DNA of 64,000 nucleotides. It comes from a virus (taxonomy: Duplodnaviria; Caudoviricetes). The notes under the pieces are model-generated. The model did no database searches. It had not been told where the DNA came from and saw only the letters and a list, made by a program, of their open reading frames with translations. The stretch lies in IMG/VR virus record IMGVR_UViG_3300036827_000034, positions 35 to 64,034 of that record; one strand, 5' to 3'. This document shows, one piece after another, positions 1 through 64,000 of the stretch. Position 1 is the first letter of the stretch, and every line of letters begins with the position of its first letter. Both the position numbers and the translations under genes were made by a program.

Positions 1-174
1 CAAATTATCGCCATGCAATGGATGCCGGGGGCAATTACGCGAAAGGAAGCGGAATCAGACCCGATCTACAGCGCAAAGACTGGCTACAAAGTGCTGGAGA
101 CGTTCACCGTTCCGGGCCGTCCAATGGACGCTGAATGGGTCAAGAGCGTTAACTATGCCGCGCCGAGAGACTGA
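1..174 (+). CDS. Partial hypothetical protein (5' end outside window)
   Basis: Open frame 1 (QIIAMQWMPG...YAAPRD*) whose TGA overlaps the next ATG. Confidence 0.55.
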   Translation, partial: QIIAMQWMPGAITRKEAESDPIYSAKTGYKVLETFTVPGRPMDAEWVKSVNYAAPRD

Positions 175-701
175 TGAGCGATCGCATCATAGCGATTGAT
201 TATATCTGGGATGCTGAGAACTCAGTGATGATCCCGACGCAATCCTATCTTGTTCGCGCCCGCCGCCAGTACGCCAACGGCCACAAGTACCGGCTCGAAG
301 TCCGCGAGGATCGTTCCAGCCGCAGCCATGCCCACTACTTCGCTTGCCTCAAGGACATCCACGATAACCTGTCCGACGAACAACGCACCGAATATCCGAC
401 TGTCGAACACTTGCGGAAGCGTGCGCTCATCAAATGCAAGTTCTACAATATGCGCGAGTATGCCTGCGAGACGATCCGCCACGCGAAGAACCTGGAAGCT
501 CTCGCCGGCCAGCTAGACGAATACGCCATCGTTGTCCGCAAGAACGATGTGGTTCGGGTTTACACCGCAATGTCACAGGACTTGCACACCATGGACCGCG
601 AGAAATTCACCATGTCGAAAAACGCTGTGCTTGATCTGTGTTCGGAAATGATCGGCGTCAATCGCTCCACCATCGAGAAGCAAGGCGGGAAAACCGCATG
701 A
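174..701 (+). CDS. NinB/DUF1367-like phage recombination accessory protein
   Basis: RSSRSHAHYFA, EHLRKRALI and C-terminal S...MDREKF...VLD pattern; early operon position. Confidence 0.55.
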   Translation: MSDRIIAIDYIWDAENSVMIPTQSYLVRARRQYANGHKYRLEVREDRSSRSHAHYFACLKDIHDNLSDEQRTEYPTVEHLRKRALIKCKFYNMREYACETIRHAKNLEALAGQLDEYAIVVRKNDVVRVYTAMSQDLHTMDREKFTMSKNAVLDLCSEMIGVNRSTIEKQGGKTA

Positions 702-991
702 CCTACGATCTTTTCATCTACCCCCAACGCTGCGGCTTCAAAGAACCAACCACCAGCCGCGCCGCAGCCCGTTCCATGGATGTGACCGCAGGAACGATCC
801 GCGCTGCAGTCCTGGCCGAGATCAACCGCAAGCCGCAGACCGCGGATGAAGTTGCAGCCGCGCTCGGCCATACCGTGCTGACCGCCCGCCCCCGTTGCGC
901 CGAACTCCGCGCCAAGGGGACTATCGTGGATAGCGGGGAACGGCGGACCAACGCGAGCGGCAAGCGGGCTATAGTTTGGCGGGCAGTATGA
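698..991 (+). CDS. Winged-helix DNA-binding protein
   Basis: TADEVAAALG...RPRCAELRAKG...DSGERR...SGKRAIVW; ATGA overlap at 698. Confidence 0.7.
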   Translation: MTYDLFIYPQRCGFKEPTTSRAAARSMDVTAGTIRAAVLAEINRKPQTADEVAAALGHTVLTARPRCAELRAKGTIVDSGERRTNASGKRAIVWRAV

Positions 992-1512
992 AACGACCAA
1001 TCAGCGAAGCACCGAAAGATGGCACGGTTATTCTAGCCGAGATCATGCGCCATGCTGGCGTTCCTGAAACCGGAGGCTATGAGTTCACGCGGCTGAAATT
1101 CTCGGAGCCATGGTGGCGCGACGCTGAAAATGAAAACTTAGCCTATGGTGAATCGACCATTCTCTGCTGGTATGCCGATGGCACAGACCCGAAGTTGCTG
1201 ACGCTAACCGAACGTACCAACTGGAATTATCAGCCGAGCAACGGTACCGGAGGAGATATTTTCTATGGAGAATGGTGTGAGCGTTGCATCCGCGAGCGCG
1301 CGGTGCGTGACGACTACGACAAGGCCATGGCGAACGATTTAGGATGCGAGATATTTGCAAGGTCGATGGCGTTCAACATTGGTGATCCGCAATATCCGTC
1401 CGAATGGACTTACAAACCTGATGGCGTGCCAAAATGCACGGCATTTGAACTTGACGTTGGCGAACCGAAACAAGAGGCGAGGTGTCCGCACACGCTCGAC
1501 ATGTTCCGATGA
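988..1512 (+). CDS. Hypothetical phage protein (DUF551-like N-terminus, Cys-rich C-terminus)
   Basis: PISEAPKDGT motif; YQPSNGT...WCERC; ATGA overlap. Confidence 0.65.
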   Translation: MKRPISEAPKDGTVILAEIMRHAGVPETGGYEFTRLKFSEPWWRDAENENLAYGESTILCWYADGTDPKLLTLTERTNWNYQPSNGTGGDIFYGEWCERCIRERAVRDDYDKAMANDLGCEIFARSMAFNIGDPQYPSEWTYKPDGVPKCTAFELDVGEPKQEARCPHTLDMFR

Positions 1513-1940
1513 AAAGGCCGAGGCCGCATATTCCTTGGTCGGTTCGCTACCTTGTCATTGGTCGGCAAGTCGTGGCGGCTAAGCTTGATCCGGTAACTGA
1601 CTTGATATGTCTGTCAGCGAAGAAAGCCGCAGAAATAAATATCCGTATTTTGTTCGGCAATGAGAAAGTCCATCTGGATCACGACCCGCCGCTTCGGGTG
1701 CGCTCATTCAACGAACGGACGGGCGAATACGATCCGCCAGCAAACAGCGCCGATCATTTGACCTATCGAACTGTCACCGACCATCGCCGCAAAACAAATG
1801 ACCGCGGAGAAGGCGCGCAATTCCCCGACAGAGTTCTCATCAACCGCGCCCGCCGCCGCGACAAGCCAAAGCGCAAACGCTCGCGCCCGATACAATCTAG
1901 ACCGTTCCAGAAAGTCCACCGACCATTCAGGAGTATGTAA
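1509..1940 (+). CDS. HNH-like endonuclease
   Basis: HLDHDPPL...N...HRRKT, basic tail with IQSRPF. Confidence 0.6.
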   Translation: MKRPRPHIPWSVRYLVIGRQVVAAKLDPVTDLICLSAKKAAEINIRILFGNEKVHLDHDPPLRVRSFNERTGEYDPPANSADHLTYRTVTDHRRKTNDRGEGAQFPDRVLINRARRRDKPKRKRSRPIQSRPFQKVHRPFRSM

Positions 1941-1942
1941 CC

Positions 1943-2164
1943 ATGCTTGATTCCCGCGTCCGCCGCATCCTCGTCGCCCTCGACCGCTTCAAGTTTGCTG
2001 TCCCATCGCATCTTATCATCGACCCAAATACATGCCCGCCCGGAGTGATGGGCGCTACTCTCTTGCGGGCAAAGCGCGAGGGCTTGGTTGAATGCAACAT
2101 CACCAGCCACAACGTCCGCGAATGGCTGATCTCTGACGCAGGAAAAGCCGCAATCCGGCAATAA
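1943..2164 (+). CDS. Small winged-helix-like protein
   Basis: LLRAKREGLVE...WLISDAGKAAI; operon spacing. Confidence 0.55.
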   Translation: MLDSRVRRILVALDRFKFAVPSHLIIDPNTCPPGVMGATLLRAKREGLVECNITSHNVREWLISDAGKAAIRQ

Positions 2165-2216
2165 AGAAACGGCGCCGACTTGCGCCAGCGCCGAAGTTTG
2201 ATAACGGGAGGACTCA

Positions 2217-2692
2217 TGAAGTCCGACAGCGATACGCCTCAATCCGAAGCTTCACAACCCAAGGGGGATGCAATGTCGATGATGACTGTGGACAAGGAAC
2301 CGATTGACGAGCTACGCGCGCTGATCGGCGTTTCAGAAGAACCAGCCGTCGAGGACGAAACTGACCTTGTTTCCGACAGCGTGAAGTCGCTCGCGGTCAA
2401 CCTTGATTCCCTGATCCAGCAGATCAAGGCTGATCCCGCAATGCCGAAGCTCGGCATCATAGCTGGTTCCGGCTTTCACAAAGGCTTCACCATCATTGCC
2501 GACGACATCATTAAGATGGCCGATGAGCATGTCGAGCGGGCGATGCAAACGCGCGACGAAGCTCACGAGTTGGCCGAACAGATCAAACGATGTGGCGCGA
2601 TCTTGTGCCGGCGTCTCGAGGAGGAATCCGTCCGCGGATTCCAAGTCTCACGGATCGCCAAGCTCTCGCGCAAGATGATCGCTGAGTCCTGA
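2217..2692 (+). CDS. Hypothetical coiled-coil protein
   Basis: GGAGG RBS before ATG 2217; helical composition. Confidence 0.6.
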
Positions 2693-3066
2693 TCCGACCG
2701 ACCATCGCCTTGTTCTTAATGGCCGGGTTAAGCCCGGTCATTGCTGGCGAGCTTGGCATAGCATCGACATTCATTGAGTTTGCGGTCGCCTGCCCTGGCA
2801 AGAAATTCTCAGCAGATGCCAGAGTTGCCGCGCACAGAACATTGCCATGCGGATCATTGGCGCTTGTCCGCAATCTGAAAACCAAACAATCGGTCGTAGT
2901 CGAAATCATTGATCGTGGCCCGCACCGCGATGGGAGGGTTATTGACCTGTCCCCATTGGCCGCGCGGGAAATCGGATCGGATGGTTTGGCGCAAGTCGAA
3001 GTAACGCCAATAACCGGCTTCCAAGCACTATGGCGTCAGCGGATAGGAATTGGGGTTTCTGATTAG
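2689..3066 (+). CDS. rlpA: RlpA-like (DPBB) lytic transglycosylase with putative signal peptide
   Basis: AAHRTLPCGS...V.NL...SVVVEIIDRGPH..GRVIDLS..AAREIG; likely CTG start overlapping the upstream TGA (TTG 2710 is the alternative). Confidence 0.8.
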   Translation: MIRPTIALFLMAGLSPVIAGELGIASTFIEFAVACPGKKFSADARVAAHRTLPCGSLALVRNLKTKQSVVVEIIDRGPHRDGRVIDLSPLAAREIGSDGLAQVEVTPITGFQALWRQRIGIGVSD

Positions 3067-3143
3067 AACTGCCGAGCAAAAAGCAGAACAATGCCGCCCG
3101 CAACCAAAAACAATCCTAGGATTAGAAGGGGGTCATGTGGCAT
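3063..3143 (-). CDS. 26-aa single-TM peptide
   Basis: MPHDPLLILGLFLVAGGIVLLFARQF; starts 1 nt after the upstream stop; not in ORF track. Confidence 0.4.
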   Translation of the reverse strand: MPHDPLLILGLFLVAGGIVLLFARQF

Positions 3144-3144
3144 T

Positions 3145-3534
3145 TCATTTGCGAGGGACAATTGACGTGATTCGCGAAAGCTCGTCAGCAATTTTTGAAA
3201 GCGTTTGATTTGCCGTCTCCTGTTTGGTTTCGGCAACCGCTAGGCGAGTATCCAGCTTGCCTAGGATTTCCAAGTTCTTGTTCTGCGCTTCGAGGAACTG
3301 CTTACGCAATTCTTCCTTGGCTTTGAGATCGACATCAGTCGTCGTCTTGGTTTCAATCTGCAACTTCTCAATCGCCGCGCTGTGCTGTGTCAGCGTAGCG
3401 CCAGTAGTGAAGTAGAACGCCAGCACGCCAAAGCCAATCGTCAATAGCGGAATGCCACCGACATTGATTAGCGTGCCGAGGTTGAATGGGCTTGGCGGCT
3501 TTCCGTAGCGATTAGCTGGCCGGGACCGTGACAT
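3145..3534 (-). CDS. Membrane-anchored coiled-coil protein (lysis region)
   Basis: One TM (GIPLLTIGFGVLAFYF) followed by heptad-like segment. Confidence 0.65.
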   Translation of the reverse strand: MSRSRPANRYGKPPSPFNLGTLINVGGIPLLTIGFGVLAFYFTTGATLTQHSAAIEKLQIETKTTTDVDLKAKEELRKQFLEAQNKNLEILGKLDTRLAVAETKQETANQTLSKIADELSRITSIVPRK

Positions 3535-3559
3535 TTTTCATCACCGCAAGGAATGCGGC

Positions 3560-4297
3560 TCAGTAATAAACGCCGAATCCAACGCGGTACTGATTGCCGA
3601 CTTTGCCGCAACCGCCCGTGATGTTGCTGACGCCGGCACAGACCGAGTTGGCACCAAAACCGACTTCGGCCCAAGTATCGACCGCGATGCCCTTAGACAG
3701 TTGCCCCATCATGCCGACGCCAGCCGTTGGCATCACCCGCCATGCACGGTTCTGCGACAGGCCGAAGTTGACGGAAATATCATCCTCGCGCACGCCCGCT
3801 GCGAGATATGGATGGACGTTGGTAGCGACCTGTCCATTCGGCAGCGGCGGGAACGGAGGAGTAGTCGGCAGGCCGAGTGTCGGGAACAGCGACAGAAAGT
3901 TAGTCAGCGGCGTGCCGAGCTTCACGCGCTGCTCGAACGTCGCAGGCCCGGAGAAGGCAAATCCGGGCGTGTTGCCGTTGAAGTTCTGCCAATCGAAAAT
4001 GCCCTCAACCGCGTAGAACACCTGACCGCCATTCGACCATGCGTAGCCGAGCGTGCCGCCGACACCGATTTCATTGCTGACCAGCGAGTTCGGATTGACA
4101 CCGACGCCTGCCGCTTCGACCGAGCCGCCACCGCCCATGGTGTTGATGCCGAAATAGATGCCGCTGGTCGTGTACGGATAGCCGTTGAACAACGCGCTTC
4201 TGACGATGGGCTGCGCCTTGGTCGGCAACAGCACATCGGCGGCGAAGGCGGAAGTCGAAACAAGGATGGCAGCTAGACTGAGAACAAGCTTGCGCAT
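3560..4297 (-). CDS. Outer-membrane beta-barrel protein (Omp25/RopB-like)
   Basis: Signal peptide ending AFA-AD, LPTKA motif, SGIYFGIN, GGTLGY, aromatic C-terminal beta-signal YRVGFGVYY; GGAG RBS. Confidence 0.8.
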   Translation of the reverse strand: MRKLVLSLAAILVSTSAFAADVLLPTKAQPIVRSALFNGYPYTTSGIYFGINTMGGGGSVEAAGVGVNPNSLVSNEIGVGGTLGYAWSNGGQVFYAVEGIFDWQNFNGNTPGFAFSGPATFEQRVKLGTPLTNFLSLFPTLGLPTTPPFPPLPNGQVATNVHPYLAAGVREDDISVNFGLSQNRAWRVMPTAGVGMMGQLSKGIAVDTWAEVGFGANSVCAGVSNITGGCGKVGNQYRVGFGVYY

Positions 4298-4322
4298 GGT
4301 GGTGCTCCCCTTTGTGTTTAAG

Positions 4323-4691
4323 TTATGCGGCTTTCGCAGTTGCTTCAACAGCGGCTTTCGCAGCCGGGATGGCTTCGATCTTGTCTTGCTTTGGATCAAG
4401 CGCGAGGATGGCAGCGGTTTGGTTCGCCTTGGAATTGAGAAGGATGCTTTCGACACCCGGCATTGCTTGCACGGCTTTAAGCTGAGCCACTTGGCCGCTG
4501 GCAAAATACAACACCACGCTGAGGAAGCCGCTCACGAAGCCAGAGATAGAAATGATTTCCTTAACGACGACAGGAGCCATTGATCCGAGCGGCGAAAAAA
4601 TGTCGGTCAATTGCGTGCCTGCACCAGAGAGAAATCCAAGTGCCGCAATTGCCAAGGTGATCTTTTGGACGCTGGTAAGATTATTAAACAT
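4323..4691 (-). CDS. Putative holin
   Basis: Two hydrophobic segments, immediately downstream of endolysin. Confidence 0.6.
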   Translation of the reverse strand: MFNNLTSVQKITLAIAALGFLSGAGTQLTDIFSPLGSMAPVVVKEIISISGFVSGFLSVVLYFASGQVAQLKAVQAMPGVESILLNSKANQTAAILALDPKQDKIEAIPAAKAAVEATAKAA

Positions 4692-4693
4692 GC

Positions 4694-5515
4694 TCAATCT
4701 CCGTGGTCTGCCAGAGCCTTGTCCAATGCCGCCTTTGTAACAGGGCCGAAAAGGCCGTCGCTAACTAAATTGTGGACAACTTGGAACTGCCGCAGGGCTT
4801 CGCGGGTGCGCCGTCCGTATGACCCGTCCACGACGAGCGGTGGATTCTGCCCCAATTTATTCAATCCGGCTTGCACCGATGCCGCACCGATGACGCCTTC
4901 CGGCGCAGGCTGAGGTGCAGGAATGACCGATGGGGCTTGAACAATCGGGATGGCATCCCCGACTTTCAGCGACGGGTCTTTCTCCATGATGCTGAGCAGA
5001 ACCGGGATGACGCCAAGCTGCGTATCGACGTGATTTGCATCCCAAACCCCATCAGCGACATATTTGCCACGGCTGTAGATATTCGTACCGGCCCAGAGGT
5101 ATCCGGTGTGAATGCCATGCGCGCGAGGTCCAAAACCGTTCCAGCTTTCCCCGCGGTAACAAGCAAATGGCAATGTCCACGCCGCAGTCCCGTCCAGATG
5201 GTCATACTTGATCGCGTCAATCGCGCCGGTTGACCAATTCGGAAATGGCCCGCGCCCTTTCGGCACAAGCCGTGTCACTCGCCCGAGCGGTTCGCCATTG
5301 CCGAGATAGGTATTCAGATTGCCGGATGATTCGCGCTCGTTCAGCGCCATGATAAATGCTGCGGGCACTCCGGTCTGCGAAGTGACGGCGGTATAAAACG
5401 CCTTGTCCTTGAGCAAGCGCGCCGCTGCTTGATCCGCCAAAGGCTTGCGCTGCACCTGACAGATCGAAAGCAAATTCTTGTATTCCGGTTCGAGTTCTGA
5501 AAACGGATGGTTCAT
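4694..5515 (-). CDS. Endolysin (lysozyme-like domain + C-terminal peptidoglycan-binding domain)
   Basis: RESS, LGNGEPL, E.WNGFG, YLWAGT, GKYVADG, DTQLG; PG-binding VDGSYG..T..A...FQ....L..DG.FGP.T. Confidence 0.88.
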   Translation of the reverse strand: MNHPFSELEPEYKNLLSICQVQRKPLADQAAARLLKDKAFYTAVTSQTGVPAAFIMALNERESSGNLNTYLGNGEPLGRVTRLVPKGRGPFPNWSTGAIDAIKYDHLDGTAAWTLPFACYRGESWNGFGPRAHGIHTGYLWAGTNIYSRGKYVADGVWDANHVDTQLGVIPVLLSIMEKDPSLKVGDAIPIVQAPSVIPAPQPAPEGVIGAASVQAGLNKLGQNPPLVVDGSYGRRTREALRQFQVVHNLVSDGLFGPVTKAALDKALADHGD

Positions 5516-5922
5516 TTGAGACCAGACCTCTCCAACTGCTGGATCAACGGCGCGTGTGGTGCAATACGCTTTATCACCTTGAACTCAGCTTCGACACCAG
5601 CCTTGTTCTGATCTTCCGCATAGAGCTTCAACAAGTTCGTATGTAGGTCAGCCGCATACGGGTTATCCCGCAACGCTGCCTGCACTCGTTCGATCGCCAT
5701 ATTCCGCGTTACCTGTGTCGGCTCCGTTGCGACGTAGAGATACGCCGGTCCATTCCTGATCCGATACTCGAGCGGGAACAGCCGGTTTGCCATTTCCAGT
5801 GCTGGCATCGCGGCGGCAAAGTTGCCGGACATTTGCCAGCCCCATGCGTATTGCTGTTCGGCAAGCATTGATGTCATCGCGTAGAACAGGCCCGCCGCCA
5901 GCGCAGCGCCCCGCCACCACAG
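5512..5922 (-). CDS. TM + TPR-like protein in +1 frame overlapping ligase 1 (start uncertain, possibly frameshift product)
   Basis: LWWRGAALAAGLFY...AEQQYA...ALRDNPYAADLHTNL; paralogue at 38638-39102; stop overlaps endolysin ATG. Confidence 0.65.
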   Translation of the reverse strand: MWWRGAALAAGLFYAMTSMLAEQQYAWGWQMSGNFAAAMPALEMANRLFPLEYRIRNGPAYLYVATEPTQVTRNMAIERVQAALRDNPYAADLHTNLLKLYAEDQNKAGVEAEFKVIKRIAPHAPLIQQLERSGLK

Positions 5923-6988
5923 CGAAGCAGGCGGCAGTCGCGGGCATGTGAAGCGGGAAGCCAAACATGGTCTGCACCATGAAGCCGAGGAAGATTGCTT
6001 TCTCCGTCGCCATGGTAGAGCGCCAAACACTGACCGCAAATGCCACAGGGATGATCGCACCGATGCCCATTTCGTAAATGAACTCCAGGAGATCGTTGTG
6101 GGCATGTTCCGGCCTTGCGTAGAGCGTGTCGATGCGATGTCCAATATCAGGGAAGGTTACATAGTACGAACCCAAGCCCCTGCCAAACCAAGTGAAGCCA
6201 TCGACGGTATCGTGCCAGATCGAAATCCGCTCGACCACGCTGCCGTCGAAATGGATCATGTAATAAATCCCGACGATCGGCGCGGTCACAGCGCCTACCC
6301 CGACCAGCAAACGCGGATAGCGACCGATCATCATCAAGCCCAGTACCGCAATGACCGATACCAGCGCACCGCGCGAATAGAGGAATGTGCCAGCGAGGTT
6401 GATCGGAGTAGCCAGCAACGCGGCCCAATTCACCGAAGACCAAACAGCGTTGCCGATCGGGATGATTTCAGTTGGCAAGAGATATTGGCAGATATTCAAG
6501 GCTACCAATGGAACGAACCACCACAGCCGCTCGTAAACCAATCCGATCAGCACGAGTGCAGCCAGTTCGGCGCCCATGTCCTTGTTCATGAACAAGCCGC
6601 CCGGCATCGAGACTTGCGGCAATCCTGTCCAACCGTAAATCTGCATATAGACGATGACGCTGTTGATCGTCAGACCGCACGCCGCGCCGATCAGCAAGCC
6701 GCGAATGGATTTCAATTCAGCCGCGACCATGAACGCGAAGAACGTGAACAGCAGCTTGAGAAAGTTCGCCCACCACTCAACCGGCACTTCGGTCCAGAAC
6801 AGAGACACCGCGCCGTAGCCGAGCATCAGCATGAACAGCACATGCGATGTCGTCATGCGGATGCGAATGCGAAACAAGGCAATCGCCCCGACAATCGCAA
6901 TAAATCCCCAACGCGGCGTGGTCGCAGACGACGCTATGAAAGGCCACATCAAGACTGTGAGGATGAAAGCGACGAAGCCGCCTATCAT
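5663..6988 (-). CDS. O-antigen ligase / O-oligosaccharyltransferase family membrane protein (copy 1)
   Basis: Multi-TM; GLFMNKD, SRGA, ERISIW, FGRGLGSY, HAHNDLLEFIYEMGIG (Wzy_C/WaaL motifs). Confidence 0.88.
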   Translation of the reverse strand: MIGGFVAFILTVLMWPFIASSATTPRWGFIAIVGAIALFRIRIRMTTSHVLFMLMLGYGAVSLFWTEVPVEWWANFLKLLFTFFAFMVAAELKSIRGLLIGAACGLTINSVIVYMQIYGWTGLPQVSMPGGLFMNKDMGAELAALVLIGLVYERLWWFVPLVALNICQYLLPTEIIPIGNAVWSSVNWAALLATPINLAGTFLYSRGALVSVIAVLGLMMIGRYPRLLVGVGAVTAPIVGIYYMIHFDGSVVERISIWHDTVDGFTWFGRGLGSYYVTFPDIGHRIDTLYARPEHAHNDLLEFIYEMGIGAIIPVAFAVSVWRSTMATEKAIFLGFMVQTMFGFPLHMPATAACFAVVAGRCAGGGPVLRDDINACRTAIRMGLANVRQLCRRDASTGNGKPAVPARVSDQEWTGVSLRRNGADTGNAEYGDRTSAGSVAG

Positions 6989-8886
6989 TTACCGAATACG
7001 GTCCAGTTCGTACCGTTATAGAAGCCGAGAACCTTATTCGTGCCACCTCCGATGAAGCCACCGCCCCATGCGTTCGTGCTGGCGTCAGTGAAATACATTA
7101 TGGCACCTGCGGCAGTCGGGGTTGTGCCGCGATTCGCATAGATCACACCGCTAATTGCCATGGTGACGGCACTGATTGATGTGGCCGAAATTCCACCAGC
7201 TACAACTTTCTTGACGGCATCAATGCCGCCAGCAGTGGTGATGGACCCGCCAGAGGCACCATTGGCATCTGTGGTATCTGTAAGCGCAACGCGACCTGCC
7301 AAGAAATTATAATTGGCACCGATTTGAAGCTGGGCAGTTGGTTGTTTTTGTATGAGGAACGGAATTTGAGCACTGGTCTGGTCGGTAATATAGAAACTGC
7401 CGCCAGATACTATGTTCACGCGCCATGCTTGGCCGTTGTTCAAAAATCGAAGTTGGTTGCCTTCGGTCGCGCTGATCGTTACGGCGGTCAAATTGGTATT
7501 GATGGCGCTCCAAGTATTTGCACCATCAAGGAACGGAAGATTATGACCACTGGTGCTGATATTCGATGCACTGATCGCGCCGCTTGAATCGACCGAGAAT
7601 CCAGACGCGGAGCCATCAGATTTGACCAGTTTGAACGTGCTGGTCGTATTAGTAAGACCAAGATTCGTCACATCGGAAGCATCGACGCCGAGCAAGAATT
7701 TTCCAACTCCGGCACTATTCTTTGAGTGCAGATTGGTATTGTTCGGGACTGTTGCCCATACGCCTGACGTGAAGGCAAAAGAGCTAAGATCAAATCCGGT
7801 AATCAGTGTTCCGGTCGCAGTGGTATTCTTTTCCAAGAGGCTGTTTATCGCTTGCGTGCCTTCCGGCGATACAAAAAGAAATGATGCGTGCGAACCGGAA
7901 TTGAATTTCCCAATCCGCATCACATTGGATTTCATTACGGTCGGGAATGTTGCGCCGCCCGAAATTCCGTCAGCGATATAGCCTTCGTTGAAGGATATGT
8001 TGCCATTCGATGACCCGGTGTTGGTCATCTGTCCTTGGAAACATCCACTCTCGTTGTAACCAACCGCGCCGACCGCGCTCAGTTGAGCCGTGCAAGTGAA
8101 ATTCTGTAGCGAGCCGTCCCCGGTCTTGGTGGCAACCACCCACAAACCGGAAAGAACTGAATTGCTAGTGTTAGGCGATATGACCGAGCCATCGCCGGTC
8201 CAGTTCAGGACATATTCCCAAGCAGGGATGACTTGTCCTGATCCGATGGCCTTCGTATCCGTATGCTGCGCGATAAAACTAGCGCGCGTATTGGTGAAGT
8301 TTGTCGGGGAATTGGTTTTCTGAATTTCAAGTCTGGAACCGGAAATGTCCTGGCCGAAAGTCATTCCCATAATTTGATTGACGGAAGAAATCGTCCACGA
8401 GTGCGGGGCCGTCCAATTATAGGGCGTTGTCAAATCAAACTTCGGTGCCGCATCGCTCCGCATCGCAGTGATTGCAGAACCATTGATCGCGCTTGAGGTG
8501 ATGACTGCTGTTGGATTGGCGAAGCCTGCCATGCCGCCGAGCGCATAAGTGATGCCAGCAATTCGCGCGAATATCCCTGTGCTATCGGTCCACACATCGC
8601 CATTGACTGGCGTGATCGGCGCTGTGCCTTGCGGGATTTGCAATCCAGCGGTCGGTGTGGTCGTGGCTGCGGTATAAACCTTGGCTGAGTACGATTGAAC
8701 GCCTGACCATGTGATAGCAGGCGTGAGCGTATTTCCTACAGAACCAGAAATCGGCTTCGGAGGGGCAGCAATCGCATTCGCATTGCCGCAGAACGTACCG
8801 GGCTGAAACACGCCGCTGCATTGTGCTGACGCTACCGAACACAGCGCCAGCAACCCAAGCAGCGAAGCGATCAGCCTCCGCATCAT
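6985..8886 (-). CDS. Tail fibre/spike-like protein with signal peptide
   Basis: MMRRLIASLLGLLALCSVASA-QC; G/S/T-rich beta sequence; C-terminal YNGTNWTV. Confidence 0.65.
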   Translation of the reverse strand: MMRRLIASLLGLLALCSVASAQCSGVFQPGTFCGNANAIAAPPKPISGSVGNTLTPAITWSGVQSYSAKVYTAATTTPTAGLQIPQGTAPITPVNGDVWTDSTGIFARIAGITYALGGMAGFANPTAVITSSAINGSAITAMRSDAAPKFDLTTPYNWTAPHSWTISSVNQIMGMTFGQDISGSRLEIQKTNSPTNFTNTRASFIAQHTDTKAIGSGQVIPAWEYVLNWTGDGSVISPNTSNSVLSGLWVVATKTGDGSLQNFTCTAQLSAVGAVGYNESGCFQGQMTNTGSSNGNISFNEGYIADGISGGATFPTVMKSNVMRIGKFNSGSHASFLFVSPEGTQAINSLLEKNTTATGTLITGFDLSSFAFTSGVWATVPNNTNLHSKNSAGVGKFLLGVDASDVTNLGLTNTTSTFKLVKSDGSASGFSVDSSGAISASNISTSGHNLPFLDGANTWSAINTNLTAVTISATEGNQLRFLNNGQAWRVNIVSGGSFYITDQTSAQIPFLIQKQPTAQLQIGANYNFLAGRVALTDTTDANGASGGSITTAGGIDAVKKVVAGGISATSISAVTMAISGVIYANRGTTPTAAGAIMYFTDASTNAWGGGFIGGGTNKVLGFYNGTNWTVFGK

Positions 8887-9287
8887 TGCCGGAATCTCCA
8901 ATTCGCGCCGCTCGGATAGAAGCCGATGGTTCCGTAGTTGGTGGAGAGTTGCGGATTGATGACCGTCTCAACCGTCACATTGAACGTATGCGGCGCACCG
9001 CTCGCATTGCCGGTGATGTCATGAATGAAAACCGGCAGGCCATTGCGAGAGGCCGCAGCACCCGGATTGATGACGCAGTTCGCGACGTTGATCTCAAGCA
9101 GAACATCGGTAGCGAGAAGCGCATAGGGCGTGGCGCTGACAATCGTAGGTGTTGGGGCAACGCCGAGCGTAAGCAACTGCTCTATGGCCCGCTGAGTGTT
9201 CGTCTGCGTAATCAGACTTCCCGGCTCAAAGCGAAGCTGCCGCGCCCGCTCGCGCACGTTGTCGAGATTGGTTTTTACCAAGGTCAT
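8883..9287 (-). CDS. Tail-associated structural protein
   Basis: TNTQRAIEQL, C-terminal G...YP.G.NW; position in tail module. Confidence 0.55.
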   Translation of the reverse strand: MTLVKTNLDNVRERARQLRFEPGSLITQTNTQRAIEQLLTLGVAPTPTIVSATPYALLATDVLLEINVANCVINPGAAASRNGLPVFIHDITGNASGAPHTFNVTVETVINPQLSTNYGTIGFYPSGANWRFRQ

Positions 9288-10250
9288 TTAGAATATCCGC
9301 AGGAGGAAGTTCGTCACCATCGCAGGCGGCACAATAGCATGAGGACTGCCGCTGCCGAATGGCGTGCCGGTGAAGGTCGATGTCACGACGATAGCCGAGT
9401 TTCCTAGCGGGACACCGATGGCGCCAACCGCAACACCTGCATTCCCCGTGCCGCCAACCGTACCACCGCTCACCACGTTATTGATCGAGCCTGCCGGCGT
9501 GGTTACGGGCATTTCCGCTGTGACAAGCGTATGATTCTCCGAACCGCCTGTATTGCCAAGCACCGTGGGGTCAGAGCCGAAGTAGGTCGTCGTCAGCCGC
9601 GATGCAGCCGAACCGCCCATGTTATCGACGCCAGCGAGCATTCGCCCGCGCAAGTCAGGAATGTTGAAAGTGGTGATGCCGTCGCCACTTCCGTAAGTCG
9701 TTCCGATTAGTGAAAATAACGCTGCATAAGTCGTCCGCGAAATAGCTTGGCCGAATGGCAGAGCAAAGTTTGAGTTCGGCGCGGTTGAACCGATGTACGC
9801 CATTATCCCGCCAAGCGGAATCGAGAACGTCCCGCCGTAGAAGTTCCGCATGATCCATTGAGAACCATTGAACTTCGCGGTGTATGGTGTGCCGAGAACC
9901 AGCGCGCCAGCGCCGATCGCATTGCTCGGGTCGCTCATCAGCGGATAAGTATTGCCGCCATCTGTGGTGAGTGTCGGTGCTATACCGTTAGTCGCGTGAA
10001 CAGTGAACGCAATCAGTTGTCCAGTATTCGGAGTAGCGGCCAAACCTTGGTTTGTCGTCAATGTGTAAGCCGTGGCCGAACCGCCTGTGGTGACAGAACC
10101 GGAAATGTCATCGCGATATTCGGCGGCGCGAGCCATCATGGATCGCCCGCTGTCGTTTACGGATGACGGACTCATCCCTTCGGCCCAAGAAATCGTCGGA
10201 TCGGCGTTAGCGTTGCTAGATGCTGTTTTCGACCAAATCCAGAATGGCAT
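9288..10250 (-). CDS. Tail fibre protein with tail-collar domain
   Basis: IPLGGIMAY...GQAISRTTYAALFSLIGTTYGSGDG.TTFNIPDLRGR. Confidence 0.88.
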   Translation of the reverse strand: MPFWIWSKTASSNANADPTISWAEGMSPSSVNDSGRSMMARAAEYRDDISGSVTTGGSATAYTLTTNQGLAATPNTGQLIAFTVHATNGIAPTLTTDGGNTYPLMSDPSNAIGAGALVLGTPYTAKFNGSQWIMRNFYGGTFSIPLGGIMAYIGSTAPNSNFALPFGQAISRTTYAALFSLIGTTYGSGDGITTFNIPDLRGRMLAGVDNMGGSAASRLTTTYFGSDPTVLGNTGGSENHTLVTAEMPVTTPAGSINNVVSGGTVGGTGNAGVAVGAIGVPLGNSAIVVTSTFTGTPFGSGSPHAIVPPAMVTNFLLRIF

Positions 10251-10966
10251 TACGCACCGCCTCTCGCCGCCGCCGCGATTCTCGCAATCCTCGCCCGCAT
10301 CGCCGCCGTCATCGGATAGTTGATCTGGACTGGCGAGACGGGTTCAAGCGGCTGATCTTCTTGCTGCATGGTCTGTGCGAATTGCTGGAGCGCGGATGAT
10401 GGGTCTGGCGATGCAGATGCGGCAGTCGGTGCCACTGGCTGTGCTGGCGCGGCGGTCGGTGCGGCGGCCTGCTGACTGAATTGACCAGCCGCAGGCGCAG
10501 TGTCCGGTAGTGATACGCCTGCGGCGGGCGCCGCGTCCCCGCCCGAGAGTCCAAGCAATGCGTTGGCGCGAAGCCGATGCGGAGCCATGGTCGCAACCTT
10601 GTCGGCTACTGTGCCGGGAAGGCCGCCGTTCGCTGCGTCCGAACGTCCGTAAAGCCCTGGCCTACCCGCGTTAATGGTTGAGTATGTGTCGAGCAGGCCA
10701 GAACCCGGCTTCAATCCGCGATCACGAAGGTAGGCTTCAACTGCTGGCATTTGCTCTGCGGGAGTTTGGTCAGGTGTCACGCCGTACTTCTTCTGGTTCT
10801 CAGGATTGAACTGGATAACTCCTAGATACTGTCCACCTTTTCCACCCCACACGTTCCGGCCATTGCTTTCGTAGAGAATGCTGGTCAATAAATCTGACGG
10901 GCTGATTCCCAAGCGGCCTGCGGAAGCGCGCACAGCATCGAGAAATGCAGGATCAGGAGAAGCCAT
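10250..10966 (-). CDS. Virion-associated lysozyme/transglycosylase-like protein
   Basis: ISPSDLLTSILYES...YLGVIQF...EQMPAVEAYL; A/P/Q-rich tail. Confidence 0.7.
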   Translation of the reverse strand: MASPDPAFLDAVRASAGRLGISPSDLLTSILYESNGRNVWGGKGGQYLGVIQFNPENQKKYGVTPDQTPAEQMPAVEAYLRDRGLKPGSGLLDTYSTINAGRPGLYGRSDAANGGLPGTVADKVATMAPHRLRANALLGLSGGDAAPAAGVSLPDTAPAAGQFSQQAAAPTAAPAQPVAPTAASASPDPSSALQQFAQTMQQEDQPLEPVSPVQINYPMTAAMRARIARIAAAARGGA

Positions 10967-11171
10967 GACCTACCTAGCCCTCAGATTTCCGCGCGCCGTG
11001 TGTCTGATCGCCTTCGCATTGCTGTTTAGCACGTTCCTGTATGTCTGGCATTGGTTCATCTATCGGCACCGCGCATCGTTCATGGAGTGGCTTGTTGCAA
11101 TGCTGGTGCTGGTTGGATTGGTGTGCGTCCTACAGCACCGCCAGCGGTCGAACCGATTGCGCCGCCCGTAG
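10965..11171 (+). CDS. Small antisense two-TM membrane protein
   Basis: AGGAGA RBS at 10955-10960; two hydrophobic helices; shares CATG with the opposite-strand start. Confidence 0.55.
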   Translation: MTYLALRFPRAVCLIAFALLFSTFLYVWHWFIYRHRASFMEWLVAMLVLVGLVCVLQHRQRSNRLRRP

Positions 11172-13056
11172 TCGCATATTGCAGCAATGAAGCGATCTGC
11201 GGATTGGTCCTAGCGAGACGCAACGTGCTTGGTTTGATCGGACGCGCCATCACGCCCGCAGCAATGCGGCCTCCGATTGCTGTTGGGATAGCGATATGCG
11301 GTTGCATCACCGCGCCCGTCGCGGTCGCGAGCAAGCTACCGGCTCGAGCGGTGCCGCTTGGATTGCCGAAGCTCTGCAGCCGCTTGGCGTGGCTCGACAT
11401 CAGCGCAATATCTTCCAGCGCATCGGCTAAGTCGTTCTGGCCCGTCGATCTGAACAATAGCTGCTTGCCATTCTCGGATAGCTTTCCATAAGCCGTCAGG
11501 AAACGCTCAGGGCTGAACTTGCCTTCGGCGTCTCTGCCGATGCGCGAGATAGCCGCGGATGCCACTTCACCCCAATTGTTGCCGCCGATGGTTTTGCGCG
11601 CCAGCATCAGCTTGTTGATGTCGGCCCGCGAACTGGTGCTTGCCATGCCGACAAGGCGATCAATGACTTGCTCTGGTGCCGCTTGTGCCTGTGTGCCGAC
11701 CACCTTCGCCAAGGCTTCACGGCGCTGCGATACGATCTGGTTGATGGTGTTGGCGCGGTTAAAGGCTTTTAACGCTGGCTGGCCGCCAGCATCCAACACC
11801 GTGTTCCGCAAGTCCTCGGTCAAGGCACCATAGATGCGCTTGAGATCAGGCATTGATGTGCCCGCTTCCGGCAGGATCGAGCCGTCGAGATAGGAGCCGA
11901 TCTGCGTCCGCAGAGTTTTCAAGCCTTGATAGGTCAAGCCGCCACGCGACATTGCAGGCAGGGCATTGGAAACCAGATCAACCGCCTTGCCTGCATCTGT
12001 CATCTTCGCTGCCAGCCGCTCGGACAGGATTTTGCCTGCTGTTTGCTCGGTCGCGGTGAGCGGGCGGGTCACATTCGGGTTAATCAGCGGGTCAACCGCG
12101 CCATAGAGCCGTCCCATTACGTCTTTCGACTTGCCGGTGATCCAGTCGGTCAAGCCAGTCTTGGCAGTCTCGCCAGCATTGAGAACGCTGCCGCTGCCAT
12201 AGCCTTGTTCGGTGCGACGAAGCGCATCGCCCATTTGGCTGCTGGCCTTGAGCGAGCGATCAACAATCGGATCGCCGATGAATGGAAATTCCTTCAATGC
12301 ACCGCCGACCCGCTGCGTAATCAGATTGGGGCTTGCGGCCACGGCTGGGAATTGGACGCCTTGGCGTTGCGCCGCTTCCGCAAGCGCATTGGTTGCCCCG
12401 GCCCTCGGTGCCGCATTGCCGACCACTGAACCAACCGCCTTGCCGATCAGCGGGCCAGCAATGCCACCACCCGCGCCAAATTCGGCAGCACGCAATGGAT
12501 CATCGCCGCGCGTTGCAGCGTCAGCGGCGCTCAGCCCCGCGCCGCTCGCCGCGCCGCGTGCCGCATTGGCGAGCAGCGAGCCGCCGCCAACGCCGAATGC
12601 CGCAGGAGCCGCCGCGATCAGTGGAGCCGTGCCAGCCACGCCGCCTGTGATCTTCGCTGCGGTGTCGAGAACCGGATGCTGTTGTGCGAATTGGGCTTCG
12701 CGATCGGTCAGTTCTTTCAACGAATTGGAATACCGCTCGCCAAAGGTTGAACCCTGTAGCTGGTTCTTGTCGTCGTAGAAGCGATTGAGAACCGGAGCGA
12801 TCAGCGCGTTGGTCGCGGCATCGAGTTTGTTCAGTGTCCCGCCGACAACCGGGACACCGCTGGAAAGCGAACGAACCACATCACTTGCTGTGGCGTCCGC
12901 AGTCGGCGCGGGCTGTGCGGGCTGCTGTGGCTGTGCCTGTCCGCCCTTCAAGCTCCCAGCGATTTCATCAACCGTGCGGTTCTGGTCCTCGGGCGATAGC
13001 TTGAGGAACGAGTCATCGACTTGGACTTGCTGGCCTTGGATGTTGAGAACGGGCAT
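11080..13056 (-). CDS. Large ejection/internal virion (DNA transfer) protein
   Basis: A/G-rich helical protein, NPSGTAR motif, position after smaller ejection genes. Confidence 0.7.
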   Translation of the reverse strand: MPVLNIQGQQVQVDDSFLKLSPEDQNRTVDEIAGSLKGGQAQPQQPAQPAPTADATASDVVRSLSSGVPVVGGTLNKLDAATNALIAPVLNRFYDDKNQLQGSTFGERYSNSLKELTDREAQFAQQHPVLDTAAKITGGVAGTAPLIAAAPAAFGVGGGSLLANAARGAASGAGLSAADAATRGDDPLRAAEFGAGGGIAGPLIGKAVGSVVGNAAPRAGATNALAEAAQRQGVQFPAVAASPNLITQRVGGALKEFPFIGDPIVDRSLKASSQMGDALRRTEQGYGSGSVLNAGETAKTGLTDWITGKSKDVMGRLYGAVDPLINPNVTRPLTATEQTAGKILSERLAAKMTDAGKAVDLVSNALPAMSRGGLTYQGLKTLRTQIGSYLDGSILPEAGTSMPDLKRIYGALTEDLRNTVLDAGGQPALKAFNRANTINQIVSQRREALAKVVGTQAQAAPEQVIDRLVGMASTSSRADINKLMLARKTIGGNNWGEVASAAISRIGRDAEGKFSPERFLTAYGKLSENGKQLLFRSTGQNDLADALEDIALMSSHAKRLQSFGNPSGTARAGSLLATATGAVMQPHIAIPTAIGGRIAAGVMARPIKPSTLRLARTNPQIASLLQYATTGGAIGSTAGGAVGRTPIQPAPALQQATP

Positions 13057-13895
13057 TAGGGCGCAATGCTCCACTGAATGCCGGTGCTGGTGCGGCGCGG
13101 CCCTGCGGGGGACTGTGGTTGAGCTTGCGCTTGCGGTGCGGCGGGCTGGCCTTCCGGCATCTTGGCATCGCCTGATTGAACCAATTGATCGAGTGCAGCG
13201 CGGTTATGCGGTGACAATGCCTCAAGCGGCAAACTGACCGATCGACGCCCGGAAGCATAAGCGGATTCATGCTCGTGAACGCGCCCTTGCAGAAGCGATA
13301 GCAGGCGAATGATGGACGTTTTGTTCACAACGCCAGAGGCATCAGGGTCGAGCAGTTTGCGGATTTCAGCTTGGCCGCCCAATGTCGATTTGCCAGTCAA
13401 GGCAAAGTCTAGTTCGCGAACGAATGGTTCGGCATTGGCCTCAAAGTTACTGCGGGCGGTTTGGTAATCCTTGCTGACCTGCCCACGGATCGTATTGTAA
13501 GGCGTATTGATCGCTGGCAGCGTGTCGAAATTGCCGAGTGCATCGGTCGCCTTGAGCAATGGAATGGCATGAGTGATGGCGGTATTTGCCGCCCGCAACT
13601 GCCGAAAACCTTCACCGCCGCCGCGGTAGCTTTTGTCGAGACTGAGATACGTTGGATAGTTCTCCGCACTGAATGTCGGATCATAGTGCTGTGCGTGGTT
13701 CACCAACGCCTGCCCGTATGGCGTTTTCATCAGGAAGCCTTGCGGATACGGGCTGCGGCCTTCCACGATAGACTTGACGACCGGCTGCAAGTTCGGCGTG
13801 ACGTACTTTTTCAGATAGTCATCGCCAGTCTCAGTAATCGGTGCAGGCGCCGTAGGCGCTTGGGCGACTGGATCGTTTTCCCAAGGATCAGGCAT
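13056..13895 (-). CDS. Ejection/internal virion protein
   Basis: Stop/start overlaps; MPDPWENDP N-terminus. Confidence 0.65.
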   Translation of the reverse strand: MPDPWENDPVAQAPTAPAPITETGDDYLKKYVTPNLQPVVKSIVEGRSPYPQGFLMKTPYGQALVNHAQHYDPTFSAENYPTYLSLDKSYRGGGEGFRQLRAANTAITHAIPLLKATDALGNFDTLPAINTPYNTIRGQVSKDYQTARSNFEANAEPFVRELDFALTGKSTLGGQAEIRKLLDPDASGVVNKTSIIRLLSLLQGRVHEHESAYASGRRSVSLPLEALSPHNRAALDQLVQSGDAKMPEGQPAAPQAQAQPQSPAGPRRTSTGIQWSIAP

Positions 13896-14827
13896 CAGCC
13901 TCCCCCTGCACTCTTAATTCGCGGAGTGCCTTTCGGATCAATGTAAGTCGTCCCCACAGGCAGGGCGGTATAGTCAGCATGGTTTCGCACCTTCGGTGGC
14001 CCTTGTGACAGATCGGCGGGAGTAATGCGTTGCTGATCTTCCGATACCCACGCGCTCTGCGGCATCCCATCAGGACCAGTGACGGTCTGCAATTTCGGCG
14101 TCCCGCCGCCGAACAACTGCGGAATCACCCGCGTCAAAGCTTCCTTGTTCGAGGCAATCGCAATCGCGTCGTTCGGGCTGTAGCCCTTCTTAACCAAAGC
14201 ATCGACCGTGGCGTTCGTCCCGGCGAGTTGCTGTGCAAATGGTGCAGCGCGGCCAAGGCCACGGCTCAAGCCCTGTCCGAATGACGGTGCCCCAGCCAAG
14301 CCAGAGCCGAGCGCCATGAACATTCCGGCGTTGTTCGGGCTGAGAAGTCTGCTGAGAAGCCCTTGGATTCCGCTAGGCGCAGCCGCTGGTGCGGTTTGGC
14401 CGCCCTGACCACTAGCGGCAGGGGCGATATTCATTGGCGGCGCTGGCGGCTGTCCTTGGGCCATGGCGTCGAGTTTGGCGCCGATAGGGCGCGGGTCAGG
14501 CCGCGGCAATGGGACACCATTGCTGACGACTTCGGGCTGGTTCGATGTCGGGTCGTTTGTCTTGGGTGGCAGTGGGGATTGGCCGCCTGTCCATGCCTCA
14601 TTCGGCTCCGCGCCGGATTCGGCAGCACCACGCATCATCCCGCCGCTTGGATTGTCAGGCGACTCGCCGGAAAAGCCGGGATGGGTCGGGCGACGGTTAA
14701 GCGATTTCAGGAGTTCGCTGAGCATCCCCGACACTTGCCCCATGGACGCGCCGGCAGGCACGGGCGGCATACCCATACCCGAGGCATCCCCGCCGAAATT
14801 CGATAGAAGATCGAGCAGCCCAGCCAT
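13895..14827 (-). CDS. Ejection/internal virion protein
   Basis: MAGLLD start, P/G-rich, C-terminal YTALPVGTTYIDPKG..R.K. Confidence 0.65.
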   Translation of the reverse strand: MAGLLDLLSNFGGDASGMGMPPVPAGASMGQVSGMLSELLKSLNRRPTHPGFSGESPDNPSGGMMRGAAESGAEPNEAWTGGQSPLPPKTNDPTSNQPEVVSNGVPLPRPDPRPIGAKLDAMAQGQPPAPPMNIAPAASGQGGQTAPAAAPSGIQGLLSRLLSPNNAGMFMALGSGLAGAPSFGQGLSRGLGRAAPFAQQLAGTNATVDALVKKGYSPNDAIAIASNKEALTRVIPQLFGGGTPKLQTVTGPDGMPQSAWVSEDQQRITPADLSQGPPKVRNHADYTALPVGTTYIDPKGTPRIKSAGGG

Positions 14828-15193
14828 TTACCACCCGTTCGCGCCGCCGCCGCCCATCATTCCCCCGCCACCGCCACCGCCGCCGAACAAACCAGCCAGT
14901 GGATTGCTTGGGGCGGCTCCCCCGCTCGGTCCAGCCATCCCCCGCTGCATCCGCTGCATCAGCATCCCGAGCAAGCCGGTCGGTGCCGCGCCACCCGTTC
15001 CCATCGCAGGGCCTTGGCCGCCGCCTTGAACGTAAGCCGGATCACCCGGAGCAGGCGGGGCATCAGGACGGACGGGCGCGTTCTGATCTGGCGCGGAAGG
15101 CATGAGCGGGTTCTGCCGCTGGCGCTGCAATGCCGCCATCAGGATTTGTGGGCCGATGTCGGCAAGACTGCCGGGAGGTCCGAATGGCATCAT
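14828..15193 (-). CDS. Low-complexity G/P/M-rich internal virion protein
   Basis: Tight operon spacing; poly-Gly C-terminus. Confidence 0.55.
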   Translation of the reverse strand: MMPFGPPGSLADIGPQILMAALQRQRQNPLMPSAPDQNAPVRPDAPPAPGDPAYVQGGGQGPAMGTGGAAPTGLLGMLMQRMQRGMAGPSGGAAPSNPLAGLFGGGGGGGGMMGGGGANGW

Positions 15194-15660
15194 GCTCTCC
15201 TTGCGATGCGCGGCGGCAATGGTCCGCTGATTATGGTGCTGCCGTCAGCTTTGGTTCTCTCAAAATACATTCGCTGGATTGGCGCAGTCGTCTCGGTTCC
15301 AGCAGCCGCGCGCAATTCAGTTCCATCGGCCATGTATTCCGCGATCACGACAAATTTCTCGCCAGCCTCCAACCGCTCGACCACATCCGATTTGCTGTAT
15401 GGGCCAAGTTCAAGAATGACATTCTCGCGGCCAGATTTGCTCAATCGCCTGATATGATCGGCGGATATTTTCCCCGCATTGAAATGGAATATGCCGCGCG
15501 GCGTTTCGATCCGAGCCATGCCAGTAGGCAACGGCAGTTCTGGCGTGCCTTTCGGAAACATCTGCGCGCAGCGTTTGCCTGAAGTCAGCCGCTCTTGCTG
15601 CATGAGCAAAGTTGCCATCGGTTCCGGCTCATTGAGTCCGGTATCGTCAAATTTCATCAT
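15190..15660 (-). CDS. Hypothetical protein
   Basis: ATGA overlaps at both ends. Confidence 0.7.
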   Translation of the reverse strand: MMKFDDTGLNEPEPMATLLMQQERLTSGKRCAQMFPKGTPELPLPTGMARIETPRGIFHFNAGKISADHIRRLSKSGRENVILELGPYSKSDVVERLEAGEKFVVIAEYMADGTELRAAAGTETTAPIQRMYFERTKADGSTIISGPLPPRIARRA

Positions 15661-16565
15661 ATCGCCGCCAAGAGCGGAAGCAGCCCGGCAACGCCTGCCG
15701 AGCCGCCGAGCGAACTGAGTATCCCCGCGCCACCCGCCAAGCCGCCCAAGATATTCCCCGCCGTGCTTTGCGGCTGCGTCGTGGTCGAAGTGCCAGAGCC
15801 GGTCGAGGATTGCCCAAGCCCAGCAATCGACGTGAGCGGCCCGAGCAATGCCGAGAGATTGGCGAAGGGCTGAGAGTATGCCGTGTTCGCGGCACCGAGT
15901 TGTGTCTGTGCCGGCGCGGTGAAAGCCTGCATCAATTGCGGGATGAGGCCGAGTGCCTGCGTCTGGTTTGCGAGCGGGACTTGCTGTTGGCCGGTGATCT
16001 GCCCTGCTGTGGTTCCCGTGCCGCTGAATAAGCTATTCGCGGCATTCATCTGATTTGCTTTGTTCTGATTGTATTGCGCGGCAATCGTCGGAGCTTCGCC
16101 TTGCGTCAGGCCGCGCCCGAGGGATTGAGCAAATGAACCCGCGCCCGATGGGTCGCGCCCCGAACCAGCATAAACGCCCTTCACCGAATTGGTGATGTCG
16201 TTCGTCATTGTCTTGAGCGCGTCAGAGAATCCCGGCGTTGAATACGGATTTAGATCAGCACCCGAGGCAGTCCCGCCGATATTGCCTTGCAGTCCGCTCA
16301 ATGCACTTTGCAACATGCCAACCTGTGGCGTCGTGCTTGAGCCGAACAGATTGGTGAGCGCGGTCGAGCCAGAACCGCTGAAATCCGGTAGATTGCTAGT
16401 CGCACCAGATAGATTGGATAGCGCCGATGTCTGCCCGCTCGTTACGTCAGTCGGCGTGGACGTGTATTTCGATAGCAAGTCCATCAAACCGGGAACGGCA
16501 GGTCCCCACGGCTGCGTCTGGCTATTCTGAGTAGTTGCAGTTGTTTGCTTGCTAGAGCCGGAAAT
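15657..16565 (-). CDS. P22 gp7-like small ejection/pilot protein, ATT start
   Basis: AGGAGG-5nt-ATT gives (M)SGSSKQTTATTQNSQTQPW in frame with ORF 15657-16487; Q/N/G/S-rich, LNPY, hydrophobic GL-rich C-terminus. Confidence 0.7.
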   Translation of the reverse strand: MSGSSKQTTATTQNSQTQPWGPAVPGLMDLLSKYTSTPTDVTSGQTSALSNLSGATSNLPDFSGSGSTALTNLFGSSTTPQVGMLQSALSGLQGNIGGTASGADLNPYSTPGFSDALKTMTNDITNSVKGVYAGSGRDPSGAGSFAQSLGRGLTQGEAPTIAAQYNQNKANQMNAANSLFSGTGTTAGQITGQQQVPLANQTQALGLIPQLMQAFTAPAQTQLGAANTAYSQPFANLSALLGPLTSIAGLGQSSTGSGTSTTTQPQSTAGNILGGLAGGAGILSSLGGSAGVAGLLPLLAAI

Positions 16566-16574
16566 GGTGGCCTC

Positions 16575-17000
16575 CTACAACAGCGCCTTTTCAAAGCTGA
16601 CTGTCTTAGGGGCATAACCGCGGAGCATCTTGCCCCACCCTGGACGACCCTCAAACACCATCTTACTACAACCTTCGGCGCGTGCATACGCCTCGATTTC
16701 TTCCTGATGGTCGGTGCAGTATTGCAGCGCATCTGCGCCAGCCGACACCATCCGGCAGACCAGCCCTGACCGTTGCCGCTCTAGCGATGTCGTCAAACAC
16801 CCGACTATTTTCAGCCCTAGCACAGCAATCCAGAGCAAGCCCTTTTCCTCGATCAACCATGTCCGCACGTCAGGCGTCGGCAGATCGACCGCGGCATGGG
16901 AGTCGTCAATCATCTGCGCCACAAACGGCCAGAACTTCGGGACTTCCTTCGGGGGAACGCAATAGAGAATGGACTTGCGATGGGCGGGGGCGTGCATCAC
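16575..17000 (-). CDS. GNAT-like structural-module protein
   Basis: LWIA..IVGC.TT, IEAYARAEGC....EGR.GW...L. Confidence 0.6.
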   Translation of the reverse strand: MMHAPAHRKSILYCVPPKEVPKFWPFVAQMIDDSHAAVDLPTPDVRTWLIEEKGLLWIAVLGLKIVGCLTTSLERQRSGLVCRMVSAGADALQYCTDHQEEIEAYARAEGCSKMVFEGRPGWGKMLRGYAPKTVSFEKALL

Positions 17001-17329
17001 GCGCCGCCGCGGATTTCAAAATCAAAAGTTTGTCCAGCGTTCGGCGTGTTTGCATGGGTTACGACGAAGCTTCCTTGCGCCTTCGCGCTGATAAACCAGG
17101 AATATGCAATCGCCTGCGCATTCGCTGTCTTGGGCGAGAGAAACACCGCAGAGTTCTCATTCATGTTCACCGCCGCTGGCGAGGTCGCTTTCGTCACGGT
17201 CGTAGTCGATTGATTCGCCCGCAGCGTCACTTGCCCGACCGCGTTAGATCGCCCCTGTGCAAGCTGCAAGATTGCCTGCACGATGTTCCAAATCGACTGC
17301 TCATTAGGCGGAATGTTGATCCCGCTCAC
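16997..17329 (-). CDS. Tail/head-closure structural protein
   Basis: GRSNAVG.VTL, GSFVVTHAN; GTGA overlap. Confidence 0.6.
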   Translation of the reverse strand: MSGINIPPNEQSIWNIVQAILQLAQGRSNAVGQVTLRANQSTTTVTKATSPAAVNMNENSAVFLSPKTANAQAIAYSWFISAKAQGSFVVTHANTPNAGQTFDFEIRGGA

Positions 17330-18672
17330 GGCTGGTTATCCTGCTTCGGAGCAAGTGAGCCGAAACCGCCAGCACCTATCGCGCCGGGAACCATATATTT
17401 CCGCAGAATGTCGATTAGCTTGTCATTGAACACGACATAGTTGCTCGTCTGATTTCGATAGGTGTCTCGTTCTCTCTGCAAATTGGTAAGTTTGTCTTTC
17501 ATCCGCGCTTGGTCCCCGCCACCGCTTGCAATGTCTTTCTGCAAGACTTCAATGCGGGCATCTAATTGCTGTGGCGTCAGGCTTGAGAAGCCGGGATGAC
17601 GTGACCCTTGGTCAAGATACTTGATGCCGGGAACGCCAGCCTTGTTGAGCATAGCCGAAGCATTTTCTTTAGATGGCGTCAAAACAGTTTGCAGTCTGGA
17701 TTTGTCACCACCTACAGATTTCAGGGCATCTTCATAAGTGGCCGCATTTGAAGCTTCCCATGGCGATGATATATCTGGACGGACGGCAAATCGCTGCGAA
17801 GGAATATAATTGTGGTAGGCGTTAGCCCCACTAATTCCGCTTTCAATATTCTTGTCGAATGGATAGAGCACGTCGCGCGGCACAATGCTGCGAATCTGAT
17901 CTACTATTGGCTGATCGCGAAGCGGCTTATCCCAATTCAAGAACTCGTCAGGATGGGCGTTGATGTTGACTTCATACATGCGGCCATGAGGAATCTTAGC
18001 AGCCCGATCAATCGCATCTAGCGTTTCCGGTTTCGGCCCAAAAGAACTTCCGCGCAGCGATTTAATATAAAGCTGTTTAGCTAATTCTGGATCTCCTTTT
18101 GCATCCTGTAACCAACCGGCGGCCCAACCTTTGCCAGCAGCAAGTTTATTTTTGTAATCAGTTGCCACCTTCGGATTCTCAGCAAAATACAACCCATGAC
18201 CATAAGACTGCGCGCCTTCGCCCGTGCCGATCTTGTTGAGATCGAAGCGATCAAAATCATGCGGCGAGCCGTGGTAGGCGCGGATACCTTTCGCCGCGCT
18301 TCCCAACGCATCAGCCGGAACACCACCCATCACCCCCGGCGCTCCAATGACGTTCATCGCGGTTTCCGCCCCCAATGATGCCGCCTCACGGCGCGGGTCG
18401 TAGTCGGTGGAGACATCCATCGGCTTGCCGAGCGCGAACGGCGCGGACTGCATCGGAAATTGTTCGTTTGCGGCTTGCGAAGCAGCGTTCGCGAAGCCCG
18501 CGCCCGCTCCGTACATGCGCTGCGGTATCTCGCTCAATGCCTGCAACAACGGCGGGTTAGGTCGAGCCGCTATCCCCCGTCGCTGCCGCAATGCCGCCGC
18601 CTGTGCCGCAGCCTCCACCGCAGCCTGTTCCTCGGGCGATGACGGCGCGAGACTGCCCCAAATGTCAGGCAT
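17326..18672 (-). CDS. Polyvalent-protein-type ADP-ribosyltransferase-like protein
   Basis: AYHGSPHDFDRFD...IGTGEGAQSYGHGLYFAE, GIKYLDQGSR, NYVVFND. Confidence 0.75.
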   Translation of the reverse strand: MPDIWGSLAPSSPEEQAAVEAAAQAAALRQRRGIAARPNPPLLQALSEIPQRMYGAGAGFANAASQAANEQFPMQSAPFALGKPMDVSTDYDPRREAASLGAETAMNVIGAPGVMGGVPADALGSAAKGIRAYHGSPHDFDRFDLNKIGTGEGAQSYGHGLYFAENPKVATDYKNKLAAGKGWAAGWLQDAKGDPELAKQLYIKSLRGSSFGPKPETLDAIDRAAKIPHGRMYEVNINAHPDEFLNWDKPLRDQPIVDQIRSIVPRDVLYPFDKNIESGISGANAYHNYIPSQRFAVRPDISSPWEASNAATYEDALKSVGGDKSRLQTVLTPSKENASAMLNKAGVPGIKYLDQGSRHPGFSSLTPQQLDARIEVLQKDIASGGGDQARMKDKLTNLQRERDTYRNQTSNYVVFNDKLIDILRKYMVPGAIGAGGFGSLAPKQDNQP

Positions 18673-18674
18673 GG

Positions 18675-20411
18675 CTAGGTATCGCCAGCGGGTTGCGCGT
18701 TCGGTTGAATACCCCTCGCAAAACTCCAAGTCGAGCCTGCCGGATTACGCAAGCGGCCCTTCGCATAGCGCGTCTCGATCAGGTTATATGCTTGTCCCGA
18801 GCGGGTATCTATCGCGCTCTCTGTCGTGTAGGTCGAGACATCCTGCGCCCTGATCCGGCCCGCAATCGACACCATGCCATCCGCACAGTCAGTGATGGGA
18901 CGGCTGCTATCGATAAATACCAATTGCCCTTCCAAGTCCTGTTCCGGCGTCTCAAGGATTGCTTCGATGTTCGGCCCGGTGAAGAACCCAACCTTGTGAT
19001 TGCTGCTCACCGCCGACAATGCGGAAATAGCTGCAACCGAAATGCTATCGAGCGAGAACGGCAGGGCGTCCAAAGAACCACCGATAGCACCTCCACTGAT
19101 CCACGCATTCGCCCACACCGAACCGACCAGATCAATATGCGTAGCATCCGGTATCGTATAGACCCACGAACCATTGCCCTCGATTGTGCCGACGATGTTC
19201 TGCACCTCGCAGAAGTTCTGCGATGGCACACCAACGGTGCCCAAGCTGAAATTCGCATTCGAGATTGCGTCAAGCTCGAGCCGCACCACCCCGCCCGGTC
19301 CAGCAGCGGTGCCCAATACATGCAGTTGTCCCGGTGCAATCGCGTCCAGTTGCTCGAGTGTCAATCCCGGTCGTGCCAACGCAGACAGATATTCTCCCGA
19401 CAGCGGCAGGATCGTCCATCTGCCGTTTTCGCCAATCGACCAATCGTAGGAAAGCACCTTGTCGAATAGCCCTGCCTGACCGGATTGCGACTTGTATGCC
19501 CAATAGAACCGCGTTGCCGTAGGATCAGCAGCACCGATGACAAGCTGTAGATTTCCCCGATCCACGTCACCGAAGAAGAATCGATCAACCCGTTCCTTGC
19601 CGATCGGACGCGGTGCAGAACCCGGTTCGATAATCTTAAATCCCTGTGCCGAAATAAACGCCGTCTTGTCGCCATTCACTACAGGCGAGTACTGAGCGAA
19701 CAACGGATCGTTCTGCGAGATACGGTTGATCGTGAACGTCACCGCCGAACCCGGTGAATAGGTCAGCATCCGTATCGGTTCGTCTTGGAAGATCACGCCA
19801 TAAGCGTCACCACCTGAAATGCCATGCACCGTGCCGCCATCCGGCAAGTCCTGGAAATCCGACAAGCCAACGCCAGCGGTCCAAGTCTCAGGACCATCCA
19901 AGTCTGACCATTGCACCCGGCGCGGTTCCGAGAGCAAACCCGTCAGCACCACGAACCGATTGATGATCGCGATGTGCGAGGCATTCGGAGGTGAGCCAGC
20001 AAGATCAACAAACAATGTCGCGCTGCTCAGCACGAATTTCTGCGGGACCGTATTGCTCTGAACAGCTATGACGAAATCCGCGAACTGCTCGAACCGCCAA
20101 TTGTCACTCGCTACCAGCGTCGAATAGGCCATGCCACCTTTGGACGTATCATCCCATGCAAAGGTAGTGTTGTTTAATTTGTAGAGCCGCGTTGACGTGC
20201 CAGCGAACACCGCAATCGAGCCATCGCTCTTGCGGGCGAAGAAATAGCCGCGGGCATTGTCAGGAAGCGCCTGTGTGAACTCGGCAAGAGATTTGAACGG
20301 CCCGAATCCGTCAGCCTGCGGAATGCACCCAGAAATCAGGTTGGATACGTTCGTACCCAAATCGCTTAAATCTGGCGCCCACTCAGAGAAACTGATGGTG
20401 GAACCGGCCAT
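18675..20411 (-). CDS. P22 gp10-like head-tail/DNA stabilisation protein
   Basis: FSEWAPD, VQWSDL...W, SDFQDLPDGG, PIGKERVDRFF, SLDALPFSLD. Confidence 0.75.
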   Translation of the reverse strand: MAGSTISFSEWAPDLSDLGTNVSNLISGCIPQADGFGPFKSLAEFTQALPDNARGYFFARKSDGSIAVFAGTSTRLYKLNNTTFAWDDTSKGGMAYSTLVASDNWRFEQFADFVIAVQSNTVPQKFVLSSATLFVDLAGSPPNASHIAIINRFVVLTGLLSEPRRVQWSDLDGPETWTAGVGLSDFQDLPDGGTVHGISGGDAYGVIFQDEPIRMLTYSPGSAVTFTINRISQNDPLFAQYSPVVNGDKTAFISAQGFKIIEPGSAPRPIGKERVDRFFFGDVDRGNLQLVIGAADPTATRFYWAYKSQSGQAGLFDKVLSYDWSIGENGRWTILPLSGEYLSALARPGLTLEQLDAIAPGQLHVLGTAAGPGGVVRLELDAISNANFSLGTVGVPSQNFCEVQNIVGTIEGNGSWVYTIPDATHIDLVGSVWANAWISGGAIGGSLDALPFSLDSISVAAISALSAVSSNHKVGFFTGPNIEAILETPEQDLEGQLVFIDSSRPITDCADGMVSIAGRIRAQDVSTYTTESAIDTRSGQAYNLIETRYAKGRLRNPAGSTWSFARGIQPNAQPAGDT

Positions 20412-20417
20412 GTGACC

Positions 20418-21095
20418 TCAGAACTGCATGGCCCGCATTCGGCCTAGCGTTTGTATCTTATTTGCCTCTCCCTTGAGAGACTTAAATTCGCGCCAAGCAG
20501 CCCCGACAACACCGCCATTCTCAGTAGGCGGAGAAGGCGACATAGCCGTTGCCATAGTCGGATTACGGGTGACATGGACCGCAATCTCATACTTCGCTCG
20601 CGCCCTGATTAGACGTTCACAATCAATCATCCATGGATTATTGGCTTCGATATCAGTCGCAGGTGCAGCGATACGTCTCAAGAGGCCCATCGTCACTGGA
20701 TAAATTGCGGATGGTATCGGTGACAAAATGATTTGGTTCTGCTCGGTCGCATACCAAAGTGGTTGCCCGAGCATGGTGTTGATCTGGTTATAGACCTTCA
20801 GATGCTTCGGATCGCCGCGCGTCATGTGCTGCAAGAACGAGCCGATCTGGATAATCATGTAATCCAGACTGAACATCGTTGCGATGTCGGCTAGATCGAC
20901 GCTGGAATAGTTCGCCTGCCCGACGACCGTATTGAACGTGGTCGGGGCATTGGGGATGGTTTCGTTAAAGCGAAAGCGTTCTTTCTGATAAACCAGAATC
21001 GCATCATTGATCGCGTTCGCAATCTGCGACGTGAGATCAGGGCGATTGATCTCGCTCGCGATCCGCGATTTTAGCGTTGCAAGATCGCCGGCCAT
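20418..21095 (-). CDS. Head-tail adaptor protein
   Basis: LKSRIASEINR.DL...I..AI...FRFNE, LSPIP...Y; position after capsid. Confidence 0.7.
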   Translation of the reverse strand: MAGDLATLKSRIASEINRPDLTSQIANAINDAILVYQKERFRFNETIPNAPTTFNTVVGQANYSSVDLADIATMFSLDYMIIQIGSFLQHMTRGDPKHLKVYNQINTMLGQPLWYATEQNQIILSPIPSAIYPVTMGLLRRIAAPATDIEANNPWMIDCERLIRARAKYEIAVHVTRNPTMATAMSPSPPTENGGVVGAAWREFKSLKGEANKIQTLGRMRAMQF

Positions 21096-21128
21096 AGACT
21101 GCTCCCATACGGGGTGGCCGACAGAAGA

Positions 21129-21596
21129 TCAATCGGCGCCGTTTGCGCTCTGCTTGAGAACGAAGAAACCGATCTTCAGCGTCCCATTGAACACCGAAGA
21201 ACTGGTCTCGGTTGAGTTGCCGACCACGATAACCACCGAACCCGCTCCCGGCGTGATGGTCTTGATGTATGGCTGACCGACCGTCGAAGTACCATACTGC
21301 ACATTGGCAAACACAAGGTCAGCCGCTGCAACCATGTTGTTCGTCAGGGTCAGCGTATATGGCGAACCAGCCGCAGTCGCCAACGCCTCAGTAGTGATGA
21401 TGCCGGAACCTGCCGCATTGAGCGTAGCCGCACCCGCTGTAGCCGTCGCCGTATTGTTCTTCTGGATCAGAACGCCAGTGCGAAAGCCCTGTTGCTGACT
21501 GGCCTTGTTCGTCCCGGTTGTGCCGGGCTGGATGGCGTAGGCAGCGGTGGCGATCAGTGCCAAGGCACTAGCCGCGATCAATAGTTTCCGCATCAT
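21129..21596 (-). CDS. Decoration-like protein with signal peptide (paralogue A)
   Basis: MMRKLLIAASALALIATAAYA; ATLN..SGIITTE.L...YTLTLTN...FNGTLKI.FF. Confidence 0.75.
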   Translation of the reverse strand: MMRKLLIAASALALIATAAYAIQPGTTGTNKASQQQGFRTGVLIQKNNTATATAGAATLNAAGSGIITTEALATAAGSPYTLTLTNNMVAAADLVFANVQYGTSTVGQPYIKTITPGAGSVVIVVGNSTETSSSVFNGTLKIGFFVLKQSANGAD

Positions 21597-21626
21597 GTCA
21601 GCGCCTCGCCGTTATCCGCCGTCAGA

Positions 21627-22040
21627 TCAGGGCCGGACAGTGAAGAAATTGATCTTCAGCGTACCGTTGAAGCTAGTGCTGGTGTTCTGCCGAACGCTGA
21701 TGACCACCTGACCAGCCGTGGTCGTGACCTGTTCGACGTTCGGCGCACCAGTCGTTGCCGTGCCAAGCCCGACAGTCGCCAGAACGATGTCGCCCACCGT
21801 CGCCGCCGAATTGGTCAGCGTCAGCGTGTAGAGCGAGTTGGTCGAGGATGACAGCGTTTCCGTGGTGATGACGCCGCATTTGTTATTGAGCGTGGCCGTC
21901 GCCGCCGTGCCATTGCCCGCCGCAGTGGTCGTGGTGCAGAGGCCCCGCAGATAGCCGTCCAGGGCAATGTCCGCTGCGAATGTCGGCTGCACAAAGGCCA
22001 GCGCCGCCAGAAAAGCCAGACCGAGAATTTTCTTGAGCAT
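21627..22040 (-). CDS. Decoration-like protein with signal peptide (paralogue B)
   Basis: MLKKILGLAFLAALAFVQPTFA; ATLN..CGVITTE.L...YTLTLTN...FNGTLKI.FF. Confidence 0.75.
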   Translation of the reverse strand: MLKKILGLAFLAALAFVQPTFAADIALDGYLRGLCTTTTAAGNGTAATATLNNKCGVITTETLSSSTNSLYTLTLTNSAATVGDIVLATVGLGTATTGAPNVEQVTTTAGQVVISVRQNTSTSFNGTLKINFFTVRP

Positions 22041-22087
22041 TGCCGTGTTTCCTTGTGTCAGACGTGCCGCGTAGTCCTTGGCCGAGC

Positions 22088-22498
22088 TTACGACGCCCAA
22101 CCGCCTTCATACATAATCGTAACGACTGCTGAACCCTTCGTCAGACCGCCCGTTACCATGTAGAAAGGCGCAATGTCAGCCGCCGCAGTCAGGCCGCGTC
22201 CGAGGCCGCGGGGTACGAGCGTAGCGGCAATCGTTGTCTCGTCCACGTCGCCAGCAGCCACGATGTTATTGTACGTCGCGGCGACAGTGCCGATTGTAAG
22301 CACCGAGCCGCCATCGAAGGCGGCAACGATGTCCACCAGAACTCCCATGATATTTGCGCCAGCAGGAAGCGAGTTCTGGAATGCGATACCCGTCGCGATA
22401 CCCGCATCGTTCCAAGTGATGGTCTGCTTGAGCGAATTTATGACCTGCCGCGGATCGACGCGGACGGGAGGTGCAACCTGCGCAGTATTGGTGGTCAT
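22088..22498 (-). CDS. Capsid cement/decoration protein
   Basis: LPAGA.I..V.V....AFD......IG; directly after capsid gene. Confidence 0.65.
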   Translation of the reverse strand: MTTNTAQVAPPVRVDPRQVINSLKQTITWNDAGIATGIAFQNSLPAGANIMGVLVDIVAAFDGGSVLTIGTVAATYNNIVAAGDVDETTIAATLVPRGLGRGLTAAADIAPFYMVTGGLTKGSAVVTIMYEGGWAS

Positions 22499-22556
22499 TG
22501 GTCAAACCCTCCGGGGCGTCAAGTTTAGAGCAGGCGGTTTCCGTTAGCCGTTACGA

Positions 22557-23666
22557 TTAGGTGTGGGCCACGGCGTAGGTCGAGATAACGACCGTGCCAT
22601 AATCCACCGAGTTGTACCGGACCTTCTTCAAGCCGTGGATCGTCCAAGCCGACACCTCGAGGCGCCGCTTGTGATCGAACAGTTCCTCGTTCCAGCGGTA
22701 TTTGTTCGGCCCGTTGTCCTGGCCGAAGGCCATCATGCAGGCTTGGCCGCCGAGCAATACCGCGCGCCGCACCGTCGCAACATCGGTCGTGGTCGCGGAA
22801 ACGCCCGTGGTCACGTCGAAGGCTTGGCGCAGAATGCAGGAATTGTATTCGCCGATCGCGCCGGTATAGACCGGATAGTTCTCGCCACGGCCCATGTAGG
22901 CCGATTTCACGAGGTCGAGCCATTGGCCGGTCGATGTGTTCTTGCGAAGGTCGGTGACTTGGTACGGGTGTAGATATACCACGTACTTGTCGGTGAGCGT
23001 CTTGTTGAAGTCGCGCCGGCCATTCATCCCCATGCCGCCGCCCGAGAACGTGGCAGGGCGAATCTTCGGGGTCGCCGTGATCGCAATTTCCTTGGCATTG
23101 TCGATCAGGTCGAGCGTCATAGTATCGCCGGCAACCAGCAGATCGTCGCTGGCGCGGGCTGACTGACGGGTGATGCGAGACGTGGCAACCGCGGTCGGTG
23201 CCTGCAATCCGGTGAAGCGCACATCGGTCTGCAAGACGTAGCTACAGACCTGATTGAAGAATGCCACCGAGAACCGCTTGGCATACCAATCGGCCAAACC
23301 ACCCTTGGCTTCCTCGCGGAGATCGAACGGCACGCGCTGCTGGTCGATGGAGTTCTTGGACTTCACGCCGACGACATGGCCGAGTTCGTTGATGACCAGA
23401 GCATCGGAATAGGTGGTCAGCGATTCGCCGTTGCCTTCCGCAAGCTGGTTTTCCGTGAAGCCAGCGCCGGACAACTGCATACGGATGCCGTAGGTGATCT
23501 GGTCGCCCGCACCCTTCTGCGTTTCCGTCTTGCGGTGGATGACCGAATTGGCGTCATCGCCGATCAGCGGGCCAATGTCGGTATATTTCAGAGCTTCGTG
23601 ATCGAGGCGCTTCGACCAAAGCTTGACCGCGAGTGCGTCGTTGACGCCATAAGAGGTGGTTGACAT
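22557..23666 (-). CDS. Major capsid protein, N4-gp56 family
   Basis: TSYGVNDALAVKLWS, K.AGD.IT, EGN.E.L, DLR.EAK..L.DW, G.IGEYN, LLGGQA, GLKK..YN..DYG. Confidence 0.92.
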   Translation of the reverse strand: MSTTSYGVNDALAVKLWSKRLDHEALKYTDIGPLIGDDANSVIHRKTETQKGAGDQITYGIRMQLSGAGFTENQLAEGNGESLTTYSDALVINELGHVVGVKSKNSIDQQRVPFDLREEAKGGLADWYAKRFSVAFFNQVCSYVLQTDVRFTGLQAPTAVATSRITRQSARASDDLLVAGDTMTLDLIDNAKEIAITATPKIRPATFSGGGMGMNGRRDFNKTLTDKYVVYLHPYQVTDLRKNTSTGQWLDLVKSAYMGRGENYPVYTGAIGEYNSCILRQAFDVTTGVSATTTDVATVRRAVLLGGQACMMAFGQDNGPNKYRWNEELFDHKRRLEVSAWTIHGLKKVRYNSVDYGTVVISTYAVAHT

Positions 23667-23902
23667 GAGGCACCCTGCGTTCGAGGCCAACCCCAAACGG
23701 GGAAGGCCGGTCAAAGGTCGCTGTTCAGAGGGCGCGCTGATTACCGTTCAGAGCAGACGGCATATCCCTGATATTTGGTGCGGGAAGGACACCAGCCCGT
23801 TAACTCTGTGGGCTAGACGGTCGTGGAAATGTGCTTCGCGTTACTACCTGAGCGACCTAGCGGTTCAAACCGAAGCCCAAACCAAAAGCTGCCCGTAAAT
23901 TC

Positions 23903-23931
23903 TCAATATCACCGTTGGTGGCGCGTGTAAA
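23903..23931 (-). promoter_or_regulatory. Putative sigma70 promoter for capsid gene
   Basis: TTTACA-17nt-TATTGA with extended TG on - strand. Confidence 0.45.
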
Positions 23932-23953
23932 GCGGAACACTATGGATTGGGGT

Positions 23954-25138
23954 TCATCCCCCCATGATCGCTCGTCGCTGGCTTTCGCTCATGCTGTCGA
24001 GCAGCGCGTTGAACTCGTCATCCGGCATATTCGCGAGCCGAGCCGCGTCTAATGTAACCGCGGGCGCTCCACCACCCTGAGACAGCGATAGGGCTGCATC
24101 TTGCCCATTGCGGATACGGGCCAGTTCGGCGGTGACGCTTGGGGCAGCAGGAGCGGCAGCGGCGGGAGGCGCCGCGCTTGCTGTCGGGCGGGCCGCAGGA
24201 GCAGCCGCGCCGTTGGTCGCCGGGGCGGCAGCGGGTGCTTGCGCCGCGGGGGCGGGCGGGCGGAAGCCGCGCATCCGCGCCATCTTGAATACTTCCTGCG
24301 CTGGACTGCGGCCACCCTTGACCGCGTTCTGGACTAGCGCGCGTTCCTCGGCAGTTATTTCATCGGTGATGCGTTTGACCTCCTGTGGAGTCAGATGGGC
24401 ACCCTGTTCGGTCAAGTCCTTGCCGAAGAAATAATGGGCCAGTTCGTTGACCCGCGATTCCATCAGGAATTGATAAGCCGGGACGAAATTCGGTTCCTTG
24501 GCGGCAAATGTATTCGCGTCCTGCAAATACGAATTGTTGAGATTGGTATTCTCGTCGCTCGCCTGCTGGCGCTGCTCTTGCGCCGTTGTGAACTCCTCCA
24601 TCCGCTGGTTCGTTCTCACAAGCTGGCGCTTGAGCCATGCGTTGTGCCCGAAAATATCCTCGTTCGGATCGGGCTCCGGGTCGTCATCCGCAGGCTGTGC
24701 GGCCTGCTGCGGTGGTGCCGTCAGGGCTTCATTGATGATCGCTAGGCGCTCATCGAGCTTTGCCTGATTGACGCGCTGTTGAGCGATCGTGCCCTCGGCG
24801 GCCTCAACCTTCTTCCGAAGCTCATCCGTCTCGCGAGAGTATTTCGACCATGAGACGCGGCGGGGGTGCTGCTGGTCTGCGGGCACTGGCGGTGCGCCGG
24901 GGATAGGCGCGGGAGCCGGTTCGTCGTCATCATCATCCGCTGCGGCTGGGGCGACTGCTGGCGCTGCGGCGACGGGTGCAGGCTCTGGTGTGGCAGGAAC
25001 AGGATCGACCGGGGCAGGACCGCTGGTCGTGGTCTGCATTTCCTGGAATTGCGCCCGTTCCTCGGGAGTAAATCCATCATCGGGAGCATCAGCGGTTTGA
25101 TCGTCCTGGATCACCGCATTCGCACCTTCGTTAGCCAT
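23954..25138 (-). CDS. Scaffolding protein
   Basis: Acidic P/A-rich, PDPNEDIFG, C-terminal LANMPDDEF; between portal and capsid. Confidence 0.75.
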   Translation of the reverse strand: MANEGANAVIQDDQTADAPDDGFTPEERAQFQEMQTTTSGPAPVDPVPATPEPAPVAAAPAVAPAAADDDDDEPAPAPIPGAPPVPADQQHPRRVSWSKYSRETDELRKKVEAAEGTIAQQRVNQAKLDERLAIINEALTAPPQQAAQPADDDPEPDPNEDIFGHNAWLKRQLVRTNQRMEEFTTAQEQRQQASDENTNLNNSYLQDANTFAAKEPNFVPAYQFLMESRVNELAHYFFGKDLTEQGAHLTPQEVKRITDEITAEERALVQNAVKGGRSPAQEVFKMARMRGFRPPAPAAQAPAAAPATNGAAAPAARPTASAAPPAAAAPAAPSVTAELARIRNGQDAALSLSQGGGAPAVTLDAARLANMPDDEFNALLDSMSESQRRAIMGG

Positions 25139-25472
25139 GTGTCGATTTCCTCTTTACGAAGTCCCCGATATTGCTCCAAGTCATCGCATCCGGGACACCC
25201 TCGCAAATATCGCCTGATCGGGCATGTCTGCACTCGATCCAGCCTAGCGGGGGATCATCCTCCGACGATGAAACGGTCAAATCGAACTCTCCAAATGATA
25301 AAACAACTTGTTCCCGAAACTTGCCGAGCGGATTTCTACGCCCATTGGGCAAATCGGGCAATGGTTCGGCCTGATGGATATTCGTTCCGTCCCAACTGAA
25401 TAGGCCGGATAGATGGTTCTCGAAAAATGATCGCGCGTTGCCGAGCAATGCTCTGCGGGCTGTGGTGGTCAA
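25131..25472 (-). CDS. Hypothetical protein
   Basis: TTGA overlap with portal stop. Confidence 0.55.
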   Translation of the reverse strand: MTTTARRALLGNARSFFENHLSGLFSWDGTNIHQAEPLPDLPNGRRNPLGKFREQVVLSFGEFDLTVSSSEDDPPLGWIECRHARSGDICEGVPDAMTWSNIGDFVKRKSTHG

Positions 25473-27838
25473 GGTTGCGGTGCCGTAACTGGAGTCCGTT
25501 CAATCTGTCTCGCAGCGGCATGATCCTTGGTGGCGGCTGCAACATCTCGATGTGCTTTCGTCACTGCGCCTAAATGGTCGATCAATTGGCTGGTTCGATC
25601 CGTGGTCATGCCGTGGACGGCTTGAAGGTGTTTGGTGGCCGCGTCATGGGCCTGTGCATCCGAATTGGCAAGGTCGGTGTGGACGCCTGCCAATTCCCGA
25701 ACCGTTTGGGCATGAGTATGGGCGGTATCGGCGGCGATCTTGTCGCCTTGGGCTTGGGTCTGCCGAGCCTTGATCGCCAATTCCATTGCCTTCAAATGTG
25801 CAGCCAAGCCTTCGGAATCGTTCTTAGACAGAAGATTGCGCGCCATAGCGATGTCGTAAACCGCGGTGGATTGCGTAGCCCCAGCCTTGGCATCGTTCAT
25901 TTCGGCAATCGACTGATCCTTGTTGATCGAAGCCACCGCGCCGGCAATCTGCAACTGCCTGTTTTCCTGCTGCTCTTGCTGGTTCTTCGGATCGTTCTGG
26001 CCCTGCTTGATGAAAGCCTTGACCGCTTCGACCACGCGCGATGGCAATGGCGAGTATTCAAGCAGCATCGCGAATACTTCGGGATTGCTCATCAACTGGT
26101 CTTTGAAGATCGCGAGCATCGGCTGAATAATCGCCCAATTCGCTTCCTTCTGGTTCGGTGAAGTCGGCGTGTCGTCAACGATCACATCGTATTCACCAAC
26201 CGTCTTGTCCTTCGCCAAGGCGACAACCTTCGCCTCGTCATTGCCGACCACGCGAATCAGCCTGCCATCCGATAGGAAGTTCTGGATGAAAAAGAGCCGA
26301 GCGCGTCCGGTCTGTTTGCGGAAACGCCTCAATGAATCGAACAACGTCGCCAGCACCGTCATGCCAGCTTGTTTACGCATCGCCTCGAGGATGCCGGGCT
26401 GGTTCTGGTCCTGCTGGCCGAGTAATTCGAGATTGATACCCGTCACGTCCTTGATCGAGGAAATGGCGAACTGCATCAGCCCCAAATGCCCTTCCACAAC
26501 ACCAGAACCGGGCTTCGGCATGATCTTCGGGTTTGGCCCTGATAGCGCACCATCCGCCGCCCATGAAATCGCATCCGGTTGCGCGTAGCTATCTTCGGCT
26601 TCGCGCTCATCATCGAATGCAGCCCGTTCTGCAATGATGCCGCCCTTCGCCGTGGTGTTCAGTATATGCAGGACTTGGCTCAACCACTTGTTCGCCCATT
26701 GCTGCGGGTCTTTCATCACCGCGACGAGGCCAAACCAAGTGCCCTTCACCGCGTCCAATTCGCCAGTGATGAACTTCCATGTGAATTGTCCCGCTATCGG
26801 GGCAGGCCCAGCAGGACGCAGCATCACGTCCTGCGCTCCAAGGAATGCCTGCTTGTAAATCTTGCGGGTCAGCTTCGCGGCATCGACGCTCATGCCGAGC
26901 ATCTGCATCCGCTTCTCGAAGGTCCGATATTGCTGATCGCTCAGTTCGGCCTTCGAGTTGGTCATTGGATCGGCAACCAGCCAATACGTTTCAAACTCGA
27001 TCCATTGCATCTGGACGATAGTGACTTCGCACTGATCGTCGTAAGGCAAATCCATCGTATTGTTGGTGTCGCGCTTCCATTTCTGTTCCAAAGATTTCTG
27101 TGGATAATCCAGCGGGCCGTCGATTGCCCACACCGCATCAAGCTGCTCGCGGGTGAAGCCGGGGAACATTCGCATCGCATCGCCAAGCGGCATCCGGCGA
27201 ACGCGAGAGAAGCGGCGGCTGTCGGACAGGTTCTTTTTCCGTGCCGTCCGGTCCCAATACATTTCAAGGCACATCACCTGTTCTTCGACGTATAGGCCCA
27301 TCGGGTCGTCATCGAAGGACATGCGGTTTTCGCAAACGCCTAGCCCCGTAGTGCAGCATTGATCGAACGCTTGGCTTTCCTCGTCCTCGCCATCGCAGCT
27401 ATCCGCCATCCATTTCGATGCAGCGGAAAGCACTTCATTGATCGCTGTATCTTCGGAGTTTCGGGGAATGAAATGAATCTCGTGCCGCCCGTTGATCTCC
27501 ATGCCAGCCACGGCTTTTAGGATCGTCAGGACGCGGTTGAAAACGATGTGCGGGCGCTGCTGGTTGTCGAGGGTGGATTTGTCCTCTGGCGTCCATTGTT
27601 CGCCGGCTCGGAACTGGAACATGAGGCGAGCCTGTGCCCGCCAATCCCGCGAGAAATCGGCATCCGATTTCCACCAGCCGGACAGGACTGTGAATTGACG
27701 AGTAGGGGAAAGCTTCGATGGCGGCAGAAGGTCGATGTTCAATGCCTGATCGGCGGCCTTATCCAAATCGTCAGGATTAGCGGCAGGATCAATGGCGATC
27801 CCATCGCTCGGCTTGGCATCGACCATTTCCAAGGCCAC
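25469..27838 (-). CDS. Portal protein (P22-like)
   Basis: F..GEQW, RPHIVFNR, AVAGME, YWD..AR...LSD, GLV..MKDPQ...NK, VTGIN..LLG, G.YDVIVD..P. Confidence 0.92.
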   Translation of the reverse strand: MALEMVDAKPSDGIAIDPAANPDDLDKAADQALNIDLLPPSKLSPTRQFTVLSGWWKSDADFSRDWRAQARLMFQFRAGEQWTPEDKSTLDNQQRPHIVFNRVLTILKAVAGMEINGRHEIHFIPRNSEDTAINEVLSAASKWMADSCDGEDEESQAFDQCCTTGLGVCENRMSFDDDPMGLYVEEQVMCLEMYWDRTARKKNLSDSRRFSRVRRMPLGDAMRMFPGFTREQLDAVWAIDGPLDYPQKSLEQKWKRDTNNTMDLPYDDQCEVTIVQMQWIEFETYWLVADPMTNSKAELSDQQYRTFEKRMQMLGMSVDAAKLTRKIYKQAFLGAQDVMLRPAGPAPIAGQFTWKFITGELDAVKGTWFGLVAVMKDPQQWANKWLSQVLHILNTTAKGGIIAERAAFDDEREAEDSYAQPDAISWAADGALSGPNPKIMPKPGSGVVEGHLGLMQFAISSIKDVTGINLELLGQQDQNQPGILEAMRKQAGMTVLATLFDSLRRFRKQTGRARLFFIQNFLSDGRLIRVVGNDEAKVVALAKDKTVGEYDVIVDDTPTSPNQKEANWAIIQPMLAIFKDQLMSNPEVFAMLLEYSPLPSRVVEAVKAFIKQGQNDPKNQQEQQENRQLQIAGAVASINKDQSIAEMNDAKAGATQSTAVYDIAMARNLLSKNDSEGLAAHLKAMELAIKARQTQAQGDKIAADTAHTHAQTVRELAGVHTDLANSDAQAHDAATKHLQAVHGMTTDRTSQLIDHLGAVTKAHRDVAAATKDHAAARQIERTPVTAPQP

Positions 27839-27855
27839 GGCAGAAACCCCTCAGA

Positions 27856-28425
27856 TCAGGCGCGATTGCCCCGCAGGCGACGTTTCGGTTGATGCGTTTC
27901 TTCTTCGGATTGTCTTTTTGCGCGCTGCATTTCATCATTCATTTTCTGTAGCTTGTCATTGTTCGGAAGGAGTATCGCGTCCACTTTTCCTTCAAGCGCG
28001 GTTACTCGGCCATCCTGAATATCCAGCAGGGATAGTACCGATTCGCCTTCCGGCATCTGGAAATCGCCGCAGACCATGGCCGTCAGCACATCGAGCTTGT
28101 TACGCAATTGCGCATTTTCCTCGCGCAATGCGGCAATCTCATCCGTCACCTGATCCGGCAAATATGACCAGCCCCGATCACCAGCCACATGCTCTGGGAC
28201 ACTCGGCTGCGTAATCATGTCCGCAGCCTCGAACATCACCATCAACTCAAGCCGCCGATTGTGTTCATCGACCGCAAGAACGATAGCCGGAATTTCGGTG
28301 CGCCCCCGCCGTATCTCGCTCGGACGCGGATGGTAAACCACAGGCTGTCCGATACGAGGCAATGGGCGCCGATCATCAATCTGGCGTGCGGCTTCTGGAT
28401 TTACGGTCGCAAGAAGGTGGCCCAT
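27856..28425 (-). CDS. Hypothetical protein
   Basis: P.IGQ.V.Y...PAIV; coiled-coil C-terminus. Confidence 0.65.
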   Translation of the reverse strand: MGHLLATVNPEAARQIDDRRPLPRIGQPVVYHPRPSEIRRGRTEIPAIVLAVDEHNRRLELMVMFEAADMITQPSVPEHVAGDRGWSYLPDQVTDEIAALREENAQLRNKLDVLTAMVCGDFQMPEGESVLSLLDIQDGRVTALEGKVDAILLPNNDKLQKMNDEMQRAKRQSEEETHQPKRRLRGNRA

Positions 28426-28552
28426 GAATTGTCCTTTGGTTATTTGCGGCAGGATACGCGAAATTAAGCCGCTAGGCTATTGCCGCTTTGTTCGACGCTC
28501 ATGTTCTACCTCGTAAACCAGAACGCAACGAGGAATGCGGGGAGGGATTGGG

Positions 28553-30226
28553 TCATGGGGCCAACGCCACCACCGTCCATTTAGTCCCGTTTGAACTGAA
28601 TCGACCAATAACGCGCGTTGACCCGCTACCAGCAGCTACGATGTCCGCGCCGAACGTCGAAGTGTTGCCGTCGGTGAACAACCACAAATCTCCTTCCAGG
28701 CAATAGGCATCAGCGGGCCGGTTGGCGACGGTGCTGTTTGGTGTAAAGTTGGTGCCATCATCAGATTGAATAGCAACGGTGCTTACCGGATACGAAAGCA
28801 ACCCCGTACCGGGTGCCCCATGAGAATTTGATAGCCCAACGCTTCTGAACCTAATTGCGTAGGAACCAGAAAGAACGCCAGAATCAAAGGTAATGCAATT
28901 GCCGCTGAAATCGCCGTCGAAGTTGGTATTCTGAACTTGGATTTGATTGACCGAGCCAGTTGCGTGCAATCCGTTCACGCTGCTATTCGCTGCCGTGCCA
29001 TGGACTGAAAGCGTATCGAGTGTGATTGAACCAGAACCATGGATGACAATTGCATCGCCAGAATTGGCCTCGAATGTCGTATGATCGACCTTGACCTTGC
29101 TCGCCCCGGATAGATCAATACCGTTACCATTGATTTCAACCCGTCCACCATGTAGCCCAAGGCCGACACAGCCGCTCGGTTCGGCTAGGATGGCGGTGCC
29201 GAAGCCGGTAACATCAAAGCCAAATACCGCGCTCTCCCCGCCCATCCAGAAACCGACACCGATGCCACCCGCACCATTGCCATTACAGTTGTAGAGTTTG
29301 ACCGTGCAATCCTGCGCGCCGTAGTAGGCGTAATAACCTGCCATATCACAATCGTAGAGACCGCCACCATAGTAGGCGATCATCGAGACGCCGCCGCCGC
29401 GTGGCGCATAGGAGCCGCCGCTAACGTAGGAACCCGGATCAACATCAAGGTGATATTGAAACGATGAGGCGCCATCAAAGTAGCAGCCGACGAGCCCGTT
29501 GTAGCCGCTCGGACTAACGCTTGCGATATTCATCAACCTCGACTGCCCAACCGTGTAGCCGTGCGGAGCAGATAGTGTGACGGTTACGCCGGGCTGACCA
29601 TTTAAGTTGCCGCCAGTAATACTGGCCGACCATGATGCGCCATTGATGGTGGTGATCGCAGAAGCCAGTGTTGATTTAGTATTGTTGAACTTGATGCCGC
29701 GAATAGCGCGGCTGCCACCTGCGGAACCAGTGTTCCGCAGCACCTTGCGAAAAATGAAATCGTCCATGCTGGCAGTGAACACCGTGCCGTTTCCCGCGCC
29801 TTCCAAAATAAAAGTGCCATTGCCACCAAGAGCATCGACGTTGATGCCCTCCGTGAATTTATAGGTTCCGGCAGGCGCAACGATCCTGCCTTTACCCGAA
29901 GTCATCGCTGAGTTCAGCGCCGCCGAGCAATCGTTGGTGCCGGTGTTGTCCGCGCCGTATTCGAGGATGTTGGCATAATCGGCCCAGCGATCAGGGTCGG
30001 TCCGGTTAGCTGATCCGCCTGTTGCTGGATAGGCGAACGTCGTAAATGGAACATCGGTCGCATGAGCTCCGGTGGCCGCAAGCATCCCTGCTGCTGAAAG
30101 CCCGCCAAGCAGGGCGCGACGGCTTAGGCTTCGTGCGACTGGAACATACGCCTCGCCAGTCCGCAGATGATGCTCGAAAGCGCGGCGGCTGAACTCGGCC
30201 CAATATGCTTTGCGGCGATCCTGCAT
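28553..30226 (-). CDS. Parallel beta-helix (pectate-lyase-3-like) tailspike/depolymerase with Tat-like signal
   Basis: SRRALLGGLSAAGMLAATGAHA; NILEYGADNTGTNDCSAALNSA, PAGTY; beta-helix repeats. Confidence 0.75.
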   Translation of the reverse strand: MQDRRKAYWAEFSRRAFEHHLRTGEAYVPVARSLSRRALLGGLSAAGMLAATGAHATDVPFTTFAYPATGGSANRTDPDRWADYANILEYGADNTGTNDCSAALNSAMTSGKGRIVAPAGTYKFTEGINVDALGGNGTFILEGAGNGTVFTASMDDFIFRKVLRNTGSAGGSRAIRGIKFNNTKSTLASAITTINGASWSASITGGNLNGQPGVTVTLSAPHGYTVGQSRLMNIASVSPSGYNGLVGCYFDGASSFQYHLDVDPGSYVSGGSYAPRGGGVSMIAYYGGGLYDCDMAGYYAYYGAQDCTVKLYNCNGNGAGGIGVGFWMGGESAVFGFDVTGFGTAILAEPSGCVGLGLHGGRVEINGNGIDLSGASKVKVDHTTFEANSGDAIVIHGSGSITLDTLSVHGTAANSSVNGLHATGSVNQIQVQNTNFDGDFSGNCITFDSGVLSGSYAIRFRSVGLSNSHGAPGTGLLSYPVSTVAIQSDDGTNFTPNSTVANRPADAYCLEGDLWLFTDGNTSTFGADIVAAGSGSTRVIGRFSSNGTKWTVVALAP

Positions 30227-30376
30227 TTAATGAGCCAGTAGTTTGTTGCCGCTGCCATCGATCAGTTGATTGCTACTGCCGTCAACAAGAAACAAAGAAC
30301 CGAACACGCTACCGTGCCAAAATGCATAGGCTGGCACAGCGAGGCTGAGCAGAATTGCAACGAGGACAATCTTCAT
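30227..30376 (-). CDS. 49-aa secreted protein
   Basis: MKIVLVAILLSLAVPAYA-FWHG...LVDGSSNQLIDGSGNKLL; fills the gap exactly; not in ORF track. Confidence 0.7.
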   Translation of the reverse strand: MKIVLVAILLSLAVPAYAFWHGSVFGSLFLVDGSSNQLIDGSGNKLLAH

Positions 30377-31032
30377 GCGCCCCAGCCCCAGACAAAGTAT
30401 GCCTGTAAAAGCGTGGCGTTGGTGCCACCATCGCTATCGACAAATCGAAGATCGACGATGTTGTCAGCGGCGGTCCCGGAATTAAAATGGAAGTTCATAA
30501 CAAATTTGGTATAATTATTTCCAGCCGCTGTTGCCGCAAATCCAGCGTCAATGACACCTGCGCCCCCAGTAGAAGTGCTCCCTATTGCGCCAGCCCCTGA
30601 TGATATGTCCATCCAATACTGCACGATGTCTGCGCCAGATGCTGCACTCCCGACAATGGCAACTTCGGCCCAAACTGGAACCGCTTGAGTTAAAATATAT
30701 ACAGTAAGGCTATAGTGCGTCCCCGCCGCCATCGTAATTGGAATAGTGGTGCGGAATGCAGCAAATCCCGTGGCAGCACTGGATTGGATTGAGCTTGCAG
30801 TGTTGGTGCTATCGGGAGCAAGCGACGTGTTATTCTGGAAAACTGCATTCAGCCCGGACCACGACGCATCACCAAAATTATTTGGTGCGGTAAGATGAAG
30901 AACAGTTGGCGCTACTGTGCCACCCCCAAACCCGCCCACCCCCGTTGTCAGCAAATTGCTCCGCGCCGTCTGCGTCAGGCAGAGCAGTCCGATCCAGAAT
31001 AGAGCGAGCGAGAAGGCGAGGGTGCGGCGCAT
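30373..31032 (-). CDS. Secreted carbohydrate-binding-like spike protein
   Basis: Signal peptide, LLTTGVGG, F..ASW, APDST.TA, ends VWG. Confidence 0.65.
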   Translation of the reverse strand: MRRTLAFSLALFWIGLLCLTQTARSNLLTTGVGGFGGGTVAPTVLHLTAPNNFGDASWSGLNAVFQNNTSLAPDSTNTASSIQSSAATGFAAFRTTIPITMAAGTHYSLTVYILTQAVPVWAEVAIVGSAASGADIVQYWMDISSGAGAIGSTSTGGAGVIDAGFAATAAGNNYTKFVMNFHFNSGTAADNIVDLRFVDSDGGTNATLLQAYFVWGWGA

Positions 31033-32192
31033 TACTTATAGTCGGCGTTGATGATGAAGTTGTTCGCTGATGCGCTTTGAATATCGCTCGATATGATGTT
31101 GACGGTAAGGCACCACGCGATGCCGCTAGAGAATTGCGCATCAAGCACGGTCGCATTGTTGCCCGCGCCGTTCGCCGCAGTCGATGCGACCGGAATGATG
31201 ATCTGCTTCTTCACCGGATCGACGCCGCAGTTAGGATTGCGGTTGAGGTCGTAGAATTTCAGCCATGCAGGCGACGAACTGATAGTGCTAGTCTGCACCG
31301 CATGAAGGATGCCAGCGGCACCTTTGATGACGCCAAATCCTTGCGGCCCGACCAGCATCGCGAACGGCGACCAGCCGCCCGATGACACCGCGCTGATGCC
31401 GACCGTGCCGATGGCGAGATTGCCTGCCGGGATAGGAGAATTGACCGAACTGTTGACGGTGTTGATAGCGGCCAGCACCGCATCGGAATTGATCTCGCGG
31501 ACACTGCCGGAAACCGTCACGGCAGAAGCATTATCGACCGACACCGAAAGCTGATTCGATGCATTGACGTTGGCACCGCGGGTATTTCCTGCGGCGTCCA
31601 TGATGACGTTGCGCAAGCGGCCCTTGCTGTCGGCCTGCAATGCAAATGTCTGGGCGCTAACCGGGGAAATCTCAGTCGAATTATAGATTGCTCCCGCGAT
31701 CAGCGAATGGGCCGGGGCCGATCCGACACCAATACCCGCAAGCCCCCATGTCGAGATCGTGGTCGGATCGACAGTAAAGGCGCCTGATTGTGACACAGGC
31801 TGGGCACCTGTAGGCGACACCACCAAGGCACCAGCAGCGGTGACGGTGGCGGAATTTCCGCCTTGGTTGATGGTCGAGAGCCATGGCGTCGAGTTTGGCG
31901 TATTGCCGGGCTGTACCGTCCAAGTCCCAGACTGCGCCGCGCTGCCAGACACGATTGCCGCACCGCTTGAATTGACGGTCAGGCAGTTTGCCGCTGCGCT
32001 GCTGTCGCAGATGCCAGTTCTTGAGACGAAATTGCCCCCACCTTCGGTGATGATGCTGAATGTCCGGTTTACGCCGCTCGCATCCTTGGTGATGATCGTT
32101 CCCGAACCTGCCCATGCTTGCCCGAACGGCGCTAGAACAAGCGCGATGGCGAGTAAGACCCGACGCATGGTCATGGCGGTTTTCCTTTTCAT
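31032..32192 (-). CDS. Secreted S/T/A/G-rich structural protein
   Basis: RRVLLAIALVLAPFGQAWA; QSGTWTVQPGNTPN.TPW; WLKFYD...FSSGI. Confidence 0.7.
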   Translation of the reverse strand: MKRKTAMTMRRVLLAIALVLAPFGQAWAGSGTIITKDASGVNRTFSIITEGGGNFVSRTGICDSSAAANCLTVNSSGAAIVSGSAAQSGTWTVQPGNTPNSTPWLSTINQGGNSATVTAAGALVVSPTGAQPVSQSGAFTVDPTTISTWGLAGIGVGSAPAHSLIAGAIYNSTEISPVSAQTFALQADSKGRLRNVIMDAAGNTRGANVNASNQLSVSVDNASAVTVSGSVREINSDAVLAAINTVNSSVNSPIPAGNLAIGTVGISAVSSGGWSPFAMLVGPQGFGVIKGAAGILHAVQTSTISSSPAWLKFYDLNRNPNCGVDPVKKQIIIPVASTAANGAGNNATVLDAQFSSGIAWCLTVNIISSDIQSASANNFIINADYK

Positions 32193-32386
32193 CGCAAGAT
32201 CACCAGATATTGCGTGGTATTGCAGCCATCGGAAAAGTCGAGTTGTCCTGCATTGCATGGGGGGCCAGAAGGCATAGCCGCACCACCTGAATTGCCCGCG
32301 CCGGTCGTGGTCATCTGCGCATGTGACATTGTTGCGGCTACCGCCAGCAACAGCGCAGAAAGAATGAAGAACCTAGCGAAATGCAT
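32189..32386 (-). CDS. Small secreted protein
   Basis: MHFARFFILSALLLAVAATMSHA-QMTTTGAG...LDFSDGCN. Confidence 0.65.
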   Translation of the reverse strand: MHFARFFILSALLLAVAATMSHAQMTTTGAGNSGGAAMPSGPPCNAGQLDFSDGCNTTQYLVILR

Positions 32387-32786
32387 AGTAAACAATCGCC
32401 TGCGCTGCATTGCCGGCGCTCGCGTTGATGCAGAGATTATTGCCCAAAGGCACGAATAGCCCACGGAATACAGGGCTAGGATCGACAAGGCCAGTTTGTG
32501 TGGTGAACTGGAAAGCTGGGGTGATTGCGGTAGTCCCCGTCCCACAAGTCGCGTCAGACCCATAGACCAATTTGAGATTGACCGTGCTGGCGGCATAGAA
32601 AGTATAGCCGCAAATGTAGATATTTGCGTTCGATCTGCCCGTCACCAATAGTGTCGAGCCATTGGTGGAATTGTCATAAAGCTTGGAGAGATTGCAGGCA
32701 ACGCCGGGGGTTTGGGCCTGCGTAGTCGGCGGCCAGAGCGCCAATGCCAGCAATAACCCTAGCAGTAACGCAATCCGGCGAATCAT
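32373..32786 (-). CDS. Secreted Cys-containing protein
   Basis: MIRRIALLLGLLLALALWPPTTQA; IYICG, CGTGT, LCI. Confidence 0.75.
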   Translation of the reverse strand: MIRRIALLLGLLLALALWPPTTQAQTPGVACNLSKLYDNSTNGSTLLVTGRSNANIYICGYTFYAASTVNLKLVYGSDATCGTGTTAITPAFQFTTQTGLVDPSPVFRGLFVPLGNNLCINASAGNAAQAIVYYAFR

Positions 32787-32797
32787 GGCGGTAGCTC

Positions 32798-33040
32798 CTA
32801 CGGGGGCTTGCGAGCAAGCAAACGCTGTGCTGTTTCGCGCGCTGCCGAAAGGACATCTCCGCCAGGACGGACCTGATCCGATGCCACCTCAAATTGCGTG
32901 CCGTCTTGGCTTGTACCACTAAATTTCAGTCTTTGAAACTGGATCGTGTCCTTCGTCTCATAGCTCAGATACGCCTTTTGCGCCGAGAACGCCGGTTCGG
33001 CCACTTCGTTGAAGGCTTGCTTGAGTTCAGCGACCCCCAA
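32798..33040 (-). CDS. Hypothetical protein
   Basis: GGAGG RBS + TTG. Confidence 0.55.
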   Translation of the reverse strand: MGVAELKQAFNEVAEPAFSAQKAYLSYETKDTIQFQRLKFSGTSQDGTQFEVASDQVRPGGDVLSAARETAQRLLARKPP

Positions 33041-33326
33041 GATCGCCTCCGTGTGGTTTGAAATTCGGGTGGTCCGTCCGCGCTGCCCATTCGGCTAATT
33101 TCTTGCGAACCTGCATCCGTTGGCATGGACCGCATTCGCAATCATGACCGAGCATCCAAGTATTCGTTCCAACGGGATTTCCGGTTGTCTCGCAGAGTTC
33201 AACTTCCTGCCGCTCATGCCGATTCATGGCTCGATAACCCCGAAAATGATGCCAAAGAGAACCAGCCAGAACATCAGCATGAACCCGCCCACTATCGCGA
33301 AGATCAAGACGGTTCGCTGCTGACAT
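33027..33326 (-). CDS. Hypothetical Cys-containing protein (start uncertain)
   Basis: NPVGTNTW...C.C..CQ. Confidence 0.45.
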   Translation of the reverse strand: MSAANRLDLRDSGRVHADVLAGSLWHHFRGYRAMNRHERQEVELCETTGNPVGTNTWMLGHDCECGPCQRMQVRKKLAEWAARTDHPNFKPHGGDLGGR

Positions 33327-33330
33327 TCCG

Positions 33331-34923
33331 TCATGCTGCCCATCCTGATGATTTAGGCTTGTCGCGGAAGCGCCTATCGTCGTTTCGGTCGCGTTCCGGT
33401 TTATCCGGTTTCAGGCCCATTGCCAATTGCTGGACGGCATCGCTTCCGTGGCTTGCCAAATCATGGATCGGGTCCGACGAAAACACCCCCAATTGCTTGT
33501 TCCACCGCTTGCGATAGTTTTCCAATCGCGAGAGGCCAACGCCACAGTTATCCGAATCAATCCATGCCAAGTTAAGCAGTCGCCGCCCAGCCTCGATCGC
33601 ATCTGCCTTGACCGCCACCCGCGGCACAACCTCGAACTTAACGCCTAAGCCATCCGCGACTTGCTTCCGGCTTTGCGCATTGTTCGCCCAATCCCGGTTA
33701 TCCAGATCGTGTGGGCCATAGTGCTTGCCATAGACGAAGCTGCGTTCCTTCCGCTTCTCGTCAACCACACCGCAGGCCGCTTGCAGGCTCGAGCCTTCTT
33801 CCTCCCAATAGTCGATCAGCCTGTGCCGAACGCCATCGGTCTGATGAAACCAGATCGCGGTGCAGTCCTCGCCAATGTCCCATGCCGTGTTGACGGGGCG
33901 CGTCGGATCGTGCGGCACCATCTGGCCGATACGGCCCTCGCGGCGAGCCTTGTTGATCTCGATTTTCCAATAGGCACCCTCAACGCTGCTATAAAAAAGC
34001 TCCCCGATCTCTGACGGGTATTCGGACTTCATCGAGTCCGGACCAAGCTCCTCATATTTCTTGGCGTACCAAGCGCGCTGGTCGTGATCGAGCGCGATGT
34101 GGTGCTTCTGCCGCAGGATGTCGAAATACTCGCGCAAGTCATGCGGCACGACGACGAGGTTATTCGGCAGGCGGTATTCCTGTTTGATCCACCAGCCATA
34201 GAAATTGAGTTTGAAATCCAGGCTTGTGAGCGGTTGCTTTCTATCCGCTGCTTGGCGTGACCGCTGCACCATGTCGTAAAATAGCCCAGCCGTGCCATGC
34301 GCCGTGCTTTCGACCCATACCCGACCGGATGCCGGAACGGCTTGAACCGCGCCAGTAATGATTTCCTTTGCTGTTTCTGGTGAATCGACGCTGATCTTGC
34401 CGAACTCGCTGACATGCAAGAGGCTGGGAGTTCCACCACGGTAGGACGTACCAACCGTAACCGTCGATCCGTTTGACCAAGTAAGCTCCTTTTCATTGGC
34501 CTTCACGAGCGGGCGGGCATGACGCAAATCCGCTCCCAATTCTCCCGGCATATTGTCGTAGGCGAATTTAATCATCGTCAGCTTATCAACCGCATCATCA
34601 AGCGAGCGATCGACCACGCCGGCAGTCGTGCCAGAATGGAATAGGCACTCGTCTAGGATGTCTATTGCGATGAAGGTTGAGAAACCTAACTTGCGGGACT
34701 TGGCGATGACGTTGCGGCACCATGCAGTCTCACAAAACGCCCGCTGCGCCTCGTTCCGCACGAACCTGATCTTGTCGCCGTTCTCAGCCCTGATCTGGTA
34801 GAGGCTATCGAGCCGCCATTCGCGATCCGCTAGATGCTCGCGGAGCTTCTGCCCTTGTGGGCTGAGTTTCTGGCGTTCGATGTCGGCGGGATCAGGCATT
34901 CTTGGTGAGTGTCCATCGAACAT
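33331..34923 (-). CDS. terL: Terminase large subunit
   Basis: WRL..LY.I, KSRKLGFST (Walker A), LHVSEFG (Walker B), ESTA.G, AWDIG.D, PHD, H..SHGSDA. Confidence 0.95.
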   Translation of the reverse strand: MFDGHSPRMPDPADIERQKLSPQGQKLREHLADREWRLDSLYQIRAENGDKIRFVRNEAQRAFCETAWCRNVIAKSRKLGFSTFIAIDILDECLFHSGTTAGVVDRSLDDAVDKLTMIKFAYDNMPGELGADLRHARPLVKANEKELTWSNGSTVTVGTSYRGGTPSLLHVSEFGKISVDSPETAKEIITGAVQAVPASGRVWVESTAHGTAGLFYDMVQRSRQAADRKQPLTSLDFKLNFYGWWIKQEYRLPNNLVVVPHDLREYFDILRQKHHIALDHDQRAWYAKKYEELGPDSMKSEYPSEIGELFYSSVEGAYWKIEINKARREGRIGQMVPHDPTRPVNTAWDIGEDCTAIWFHQTDGVRHRLIDYWEEEGSSLQAACGVVDEKRKERSFVYGKHYGPHDLDNRDWANNAQSRKQVADGLGVKFEVVPRVAVKADAIEAGRRLLNLAWIDSDNCGVGLSRLENYRKRWNKQLGVFSSDPIHDLASHGSDAVQQLAMGLKPDKPERDRNDDRRFRDKPKSSGWAA

Positions 34924-35164
34924 AGAGACGATGGAAGAAATTCAGAACGCGCCAACTGTTCCGGCCCTTGTCCTCTGGCAACCATAGTAAGCTGTGTCCA
35001 TGCTCGCCTCGACAATAGGAACAAGTGCAATCTCTAGTGTGACGTTCGATGATGACGTGAGCGCCTGCAATCTCAGCGAGAAGAACTTGCCAATGTGTTT
35101 TGTTCGGCCATTGATCGCCAATAACAAACCGTTGATACCAAGGCGCGGTCGATGGAAAGTTCAT
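34892..35164 (-). CDS. Hypothetical protein
   Basis: ATGA overlap; C.C..C. Confidence 0.5.
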   Translation of the reverse strand: MNFPSTAPWYQRFVIGDQWPNKTHWQVLLAEIAGAHVIIERHTRDCTCSYCRGEHGHSLLWLPEDKGRNSWRVLNFFHRLYVRWTLTKNA

Positions 35165-35388
35165 GCGGCATCCAGCTTCACAATCGGCTTCTTCACCAGC
35201 ACCAATCCGGCGAACTGGTTGGCGGTGAGCTTCTGCCCATAGTAGCTCTCGATCTCGCCCACCACCGCATCGAACGTCTCAGGCGCAAGCTGCAATTCGA
35301 TGTAGGGCGCTTCCACGCCGGGCATGAGGTTCTTGATTTCAGCCACCAGATCGCCAATGGCGAAGGTGATGCGGGAGCGGATAGCCAT
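35161..35388 (-). CDS. Hypothetical protein
   Basis: Tight operon spacing. Confidence 0.55.
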   Translation of the reverse strand: MAIRSRITFAIGDLVAEIKNLMPGVEAPYIELQLAPETFDAVVGEIESYYGQKLTANQFAGLVLVKKPIVKLDAA

Positions 35389-35389
35389 G

Positions 35390-35593
35390 CTATTCCCTTG
35401 GTTTCTTGGCGATCATCCGCCATCCGTCAAGCGAAAGACGAAACCAATACTTCCCATATCGTTCGCTGAATAATGGCGCAGATCGAGGCGCTTTGACGTG
35501 AACCAGATAATCGAAAATCCTGATCCACCATACGCCGCTGGAAAGCGATCCGCCAAAGCCGTGCCGTCCATTGCAGAAGAATTTTGCTGCCAT
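35390..35593 (-). CDS. Hypothetical protein
   Basis: W.RIF...PLFSERYG; stop/start overlap. Confidence 0.55.
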   Translation of the reverse strand: MAAKFFCNGRHGFGGSLSSGVWWIRIFDYLVHVKAPRSAPLFSERYGKYWFRLSLDGWRMIAKKPRE

Positions 35594-35946
35594 CAGGGTA
35601 GCGCGCTTGCATCCACCATTGATATGGACCAGCCACTTTTCACATAAAACACGTCCTTGCCCGAAAGACTTGGCGAGGTGTTTCCAGCGATCACCACCCC
35701 GCCAGAGCGGTTCGGCGGATTGATCTCGTAGCGGATCGTTTGCCCATCCGGTACTTCAATGCGGCAGACATTCGTTCCGTCAGGCGCGGTCGTGGTCGAT
35801 GCCGCAGCCGCGCTCACCGCCACAAGGCTCTGCCCGAGATACGGCTCGACAAGCTGATAGACCGAATCTGAGGAGAACTGCTTCGCCAATACGTTCGGTA
35901 TCTGCTGGAGGCCCTGATAATAAAAAACCCTGACGTTGAATGCCAA
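35593..35946 (-). CDS. Hypothetical protein
   Basis: AGGAGG-5nt-TTG. Confidence 0.65.
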   Translation of the reverse strand: MAFNVRVFYYQGLQQIPNVLAKQFSSDSVYQLVEPYLGQSLVAVSAAAASTTTAPDGTNVCRIEVPDGQTIRYEINPPNRSGGVVIAGNTSPSLSGKDVFYVKSGWSISMVDASALP

Positions 35947-35955
35947 TGCCGCCTC

Positions 35956-36774
35956 CTATGCTTCCACAAAGCTGATGCGATACTTTTTATATTTTGATCG
36001 GTGATCTTGTTCGCAATAGCGCCGGAATGCTTGCTCTTGGGTTTCAGTAGGCAGCATTTCGATGCCGTGCCCCATCATCCCGCCTTTCCATGATGCCTTT
36101 TCGGGACCGACTTCATGCTTAAAGCTGATGTCAAGCGAGCGGCTTTGTTTCTTAGGCACGATATACCCGAGCCACCGAAACCACCCATTCCCGAGCCGAC
36201 GCTCGCGTTCCTCAACAAATGTTTCGACGGCAATCAATTCGTTATCGTAGTCGATGATCGCAAAGTGCGAACGTGTAAGGCCATCACGGATTTCTTGCCA
36301 TTTGTCCCAAGGAAGATTGGAAACATCCGCCGCCAACGACCCATCGGCGTTGTATAGCCGATGAGCAACCTGTCGCCATTGGGTCCATGGCAGGAAGCAT
36401 CCCCAATCCTGCGTCGTCTCACTGTCGTTAGTCTGTGCCCCAAGATGCACTGACAAATGCCCATCACTCAGGCAGAAACCATATTCGCGAGGATGTTCGT
36501 CCCAATAGCCATCGCTTTGCGCCCATTCCTTGCCGCGAAGATCAACCCATTTGCGCCAAGGCTTAATAATCTGCGGAAGTTCGCAGATCATCGTTGCACC
36601 GAATGCCTGAAATCTGATGCAGCATCCGGGGCTTTCGCGTTCCGTGCTGCCCGATGTCAATACGATGGCAAATGGCCGCCAAGTCTCACGATAAGCGAGA
36701 GTGAACGGACCAAGATGATAATCGTTGTCGCCCCATCGGCGCTGGCGTCTCTGGTGCCCAATCGTTTGATCCAT
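35956..36774 (-). CDS. Hypothetical Trp-rich phage protein
   Basis: 272 aa; REYGF, LPW..WR, EVGPEK.SWKGG..G; GGAG RBS. Confidence 0.75.
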   Translation of the reverse strand: MDQTIGHQRRQRRWGDNDYHLGPFTLAYRETWRPFAIVLTSGSTERESPGCCIRFQAFGATMICELPQIIKPWRKWVDLRGKEWAQSDGYWDEHPREYGFCLSDGHLSVHLGAQTNDSETTQDWGCFLPWTQWRQVAHRLYNADGSLAADVSNLPWDKWQEIRDGLTRSHFAIIDYDNELIAVETFVEERERRLGNGWFRWLGYIVPKKQSRSLDISFKHEVGPEKASWKGGMMGHGIEMLPTETQEQAFRRYCEQDHRSKYKKYRISFVEA

Positions 36775-36909
36775 CGCAATCCACTCCTGAATTTATGTGC
36801 GAACCGATGTCCTTGAACGGTGCATACGATCCAAACCCCTTGGTGGCCGCAGGACACCTTTCGTTATCGACCCTCGCACTGGCCGACCAGATGACCCACC
36901 GTGGGGTTG

Positions 36910-37149
36910 TTACGCAAGCTTCTTGCTGATCTCTAGCATGGCGATGCCGAAACGGCCAAAGGCATCTGCGGGACCAAGTTGGAAATTCACAGTCAATCCG
37001 TCCTTCTTGGCGCGGCCCATGCAATCGGTGATCTTCTCGAGCAAATCAGCGACTTCGGCGCGGTATTTGTCAGCCTTTTCCTGATCGGAAAGCGGGTTGA
37101 TGTAAACGATATTGTGCGGCCCGAGGTTGCGAGGTTCATCTTCTGTCAT
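36910..37149 (-). CDS. Hypothetical protein
   Basis: ATGA overlap. Confidence 0.6.
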   Translation of the reverse strand: MTEDEPRNLGPHNIVYINPLSDQEKADKYRAEVADLLEKITDCMGRAKKDGLTVNFQLGPADAFGRFGIAMLEISKKLA

Positions 37150-37754
37150 TTGAATCCACCATTCGCGAATTTGAGCGGTTGCCCGTCAACGGGCACAAAC
37201 TCCAATATCATCCCGTCGATGTCGGGCAGGAGCATACCCTGATCGTTCAAATGCCGCAGGGTTTCGGCGCGGCTTTCCTCGTCCAGCAAGTCCTTGGGTT
37301 TGGTTTCTTTCTTGTGCTTGTCGCAGACGTAGAGATTGGTCAAGGTTTCGACGCGAGGCTCGCCCACCCCGCCCTGCCAGCGAGCGCGGAACCTCTGCTT
37401 GATGCGCCATTTCGCCGGATTAGCGCAGCCATCGCGATCACAGGGCAATACCGGAATCACCACGTCGATCAGTTTGACAGCCGGTATCGGCACAAGTTCG
37501 ATCTTGGCGGTGAGAAAGTCTGGCTCGGGCAAGCCTGAGTCCATCAGGCTATCGCGGATCGTCTCGCGGTTTTTGTCGGACAGGATAAAGCCGCGAACGT
37601 CATCCTTGTGCGCCTCGCAGACTTGAATGGTGGAGTGCATTGAAACGCGATGGTTTACGCCAGGAGCGCAGCAGTTCAGATGCACGTCAACGGCATAGAT
37701 CGCTTCGGCGTCACATTGGTCCCGATGACACTGATGATCGTGGCGCTCGGTCAT
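37146..37754 (-). CDS. Tandem-duplicated putative Zn-binding domain protein
   Basis: Two copies of C.RD.C...A ... VC..HK ... R ... PD ... E.VP. Confidence 0.7.
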   Translation of the reverse strand: MTERHDHQCHRDQCDAEAIYAVDVHLNCCAPGVNHRVSMHSTIQVCEAHKDDVRGFILSDKNRETIRDSLMDSGLPEPDFLTAKIELVPIPAVKLIDVVIPVLPCDRDGCANPAKWRIKQRFRARWQGGVGEPRVETLTNLYVCDKHKKETKPKDLLDEESRAETLRHLNDQGMLLPDIDGMILEFVPVDGQPLKFANGGFK

Positions 37755-37893
37755 CGAAAGATGCTGTCCCTAATAACCTTGTCGCGAGGCCATTTCGCTG
37801 GGGTAAGACGAAACTTCAATGTCGCAAGCATTCGTTGATACTCAGCCCGCGAAACAATGCGGCGTCCGCACTTTACGCGGATGCGCGGTTTCA

Positions 37894-38136
37894 TCAGTAA
37901 TCCCCCGACTCCACTCCTAGCTCATGGCCGTTATCATGCGGCGCAAGCGAACCGAAGATGCGCGGCTTCGATGGTGGCTTGACCTTGGTTTTCTTGCCGA
38001 CGCGCATCGGGAGTTTCTTCACCGACATGCCGTGCGAGGTGGAAACGAAATCCTTTGCTGCGGCTTGTTCAGAGCCGGAAGCATTCTTTTCCGCCCAATG
38101 TGCCCATCGGTTCTGTGCTTGCGATACAACTGGCAT
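37894..38136 (-). CDS. Small basic phage protein
   Basis: MP..S.AQ.R..., KKLP.RV; AGGAGG RBS. Confidence 0.7.
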   Translation of the reverse strand: MPVVSQAQNRWAHWAEKNASGSEQAAAKDFVSTSHGMSVKKLPMRVGKKTKVKPPSKPRIFGSLAPHDNGHELGVESGDY

Positions 38137-38149
38137 GGCTTCCTCCTGT

Positions 38150-38374
38150 TCAACTCGGCGCGTCTCGCGGGTCGAAGATCATACGCAAATGTTTCAACTC
38201 ATGCACATAGACCCAAAGCCTGCCGAATTTATCGGCGTGAACCGCATGAAGCGCATCGCCTACCGGATGCGCTAGTTGATCGAGCGGGTCCGAATCGCAC
38301 TCAATCGGACGATGCCAAAGGCCGTCATTGAGCTTGGATTCAATCGCCTTTATATCCACTGCGGCCTCTCTCAA
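38150..38374 (-). CDS. Hypothetical protein
   Basis: Operon position. Confidence 0.45.
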   Translation of the reverse strand: MREAAVDIKAIESKLNDGLWHRPIECDSDPLDQLAHPVGDALHAVHADKFGRLWVYVHELKHLRMIFDPRDAPS

Positions 38375-38540
38375 ACAGATCGCATAGCATATCCTCTGAA
38401 ATCTGCCCGTTCACCTTCTGGCAACGGCCATAGCCGTCCTCGTCCTCAACTTCGTCGTCAATCTCTGTGAAATACTTGCATACTCCGCAATGCGGCGGCG
38501 CGGTGCGGTAGTTCACTGAGGCTTTCGCGGCTTTAGCCAT
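38340..38540 (-). CDS. HiPIP-like 4-Cys protein
   Basis: K.SVNY...C..C.YF...C..V.G.IS....C..F. Confidence 0.65.
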   Translation of the reverse strand: MAKAAKASVNYRTAPPHCGVCKYFTEIDDEVEDEDGYGRCQKVNGQISEDMLCDLFERGRSGYKGD

Positions 38541-38637
38541 TTCAATCCCCCCGCTCGCAATAGAACACCGCGCAGACGATCAGCAGCCATGCGCCCAACC
38601 CGAGATAGCCGTAAAAGTAAAACGGTAGCTCAAGCAT

Positions 38638-39102
38638 CTATCCGCACCCCGTTTCGACAACCTTCATAACCCGTTCGTTATCCGGTGCAAGGCGTAATAG
38701 CCGTGCCTTCACCTCATTCGCACCGTCACATTCTTTCAGCCGAACCTTCAAAACGAACAGCGCCCCGAGCAATTCGATTGATCTTGGATCGACTAATAGC
38801 GCGCTGCTCATGGAAAATTCCGCAGGCTTGTTGAGTTCTGGAATGGTGTCGGAAAGCTTGGCGAGCAGTTTAGCTTGAGCCGTGCGAAACAGATACGAAT
38901 ACGGCCAGAACCTTCCGGCATTTCCAGCCTCGTCAATCGACTGTTGTATCGACTTGGTTTCCATGCTGGTCGCGTATGCAAGTTCCGCCCTGCTCCATCG
39001 CGTCACGCCAATCAGGCAAACTCCGAGCAATGCGACCCGCCACAAGAGCCGCCATGCCCGCCGTCGCGGGGAGGTGTTCTGGAAAAGCGAATAGGCTTTC
39101 AA
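38638..39102 (-). CDS. TM + TPR-like protein in +1 frame overlapping ligase 2 (start uncertain)
   Basis: LLWRVALLGVCLIG...AELAYA...ALLVDPRS.EL...RLAP; paralogue of 5512-5922. Confidence 0.65.
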   Translation of the reverse strand: MKAYSLFQNTSPRRRAWRLLWRVALLGVCLIGVTRWSRAELAYATSMETKSIQQSIDEAGNAGRFWPYSYLFRTAQAKLLAKLSDTIPELNKPAEFSMSSALLVDPRSIELLGALFVLKVRLKECDGANEVKARLLRLAPDNERVMKVVETGCG

Positions 39103-40105
39103 TCAAGAACCCCGTCAGCACGAGCCGTTCGACCGTCAGCGGGCCATAGAGCAGAATCCAGAAGAATGCCCCGAGTAATATAACGCCGATCGGCCCAAGC
39201 TCGAAAGCCGTCTTGAGGATGAGGTTGTGCGGATCGTCGTGGCGGGTCAGCAATCCTGACAGATGATGGGCGTATTCCGGGAATAGCCCGAAGAACGATC
39301 CATAGCCGTGCCCGAGCCATGTCACCGCTCGAGCCGTATCAATCCACAGCCAAATGCGATCATCTACAGTTCCCGGACGGGCATAGATCGCCACCGCCAA
39401 TAGCCCGATACCTACCGCACCGCACCACAGCGTTAACCTTCGATGCGCCGGCCAAAGGCAAATCAGGGTGCAAACCGCTAGGGCGAGGACCGGCCCGCGG
39501 GCTGAGACTATCGCAGGGACAACGATACAGGGCGAAATCCAGACCAGAAGCGCCCAAGTCCAAGGCTGAGCCGGTTTCCGCACCAGCGCGAGGATGGTGG
39601 GCAAAGCGCACAGCACCGCAGGCTCGGCCAGGAACAGTGGATTGACGAACAGTCCCCCGCCCCATTGCTGGCTGAAACGATGTTGCGCATCCGAGCCGAT
39701 CAAATTGATGTCCCATATCCCGCCCGTCGCGATGCTGGCGTTGATGTCGTAAATGCAAATGATGCTGGACGGGATCAGACCGAGCGCGGCGCCGATATAG
39801 AACAGCCGCAAGTCCTTGATCTGCCCGCCGACCATGAAGATGCCAGCGGTAATCGCCAGCGGCAGTAGCGAACCAACGCTATCGTACCAAGTGGGCGACC
39901 ATGCGAGCGAAACCGCGGCGTAAACCACAAACAGCCAGCCGACGATATGCGCGAATGTGACCCTGATCGGGCCAAGGAAGAACAGCGAACCAAGCGCCAG
40001 CGCGAGAACAGTCCATCGCCCGACCTGTGCCGCTCCCGCTATCTCACCGCCAATCCATGAGGGGAAATAGGCTGCTGTGAGGGCGAAGCCGAATAGACCG
40101 AGCAT
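38933..40105 (-). CDS. O-antigen ligase / O-oligosaccharyltransferase family membrane protein (copy 2)
   Basis: GLFVNP, SARG, DRIWLW, LGHGYGSF, DPHNLIL..AFELG.IG, FP.H.PATA. Confidence 0.88.
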   Translation of the reverse strand: MLGLFGFALTAAYFPSWIGGEIAGAAQVGRWTVLALALGSLFFLGPIRVTFAHIVGWLFVVYAAVSLAWSPTWYDSVGSLLPLAITAGIFMVGGQIKDLRLFYIGAALGLIPSSIICIYDINASIATGGIWDINLIGSDAQHRFSQQWGGGLFVNPLFLAEPAVLCALPTILALVRKPAQPWTWALLVWISPCIVVPAIVSARGPVLALAVCTLICLWPAHRRLTLWCGAVGIGLLAVAIYARPGTVDDRIWLWIDTARAVTWLGHGYGSFFGLFPEYAHHLSGLLTRHDDPHNLILKTAFELGPIGVILLGAFFWILLYGPLTVERLVLTGFLIESLFAFPEHLPATAGMAALVAGRIARSLPDWRDAMEQGGTCIRDQHGNQVDTTVD

Positions 40106-40253
40106 TCATAAACCGTGGCCCAGAACAAATCCAAACCCAACCCCCATCAGCCAGAATAGCATTAACAGATAGAATGTCTTTCCCGGCGCCCTGCCTAATG
40201 GCGTGCTGCGTTGTGGCTCGTTCTCATGGATGCGGCAATAGTCGGTCATATGA

Positions 40254-40547
40254 TTAAACCTGTAACGGCAAACGCTGTTTGAATCCTGAATTGATGAAAG
40301 CGCGAACATGAATATAGCGAGCATCGCCGCGTTTTCGCAGGAGTTCGCAAAACTCCTCAATCATTCTATCGCCCTTGTGAGTATTGCATGGCGCACAAAC
40401 GATGACGCGATTAGTGCGGGACAGCACGAAGCCTTTACTGCGTGGTCGCAGATGGTCGCGGGAGGGCTGGTGCATCGGCAGGCCGCAATATGGACAAGGC
40501 TCGCCCTTCCAATTCTGGAGGGGAATAGTGCGCCAATCCCAAGCCAT
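40254..40547 (-). CDS. HNH endonuclease
   Basis: CPYCG...RDHLRPRSKG...N..IVC..CN..KG. Confidence 0.85.
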   Translation of the reverse strand: MAWDWRTIPLQNWKGEPCPYCGLPMHQPSRDHLRPRSKGFVLSRTNRVIVCAPCNTHKGDRMIEEFCELLRKRGDARYIHVRAFINSGFKQRLPLQV

Positions 40548-40777
40548 CACTTGCCATCCGGTATGACGCAGCGAACCAATAGCTGCTGAACTTCCTTCTG
40601 CGCTGCGAAGATCATCGACATTTGCGCCTGCCGTGTCTCGTCGGCCTTGGTATAGACCTTCCACATCAGCGCCATGAGACAGATGTTCATCACGACCAGC
40701 GCCAGACTAAGCGGCTGGCCCTTCATCGCATCGAAGAAACCGCCGACTGCTTTGCCGCCTTCTTCTGAAACGCCCAT
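40547..40777 (-). CDS. Small membrane protein (holin-like)
   Basis: K.QPLSLALVVMN TM, polar tail. Confidence 0.6.
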   Translation of the reverse strand: MGVSEEGGKAVGGFFDAMKGQPLSLALVVMNICLMALMWKVYTKADETRQAQMSMIFAAQKEVQQLLVRCVIPDGK

Positions 40778-40935
40778 GTCAGATTTCCTTTTGGCTCTTG
40801 CGTGCCCTTTTAGGATACCAATACATCGGCGTCCCGCAGACCCGGTTCGCTAAAATGCTGACACATGCCTCAAACCAGCCATAGCCTTCGAGGCGATGCA
40901 GCCGATATGAAATCCAAATAGCTTTGAGTTTCATG

Positions 40936-41208
40936 CTATTTCGCATTCACCGCATCGTCAGTATGGCACATGCCGTCAGCGCGGATGGCAAACCGATGAA
41001 TGTCGTCAAGCGTGCAGGGCAACGGCGGCGCGATAATGATGACAGGCAGAGATTTTGTCACGTCAAATGACGGGTGGTCCGTTGTCTTTGGCGGCACCGC
41101 AAGCGTTACCCCGCCATCGTCAAAAACCTTGGGCTGCGTTCCCTTTCCCCACAGGAACCAAGCGAAGATCAGGAGTGCCGCGGCGCAAGCCAATGCAATG
41201 AGTTTCAT
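40936..41208 (-). CDS. Small membrane-anchored protein
   Basis: N-terminal TM; GGAGG RBS. Confidence 0.55.
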   Translation of the reverse strand: MKLIALACAAALLIFAWFLWGKGTQPKVFDDGGVTLAVPPKTTDHPSFDVTKSLPVIIIAPPLPCTLDDIHRFAIRADGMCHTDDAVNAK

Positions 41209-42265
41209 GGAGCATCCTCCCTACTGCCTCAGCTATTTCATCCGCAGTATTATCGTGAATCTCAAGCCCGCGCGCCGCAAGTTGCGTCGTAGTCCACAAC
41301 CTCAGATATGACGGGTCGTCTGCCGACACAGGCGCACCCTTGCGGGTAATCAGCTTCGGCACCGTGATAGCCGGATACGGATATGGCAGGCCAGAAGGCG
41401 CGTAATTCGCGATGATAAGCGGCTTGCCGAATGTGCCGGCGACCACGCCCGGACCAGAGTTCGAGCCAACGAAGAACCTACACTGTGAAATCAGGAATAT
41501 ATCCTGCCAGTTCGATGCGCCGCGCTTGTCGATGACGTTCTTCAAGCCGAAGTCCGCGCCCTTCATCCCCATCAGCACCACACGCCCGCCAGCCGCGTTA
41601 ATCAGATCAACCGCCTTCTGATAGCTCTGAGGGTTGCGGATATTCCGCACCGAATCATATTGCGGCTCGCCGTGGCGAAGGTGGAACGTCACGAACCAGC
41701 CATTATGGGGCGACCAACCATGATGGCGGAGAGTGGACCAATTATATCCACTTTCGACAAGCTCGGGCGGAAATTCGATAACAGGAGGACGCGAACCCCA
41801 TAATTGGTTCATCCGCGTCAATGCCTTGTGAATCTCGACATATTCGCCATCCAACTCAACCAGCATCGGCCAATCTTCGTATAGCTCGATGTCGATCGGC
41901 GGCTTCTCAATGACAAACCGGAAATGCTTGCGCCACAGGCTCAGATAGAACCGATTGGCGATATAGGCCGGATCAACAATCACGGTATATTCGGCGTGAT
42001 GCAGGCCGAACAATTTGCGTTTGATGAAGAAATCCAGAAACGCATTGTGCCCGATGCCATTCGTCCAATCATAGCTGCGGAGATAGCGGATCGGGCTTTT
42101 CCGCTGCAACCGCATCATCTTTTCCCATGTCACCACAGCCAGATCGGATTGGCCCTGCTCGTTTGCGATATGGCCGCGATGACGAAGGGAACGGATGCGG
42201 CGAAGGATCAGCGTCTTGCGAAGGCCGAGCGCGCGAACACGGCGGATACGCTGCGATAGATTCAT
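41120..42265 (-). CDS. TIGR04372-like glycosyltransferase
   Basis: IGH, FVTFHLR, RN....Y..A, GG.VV.MG, DIFL...CRFFVGSNSG...FGKP...N. Confidence 0.75.
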   Translation of the reverse strand: MNLSQRIRRVRALGLRKTLILRRIRSLRHRGHIANEQGQSDLAVVTWEKMMRLQRKSPIRYLRSYDWTNGIGHNAFLDFFIKRKLFGLHHAEYTVIVDPAYIANRFYLSLWRKHFRFVIEKPPIDIELYEDWPMLVELDGEYVEIHKALTRMNQLWGSRPPVIEFPPELVESGYNWSTLRHHGWSPHNGWFVTFHLRHGEPQYDSVRNIRNPQSYQKAVDLINAAGGRVVLMGMKGADFGLKNVIDKRGASNWQDIFLISQCRFFVGSNSGPGVVAGTFGKPLIIANYAPSGLPYPYPAITVPKLITRKGAPVSADDPSYLRLWTTTQLAARGLEIHDNTADEIAEAVGRMLHETHCIGLRRGTPDLRLVPVGKGNAAQGF

Positions 42266-42389
42266 TACCGTCTGACCCTGCCGCAATCGGCACACATCCA
42301 ATAGGTGGACTTACGGTCAGTATCAATGCGGCCACCGCAACATTGCAGCCAGCATTTCAGTCCCCACCAATTGCGCCAATAGCGAAGCG

Positions 42390-44048
42390 TCATTTCAGAA
42401 CCGCCTCGTAATACGCGCTGATGTTCACCGCCACGCCAATATCGGGAATGTCTTGATTGCCGTCGATGATGGTTTTGGCATCGGTCGAGACAACGCGGAA
42501 ACCAGACTGATCGAGCAGCGCGCAGAACTCCTTGCGGCTCCAAGCGTTCTGATGGTTGAAGGCATAGAAATCATTATCAGGCCCAATCTCACACAAAGCT
42601 TGAACAATTTGATGCGGCGATCTGTTTTCAAGCAACCAATGCAACCCAACTCTCAAATCAGTATCAATTGGCCCGTGATAAGCCGTCGCCTCGTCGCGGC
42701 GAATGTTATCCCCGAAATGATCGCCCCACGCTTGGTTCATCCAGCCGCAGAAGATGAATGAGGCGCGCGTTTTGATGTTGTCGGGGATGCCCTTGCGCGG
42801 CCATGTGTAGGCGATGCTTTCAATGCCCCAAATCTTGAAGAACTCGGCATCATTCGCTCGCCAACGCTCAATCACTTTCTCGAAGTCGGGGAATACGATA
42901 ATCATTTTGCCGTTCTTGGACAGCACGCGCCGTGCCTCGGCCAATGACCGCGCCACCGTCGCATCATCCAGATGCTCAAAGCAGTGCGAGCTATAGATTT
43001 TCTGGATCGAACCAGTGCGAGCGGGGAATGTGCATGTCGGTGTTAGGCGAAACGAGAATGGCTGCTTCGGCCCGGTTTCAACCTCAAGATTGATCCAGCT
43101 AGGAGGGGCAAAGTTCAGCCCGCCACCGATATTGAGGAATGCCGCGTAGTTCGGCACCATCTTGAATATGCCCTGCTCGACCGGATCAGGACGCGGATAG
43201 ATCATGTCCTTGATGGTTTGTTTGAGCGATAGCGGGATGAACTTTTTCCAGCCTTCCACGATCAGCTTGCGCGGCGGCTTCGGCTTGTAATGGCTGGCGC
43301 GAACTTCGGCCTCGATCTCGGGCGCGTAGTCCCGTGGTATCCGAGCGTTCTGGCCGGCGTAGATGTATTCGGTTTTGTTCTCAGCCGCGGGAATGGTTTG
43401 CACCTCGATCGCAAGCCGCGGTTGCTTGCCTGATCTGCCGCGATGCGTCAGCACACCATTATCGAACAGTACGCAAGCCGGATAGCTGGTTTTGAGCGTG
43501 TGCTTGGTGCCGTGCCGATCGTATAGCTCGAGCGTGCCGTTCTCATCGTTCATCGGTAGCAGATACAGCATGAACTTGTTGGCGAATGACGACATGCCGT
43601 CGCAATGCCATTCGGTTGGGCCGAAGTCGGTTTCCTCAGCAGGCAGCGTTTTCCATGCGCGGACATTGACGATCTTCCAGCGGTGCCCAAGCTCGCGCTC
43701 CACCGGCAACGCAATGCTGGTCATGTATTCGGTGAAGGCGCTCGCTGCGGGGGCTGGAGCAAAGCCGTAATAGATATGCTTGGCGTTGAGTTTGGCGACT
43801 GTGGCTTCGTCCAAGTTCGATGAAATGTAGTTCGGCAGACAATCGTCGCCGCTGAATGGGCGGCTGATGGAATCAGCGAGCAAGCCTTGCATTTGCTCCG
43901 CTGCCTGCTCCGGGATGCGGAATATCTTATAGCCGGTTTCGCCAAACTCCGACCGCACGTTAGATTGTAGCCGCGCGCCAAAGTGCCCTAGCGCCTGCGT
44001 GACGATGAAGATGTCATCGTGAGAAAGGATTTGCCCGGTCATTTCCAT
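42390..44048 (-). CDS. 2OG-Fe(II) oxygenase fused to class I SAM methyltransferase
   Basis: WHCDG...MLYL...NG...LFD...THRG...R; LNIGGG...WIN...YSSHCFEHL...EARRVL..NG...I..PD. Confidence 0.75.
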   Translation of the reverse strand: MEMTGQILSHDDIFIVTQALGHFGARLQSNVRSEFGETGYKIFRIPEQAAEQMQGLLADSISRPFSGDDCLPNYISSNLDEATVAKLNAKHIYYGFAPAPAASAFTEYMTSIALPVERELGHRWKIVNVRAWKTLPAEETDFGPTEWHCDGMSSFANKFMLYLLPMNDENGTLELYDRHGTKHTLKTSYPACVLFDNGVLTHRGRSGKQPRLAIEVQTIPAAENKTEYIYAGQNARIPRDYAPEIEAEVRASHYKPKPPRKLIVEGWKKFIPLSLKQTIKDMIYPRPDPVEQGIFKMVPNYAAFLNIGGGLNFAPPSWINLEVETGPKQPFSFRLTPTCTFPARTGSIQKIYSSHCFEHLDDATVARSLAEARRVLSKNGKMIIVFPDFEKVIERWRANDAEFFKIWGIESIAYTWPRKGIPDNIKTRASFIFCGWMNQAWGDHFGDNIRRDEATAYHGPIDTDLRVGLHWLLENRSPHQIVQALCEIGPDNDFYAFNHQNAWSRKEFCALLDQSGFRVVSTDAKTIIDGNQDIPDIGVAVNISAYYEAVLK

Positions 44049-44952
44049 CTATCCCGGCGATTCCGCCAACGTGTGAACAGGATTGCGAACACGGTCAGCA
44101 GCACAAGCGCCGCAATCATCCGCAGGCTGAATTGAAGCCGCGCGGTCAGCAAGTCATCCGAGAAAGAACCGGATTGAAACAGACCGATCATTTCCTCACC
44201 GATCCTCTAAGCCGCTGGCAGACATACCAACCGCCACGCAGGATTATCAACAATGTCAGCCAGATCAGCCCGCAACCAATGATGACGATGGTGGCGAGGG
44301 CTTTCACCAAACCAACCTGATAATGAACGCCGCGCCCGCGATCTGCCAACTCAACCACGCCATGTGCCAGCACCAATGCCCGAACGGTGAATAGCTCGGG
44401 AGCGTGTTTGTCATATTGGCGACGACGAGGACTGGATTGTAAGATGCGGGCAGGCGCAAGCCGTGGATCGTGGCGGCAATGGCGCCCATGACGAACCAAG
44501 CCCCAGCGGAACACAACGCCAATTGAGCGACGATCATCGCTTCACCTTGCATGGAAACTGCGCGCAGTATTTCGGCTTATCCTTCGGCCAAGCGTGATGC
44601 TGCTTCGGGGTCCACCATATCTTCGGTGTCTCGGCTCGAGCATTGATCGACGCCGCGGCCAGCGCACAGCCAACCGCAAGCCCGATGCCAAACCCCTGCC
44701 AGCGCGCGATGCGCTTCTGTCCCTGCATATATTCGCGGGATACGTACATGCGGCCTTCGGTGTAGCGGATGTCGGTCATGGCTTCACCTGTACCGGCTCG
44801 CAGACATAATCCAATCGCGTACCGATATGATCCGGCAATAGCTTAATGTATCGCTCGCAAGCTTCCCGCGTTGTGAATAGATTGGTGGAAGGCTGGATCG
44901 AATAGCCAATTTGGCCGATCCACATATGCGTGACGGCGACCCAGACGATCAT
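44039..44952 (-). CDS. Cluster of about five short, mostly membrane or secreted ORFs (44039-44191, 44188-44307, 44304-44537, 44534-44779, 44776-44952)
   Basis: Chained stop/start overlaps, hydrophobic helices. Confidence 0.5.
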
Positions 44953-44986
44953 TTCCTTGCCTCCGCTTTGCGGCGATAGTACGCGC

Positions 44987-45394
44987 TCATTCCCAAGCCT
45001 TTATTGCATCTAGTTTCATATCTTTTTCTATTTCCGAACACATCGTTAGAACATCATCAATGTTATCGCGCTCAACTGATTGTTTTGTGGAGTCCATCAA
45101 AAGCTCCCACATTTCGTATCTCACATCTTCGATTAGCTGACCGATTTCATCGTAAGTTCGGGCTGGGCGGCGCGGCCTGAATTTATTGAATATGGGTTTT
45201 TCATCATTGATAGCGAAGGCTTCCGCTCGCAAGGCCGCTTCACGATCATCAAATGCCTGAACCTCAACTCGAGCAATTTGATAGAACCATTCTGCGTCAT
45301 GATGCTGAGATAATCTTGCTATAGCCGACAATGAAATGCCGACATATAGAAGCTCATCCTTATTGTTGAAATGACGGTAAAGTTGGCAACTCAT
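44987..45394 (-). CDS. GIY-YIG-like nuclease
   Basis: LYRHF...LLYVGIS....RL.QH...W...AE..AI..EKP.FN. Confidence 0.8.
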   Translation of the reverse strand: MSCQLYRHFNNKDELLYVGISLSAIARLSQHHDAEWFYQIARVEVQAFDDREAALRAEAFAINDEKPIFNKFRPRRPARTYDEIGQLIEDVRYEMWELLMDSTKQSVERDNIDDVLTMCSEIEKDMKLDAIKAWE

Positions 45395-45579
45395 TTCGCG
45401 CCTCGTTTCTGGCGCCACCGCTTTTGGGCTTTGGCCTTGGCGGCTCGTCGCGCGGCACAGACCGCACATTCGCTGGCTGGCTTCATCGCGTGATCGCAGA
45501 GCGCCAGAACATCCGCATTGCGGGTCTGCCGTTTCATACGCTCGGCAATGGTTCGGATTGATGTAGTGTCTACAGCCAT
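45391..45579 (-). CDS. Small C..C protein
   Basis: ECAVCAARR, basic tail; ATGA overlap. Confidence 0.55.
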   Translation of the reverse strand: MAVDTTSIRTIAERMKRQTRNADVLALCDHAMKPASECAVCAARRAAKAKAQKRWRQKRGAK

Positions 45580-45618
45580 GGCGCGTAGATACTACTGCGT
45601 ACGGCGTAGTGTCTACAG

Positions 45619-46320
45619 TTATTTATCGTCGTCAACAGGCGGCAGAACCTTCGCCTCGACCACCTTCGCCCGCCCTGCAGCGTCGATTTCATCAAGCAAT
45701 ACGCCGATTAGCGTGTGCCGGTGATCGTGCTTGTGGTCGTGTTTCTCAACGAAAACGCCCTTGAACTTGCCCCAAAGGTCAATTGCGCCCTGTTTATCAG
45801 CCAATTTGAACTTGACCCGGCGAACCTTCCGCTTGTCCGAGCGCCCATCCACGAACTCCTCGACCGTGAGTTCCTGCAATGCGCCAGCCTGACGCCGTGT
45901 CAGTTGCGACCAGTTCAGAACTGGTTGACCGTGCTCACCAATTTCAAAGTAATCCTGCATGTTGGAGGTCGCCATAACGGCAAGTTCCTCCATTGCTTGG
46001 TCAGCGCCAAAGTCCAGTTTTGCTATGATTTTGGCCCGTCTTTCGGCTATTTGGGCCGCGATGACAGGGTGTGACAGCAGAACAGTGCCGCCTTGTCGAG
46101 CCGTTTTCGCTGAATAGCCAGCGGCAATCGCTGCCTGAGTAGCATTGTTGAGTTTGAGGTAATGCCTTAGAAACAAAGCCTGTTTTGGATTAAGGCCGTG
46201 GGCATCTTTTGTGAGCGATGGTGGTTTTATCTTCTTTGGTTTGGGCTGTTGTTCTGCCGGTGCTGATCTGGCGAAGCGGCGAAGGCGTAATTGCTTCGGG
46301 GGATCAATTGGTTCGGACAT
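45619..46320 (-). CDS. terS: Terminase small subunit
   Basis: LNPKQ..F...YL...NATQAAI.AGYS..TA...G..LL..P.I; KL.DK..A. Confidence 0.92.
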   Translation of the reverse strand: MSEPIDPPKQLRLRRFARSAPAEQQPKPKKIKPPSLTKDAHGLNPKQALFLRHYLKLNNATQAAIAAGYSAKTARQGGTVLLSHPVIAAQIAERRAKIIAKLDFGADQAMEELAVMATSNMQDYFEIGEHGQPVLNWSQLTRRQAGALQELTVEEFVDGRSDKRKVRRVKFKLADKQGAIDLWGKFKGVFVEKHDHKHDHRHTLIGVLLDEIDAAGRAKVVEAKVLPPVDDDK

Positions 46321-46503
46321 ATGTGGCCCTTATTCGGTGAGAGGGACGAGCTTATATGCCGCAGATGGCGCACGGCGCTTCGAGAAGATCGTTCATTTTG
46401 GCGATCCTTACTATTCGCGCCGGGGAATTGTGGAACCCCGGCCTTCCACTCCGATCACAACTCTGTCGGAAGCACAGCCTATCTCCCTTGCAGGAGGTTC
46501 ATT

Positions 46504-46623
46504 TTACCGGCCTGGTGGCGCGAGCTTGTACGCAGCTTTGTAACTGTTGTCAGGCTGGCGCTCGTAAAGTTCGCCAGTTTTCAGATCGACGATCCATCGT
46601 GGCAGGTAGTCATCGGTCGGCAT
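46504..46623 (-). CDS. 39-aa hypothetical protein
   Basis: MPTDDYLPRWIVDLKTGELYE... Confidence 0.45.
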   Translation of the reverse strand: MPTDDYLPRWIVDLKTGELYERQPDNSYKAAYKLAPPGR

Positions 46624-46631
46624 GTGCGGAA

Positions 46632-46832
46632 TCAATCTTCTAGTCGATGAATTGCTGTCGTGGCTATTGCCTGAATAAGCGCAAGCCGGTCTAGCGCGTA
46701 GGTGGCCGATCCGTTCTGACCATCATGGGCGGCCTCTTGGATCTTGCGGAACATCTGTATGAAGTCTGTCCTGTTTCGACGCGCCCGCTGGGCATCGCGT
46801 CTTGCGTTAGTCATTATTTCATATTCGCTCAT
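46632..46832 (-). CDS. Hypothetical protein (array)
   Basis: MSEYEIM... Confidence 0.5.
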   Translation of the reverse strand: MSEYEIMTNARRDAQRARRNRTDFIQMFRKIQEAAHDGQNGSATYALDRLALIQAIATTAIHRLED

Positions 46833-46935
46833 CGGGTGGCTGCATTTCGGACAGAGCCGCACGAATGCCGGGCTGTCATTCCGTAACAGATCAAAGGCGC
46901 ATTATCCCACGACATCGGCCCGCTCCACTCTTAGG

Positions 46936-47115
46936 TTAGGTCGCTATTGAAACTACAATGTTGCCGGTGCTGTCAGGAGTGTGATCCCACTGTTGTCCGT
47001 TCGGACGATATAGTCGTCCGTATTGGTCTAGGAACACTCCCGGAACCCGCTCATCCATCGGGCCAATGTCATCACCGCGACGATTGCGGTAGCACATGCC
47101 GTGTTCTAGTTGCAT
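46936..47115 (-). CDS. Hypothetical protein (array)
   Basis: L..G..YR.RRG...GPM. Confidence 0.6.
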   Translation of the reverse strand: MQLEHGMCYRNRRGDDIGPMDERVPGVFLDQYGRLYRPNGQQWDHTPDSTGNIVVSIAT

Positions 47116-47261
47116 ATCCATCCGGACCCTCCGCAAGTGAAACATTGGTGAACATCGCAGTAGTACGGATCGTTGCGTTGCGGATGAGGGACCTCAACCG
47201 ATCCTTCGCCGCCGCACTCTGGACAGGTACCCCAATCCTCAAGTTCATTTTGCTCGCACAC
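47106..47261 (-). CDS. DnaJ-type Zn-finger microprotein (array)
   Basis: CPECGGEG and CFTCGGSG; AAGGAG RBS + GTG; not in ORF track. Confidence 0.7.
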   Translation of the reverse strand: MCEQNELEDWGTCPECGGEGSVEVPHPQRNDPYYCDVHQCFTCGGSGWICN

Positions 47262-47273
47262 GGCCCGCGCTCC

Positions 47274-47372
47274 TTACTTTGATAACAGCGCGACTATAAA
47301 CGCGCCAAACATCCCTCCAAAGAGGGCACCCGTCGCGACGCCCTCCCAATATCCTTTTGCCCATTCCGACAT
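47274..47372 (-). CDS. 32-aa TM peptide (array)
   Basis: MSEWAKGYWEGVATGALFGGMFGAFIVALLSK. Confidence 0.55.
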   Translation of the reverse strand: MSEWAKGYWEGVATGALFGGMFGAFIVALLSK

Positions 47373-47384
47373 GATGTCCCGGCT

Positions 47385-47546
47385 CTATTGCTTGAGTGCA
47401 GCAATCGCGATACGTCTGACGCGCAAATCTTTATTACGCCGCTCTGCTCGGCCACGAAGGATAGGGGTGAGCGGCAAATCCGCGATCTTCTGCAGAGCTT
47501 TTCTTAGCCGCGCTATCCTGAGTGCTTGCTCTACGTTCGACGACAT
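47385..47546 (-). CDS. Hypothetical protein (array)
   Basis: ATG just after junction motif. Confidence 0.6.
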   Translation of the reverse strand: MSSNVEQALRIARLRKALQKIADLPLTPILRGRAERRNKDLRVRRIAIAALKQ

Positions 47547-47568
47547 CTTTGGCGGCCTTTCTTTTACA

Positions 47569-47733
47569 AAGTGGCTCCGGCTAACAAGGACGCTTACGGC
47601 GACCCGTTTATCTCTTGTCGTACCCCGGAGCAGCACGACCGTAGCTCTCCTTAAATAGGACCGGGATACGGAGTGCGATACCCGGAACTTCCTAGACCTT
47701 CAGCGCCGTTGTTCGGCTCCAGCCTAGGTATTC
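47569..47733 (-). ncRNA. Putative structured non-coding unit within the array
   Basis: Bounded by two junction motifs, no convincing ORF; stems CCUAGGC/GUCUAGG, CCGGG/CCCGG, GCUCCGG/CCGGAGC. Confidence 0.45.
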
Positions 47734-47736
47734 GGC

Positions 47737-47928
47737 CTATCTTGCGCGCGCAGCAAGCGCGCGTTTGCATTTTTGGCAAGTGACCGCCTCGGGACGATTT
47801 GTCCAGAGCGTGATCTTGAGATTTATCGCTCGCGGCACTTTGTAGCAGAGTGCCGATACGTCGCCATTCGCGTTGATCTTGGCCGCGAAATGGTAGATTT
47901 TTTCATCGTGATATGGGTCGCGGCGCAT
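47737..47928 (-). CDS. Hypothetical protein (array)
   Basis: H...SALC...WT....VTC.KC. Confidence 0.65.
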   Translation of the reverse strand: MRRDPYHDEKIYHFAAKINANGDVSALCYKVPRAINLKITLWTNRPEAVTCQKCKRALAARAR

Positions 47929-47951
47929 CGGGCCTTTCTTTGAAAACTTCT

Positions 47952-48164
47952 CTAATCATATTCTGCCGTCAGCGTGATGGGTGATTTCGAGTTAAACCAC
48001 ATCACCACTTCTAGTCCGTCAGCGCCGCAGAGCCGCGCCCAAAAACAATTCTTGTCCATCTGCTCGACATGCAGGATGCCGGTCCCCACCACTTCATCGG
48101 TGTCCTCACAACGTCCGGTGCCATCAATTGATGCACCCTCGTTTGGTCGGATTTCCGTTTTCAT
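47952..48164 (-). CDS. Hypothetical protein (array)
   Basis: DEVV...HVEQMD...W. Confidence 0.65.
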   Translation of the reverse strand: MKTEIRPNEGASIDGTGRCEDTDEVVGTGILHVEQMDKNCFWARLCGADGLEVVMWFNSKSPITLTAEYD

Positions 48165-48176
48165 AGGCGGCTCCTG

Positions 48177-48356
48177 TTAGACGGTTTTCGCAGCGTCAAC
48201 GAGGATCGCGTATGACCTCGCTGTTGCATTCATTTCATCTGCCCATTCCTGGGCCTCCCACCGATAACGGATTGGTCCCTCGCGGTAGCCATTTGATCCG
48301 ATGATATAGGACCAGCCGTTATCCTCAGTTTCAACTGTGTATGTCGGCGTAGCCAT
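48177..48356 (-). CDS. 59-aa hypothetical protein (array)
   Basis: MATPTYTVE...AAKTV*; bounded by junction motifs; not in ORF track. Confidence 0.6.
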   Translation of the reverse strand: MATPTYTVETEDNGWSYIIGSNGYREGPIRYRWEAQEWADEMNATARSYAILVDAAKTV

Positions 48357-48368
48357 GACCGGCCTTTG

Positions 48369-48722
48369 TTAGACAGATTCGCGGATCGAACGAAGGTGCG
48401 CGATGGTTCGATCAAATTCGCCCATGATTGTTGTAACGCGGGCGCGCTTGCGGCGGCGATGTCCCCACCATTCGATAATGCGGGCGATCCGGCAGGCATC
48501 CCATCCCTTCGATAAACCAGCAAGCGTTACGATTGTAACTAGCGGCCAGTCATTACAGCCATGCTCAATCAAGCGAAAGTCTTTGAGATCAGCCGCGTAT
48601 GACCTGACGCCCGTTTCCGGCTGATACGATCCATAGCTATTGTGCCAGATCGCGTGCGTAAGATAGTACCCGCCAAAATCAATGTGGCCGATACTCTCGC
48701 TATATGGTTCGCCATCACGCAT
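48369..48722 (-). CDS. Hypothetical protein (array)
   Basis: Bounded by junction motifs. Confidence 0.55.
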   Translation of the reverse strand: MRDGEPYSESIGHIDFGGYYLTHAIWHNSYGSYQPETGVRSYAADLKDFRLIEHGCNDWPLVTIVTLAGLSKGWDACRIARIIEWWGHRRRKRARVTTIMGEFDRTIAHLRSIRESV

Positions 48723-48769
48723 GTTCCCGGCCATTCTTTATTCCGCGACATGGGCGGCCCTTCTTCGTC

Positions 48770-48982
48770 TCAACGAAGGAATGATCGTTCAGCAAATTTG
48801 CGGCGGGCGATGGCGACCGTCACACCCGCTTGCCTTGCAGCATTTCGGATAGTCCGTTCACTTTCTTCATGCTCGATCCAATCGGCCACGCGCCCGCACC
48901 GCTCAGCTTCGCTGTTATCGCCTTCATTTGAGCGCAGCCAAGCCAGTGCGGTATTGAGGTCATCGGTGCTGGGCATCTTCAT
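48770..48982 (-). CDS. Hypothetical protein (array)
   Basis: A..WL..NEGD..E...C..VA.W. Confidence 0.65.
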   Translation of the reverse strand: MKMPSTDDLNTALAWLRSNEGDNSEAERCGRVADWIEHEESERTIRNAARQAGVTVAIARRKFAERSFLR

Positions 48983-48990
48983 GGGCGGCC

Positions 48991-49176
48991 TCACTTTGAC
49001 GTTTTAATCATGTCTCGCTCATTCATCGTATCAACGATGTAGTGAGCCATTTCGATGGTCCAATGCGAGTCGATCCCAGGAGCATAAGGGAACATATCTG
49101 CGACCCGCTTGCCGTCGCGCAAGATGCGTAAATAGCCCTTCATCTTGCCATCTGACTGATCGATCAACTGCCACAT
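48991..49176 (-). CDS. Hypothetical protein (array)
   Basis: Bounded by junction motifs. Confidence 0.6.
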   Translation of the reverse strand: MWQLIDQSDGKMKGYLRILRDGKRVADMFPYAPGIDSHWTIEMAHYIVDTMNERDMIKTSK

Positions 49177-49195
49177 TGGTCCGGCCTTTCTTAGG

Positions 49196-49555
49196 TCAAA
49201 TGTGATCGGGATGACTGGGGCCCAGATAATAAGAAAACTTCTGATTTGGTATCCTAGCTTTTAGTGCCCGATAGGCGGCAGTTACGGCGATCTTTGCTGC
49301 ACTAATCCATTCGCTGTTGTGGTAGCGGTTTGGGTCTTTACTCGCTGCAGGCGGCAGGGCGATGACGACAAATTCTGCTTCGCCAATTTGTAGGTCGGCA
49401 CCTAAGAGAGCGAAGCCAGCATTGCCATCAACGCCAAGTTCAGCGCGCTCCAATCCGGGCTCTTTGCATCCATCGCAAACGCGATCCTCAACGGCCACAT
49501 AGGCGTCGAAGGCTTCGCCGCAATAACGGCAGCAAGTAATTGGTTCATAGCCCAT
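49196..49555 (-). CDS. Hypothetical protein with N-terminal C..C motifs (array)
   Basis: Bounded by junction motifs. Confidence 0.65.
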   Translation of the reverse strand: MGYEPITCCRYCGEAFDAYVAVEDRVCDGCKEPGLERAELGVDGNAGFALLGADLQIGEAEFVVIALPPAASKDPNRYHNSEWISAAKIAVTAAYRALKARIPNQKFSYYLGPSHPDHI

Positions 49556-49569
49556 TTTGGCGGCCCTTT

Positions 49570-49836
49570 CTAGACAGTTTCAGCTTTAGCGATAGCGGAG
49601 CGCATTCTGGCGATTGCCTCGCAATGTTCGCATCCTGGAGTTTTGCCGTCGCAACCGCCTGGACTTTCGTCATTGACGATAAATGGCAGTGCTCGCTGTA
49701 GCGCAATGAGCATGTCAGGCGCGGCAGCGATGGTTGCCTTTTGTTCGTCGGTCACGTTCCAGAATGTAATATCACGCAGCAATGTCAACTGGCGCTCTGG
49801 ATCGCAAAGTTGATTTCCTCGCCACATCCAAGCCAT
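49570..49836 (-). CDS. Hypothetical protein (array)
   Basis: IAAAPDML.AL...AIAKAE phage motif. Confidence 0.7.
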   Translation of the reverse strand: MAWMWRGNQLCDPERQLTLLRDITFWNVTDEQKATIAAAPDMLIALQRALPFIVNDESPGGCDGKTPGCEHCEAIARMRSAIAKAETV

Positions 49837-49861
49837 AGCTATCGGGCCTTTCTTTTACAAC

Positions 49862-50029
49862 TCAAGCTGCGCATTTTTTGCAGCAGTAAATATCGAAATT
49901 TGGTCCGTTCTGCTGCGTGATCCATCCGGCAGACTCGATGACCTTTTTCGCGTCGATCTTGCCATCCTCGGCATTGACGGAGAGGCTTTTTTCCCGTCCA
50001 CACATCACGCAGTAGAAATCGAGCTTCAT
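49862..50029 (-). CDS. 55-aa Zn-ribbon-like protein (array)
   Basis: FYCVMCG...GW...YCCKKC; not in ORF track. Confidence 0.65.
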   Translation of the reverse strand: MKLDFYCVMCGREKSLSVNAEDGKIDAKKVIESAGWITQQNGPNFDIYCCKKCAA

Positions 50030-50037
50030 GACGGGCC

Positions 50038-50253
50038 TCATTTAGAGATTTCGCCGTTCGTCATGGCCTGCTTATAGAGCCAATCACAAGCGGCGCAGTT
50101 AATTTCATAGCTTGGCTGCTGCATCGCCACAAAGTATGCGCTGTACCATGGATTTTTTGTTGTCTTGTTCCATGGATGATCGGGGCGACAAGCGTGCAAA
50201 GCATTGAGAACTGTGGGGTTCCGCGTCATCTGGCAAATCTGGTCTAAGGTCAT
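50038..50253 (-). CDS. Hypothetical protein, first gene of the array
   Basis: GGGAG RBS; directly downstream of promoter. Confidence 0.6.
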   Translation of the reverse strand: MTLDQICQMTRNPTVLNALHACRPDHPWNKTTKNPWYSAYFVAMQQPSYEINCAACDWLYKQAMTNGEISK

Positions 50254-50278
50254 TTGCTTTCTCCCTATCTCTGAAAAC

Positions 50279-50307
50279 ACTCTAATCTGCCGTTTCTAAT
50301 AAGTCAA
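50279..50307 (-). promoter_or_regulatory. Sigma70-type promoter directed into the array
   Basis: TTGACT-17nt-TAGAGT. Confidence 0.7.
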
Positions 50308-50320
50308 CAACAATTCGACA
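50293..50320. promoter_or_regulatory. Candidate 28-bp serine recombinase site (13+2+13)
   Basis: TTTCTAATAAGTC-AA-CAACAATTCGACA; right arm reads TGTCGAATTGTTG on the other strand. Confidence 0.4.
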
Positions 50321-50339
50321 GTATCGCCGCGATTTTTGA

Positions 50340-50369
50340 TTGACAAGGCACCCTCGATTCTCATAGCTT
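50340..50369 (+). promoter_or_regulatory. Promoter of recombinase (likely leaderless mRNA)
   Basis: TTGACA-18nt-TAGCTT, ATG 6 nt later, no SD. Confidence 0.5.
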
Positions 50370-50375
50370 GGCGCA

Positions 50376-51011
50376 ATGGGAAAGTCGCCAAAACCGCCGC
50401 TTCCGGGAAATCCGCCCCTGTTCGTCGGCTATGCCCGCGTTTCGACGGCAGAACAAAACCTCGATTTGCAGACCGACGCACTGCTCAAGGCTGGCGTCCA
50501 TCCCGACCATATCCACACCGAATACGTCTCAGGCGCTGCCAAGCGCCGCCCCTCGCTGGACATGGCGATCAAGGACCTCAGACCGGGCGATACGCTTGTT
50601 GTTTGGCGGCTCGACCGGCTGGCGCGGTCCATGCGCGACCTCTACAGCCGTCTGGATGACATATTCGCGGCGGGCGCAGCCTTCAAAAGCGTCACGGAAA
50701 GCTTCGATTTCAACACCGCTATCGGCAAGCTCTACCTCGCCATTGCCGGGGCGTTCGCGGAGTTTGAACGCCAGCTTATCAGCCAGCGGACCAAAGCCGG
50801 GATGCAGGCCCGCAAGGACCGGGGCCACACCCTCGGGCGCTCCCCGACGATGGACGACAAGATGCAGGCTGCGACCTTCGCCATGCTCAAGGCCGGGCGC
50901 TCAGTTGCTTACACCGCCGGAAAGCAAAAGGTGTCGAAAGCCACCATCTACAATTACTTTCGGATCACCCGGAAGAACGGTAAAGTTGTCATTACGAAAC
51001 GGGAAACTTGA
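50376..51011 (+). CDS. Small serine recombinase (Hin/Pin-like invertase/resolvase)
   Basis: GYARVST.EQNLDLQ, SG...RP.L, GDTLVVWRLDRLARS, FAEFER.LI..RT.AG, GR, C-terminal HTH VSKATIYNY. Confidence 0.96.
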   Translation: MGKSPKPPLPGNPPLFVGYARVSTAEQNLDLQTDALLKAGVHPDHIHTEYVSGAAKRRPSLDMAIKDLRPGDTLVVWRLDRLARSMRDLYSRLDDIFAAGAAFKSVTESFDFNTAIGKLYLAIAGAFAEFERQLISQRTKAGMQARKDRGHTLGRSPTMDDKMQAATFAMLKAGRSVAYTAGKQKVSKATIYNYFRITRKNGKVVITKRET

Positions 51012-51021
51012 GGAGCCGAGC

Positions 51022-51417
51022 GTGAAGCTGCACAACGGAGTTTATGACACCAATCCAGAAACCGCGTCAGAATTTCCTCACGGCCCGGTTATCGAAATGG
51101 ATGACGGAAGGTGCATTAGTTTTGATTTGCATATGGAACCACAGGCAGTGACGTGTTTTGGGGCGCTGGCGAAAATGCCACGAGCACCATTGCCAAGGTC
51201 GTCTCTACTCCAAAATGATGTGAACTATCTGCGAAAGTTCACCGATGCGATCACGCCTAACGATGTTCGCGGATGGTTTCAAGAACGTCTAGAAAACTGT
51301 TTGCGCCACGCTGCTAATAATAGCGGCGAGGATCGGCGCGGTTGGTTAGAGGATGCGGCGTTCTTTTCGGCGGCCGTCGATCTTGTCACCAGTTTCCCAT
51401 TCTCACTGAACCAATAA
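51022..51417 (+). CDS. Hypothetical protein
   Basis: GAGGAG RBS + GTG; WF.ERL.NC.R.A...GWLEDA..F. Confidence 0.65.
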   Translation: MKLHNGVYDTNPETASEFPHGPVIEMDDGRCISFDLHMEPQAVTCFGALAKMPRAPLPRSSLLQNDVNYLRKFTDAITPNDVRGWFQERLENCLRHAANNSGEDRRGWLEDAAFFSAAVDLVTSFPFSLNQ

Positions 51418-51423
51418 AGGAGC

Positions 51424-51516
51424 ATGACAATGTGTAGATGTATCTATTCGAGCGACTGCCCGTATGGCGAACACGGATACTGTCTGAGCCACGCTTTGTG
51501 GTTTTGGGCCGTCTAA
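51424..51516 (+). CDS. 30-aa Cys-rich peptide
   Basis: AAGGAG RBS; MTMCRCIYSSDCPYGEHGYCLSH...; ends GTC TAA like array genes. Confidence 0.45.
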   Translation: MTMCRCIYSSDCPYGEHGYCLSHALWFWAV

Positions 51517-51530
51517 AAAGGCAGTGGGGC

Positions 51531-51695
51531 GTGGAGAACAAAGAGATTGCAGATCGATTGCGCGACATGAAACGCGAAGTCGAAAAAATAGGATTTGCCC
51601 TCAGCCTTCTTGTTCATGATCGTGCCGAAGTTGAGAATAAGGTTCACATGATAAATTGTTGGATAGATGATGCCATTGCGGCGTTGTCAAACTGA
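51531..51695 (+). CDS. Hypothetical protein
   Basis: GTG after CGTCTAAAAAGG motif. Confidence 0.5.
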   Translation: MENKEIADRLRDMKREVEKIGFALSLLVHDRAEVENKVHMINCWIDDAIAALSN

Positions 51696-51749
51696 AGAGC
51701 GCCGGGGCGATGAACGCAAAAACACTATCTGAGGCATTGCTTGCGGCCC

Positions 51750-51977
51750 TTAAAAAGAATGAGGCTCGAACTTAACATGCCCGCTTTTGATCGCAGCCAA
51801 AGCATCCTCGCCATATTCCAGTCTGCAGGCGACGAACACTTGCTGAAGTTCTTCCTTCGATAGTCCTGGCGCTCGCTTGACGATTTCCATAATCAGCATG
51901 TCGTCGTCGGATGCGTCGTCATGGCCGCCTTTGCGGAGAATGTCCGCTCCGAACGGCGCCAGCTTCCATCCGTTCAT
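51750..51977 (-). CDS. Hypothetical protein
   Basis: ATGA overlap. Confidence 0.6.
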   Translation of the reverse strand: MNGWKLAPFGADILRKGGHDDASDDDMLIMEIVKRAPGLSKEELQQVFVACRLEYGEDALAAIKSGHVKFEPHSF

Positions 51978-52216
51978 TTCTTGTTTCTCTCAAACTCTTG
52001 CATTCGTTTGAACAACGAAAAATTATTGGCTGAATTGACTGGATTAGCGTAATCGTAGCGCCCGCTATAGCCGGTACAATTCTCTCTCCTATCAATCCAA
52101 CGCAACCACGCCACTTCCATCGTAAGCAATGTAACTGGATGCCATGCGAACCAGGGCTTCCAAGCATTTACGCGCTCCCAAAATTCGGGACTATCAGCAG
52201 GAGGCAGTGGTTTCAT
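51974..52216 (-). CDS. Hypothetical protein
   Basis: W..WFAWHPV...WL.W..R phage motif. Confidence 0.7.
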   Translation of the reverse strand: MKPLPPADSPEFWERVNAWKPWFAWHPVTLLTMEVAWLRWIDRRENCTGYSGRYDYANPVNSANNFSLFKRMQEFERNKK

Positions 52217-52440
52217 TTCGATCCCCTCTTGAACGGATTTGCCCCGCCCTTCCAGCCATTACCGCGGCAGAAATGGCATTGAACCCAAGTCTTACCGTGG
52301 CCGATCCGGCCATGCCCGTTACATTGCGAGCAGCCTTCCGCTCCCGCGTTAATGATATAGCCGTATAGCGGCCAGATCGAATCGAGGGCTGCTTTCAATT
52401 GTTGAGCGTCTTTGGCGGGGAGGGGGCGGATGTTTGACAT
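52213..52440 (-). CDS. DnaJ-type Zn-finger small protein
   Basis: CSQCNGHG, CHFCRGNG. Confidence 0.65.
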   Translation of the reverse strand: MSNIRPLPAKDAQQLKAALDSIWPLYGYIINAGAEGCSQCNGHGRIGHGKTWVQCHFCRGNGWKGGANPFKRGSK

Positions 52441-52555
52441 GCCCGAAAACTACGCCGCTTCCCTTATCGCCGCAAGCATCTTTTGGATTTTCCCAATTGA
52501 CACGGCTCGAGCTTGTGGACTAGCGTTTTCCACAGTCTTAGTCGCGGGGGAAATC

Positions 52556-52972
52556 ATGCAAAATCGCTGTCCATGTTGCGGGGGCAATCTCGAGCCACAG
52601 ACCTTTTGGGATAAGCCGCGGCGGATAGTCTCCACGCCGCTTGGTCAGGTCGATCTATCCGGTTGCTGGCTGCAAGCCGACATCTTCGACTTGCTCTGGC
52701 GACAAGTGCCGAACCTCACCATGGATCGAATCCTCAATCTGGCTTATGCCCACGTCAAGAATAGCGCGACATCATCTACGATCTATATGACAATGCGGCG
52801 GTTGAAAGTTCATGTCGCCGTCATCGGCATTGAGATAGTTTCAGGCCGCAAAGGCGGTGATGGCTATCACCTCGTACTGCCGCAGGCTCAACGCCAAACG
52901 ACTTCGATAATCGCTACCCAAATCAAAAGCGTGCAAACGAAAAGCGTGATCGAAGAAATCTCGGCTAGATGA
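52556..52972 (+). CDS. OmpR/PhoB-like winged-helix regulator
   Basis: CPCCG N-terminus, IFDLL, M.RLK, GYHL; own promoter (TTGACA 52497). Confidence 0.65.
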   Translation: MQNRCPCCGGNLEPQTFWDKPRRIVSTPLGQVDLSGCWLQADIFDLLWRQVPNLTMDRILNLAYAHVKNSATSSTIYMTMRRLKVHVAVIGIEIVSGRKGGDGYHLVLPQAQRQTTSIIATQIKSVQTKSVIEEISAR

Positions 52973-53032
52973 CGGATCATGTTGGCTCCTTCGGTTGAAG
53001 GGCCATCGTCGCAGCCAAACCTTTCGGAACCG

Positions 53033-53669
53033 TTAAGGCTTCGCCATAAAGCATTGCCCGCGGCGGCATGAACCTTCCTTGTCCGCGACGATCACTTTCG
53101 TCAGTGTGATCGGGTTCTTGACCACCTGCGACGGCATCAGTTCGACATCGACCGAGCCATCCTCCCTAAGCCCTACCACCACGCCGGGGAATATCCCGAC
53201 GCCTAGGGAACGGTATTTGATCGGGTCGCCGACTTTCATCGCACCACATTGAGTAAATCGACATGCCATCGTTCGCTGGTGTGTTTGCCGTCCCATTTGA
53301 CGGAAACTAATTGATAGATCGGATAGCGACTTACGACGATGCCGACCTTCCCGCCGATGGCTTGGCGTCTGGCCTCCTTGGAAGGCTTCACCTTGACGCC
53401 CTTGCCATAAAGGTCCGGGTTATGCTCGCTCACGGTAGTTCCCTAGCCTCTACGCCCGGCCAGGATGCGAAATCCTCGGCAAAGGCTTCCCGCTCCTCGG
53501 GCGAAGCGAAGAAAAGCATCAGCGGGGCTGTGGCGCCTTCTGGATAGGTCAGGATTTCGACCGCAGCGAGCGGCAATTCCACGCCAGGGGCTACCATGAC
53601 GCAGCGTTGATCTGGCGTAACCGTCGCCTCAATCAAGATGCGCTCGCCTGCGTTGAACTTCTGGCCCAT
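53033..53669 (-). CDS. Three short SH3-like/hypothetical ORFs (53033-53239, 53236-53433, 53430-53669)
   Basis: Chained stop/start overlaps; MKVGD..., G..VKV...G.V. Confidence 0.5.
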
Positions 53670-53781
53670 TTCCGCCTTTCCTCAAATGTCGAGCGCCGAA
53701 CCAGCTAATCGGGGGCGATGAATACCGGCTCGGCGCTCTGCCCGAGTTGCGCGGGAGGCGCTACGCCTCGGATGCAGGAAC

Positions 53782-53809
53782 ATTTAAGGCAGAATCGCTT
53801 ACCTGACAA
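53782..53809 (-). promoter_or_regulatory. Putative promoter followed by hairpin-rich leader (53690-53775)
   Basis: TTGTCA-17nt-TAAATG-like; GAGCGCCGA/TCGGCGCTC stem. Confidence 0.4.
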
Positions 53810-53851
53810 TGTGGATAGCTTTGATAGCTGTGATTTCCACAAGGGCTAGTA

Positions 53852-54493
53852 TCAAATTTCGCCTTCGCCCGCTGTTTGCTCGAGCAGTTCGCGCGCTGGC
53901 GATGTGCCGTAGATATTGCGGAGTTGATCGTCGCTGAAAGGTTTGAATCGCTTCATCGGCCCTTTGCTTTCAACCAGCCAGCTATAGGCGACCCATAAGC
54001 CCTGATCGTCCACTTTCCATTCGCGGTGATCGGCATCAGCGGTGAGTGCTTTCAATCGCTCATATTGCGGCGAATCGGGTTTCACGAGGATGGTTGCGAA
54101 AGCTCCCGGACCGGCAGGCGGTGCCCTCAATCGCCGCAATGGCGTCCGGTGTTTTGCGTATTCTGCCAGCCGATCGAGACGCGCCGCTTCGGCCTCGCAA
54201 GCCTCTTTGACATCGGCCACATCGGGCAATCCAGACCAACCGTTTTCAGTCTTGCGCGATGGTATCCCACCGTAAGGATCGGTGACAGCCTTCACTACCT
54301 CAGCGGAATAATGCGCTAGCACCATTGTTATTGCGGCGGTGTAGGTATCCGCATCAGCGGCTTGATCGCGGCGGTAGCATCCGAACATCAACCGCGCCCG
54401 CTCCCCCGCGTAGATCGGTGAGCAAGTCGTCGCGTTGGAATGCTGCGAGTTTTTCGTTGAGCCGGTCTGCGGCTGCGATGACGGATTGTCCAT
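53852..54493 (-). CDS. Replication-associated protein (helicase-loader-like position)
   Basis: FGCYR...A.D...Y..AI..VL..Y......VTDP..G.P...P..A....AC; follows initiator. Confidence 0.6.
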   Translation of the reverse strand: MDNPSSQPQTGSTKNSQHSNATTCSPIYAGERARLMFGCYRRDQAADADTYTAAITMVLAHYSAEVVKAVTDPYGGIPSRKTENGWSGLPDVADVKEACEAEAARLDRLAEYAKHRTPLRRLRAPPAGPGAFATILVKPDSPQYERLKALTADADHREWKVDDQGLWVAYSWLVESKGPMKRFKPFSDDQLRNIYGTSPARELLEQTAGEGEI

Positions 54494-55091
54494 TTCCGTT
54501 AGTTTCCTTTCTGATGTTTAGAATCCAGTTCTGCCACGCCAAATCCCACCGTGGTTTTGCAGCCAATTTGTCAGTTCTATTTGTCCAATAATTGCGGAAT
54601 TTGGTGGTTTCGGTTTTAGTTTGTCGCGCCGTTAAACCCTCACCACGCGCAAATTGAATATCGACTTCAGAAGGTTGCCAGTCATCAGGAAGTCGCGCGC
54701 CGCGTTTGCGCCCTTCCACAACTACCTTCCTATCTACTTCCTTTTTTTCTTCCTTCTTGTTTTCTTCAGTAAGTGGACTTCCAAAGAAAGTAAGAGAGGA
54801 AGAAAGTGAGAGTGGTGCACTGGTAACGGCGTTACCGTTCGTTACCGGCTGCGTTACCGGCTTTGGGTTGGCGGCCATGGCGACACCAACCGTTTGTTTT
54901 TGCTTATTTCTTTCTCGATATGCAGACTGATTAAGGGCTTTGCGGGAGCGGGTTTGTGGTAACGCAGCCGGTAACGCCGTTACCAGTGTTACCGCTTGCT
55001 CCGCAGTCCGAACCGCCAGCACGATCACGTCAGCCGGGATGTTCTTTTCCAGCATCGCCGCAACCATATCCGCGATCGGGGTTGTCCCCAC
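54354..55091 (-). CDS. Phage replication initiator (DnaT-like C-terminus)
   Basis: RGARLPDDWQP...KFRNYW...W..AWQNW; internal iterons. Confidence 0.75.
   Translation of the reverse strand: MGTTPIADMVAAMLEKNIPADVIVLAVRTAEQAVTLVTALPAALPQTRSRKALNQSAYRERNKQKQTVGVAMAANPKPVTQPVTNGNAVTSAPLSLSSSLTFFGSPLTEENKKEEKKEVDRKVVVEGRKRGARLPDDWQPSEVDIQFARGEGLTARQTKTETTKFRNYWTNRTDKLAAKPRWDLAWQNWILNIRKETNGNGQSVIAAADRLNEKLAAFQRDDLLTDLRGGAGAVDVRMLPPRSSR
54822..54993. repeat. Iteron cluster / probable replication origin
   Basis: Eight GGTAAC/GTTACC hexamers (54822, 54831, 54841, 54853, 54958, 54970, 54979, 54988) next to a pyrimidine tract at 54735-54768. Confidence 0.7.
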
Positions 55092-55127
55092 TTCGCTTGG
55101 TTCCTCTTGGCGGCTTGGTACTAGGGG

Positions 55128-55269
55128 TTGACGCTGGATGCAGCCTAAGCCATATCTCTTGCGTCTTTTAGGTCGGATTTAGCCGCCAAGCCATCATCCG
55201 ATCTGGCCCGGTTAGGCTGCACGCCTGCCGGGCCGAGACATTTCTAGGCCCCGAATCGTTCCCCCGCAA
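55128..55269. promoter_or_regulatory. Convergent promoter pair across the rep leader
   Basis: + TTGACG-17-CATATC (55128-55156); - TTGCGG-17-TAGAAA (55269-55241). Confidence 0.45.
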
Positions 55270-55369
55270 GCCCTGTCCCCGCTATTCCCAATTATAGCGT
55301 TGACTCCACAAACCGCAAGGGGTAGTGGTTGCTTGAAAGGCCCTATTTCAGGGCCATTTCTGGTGGGCC

Positions 55370-55681
55370 ATGAGCGGAAAGACGCATAGGGATAAAAGCC
55401 CAGAAATCGAGTTCAGAAGGCATAGGAAGCGCAAGATAGCGCGCGTTGTGGCCGATGCTGGCTTACACGCTTATTTCACAAGTTCGCCTTGGGATGATGA
55501 TGTCATGGTCATGCGGGTATTTCTCGCCATGACACGAGCGAGAAATCTGGAATTGCAGAAGCTACGGCATATGAAGCTTCGCGTTTCTGCGGCTGCTGCG
55601 GACATGGGTCACAAGTCCAAGATAGTCAGAGATTTTAGCCCAATTATGGAGTTGATTCCACATGGGACTAGACCTAGATAG
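55370..55681 (+). CDS. IS passenger, hypothetical
   Basis: ORF inside element; runs through the internal TIR copy. Confidence 0.35.
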   Translation: MSGKTHRDKSPEIEFRRHRKRKIARVVADAGLHAYFTSSPWDDDVMVMRVFLAMTRARNLELQKLRHMKLRVSAAAADMGHKSKIVRDFSPIMELIPHGTRPR

Positions 55682-55839
55682 GGCCGCTTCGGACCGAAAG
55701 GCTGAGGCTGGCGCGCCCGAGACTAAAGGAATTTTTTGCGACCCGTTTTGGCGTGCCGTTCTTGATGGCCAGCGGCTACCTGGGGAAGATGACGTACCGG
55801 ACCGGATCGCAGAAGCAATAGCTATTCAGATTTCCCGGT

Positions 55840-56412
55840 TCACTCACTGCCATGTGCCCGTTTCCGAGTGTAAAGCGGTGGTCGCTCTAATTGCGTTGGC
55901 CGTTGCACGGGATTGTGTTCCAATTTTCGAACCTTCTTGCGCCCTTCGTAATTTACGAAAGCTAGACATTGGATAGTGTGGTCAAAGTACGCGGCTTGGC
56001 GATTGAGCAATGTTTCATCCAAATAAAAGAAATCAAGATTTGTCAGGTCTGTTACAATTTCGTTGCTGTCGGCCAAATCTTCTAAAGAAACATAGCAAAG
56101 ACCATCAAGCGGATTATGCCAGTGTGCGTGTGAAAACCGATTGCGGATTTTCAAACAATGGCGCATCGCAGCAACGCCTTCATCAAATTCCGCTGCCAAC
56201 CCAAGGTCAGCATATTTTTGTTTGGCCAATGCTTCAGCGACGTTGATCCTCGCCGTTTCGCCTCGAATGCAATAGAGTGCTTTCAGCGTGGTATTGAAAT
56301 CATCCCGAACCATCGCGACGCAATGCATGAGACTGATTTCAATGCTACTGTAGTCAACTAAAAGCTTTCCAACGGTTCTCATTTCGTTTGGAAAATCACG
56401 GTGTGCGGTCAT
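55840..56412 (-). CDS. IS passenger protein, HEPN-like
   Basis: VG.LL..YS.IE; C.KIRNRFSHAHW (Rx4H); lower GC. Confidence 0.65.
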   Translation of the reverse strand: MTAHRDFPNEMRTVGKLLVDYSSIEISLMHCVAMVRDDFNTTLKALYCIRGETARINVAEALAKQKYADLGLAAEFDEGVAAMRHCLKIRNRFSHAHWHNPLDGLCYVSLEDLADSNEIVTDLTNLDFFYLDETLLNRQAAYFDHTIQCLAFVNYEGRKKVRKLEHNPVQRPTQLERPPLYTRKRAHGSE

Positions 56413-56569
56413 GACAAAAGCCGATCAATATACTGAGCAAGAGGCACAACAACGCTTCAAAAAGCTCGTACACCTCGCTCTGAAATCCCCGCCCAAGCCG
56501 ATCAAGAGTATGGGCAAAAAGGGCGTCCCCGCACAATCGAAGAAACGGCGCAAACGCAAAGCGGCTTAG
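56411..56569 (+). CDS. IS passenger small basic protein
   Basis: Y.EQEAQQRF...AL.SPPKP.K; not in ORF track. Confidence 0.55.
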   Translation: MTKADQYTEQEAQQRFKKLVHLALKSPPKPIKSMGKKGVPAQSKKRRKRKAA

Positions 56570-56582
56570 CTGAGACAATAGA

Positions 56583-56843
56583 ATGGACCTGTCCCATCTG
56601 TCCGCTTGGCAGCGTATCAAACGAAAGATCAGCCTTTTGGGCGGCAGCTATGTGCATCCTGACGGGCACATAGAATTAGATTTTGAAGGCCCCGCTGGCA
56701 TAGACCGCAATGACAGCGACGAAGTGCAGCAAGCCAAACTACAATCCCATGAGAATAGACAGGGGATCAAAAATCTTAAGTTGCTCTACTTCGTAATAGG
56801 CGGCGTGGTTGTTTACGTGCTGATAAAATATTTTCACTGGTAA
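56583..56843 (+). CDS. IS passenger, C-terminal TM protein
   Basis: LLYFVIGGVVVYVLI. Confidence 0.5.
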   Translation: MDLSHLSAWQRIKRKISLLGGSYVHPDGHIELDFEGPAGIDRNDSDEVQQAKLQSHENRQGIKNLKLLYFVIGGVVVYVLIKYFHW

Positions 56844-56961
56844 CTTAAAAACAAATCGGCCCGGATGGCAGTCCGAGCCGATTGAAACCATCCGCAAGTG
56901 CCCTTGCGCGTCATCCTTATACGCGCGACGGAGGCGCTTGTCATCATGCAAGATTTCAAAG

Positions 56962-57228
56962 TTACTTTTTCACCAATCCCAACATCTCTTCTATCCCGCC
57001 TATCAACTTTTCAACGGCGGTCTGCAATTCGGAAGCGGTTAGATCGGATGATACGGCATCTAATCCCGGGATGGTTTGTCGTTTCAACATCTCCCTCGCC
57101 TTCTCATTCGTCTGTTTTATCAACTCAGGCGGAGTCTGGAATAGACGATGGAGCAGTACGTAAACATTCATGACCATGTATTCGAGCGCGACTATTCGCA
57201 TTTCGGCTTTCAAGGATTTCTCATCCAT
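56962..57228 (-). CDS. IS passenger, hypothetical
   Basis: GGGGAG RBS. Confidence 0.6.
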   Translation of the reverse strand: MDEKSLKAEMRIVALEYMVMNVYVLLHRLFQTPPELIKQTNEKAREMLKRQTIPGLDAVSSDLTASELQTAVEKLIGGIEEMLGLVKK

Positions 57229-57397
57229 GTTTGCTCCCCTAGTTTGGCTTGGCATCTACTAGGATAGCGACGGCGGGGATGGGCGTCAGTGTCCATCCCG
57301 GTCATCATCGAACGGCAATTCAAGCTGAACCGGCTGGAACAAGAGCGGCGATCTAAGCCGCCAGCGCCGCTGCACCCGCGCAACGAAGCGGTCGAAA

Positions 57398-58402
57398 TCA
57401 GGCGCGACCAACTTGATGATAGGTGAGGCGCTTGCCCTCGATGCCCTTGATCGCAAGTTTGGTGCGATCGATGTCGCCGTAGCCGAGTGCAACGCGGTGA
57501 TTGTAGCGGAAGTCGTATTCTGCCAAGTAGCGGTGCAAATGCTTTTCGTCGCAGTGCTGGTAGATGCCGCGCATTCCGCGCTTGAAGATCGAAAAGAACC
57601 CTTCCGCTGAATTGGTATGAACCTTGTCCTCGTGCGGCTTGCCATCCTTCCAGTAGAACTTGGTCCGCACGTATTCCTTGCTGGTGTGATTCACCGTCTC
57701 GTGCTCGGCGAAATGATCCTCAGCGTTCCAATAGAGCCTGCTTTCGTCAGTGTGCAGCTTGCTCTCTTTGGCGACGTTTTCGATCACGATCTTTTCGACG
57801 GTTGCCTGATCGGCAGTCGGAACGTGGAATGAGCGGACCCGACCGCCACGTTCAACCAATGACAAGATCGCGCGCTTGTTCGCAGGGCCACCGCGCTTGC
57901 CCGGCTTGATGAACGGCCGTCCGCTGGTCGTTGTGGTACGGCGTTTCGCTTCCGCCACCTGTCCGAAATAGGTTTCGTCGGCCTCAACGATGCCACTTGA
58001 TCCAGGTCCGCCCAGCGGACCCATACCGCCGTCCCGCATGGCCTCGCGGATGCGATGGCAAAGGAACCAAGCCGTCTTGTAATCGACGTTCAGCGCGCGG
58101 TGGAGCTGGTGGGCGCTAACGCCCTTCTTGCTGCTGCACATCAGGTAGAAGGCCATCAGCCACTTGTTCAGGGCGATGTGGCTACGCTCCATCAAGGTCC
58201 CTGTCGTGACCGTGAAATCCTTGCGGCATTCTTTTTCGGCGCACCGATACCAGCCCGCCTTCTTTAGGGCATAGGCGCGGCCTATAGAGCCGCAATGGGA
58301 GCAGATCGGGCCATCCGGCCAACGCTGCCCCTCAAGCCATTTGCGGGCCAATTCGTGGTTTGAAAAGTGCGGGGCGGTGAAGGCGTTATTGTCGGTCGTC
58401 AT
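57398..58402 (-). CDS. IS1595-family DDE transposase
   Basis: RWP.G..C.HC...C...C...FTVT.GT..E.SH, KGVSA.QL.R, VEADETY, LHTD, VNH, HTN..EG, HL.RYL.E..FR.N. Confidence 0.95.
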   Translation of the reverse strand: MTTDNNAFTAPHFSNHELARKWLEGQRWPDGPICSHCGSIGRAYALKKAGWYRCAEKECRKDFTVTTGTLMERSHIALNKWLMAFYLMCSSKKGVSAHQLHRALNVDYKTAWFLCHRIREAMRDGGMGPLGGPGSSGIVEADETYFGQVAEAKRRTTTTSGRPFIKPGKRGGPANKRAILSLVERGGRVRSFHVPTADQATVEKIVIENVAKESKLHTDESRLYWNAEDHFAEHETVNHTSKEYVRTKFYWKDGKPHEDKVHTNSAEGFFSIFKRGMRGIYQHCDEKHLHRYLAEYDFRYNHRVALGYGDIDRTKLAIKGIEGKRLTYHQVGRA

Positions 58403-58473
58403 GGCTGAAATCCTCAATTTGTGAGGAAATACTAGCCTTTGTAGTTTGTGGAGTCAAGTCCATAATTGGGCCG

Positions 58474-59145
58474 CTATTCGCGTTGTGAACCGGCGGCAAA
58501 CGGCTCGTCCCAAATCTCGGAGAACTTTGGGCGCGAATCAGCAGGGCGGAATTTGTCAGTCTCGTTGCCCCATGTCGTCCAGCCTTCCCGTTTTTGTCTC
58601 GCGAAAAGCTCGAGATACGGTCCAGCAACTAGCCGCTCGATCCGTTCATGGATGCCGTCAGGCTTGCGGGAGTGTTCCCGGCGCGGGGCAATGATGCCTT
58701 GGCGAACGTCGGCGTTTAGGCGCTTGGGCTTGCCGCGCGTGGCAAGTAAGCAGACTTCCGAATTGGCACGGGTCCAATAACCCAAGCCCATCGTCGCTTT
58801 TGTTTCTTCCTGAAAGAACTCGACTTGAGTGGCGTCGCCCTTGATCCAAGCAAAGGCACAAGTCTTATATTTAAAGCCCCATTTCTCTATCAGCCGAAGC
58901 GATTGTTCTAGCGTCGGCCAAACGACCCACATAAATAGGACGCAATCAGTGGCCGCTAATTCCGATGCCGGAAGCGCAGCTAATTCGGCCTCTCTCATTG
59001 TGTTGTATTCAGGTGCGCGGGCGGATCGTGCGCCCGAAATACTATTCGCGCTAAACGCACCTTTCCAAACCTGAAAATGCCATGGAGGGTCACAGAGGAT
59101 CGCCCCGAAGTGTCCTTTCGGTAGATCGTGGAATGGATCAGCCAT
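58474..59145 (-). CDS. MT-A70 family adenine methyltransferase
   Basis: DPPW, LFMW, WGFKYKT, W.K, GYWTR.N.E.CL, REHSRKP, LELFAR, WGNE. Confidence 0.93.
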   Translation of the reverse strand: MADPFHDLPKGHFGAILCDPPWHFQVWKGAFSANSISGARSARAPEYNTMREAELAALPASELAATDCVLFMWVVWPTLEQSLRLIEKWGFKYKTCAFAWIKGDATQVEFFQEETKATMGLGYWTRANSEVCLLATRGKPKRLNADVRQGIIAPRREHSRKPDGIHERIERLVAGPYLELFARQKREGWTTWGNETDKFRPADSRPKFSEIWDEPFAAGSQRE

Positions 59146-59243
59146 CTAAGCCCCGAGCATCCGCCGCTGACGCAGCACCTTCAAGCGGCGGCACTCGCGA
59201 AGCGACTAACTAAATCCGATGTAATGGAAGCGGCGCGGAATGT

Positions 59244-59753
59244 CTATTGGGAAAATCCAAATTCCTCGATCTGCCATCCGCCCTTGGCTTTCTTCACGGC
59301 GATGAACTTGAACGGATACATTTCGGCGGCGACTTTGATCTTCACGCGCCCCTTGTCTTGCCACCAGCCCTTGCACTCGTGAAGCTCGAGGAATCCGGAT
59401 TTCGGCAGCACGGCGAAATCGCAGGTATAGAACGTGTTATCCGCGAGCCTCAGTTTAATGCCCTCAAATTTGTGCCAAAGCACCTCGCCCGCCGCCCGTA
59501 ATTCCCACAGATATTTGTCGTAGGAACTTTCGAGGCCGTTCATCTTACCTGTGGGCAACCGCCCGAGCGCGTAATAGCGGGACTTGGCAGTGGTCGCGGG
59601 AATCGAACCCACTGTTCGGCCTCGGCGCGATTCGTCCGATTCGTCTCGCGTTGTCTCCGGCTTTGCGTCCAGCACCACTGTAGATGGTCGAAGGGCGCCG
59701 AACCTGCGGCGCCCCTGATAGTCCTGTAGCTGCTTCTCAGACCAACGCGCCAT
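59244..59753 (-). CDS. DUF1064-like PD-(D/E)xK nuclease
   Basis: MN.LE..Y, FE...L.LA...YT.DF...E.KG, VKIK.AA. Confidence 0.8.
   Translation of the reverse strand: MARWSEKQLQDYQGRRRFGALRPSTVVLDAKPETTRDESDESRRGRTVGSIPATTAKSRYYALGRLPTGKMNGLESSYDKYLWELRAAGEVLWHKFEGIKLRLADNTFYTCDFAVLPKSGFLELHECKGWWQDKGRVKIKVAAEMYPFKFIAVKKAKGGWQIEEFGFSQ
59585..59679 (-). ncRNA. tRNA-like structure within the nuclease CDS (not a canonical tRNA)
   Basis: T-arm GTGGG-TTCGATT-CCCGC, acceptor AGTGGT/ACCACT, discriminator G + CCA; no canonical D or anticodon arm. Confidence 0.5.
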
Positions 59754-60238
59754 TAGGCCGCAGCGGGCTTCAGCCGCGTCACGTTGCCTTCGGAAGCCTC
59801 GGGGGCAGGGTCGGTGCCTTCGTCCTCGTTTTCCGCATCAGCGGGCTTCTCTGGGCTTTCCAAGGGAAGCTTGCCGACCGAATCGGCGCGGTCGTTCAAA
59901 CCGCTGAAATCGAGGTAAAGCTCCAAATCCTCCAAGAAAATCAATAGCTTCTCAGCTTCGAGTTTGTCCAACCGACGAATCAGGGCGAAAACGCCCTTGT
60001 TCAGATGGTTGTGCTCGACCGCATAGGCGATCTTCTCGCGCATCGAACCATTGGACGAATCGGCCTCGGCCTTGAAGCTGGCGCAGGACTTCATCAGGCT
60101 CTTGAGGCTGGCCTGCGATATGGCCTTGCGGGCTTGGCCGGCAGGACCGACCTCAGCAGCAGGCTCTTTCGGTGGTTTTACAGCCTTGGCCTTGGCGGCT
60201 GGCTTTGTCTTGTTTTTGGAGCCTTTCGGTCGTGCCAT
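59753..60238 (-). CDS. DNA-binding protein with AT-hook-like N-terminus, possibly GapR/DUF2312-like
   Basis: ARPKGSKNK; IRRL.K.E......L..Y. Confidence 0.55.
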   Translation of the reverse strand: MARPKGSKNKTKPAAKAKAVKPPKEPAAEVGPAGQARKAISQASLKSLMKSCASFKAEADSSNGSMREKIAYAVEHNHLNKGVFALIRRLDKLEAEKLLIFLEDLELYLDFSGLNDRADSVGKLPLESPEKPADAENEDEGTDPAPEASEGNVTRLKPAAA

Positions 60239-60458
60239 ATTCAACCTCCTTGGTTGTGAGAAGCGCCCGCAATCCCTCGATTGAAGGCGCGGGCCGGAAC
60301 CTGAATTTCCAGAACCCGCAGTATCGCCCGCCTACCGCGCAAATGGCAAGGAAATCGCCGCGAATATCGGTGATTCGATAACAGGCACCTTGCGTCAGCA
60401 AGCCATCGCTTTCGCGGGCGTCGATGCAGAGGACGGGCTCGCCGATGCGGAACATCAT
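60153..60458 (-). CDS. Hypothetical protein
   Basis: FRIG..V.CID...L..G..Y.I; ATGA overlap. Confidence 0.55.
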   Translation of the reverse strand: MMFRIGEPVLCIDARESDGLLTQGACYRITDIRGDFLAICAVGGRYCGFWKFRFRPAPSIEGLRALLTTKEVEYGTTERLQKQDKASRQGQGCKTTERACC

Positions 60459-60697
60459 TGCGGCTCGCTAATCTCGGGGAACGCCACGCCTTCCGGCCAT
60501 GCGGCCCTGAAATTGGCTATCACCCGGTCATAAACACCGACTGAAAAGCCCTTCGGCTTGCGCCCGACCAGATCGGGGAAAAACCTCGAATCCCCCGCTA
60601 TCTTGTTTGAAATGGTGGTGAGCTTAAACCCTGTGGCCTTGGCGTAGGCGCGGGCCAGGATCAGGAGGTTGCTGCGGAATAGTGGTTCATATTTCAT
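60455..60697 (-). CDS. Cro-like HTH regulator
   Basis: A.AY..ATG....TIS....GD..FF..L...WP.G..FP; divergent from early operon. Confidence 0.7.
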   Translation of the reverse strand: MKYEPLFRSNLLILARAYAKATGFKLTTISNKIAGDSRFFPDLVGRKPKGFSVGVYDRVIANFRAAWPEGVAFPEISEPQ

Positions 60698-60703
60698 GGA
60701 ACC

Positions 60704-60781
60704 GCTATATCTTGGGAAATCCGACTATTCAACAGTTTCGTGAAGAATGTTGTTGACACTCTAATGGGACTTCCCCATTAT
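60704..60781. promoter_or_regulatory. Divergent promoters with operator-like palindromes
   Basis: - TTGAAT-17-TATAGC (60732-60704); + TTGACA-17-CATTAT (60753-60781); TTGGGAAATCCGACT and ATGGGACTTCCCCAT in the spacers. Confidence 0.65.
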
Positions 60782-60819
60782 CCGTGTGCCGCTCAATTCC
60801 GAGCCGACTGGAGGTCGAA

Positions 60820-62486
60820 ATGGCAGTAACCCAATCCAAATACCCAATCGGTGGCCCACGCGAACCAGTTTACGCCCTCATGCGTAAGCTTGGCTTTTCG
60901 GAGTCGCATTGGTCGGACAAGTTTTGGAGCAGTGCTGACGGGATCATGGTGTCGATCTATGGCGCCGGATCAATGGCGCGGATTGTGCTCAATGGTAAGG
61001 CTGTAGGCGAATGCGCTCTGGATGATCTTGCCGCGCGCATCGACGCGCTGCGCCATATCGAGAGGCCAGCCCAATGACCTTCATCTATCTCCACGACGCC
61101 AATTCCCACGCCGTTCTGGCAAGCACCGCATTCGATCCGCTCGTTAACCGGATGCCTTGGATTACTCAAGTCATGTGCGGCTACCACGAATGCGAACCCG
61201 ATGCTGTCGGCTACATCGAAACCGATGACGGAGAGTTCGTCACGGTGAAGGGCGCGCGCGCGGCTTATGTGGCGAGGAACTAGCCGTGGCTAAAACACCG
61301 AAGGTGACGGACGCAGAGGTTATTGCCTGTTTCAAGTCTGCCGAAGTTCTGCTGAGTGAAATGCAAGACTTCGGCCACAGGCTGCAAATGGGCCACTATG
61401 AGCGGATGGAGCATCCGGTCGAATACGCCCGCGCATTTGCCTTACTAGCCGAGGCCGCAGCGGCGATGGCATGTCGGCTGCTGATGGCCGCTGAAATGCA
61501 GAAGCAACGCGATGAACTGGATCGCTTGCGGCGGGAGGCTTGAATGGCAGACCAGCACTCTCCCGATTGGACGGTTGAGAAACATGGCGATTTTTGGCTT
61601 GTCTCCCACCCTGCCAAACCAGCAAATTTTCTTGTTCGTAAAACAAAATCCTCTGCGATCAAGGCTCGCAACGAAGCCAATGCTCACGCGCGCAAATTGC
61701 GTTTAGAGGCCGCCGCGCCTGCCATGCTCGCTGCTCTGCAATTCGTCCGCAATGCGAACGGCGATAACAAGCATTTTCCTTGCGACTGCATGACCAAGAT
61801 CAACGAGGCAATCGCCAAGGCCACGGGCGCATGACCATCCTGCTCCACTACTGCCCCATCTGCACGCGGCCATTCGCCACCGATGCCGACATGAAAAAGC
61901 ATCAACGCGACAGCCACAACAAACTATCCCGTATCCTCGCCAGAGAACGCGCCAAGGATCGCGGACCGATCCAGTGCGGGCATCAAGGATGCGAGGCAAG
62001 TTTCGGAAATGAACGTGATCGCGATCAGCATCGCAGGGACAAACACAGGCTGATGCCATGACGGACATCGTTGAACAAGTCGCCACCGAGATTGCGGACA
62101 TTCCCGGCGATCCTTCATCATTAGAAATCGCGCGGATCGCAATCGAAGCTTATCAACGCGCGATTTGGGAACCGACAATGAAAATGGTTCCTGAATTGCG
62201 TCGTTATCGCGCAAGCCAAATCACTTCACAGATCATGCACATTCTTGGGAAATATATATGTGCCCATGCAGATCGTAATTTACATCGCGATGCAAGTCGC
62301 GATCTCATGGAAACCTTCTATGAAAGTGGGGCTGAACTAATCCCTGATGCTGATCGCGCGGCGGTGGGCCTCACGCCGCGCGGCCCTTACGGGCTGACAG
62401 CGCAAGAACTCGCAATCCTTGAGAACAGACGCATCGAAATAATGCTTCGACCTCTACCCATGATGATTCCAATAGGTGACAAATGA
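60820..62486 (+). CDS. Run of early hypothetical genes (60820-61077, 61074-61283, 61286-61543, 61544-61834, 61831-62061 C2H2 Zn-finger, 62058-62486)
   Basis: Chained overlaps; C..C..F......H..D.H twice in 61831-62061. Confidence 0.6.
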
Positions 62487-63295
62487 ACGAACAACCTGAT
62501 CTGCTCGGCCCTACGCCAGAGAAGAAACGCCGCGGCAAGAAAGCCGAAGCCTCCACCGAGGTTGCGGTTCACAAGCCGAAGCCAGTCGGCAAGCCTGGAT
62601 CGGCCCACGACATGCTGGCATTCATCGGCAATGCCGCGCGTGATCCAAGCGTAAACCCTGAGAAGATGCGGGAGCTATTGGCAATCCGTAGCCAACTCAA
62701 AGCCGAGGAAGCCAAGGATGCTTTCGATCTAGCGTTCTTCAATATGTCGCCAGAGCTTCCGAAGATCAGGCGCAACGGCATGATCGTGATCGAGAAGGGC
62801 GGGCGCGAGGTCCAGCGGACACCCTATGCCCGTTATGAGGATTTGCAGCGTGTCACTAAGCCGATCCTGCACAAGCACGGCTTCACGATCAATCACAAGT
62901 CAGAGGCCAGCGGCGACGGCAAGGTGGCGGTGACGGCAATCCTGCGACACAAGCTCGGCCATGAAGTCACCGCCTCAGTGCCGCTTCCGCCCGATCCTAC
63001 CGGCAGCAAGAACGCCACGCAGGCAATTGGCAGCGCGCTTCAATACGGCCGTCGCTACTCGACAACCATCGTTCTCGATCTGGAAGTTGAGGGCGAGGAT
63101 GACGATGGGCTGCGTGGCCGCGATGCCATTATCAACGGCGAACAACTCAATGAACTGATTGCTGCCTGCGAGTTTGCCGATATTACCAAGGAACAATTCT
63201 GCGCTACGGCGCGGATCGAGAAGATGGCCGATCTGCCCGCGCGGCGCTTCAAGGAAGCCCTGACTTGGATCAAACAGAAGAAGGTGGACAAATGA
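62483..63295 (+). CDS. erf: ERF-family ssDNA annealing protein
   Basis: YA..ED....KPIL.KHG, L.H..GH, N..Q.IGSALQYGRRY, EDDDG. Confidence 0.92.
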   Translation: MNEQPDLLGPTPEKKRRGKKAEASTEVAVHKPKPVGKPGSAHDMLAFIGNAARDPSVNPEKMRELLAIRSQLKAEEAKDAFDLAFFNMSPELPKIRRNGMIVIEKGGREVQRTPYARYEDLQRVTKPILHKHGFTINHKSEASGDGKVAVTAILRHKLGHEVTASVPLPPDPTGSKNATQAIGSALQYGRRYSTTIVLDLEVEGEDDDGLRGRDAIINGEQLNELIAACEFADITKEQFCATARIEKMADLPARRFKEALTWIKQKKVDK

Positions 63296-63888
63296 TCGAA
63301 ATCGACAACAATCCACAGGGAACGGATGGCTGGCTTCAGGCTCGTTGTGGCCGGGTGACAGCCTCCCGCTTCTCCGATGTGATGGCGAAGGGCGAAGGCA
63401 AGGTGCGCGACGAATATCTACGTCAGGTCGCAGGCGAAGTCCTCACCGAAGAACCGATGCAGACCTACAAGAACGCCGCGATGGAACACGGCAACGAGGT
63501 CGAGCAGGAGGCCCGCGATCTTTACGCCATGCTATTCAACCAACAGGTCCAGCAAGTCGGCTTTATCTCTGCTGGCCGTGTCGGGTGCAGCCCTGACGGC
63601 TTGATCGGTGATGACGGCATGGTGGAGATCAAGCGGCAGGCACCGCATTTGCTGATCCAGCGCATCCGCGATGGCGTGGGGTCGAAGCATCTGCCGCAAG
63701 TGCAGGGCAATCTCTGGGTCACGGGCCGCAAGTGGATCGACTTGTGCTGCTACTACCCGAAGATGCCGATGTACCGGCAACGTATCGAACGCGATGAAGC
63801 CTACATCGCCAAGATCGAATCAGCGGTGAACGATTTCATCCGCGACATTGATGCCTTGGTCGAGCAAGTGCGAAAATACAAGGCATGA
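63292..63888 (+). CDS. YqaJ/lambda-exonuclease family protein
   Basis: QGT..WL..R.G.VTAS, M.HG...E..AR, GCSPDGL, EIK, QVQG.LWVTGR.W.D. Confidence 0.92.
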   Translation: MIEIDNNPQGTDGWLQARCGRVTASRFSDVMAKGEGKVRDEYLRQVAGEVLTEEPMQTYKNAAMEHGNEVEQEARDLYAMLFNQQVQQVGFISAGRVGCSPDGLIGDDGMVEIKRQAPHLLIQRIRDGVGSKHLPQVQGNLWVTGRKWIDLCCYYPKMPMYRQRIERDEAYIAKIESAVNDFIRDIDALVEQVRKYKA

Positions 63889-64000
63889 ATCGCATGAAGA
63901 TCATCATCATTGCGTTAGGGGTCTGCAATCTAGCACTTGCTGGCATCGCGCTATGGCCGACTGAGCCGAAGAAAGCAGACTGGCGGACGCTCGTTCTATG
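63885..64000 (+). CDS. Partial membrane-anchored protein
   Basis: MNRMKIIIIALGVCNLALAGIALW; ATGA overlap; runs off window. Confidence 0.55.
   Translation, partial: MNRMKIIIIALGVCNLALAGIALWPTEPKKADWRTLVL

Follow-up and report, generated by a model that had tools for sequence, protein, structure and literature searches.

The phage genome analysed here carries, between its terminase large subunit gene (terL) and its portal gene, an accessory cassette of exported proteins of virion-appendage domain families, set within the late gene run. We favour, at a probability of about 0.42 for the whole chain of steps, the reading that these proteins would fold in the periplasm and dock as appendages on finished particles at lysis. 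The window, a stretch of 64,000 nucleotides, represents a complete phage genome of 64,034 bp, and all coordinates below refer to genes on its minus strand. The gap between terL and the portal gene is 5.5 kb here, whereas the two genes are directly adjacent in two distant relatives. It encodes five proteins with Sec-type leaders (137, 65, 386, 219, and 49 aa); a sixth, a beta-helix protein of 557 aa, has a leader of the twin-arginine kind.

On the upstream flank, terL (33331..34923) matched PHROG phrog_2 (9.6e-21), as well as phrog_2472 and phrog_26724, and has homologues with 59% and 46% identity in the relatives G1 and G2, respectively. Two small leaderless genes (32798..33326), encoding 99 aa (33027–33326) and 80 aa (32798–33040), gave no match in the family search, and a homologue of the 80-aa protein (42.5%) was located at the equivalent position in G1. 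On the downstream flank, a leaderless 189-aa protein (27856..28425) with only weak coiled-coil-type Pfam matches lies just before the portal gene (25469..27838; Pfam P22_portal, 5.3e-101), a position conserved in G1 and G2. Starts and stops within the block overlap or abut, and the genes are translationally coupled inside the late minus-strand run; the 49-aa ORF, for example, has an ATGA overlap with the upstream gene, and the start of the next gene abuts it. Neither promoter-like sites (3 in the block versus 6.8 ± 2.5 in shuffled sequence) nor terminator-like sites (8 versus 10.8 ± 4.1) were in excess, and the G+C content of the block equals that of the genome. In the closest relative, the 137-aa gene is the sole one retained, indicating that the rest of the block is accessory, and G1 and G2 both lack five of the six genes, indicating that the block is dispensable for particle building.

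Sec leaders were called with a heuristic that looks for a positive n-region, an uncharged hydrophobic run of 8 or more residues, and small residues at −3/−1. The earlier note had placed such leaders on five consecutive ORFs of the block, which was borne out after the gene starts were corrected. The cut was predicted after residue 24 in the 137-aa protein (32373..32786). The next ORF starts at the ATG at 32386 and encodes a 65-aa peptide with two cysteines (32189..32386), with a predicted cut after residue 23 (the heuristic gave 21 on the frame from 32380, two codons downstream, which was converted). In the ORF ending at 31032, the leader begins at the internal ATG 32192, giving a 386-aa fibre-like protein (31032..32192) with a predicted cut after residue 28. 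For the lectin-like 219-aa protein (30373..31032) and the 49-aa ORF (30227..30376; leader score 45.8), cuts were predicted after residues 25 and 18, respectively; the claim is limited for these two in that the four homologues of the former have no clear leader and a homologue search of the collected DNA found none for the latter. The 557-aa protein (28553..30226) did not pass the Sec heuristic, as expected of a Tat leader; its 56-aa leader carries S-R-R-A-L-L-G, then a G/A/S-rich stretch and the predicted cut A-H-A|T at residue 56. The twin-arginine-like leader proposed earlier thus held, and the RR pair is kept in the sole homologue that has its N-terminus.

Across the whole genome, at least 10 exported proteins were counted, plus two polytopic Wzy_C membrane proteins. 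The previous count of nine signal-peptide proteins was right about the leaders themselves, including those on the two post-capsid paralogues and the tail-fibre-slot protein, and too low in total, having missed the protein at 3560–4297. Chance controls were near zero: 0.25 leader-like proteins per 107 in shuffled proteomes, 1 of 47 internal segments, and 1 of 27 and 0 of 16 annotated CDS in the relatives RHph_Y1_10 and Mae-JY35, respectively. Most mature parts had been described as S/T/G/A-rich and several as containing Cys pairs, and we found an S+T+G+A share of 0.35–0.50 against 0.32 ± 0.08 for the 68 proteins in the window that reach 100 aa. Their cysteine counts were 4, 2, 4, 0, 0, 8, 2, 0, 4, and 2 in the ten exported proteins.

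The 137-aa protein, a jelly-roll "knob", has 62 other homologues. A hydrophobic leader was present in 62 of the 63 family members and at 17 of the 18 unique viral loci, although the leader sequence itself is unconserved, which supports export as claimed before. AxA-type cleavage sites followed by Gln occur in most members. Exactly four cysteines were found in 54 of 63, with two cysteine columns invariant and two nearly so, in support of the disulfides that had been proposed. The AF2 model (pLDDT 92.5) shows an N-terminal helix and a 9-strand sandwich, and a BFVD search gave 135 matches at E ≤ 1e-3, including cyanophage "virion structural proteins" of ~107 aa. Longer proteins with leaders (up to ~1240 aa) also end in the knob domain, and a knob gene lies between terL and the portal gene in G1, G2, and the fragment L095. 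Homologues of the 65-aa peptide, which bears a C..LDF..C motif, adjoin knob-domain genes at L088/L090, L083, L093/L094, and L089.

The 386-aa protein consists of a 28-aa leader, a small N-terminal beta domain, a shaft, and a C-terminal beta-sandwich. AF2 confidence was high only at residues 270–386; the low-confidence shaft contains the SGTWTVQPGN motif. We found 280 related stretches in viral contigs and 1298 cluster representatives at E ≤ 1e-3, and no Pfam family in any of 26 relatives. Of 14 BLASTP rows, 9 showed similarity to the mature protein starting right after the homologue's own leader. Modules of this fibre also occur within leaderless proteins of up to 2392 aa encoded downstream of the capsid gene (L003 and L071). 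The 219-aa protein matched the phage head spike fiber domain model NCBIfam NF048003 at E 2.2e-7 and 31.6 bits, below the cut-off of 36, and its look-alikes in the Atlas, to be taken as a lead only, were viral CBM_4_9 and ConA-like proteins. The 557-aa protein, a predicted right-handed beta-helix of the pectate-lyase type, matched Pfam PF12708 (29.5 bits, cut-off 27) and Beta_helix (1.3e-3), with weak PHROG matches to pre-neck appendage and tailspike families. Just two homologues are known: P0002 has an RRK motif and a hydrophobic leader, and P0003 begins exactly at the predicted mature end. Judged from sequence families and predicted folds, the mature parts belong to virion-appendage families: fibre modules in mosaic arrangement, knobs of jelly-roll fold, a lectin resembling the GTA head-spike fibre (below threshold), and a beta-helix of the pectate-lyase type. 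This supports the kinship to spikes, fibres, and decorations put forward earlier.

Leader genes stand at three fixed places, between terL and the portal gene, behind the capsid gene, and in the tail-fibre slot, in the window, G1, and G2; L095 has them at the first two and ends short of the third. In other phages, leaderless homologues occupy those structural slots. Downstream of the capsid gene, two paralogous exported proteins (21129..22040) of 137 aa (21627–22040, its start corrected from 22100) and 155 aa (21129–21596) share 50% identity over 84 aa. The same position holds a leader-bearing homologue in G1, other leader-bearing proteins in G2 and L095, and a leaderless relative of the phrog_18251 family in L003. 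In the Atlas, the pair resembled leaderless viral clusters of 114–121 aa with TM up to 0.91 (a lead only). The fibre slot, downstream of a leaderless collar fibre and a 134-aa gene, encodes a 633-aa exported protein (6985..8886; leader score 43.4). Its counterpart in G1 is a protein of 1120 aa that has a leader and, at its C-terminus, a Peptidase_S74 chaperone domain; G2 has three proteins with leaders in this slot. The segment of ~90 residues after the leader is common to G1 and G2 and weakly like that of the window, and the rest differs; as read from the alignments, this pattern is that of a docking module with a variable tip, the layout of exchangeable fibres.

Several further genes concern the envelope. 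A polytopic membrane protein of the Wzy_C family (O-antigen ligase/polymerase family; 5663..6988; Pfam PF04932, 35.3 bits, cut-off 31.7) adjoins the fibre-slot gene, and its homologues adjoin leader-gene clusters in L079 and L094. Glycosylation of the exported proteins, which had also been suggested, is a guess drawn solely from this adjacency here and at the two other loci. The genome encodes two Wzy_C genes in all, a TIGR04372 glycosyltransferase, and a methyltransferase-domain protein. The 245-aa exported protein at 3560..4297 has a 19-aa leader and ends in aromatic residues; by sequence features alone it resembles an outer-membrane protein, and the family search gave no match even at E ≤ 1.

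Phage particles are built in the cytoplasm, and export signals on parts of the host-recognition type imply folding outside it. In the scheme that we favour, the block genes would probably be expressed together with the packaging and head genes, as suggested by the overlapping or abutting starts and stops and by promoter and terminator signals no more frequent than in shuffled sequence. Five proteins would then cross the inner membrane unfolded via Sec and the beta-helix enzyme already folded via Tat, and all would lose their leaders to signal peptidase; we consider this export step very likely. Folding and disulfide formation would follow in the periplasm, yielding glycan binders (the knob with its two-cysteine partner, the sandwich-tipped fibre, and the head-spike-fibre-like lectin) and a glycan cutter (the beta-helix protein), which we regard as likely. 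Breakage of the envelope by holin, endolysin, and spanin would bring the appendages into contact with finished particles, on which they would dock, and the post-capsid and fibre-slot leader proteins would take the same route. Docking at lysis would mean that spikes, fibres, and decorations mature outside the cytoplasm.

Docking is favoured by the fixed places of the leader genes, by the post-leader module shared between G1 and G2, and by leader-bearing proteins of the Cellulophaga phage phi18:3 that carry an MS/MS virion annotation. However, the block is dispensable for particle building. Beta-helix tailspikes fold well in the cytoplasm, and a Tat leader makes most sense on an enzyme working in the envelope of a still-intact cell. 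As the phage also encodes the leaderless collar fibre, the exported proteins are not its sole host-recognition gear, and the Wzy_C, glycosyltransferase, and methyltransferase-domain genes point to envelope remodelling. As for a docking partner, a search of 30 late proteins gave no head-spike base family. The literature search found no paper describing phage appendage proteins with export signals.

Of the two destinations offered earlier, addition to virions at lysis has an outside precedent in the phi18:3 proteins, and a phage-encoded cell-surface structure has one in the Bdellovibrio MAT fibres and Pantoea WceF. The same observations can be read differently. The main alternative, which we hold to be only slightly less probable, is that the proteins are free glycan tools acting on the envelope rather than parts of the particle, exported late and released at lysis. 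In the periplasm or at the surface, they would bind and cut host capsule, EPS, or O-antigen; with the glycan receptor stripped or masked, progeny and rival phages would not adsorb to infected cells or debris, and the matrix would also be loosened for dispersal. The accessory status of the block and the further envelope and glycan genes fit this. Every modelled or matched mature domain is of a glycan-binding or glycan-cutting type, the Tat leader implies that a folded enzyme is exported to the envelope of a living cell, and Pantoea WceF and the Bdellovibrio MAT fibres serve as precedents for a Tat-exported tailspike-like hydrolase and for surface display of signal-peptide fibres. However, one or two proteins would suffice to mask or destroy a receptor, whereas at least ten are exported here, and the block encodes no route through the outer membrane. 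The structural slots with their leaderless homologues elsewhere, the shared G1/G2 module, and the phi18:3 annotation speak for particle parts, and in a phmmer search of the whole PDB the beta-helix protein matched no chain, WceF included.

It is unlikely that the genes form a moron set for lysogenic conversion or superinfection exclusion, expressed from a prophage or plasmid-prophage to alter the host surface. Such a set would suit the Wzy_C genes that adjoin genes with leaders in the window, L079, and L094, the outer-membrane-like protein, and the anti-CBASS Acb3 gene and other cargo that interrupt the packaging module; both the window genome and G1 encode a small serine recombinase, and a phage with a knob homologue, Synechococcus phage Yong-M4-211, encodes an integrase. 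However, a search for a tyrosine integrase found none in the window genome or in G1 and G2, and the serine recombinase (211–214 aa) has the size of a resolvase/invertase. Translational coupling within the late run, the lack of excess promoters and terminators, and the genome-like G+C also disagree with it, and knob divergence roughly tracks the core genes (54% identity in G1, where core genes show 59–77%, and 32.5% in G2). That the leaders are start-codon artefacts, uncleaved anchors, or hydrophobic N-termini with another role on proteins staying cytoplasmic is very improbable. Our heuristic is not a trained predictor, the 137-aa and 386-aa family members are automatic gene calls from public collections, and the 219-aa and 49-aa products are limited as noted, but the leader property is conserved, homology starts exactly at predicted cleavage sites, the cysteines are kept, as is the Gln after the cut in most members of the 137-aa family, and the chance controls are near zero, so the export signals look real at the sequence level.

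The block can be set against several known systems. Lambda Lom and Bor are exported phage morons, and seroconverting O-antigen genes occur beside tail-fibre genes. Like the block, morons place signal-peptide or membrane proteins inside late structural operons; they carry a promoter and a terminator of their own and show no kinship to virion parts, whereas the block shows no excess of such signals and is built from appendage-type domains.

Phage phi18:3 (NC_021794) is a cultured podovirus of the Pachyviridae. Its gp085, gp086, and gp087 are labelled virion, structural, and tail proteins "based on experimental MS/MS proteomics analysis" in the GenBank record, an annotation for which purified-virion MS may include co-purifying material. 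Like the window, phi18:3 has large late proteins with Sec-type leader-like N-termini (gp085–087) encoded upstream of terL and the portal gene; unlike it, the phage has a Bacteroidota host, and its record does not comment on leaders. When the GenBank phage collection was searched by tblastn with the 386-aa and 137-aa proteins, this record was not among the matches. In its fold the knob is similar to small virion or cement proteins of phages, with weak PDB fold matches (TM 0.38–0.45). The 219-aa protein, by its below-cut-off domain match, resembles the RcGTA head spike fibre rcc01080, which is lectin-like, binds capsule polysaccharide, and is anchored via residues 2–10 to a spike base (PMC10218006), a base family not found among the window late proteins. 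The main text of that paper mentions a signal peptide 0 times.

Two cellular systems come close in architecture. WceF of Pantoea stewartii, a stewartan hydrolase that forms tailspike-like trimers and has a Tat signal of 28 residues (PMC7949094), is cell-encoded inside an EPS gene cluster, unlike the 557-aa protein, but shares with it the right-handed beta-helix and the twin-arginine leader; WceF is a glycan enzyme, and the 557-aa protein is predicted to be one. The MAT fibres of Bdellovibrio bacteriovorus are cellular, phage-fibre-like trimers with signal peptides, displayed on the predator surface (PMC10769870). The only structural link to them is a weak one: the C-terminal domain of the 386-aa protein matched the tip of Bd2133 at Z 6.9 and rmsd 3.5 over 107 residues, within the noise band. 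They act on glycans outside the cytoplasm, as the phage proteins would, and share with these a mosaic build in which a conserved module directly follows the signal peptide and the tip, either an S74 chaperone domain or a beta-sandwich, is exchangeable (PMC10769870).

Only 34 bases of the virus record, a single contig of 64,034 bp with a completeness rating of 100%, fall outside the window, and nearly all late genes lie on the minus strand. Core genes were identified for terS (45619-46320), terL (33331-34923), a P22-type portal (25469-27838, minus strand), a major capsid protein (22557-23714; Pfam Phage_capsid_3, 6.8e-82, with an N4-gp56 family match above the cut-off), an SU10-type adaptor (20418-21095), ejection proteins, an endolysin and a tail collar fibre (9288-10250). 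The head module is of mixed lineages, its capsid, portal and adaptor being of the N4-gp56 family, P22 type and SU10 type, respectively. Megablast with the terL-to-portal region (25469-34923) returned no match among GenBank phages, none of which is close at the DNA level. The closest portal matches were those of Microcystis phage Mae-JY35 (41.7% identity) and Rhizobium phage RHph_Y1_10 (39.2%), and terL is directly beside the portal gene in both. In the window, this interval holds nine tightly packed genes: two small leaderless genes, six whose products carry an N-terminal export signal (leader) and are 137, 65, 386, 219, 49 and 557 aa long, and then a leaderless 189-aa gene.

The earlier note had described six exported proteins at this place. 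All six N-terminal signals were found, although two gene starts had to be moved: the protein listed at 32189 starts at 32386 and is 65 aa long, and that listed at 31032 starts at 32192 and is 386 aa long. Three further leader-bearing proteins of that note (21129, 21627 and 6985) were confirmed with our own heuristic, and a tenth, absent from its list, was located at 3560-4297. BLASTP revealed no paralogy inside the block, the only pair found being 21129/21627, which lies outside it.

Other parts of the genome were annotated as well. A cargo of ~10.7 kb (34923-45619) splits terS from terL; it includes genes for nucleases of the GIY-YIG and HNH types, small membrane proteins, a TIGR04372 glycosyltransferase (41120-42301), a 552-aa protein with a methyltransferase domain, a second Wzy_C-like protein with a sub-threshold match (38933-40105) and the CBASS inhibitor Acb3 (35956-36774, minus strand; full-length match to Pfam PF25187, 4.1e-64). 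An IS1595-family transposase is encoded at 57398-58417 (minus strand; DDE_Tnp_IS1595, 9.6e-33), and a 467-aa late protein (17326-18729, minus strand) matched ART-PolyVal, the ADP-ribosyltransferase of polyvalent proteins, with 28.4 bits, below the cut-off of 31.2. ARAGORN called a 94-nt tRNA-Glu (25519-25612, plus strand) antisense to the 3' end of the portal gene; the call is doubtful because of its odd length and position.

Sec leaders were scored by a heuristic of our own, not a trained predictor, which required a positively charged n-region, an h-region that is hydrophobic and free of charges, and small residues at positions -3 and -1. Nine proteins, including those with the block's five Sec-type leaders, scored 39-46. 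As controls, 0.25 hits per 107 shuffled proteins and 1 in 47 internal segments were obtained, and the annotated genes of RHph_Y1_10 and Mae-JY35 gave 1/27 and 0/16, respectively. Conservation was assessed by asking that the leader be kept as a property while its sequence drifts, and that homology begin at the cleavage site. In the family of the 137-aa protein, the conserved domain was preceded by a strongly hydrophobic segment in 62 of 63 members, and the lone exception resembles a mis-called start. The leader sequences could not be aligned, whereas the domain was ~50% identical; cleavage falls mostly between AxA and Q, and exactly four cysteines are present in 54 of the 63. Across unique viral loci, the domain was preceded by a leader in 17 of 18, with one unclear. 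For the 386-aa protein, the alignment started at the residue directly after the homologue's own leader in 9 of 14 BLASTP rows; two others began within 6 residues of the leader end, and the remainder comprised one leaderless homologue, one internal match and one ambiguous row. None of the four homologues of the 219-aa protein had a clear leader, and no homologue was found for the 49-aa ORF. For most of the exported proteins, the comparative evidence says that the predicted leaders are genuine.

The sixth leader of the block, that of the 557-aa protein, is of another type. Tat leaders were recognized by an S/T-R-R-x-F-L-K-like motif, a weakly hydrophobic h-region and an AxA site, and this protein begins with S-R-R-A-L-L-G, followed by a weakly hydrophobic G/A/S-rich stretch and A-H-A, with T as the first residue after the site. 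It has two homologues only: P0002 has a D-R-R-K-I-I motif and a hydrophobic leader ending in P-A-I-A before A, and the second begins exactly at the predicted mature end. By these features, the leader is a predicted twin-arginine leader. The mature regions of the exported proteins are S/T/G/A-rich, as the earlier note had said (share of 0.35-0.50 vs 0.32 ± 0.08 for 68 window proteins of at least 100 aa), and the exported set contains 1.10 cysteines per 100 aa, compared with 0.55 for 24 late proteins outside the set. As sequence-based predictions, export and folding in the periplasm are well supported.

The 137-aa protein (32373-32786), hereafter the knob, has 62 homologues in metagenomes. Its AF2 model (pLDDT 92.5) consists of a leader helix and a nine-strand sandwich. 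Comparison with the PDB gave weak matches (TM scores of 0.38-0.45), among them virus protrusions, turrets, cement proteins, CBMs and TNF-like folds. BFVD contained 135 viral models matching at E<=1e-3, including cyanophage 'virion structural proteins' of ~107 aa and the terminal parts of proteins with collagen repeats, and on other viral contigs the knob domain makes up the C-terminal end of leader-bearing proteins as long as ~1240 aa. Among GenBank phages, two Synechococcus phages were matched and no others. One of them, the cultured phage Yong-M4-211, has genes for two leader-bearing proteins, a knob homologue and one of 786 aa, at the distal end of its tail genes; a literature search found no paper on Yong-M4-211 or Ssp-JY42. 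The knob profile, run against 185,579 species genomes, matched only once, in an Acidobacteriota MAG with an uninformative context. The neighbouring 65-aa peptide contains the motif C..LDF..C, and its counterparts adjoin knob-domain genes at the viral loci L088/L090, L083, L093/L094 and L089; the two genes therefore form a conserved pair. At least three of the four neighbours were leader genes at 6 of the 18 unique knob loci. Kinship between the knob and 386-aa families had an hhalign probability of 35%, too weak to claim.

The 386-aa protein, a mosaic, is related to 280 stretches in viral contigs and, at E<=1e-3, to 1298 cluster representatives; all 26 relatives examined lacked a Pfam family, indicating a large and unnamed family. 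By the strict rule, leaders were present in 17 of 75 relatives in viral contigs and in 52 of the best 150 cluster representatives (~80 when counted by eye), and the SGTWTVQPGN module also occurs inside leaderless proteins of up to 2392 aa. tblastn against GenBank phages gave no match. The AF2 model was confident for residues 270-386 only, a C-terminal sandwich with middling fold matches (Z <=7.5) to nucleoplasmin, PBSX XepA, the Bd2133 fibre tip, a cement protein and CBMs.

The 219-aa protein gave a sub-threshold match to NF048003, a GTA/phage head spike fibre domain, over residues 48-216 (E 2.2e-7, 31.6 bits vs a cut-off of 36), and its Atlas look-alikes, a lead only, are viral CBM or ConA-type proteins. 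No spike-base partner was detected among 30 late proteins in an NCBIfam scan, a library that may have no such model. The 557-aa protein is a predicted pectate-lyase-superfamily beta-helix (PF12708, 29.5 bits vs a cut-off of 27; PF13229, 18.9 bits, below its cut-off of 25.9). A phmmer search of all PDB chains gave two spurious matches only (E >=0.1) and no homology to WceF of the WceF/AmsF family, and its apparent resemblance to WceF is one of kind, not of family membership. A Pfam search of 12 proteins at E<=1 added nothing.

The window was compared with G1 (59 kb) and G2 (65.6 kb, bearing terminal repeats), both near-complete relatives, and with the fragment L095. All three have the gene order terL, knob gene, 189-aa-like gene, portal, without the other five genes of the block, and all carry leader-bearing genes downstream of the capsid gene. 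The terL frame of G1 (18076-21612; L099/L100) spans 1178 aa, roughly double the normal size and possibly a sign of an intein, and a separate 620-aa protein of G1 (48397-50259; L101:10397-12259) has intein-splicing, Hint and HNH domains. The window proteins at 21129-22040, encoded downstream of the capsid gene, are paralogues belonging to phrog_18251, a leaderless member of which is found downstream of the capsid gene in contig L003. In the relatives, a further four-cysteine leader-bearing protein of ~127-130 aa (L095:6984-7367 and L096:16829-17221) also lies downstream of the capsid gene and has no window counterpart.

The gene place downstream of the collar fibre and a 134-aa gene, here called the fibre slot, is occupied in the window by a 633-aa leader protein adjoining a Wzy_C gene, in G1 by a 1120-aa leader protein with a terminal Peptidase_S74 chaperone domain, and in G2 by three leader proteins. 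The 633-aa protein has no homologue in G1, G2 or G3. About 90 residues directly after the leader are common to the G1 and G2 proteins, and the window has a short stretch of these only. A weak BLASTP row had suggested a common C-terminal motif, G-[FR]-[YF]-x-x-G-x-x-W, in the 134-, 633- and 557-aa proteins; the strict pattern matched the 134-aa protein only, and the motif was discarded. Runs of leader genes were also found elsewhere, between terS and terL in L042 and between the capsid and tail-tube genes in the T7-like L077.

These positions bear on where the exported proteins go. Leader-bearing genes sit in structural slots, leaderless homologues occupy the same slots in other phages, and the fibre-slot proteins show a layout of docking module plus variable tip, a further point for docking. 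That the proteins dock on particles at lysis has, in our estimate, a little under an even chance. A second reading, to which we assign a probability of roughly 0.4, is broader: this and many other uncultured tailed-phage lineages may build their host-recognition gear (head spikes, decorations, fibres and depolymerase spikes) outside the cytoplasm, the parts crossing by Sec or Tat, forming disulfides and snapping on to DNA-filled particles only during lysis, which would amount to a two-compartment assembly pathway. Sugars would perhaps be added by the adjacent Wzy_C-family enzymes, and pre-assembly in the periplasm would be possible.

Alternatively, the proteins could stay free and act on glycans in the envelope, a tentative reading with a substantial minority chance, set against the structural slots of the leader genes. 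The block is accessory, and a folded beta-helix sent through Tat is best explained if an enzyme must act in an intact envelope. The phage also has two Wzy_C genes, a glycosyltransferase and a methyltransferase-domain protein, and there is precedent in WceF (PMC7949094) and Bdellovibrio MAT fibres (PMC10769870), which function away from any particle.

Expression of the block from a prophage, for conversion or exclusion, is unlikely. Neither the window genome nor G1 or G2 yielded a tyrosine integrase; the gene at 50376-51011 (plus strand) encodes a small, 211-aa serine recombinase (Resolvase, 1.5e-41, with sub-threshold invertase- and XisF-type matches), which has a counterpart in G1. A moron was sought as a unit that has a promoter and a terminator of its own and differs from the genome in base composition. 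Promoter-like sites numbered 3 vs 6.8 ± 2.5 expected from shuffles, with none on the gene strand inside the block, by an E. coli-type consensus that may not be that of the host; terminator-like sites numbered 8 vs 10.8 ± 4.1. The G+C content of the block is 0.55-0.57, the same as that of the whole genome, the starts and stops of its genes overlap or abut, and no stable hairpin is predicted within the 127-nt gap that follows the beta-helix gene (z -0.21). By these measures, the block does not look like an autonomous transcription unit of the moron kind. Finally, that the N-termini are not real export signals is very improbable, the 219-aa protein and the 49-aa ORF being the weak points of the leader case.

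To our knowledge, the accepted view of tailed-phage assembly places the production and joining of all particle parts in the cytoplasm. If the exported proteins belong to the particle, this picture is incomplete, host-range prediction and receptor-binding-protein engineering would have to consider leaders, disulfides and the host export machinery, and cytoplasmic recombinant production of such fibres would fail. If they are free, they represent a widespread unannotated phage strategy in which glycan receptors are stripped or masked from inside the envelope. The protein families are large and unnamed in either case. Our literature search found no paper describing leader-bearing tailed-phage appendages or two-compartment assembly for Caudoviricetes, and the envelope proteins reported in a 2026 preprint on huge phages are other ones, sortase substrates and OMPs.

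Among known systems, the Bdellovibrio MAT superfamily is defined by a signal peptide together with a conserved, beta-rich N-domain of ~130 aa, a stalk made of a trimeric beta-helix and a tip of the S74 or sandwich type. For the 386-aa protein, a leader and a sandwich tip are predicted, and its match to the Bd2133 tip has a Z of 6.9, below the stand-out level. For the docking of exported proteins on particles, one outside precedent comes from the cultured Cellulophaga phage phi18:3, in which gp085-087, encoded upstream of terL and portal, all have leader-like N-termini and are labelled in the record annotation as virion proteins from MS/MS.
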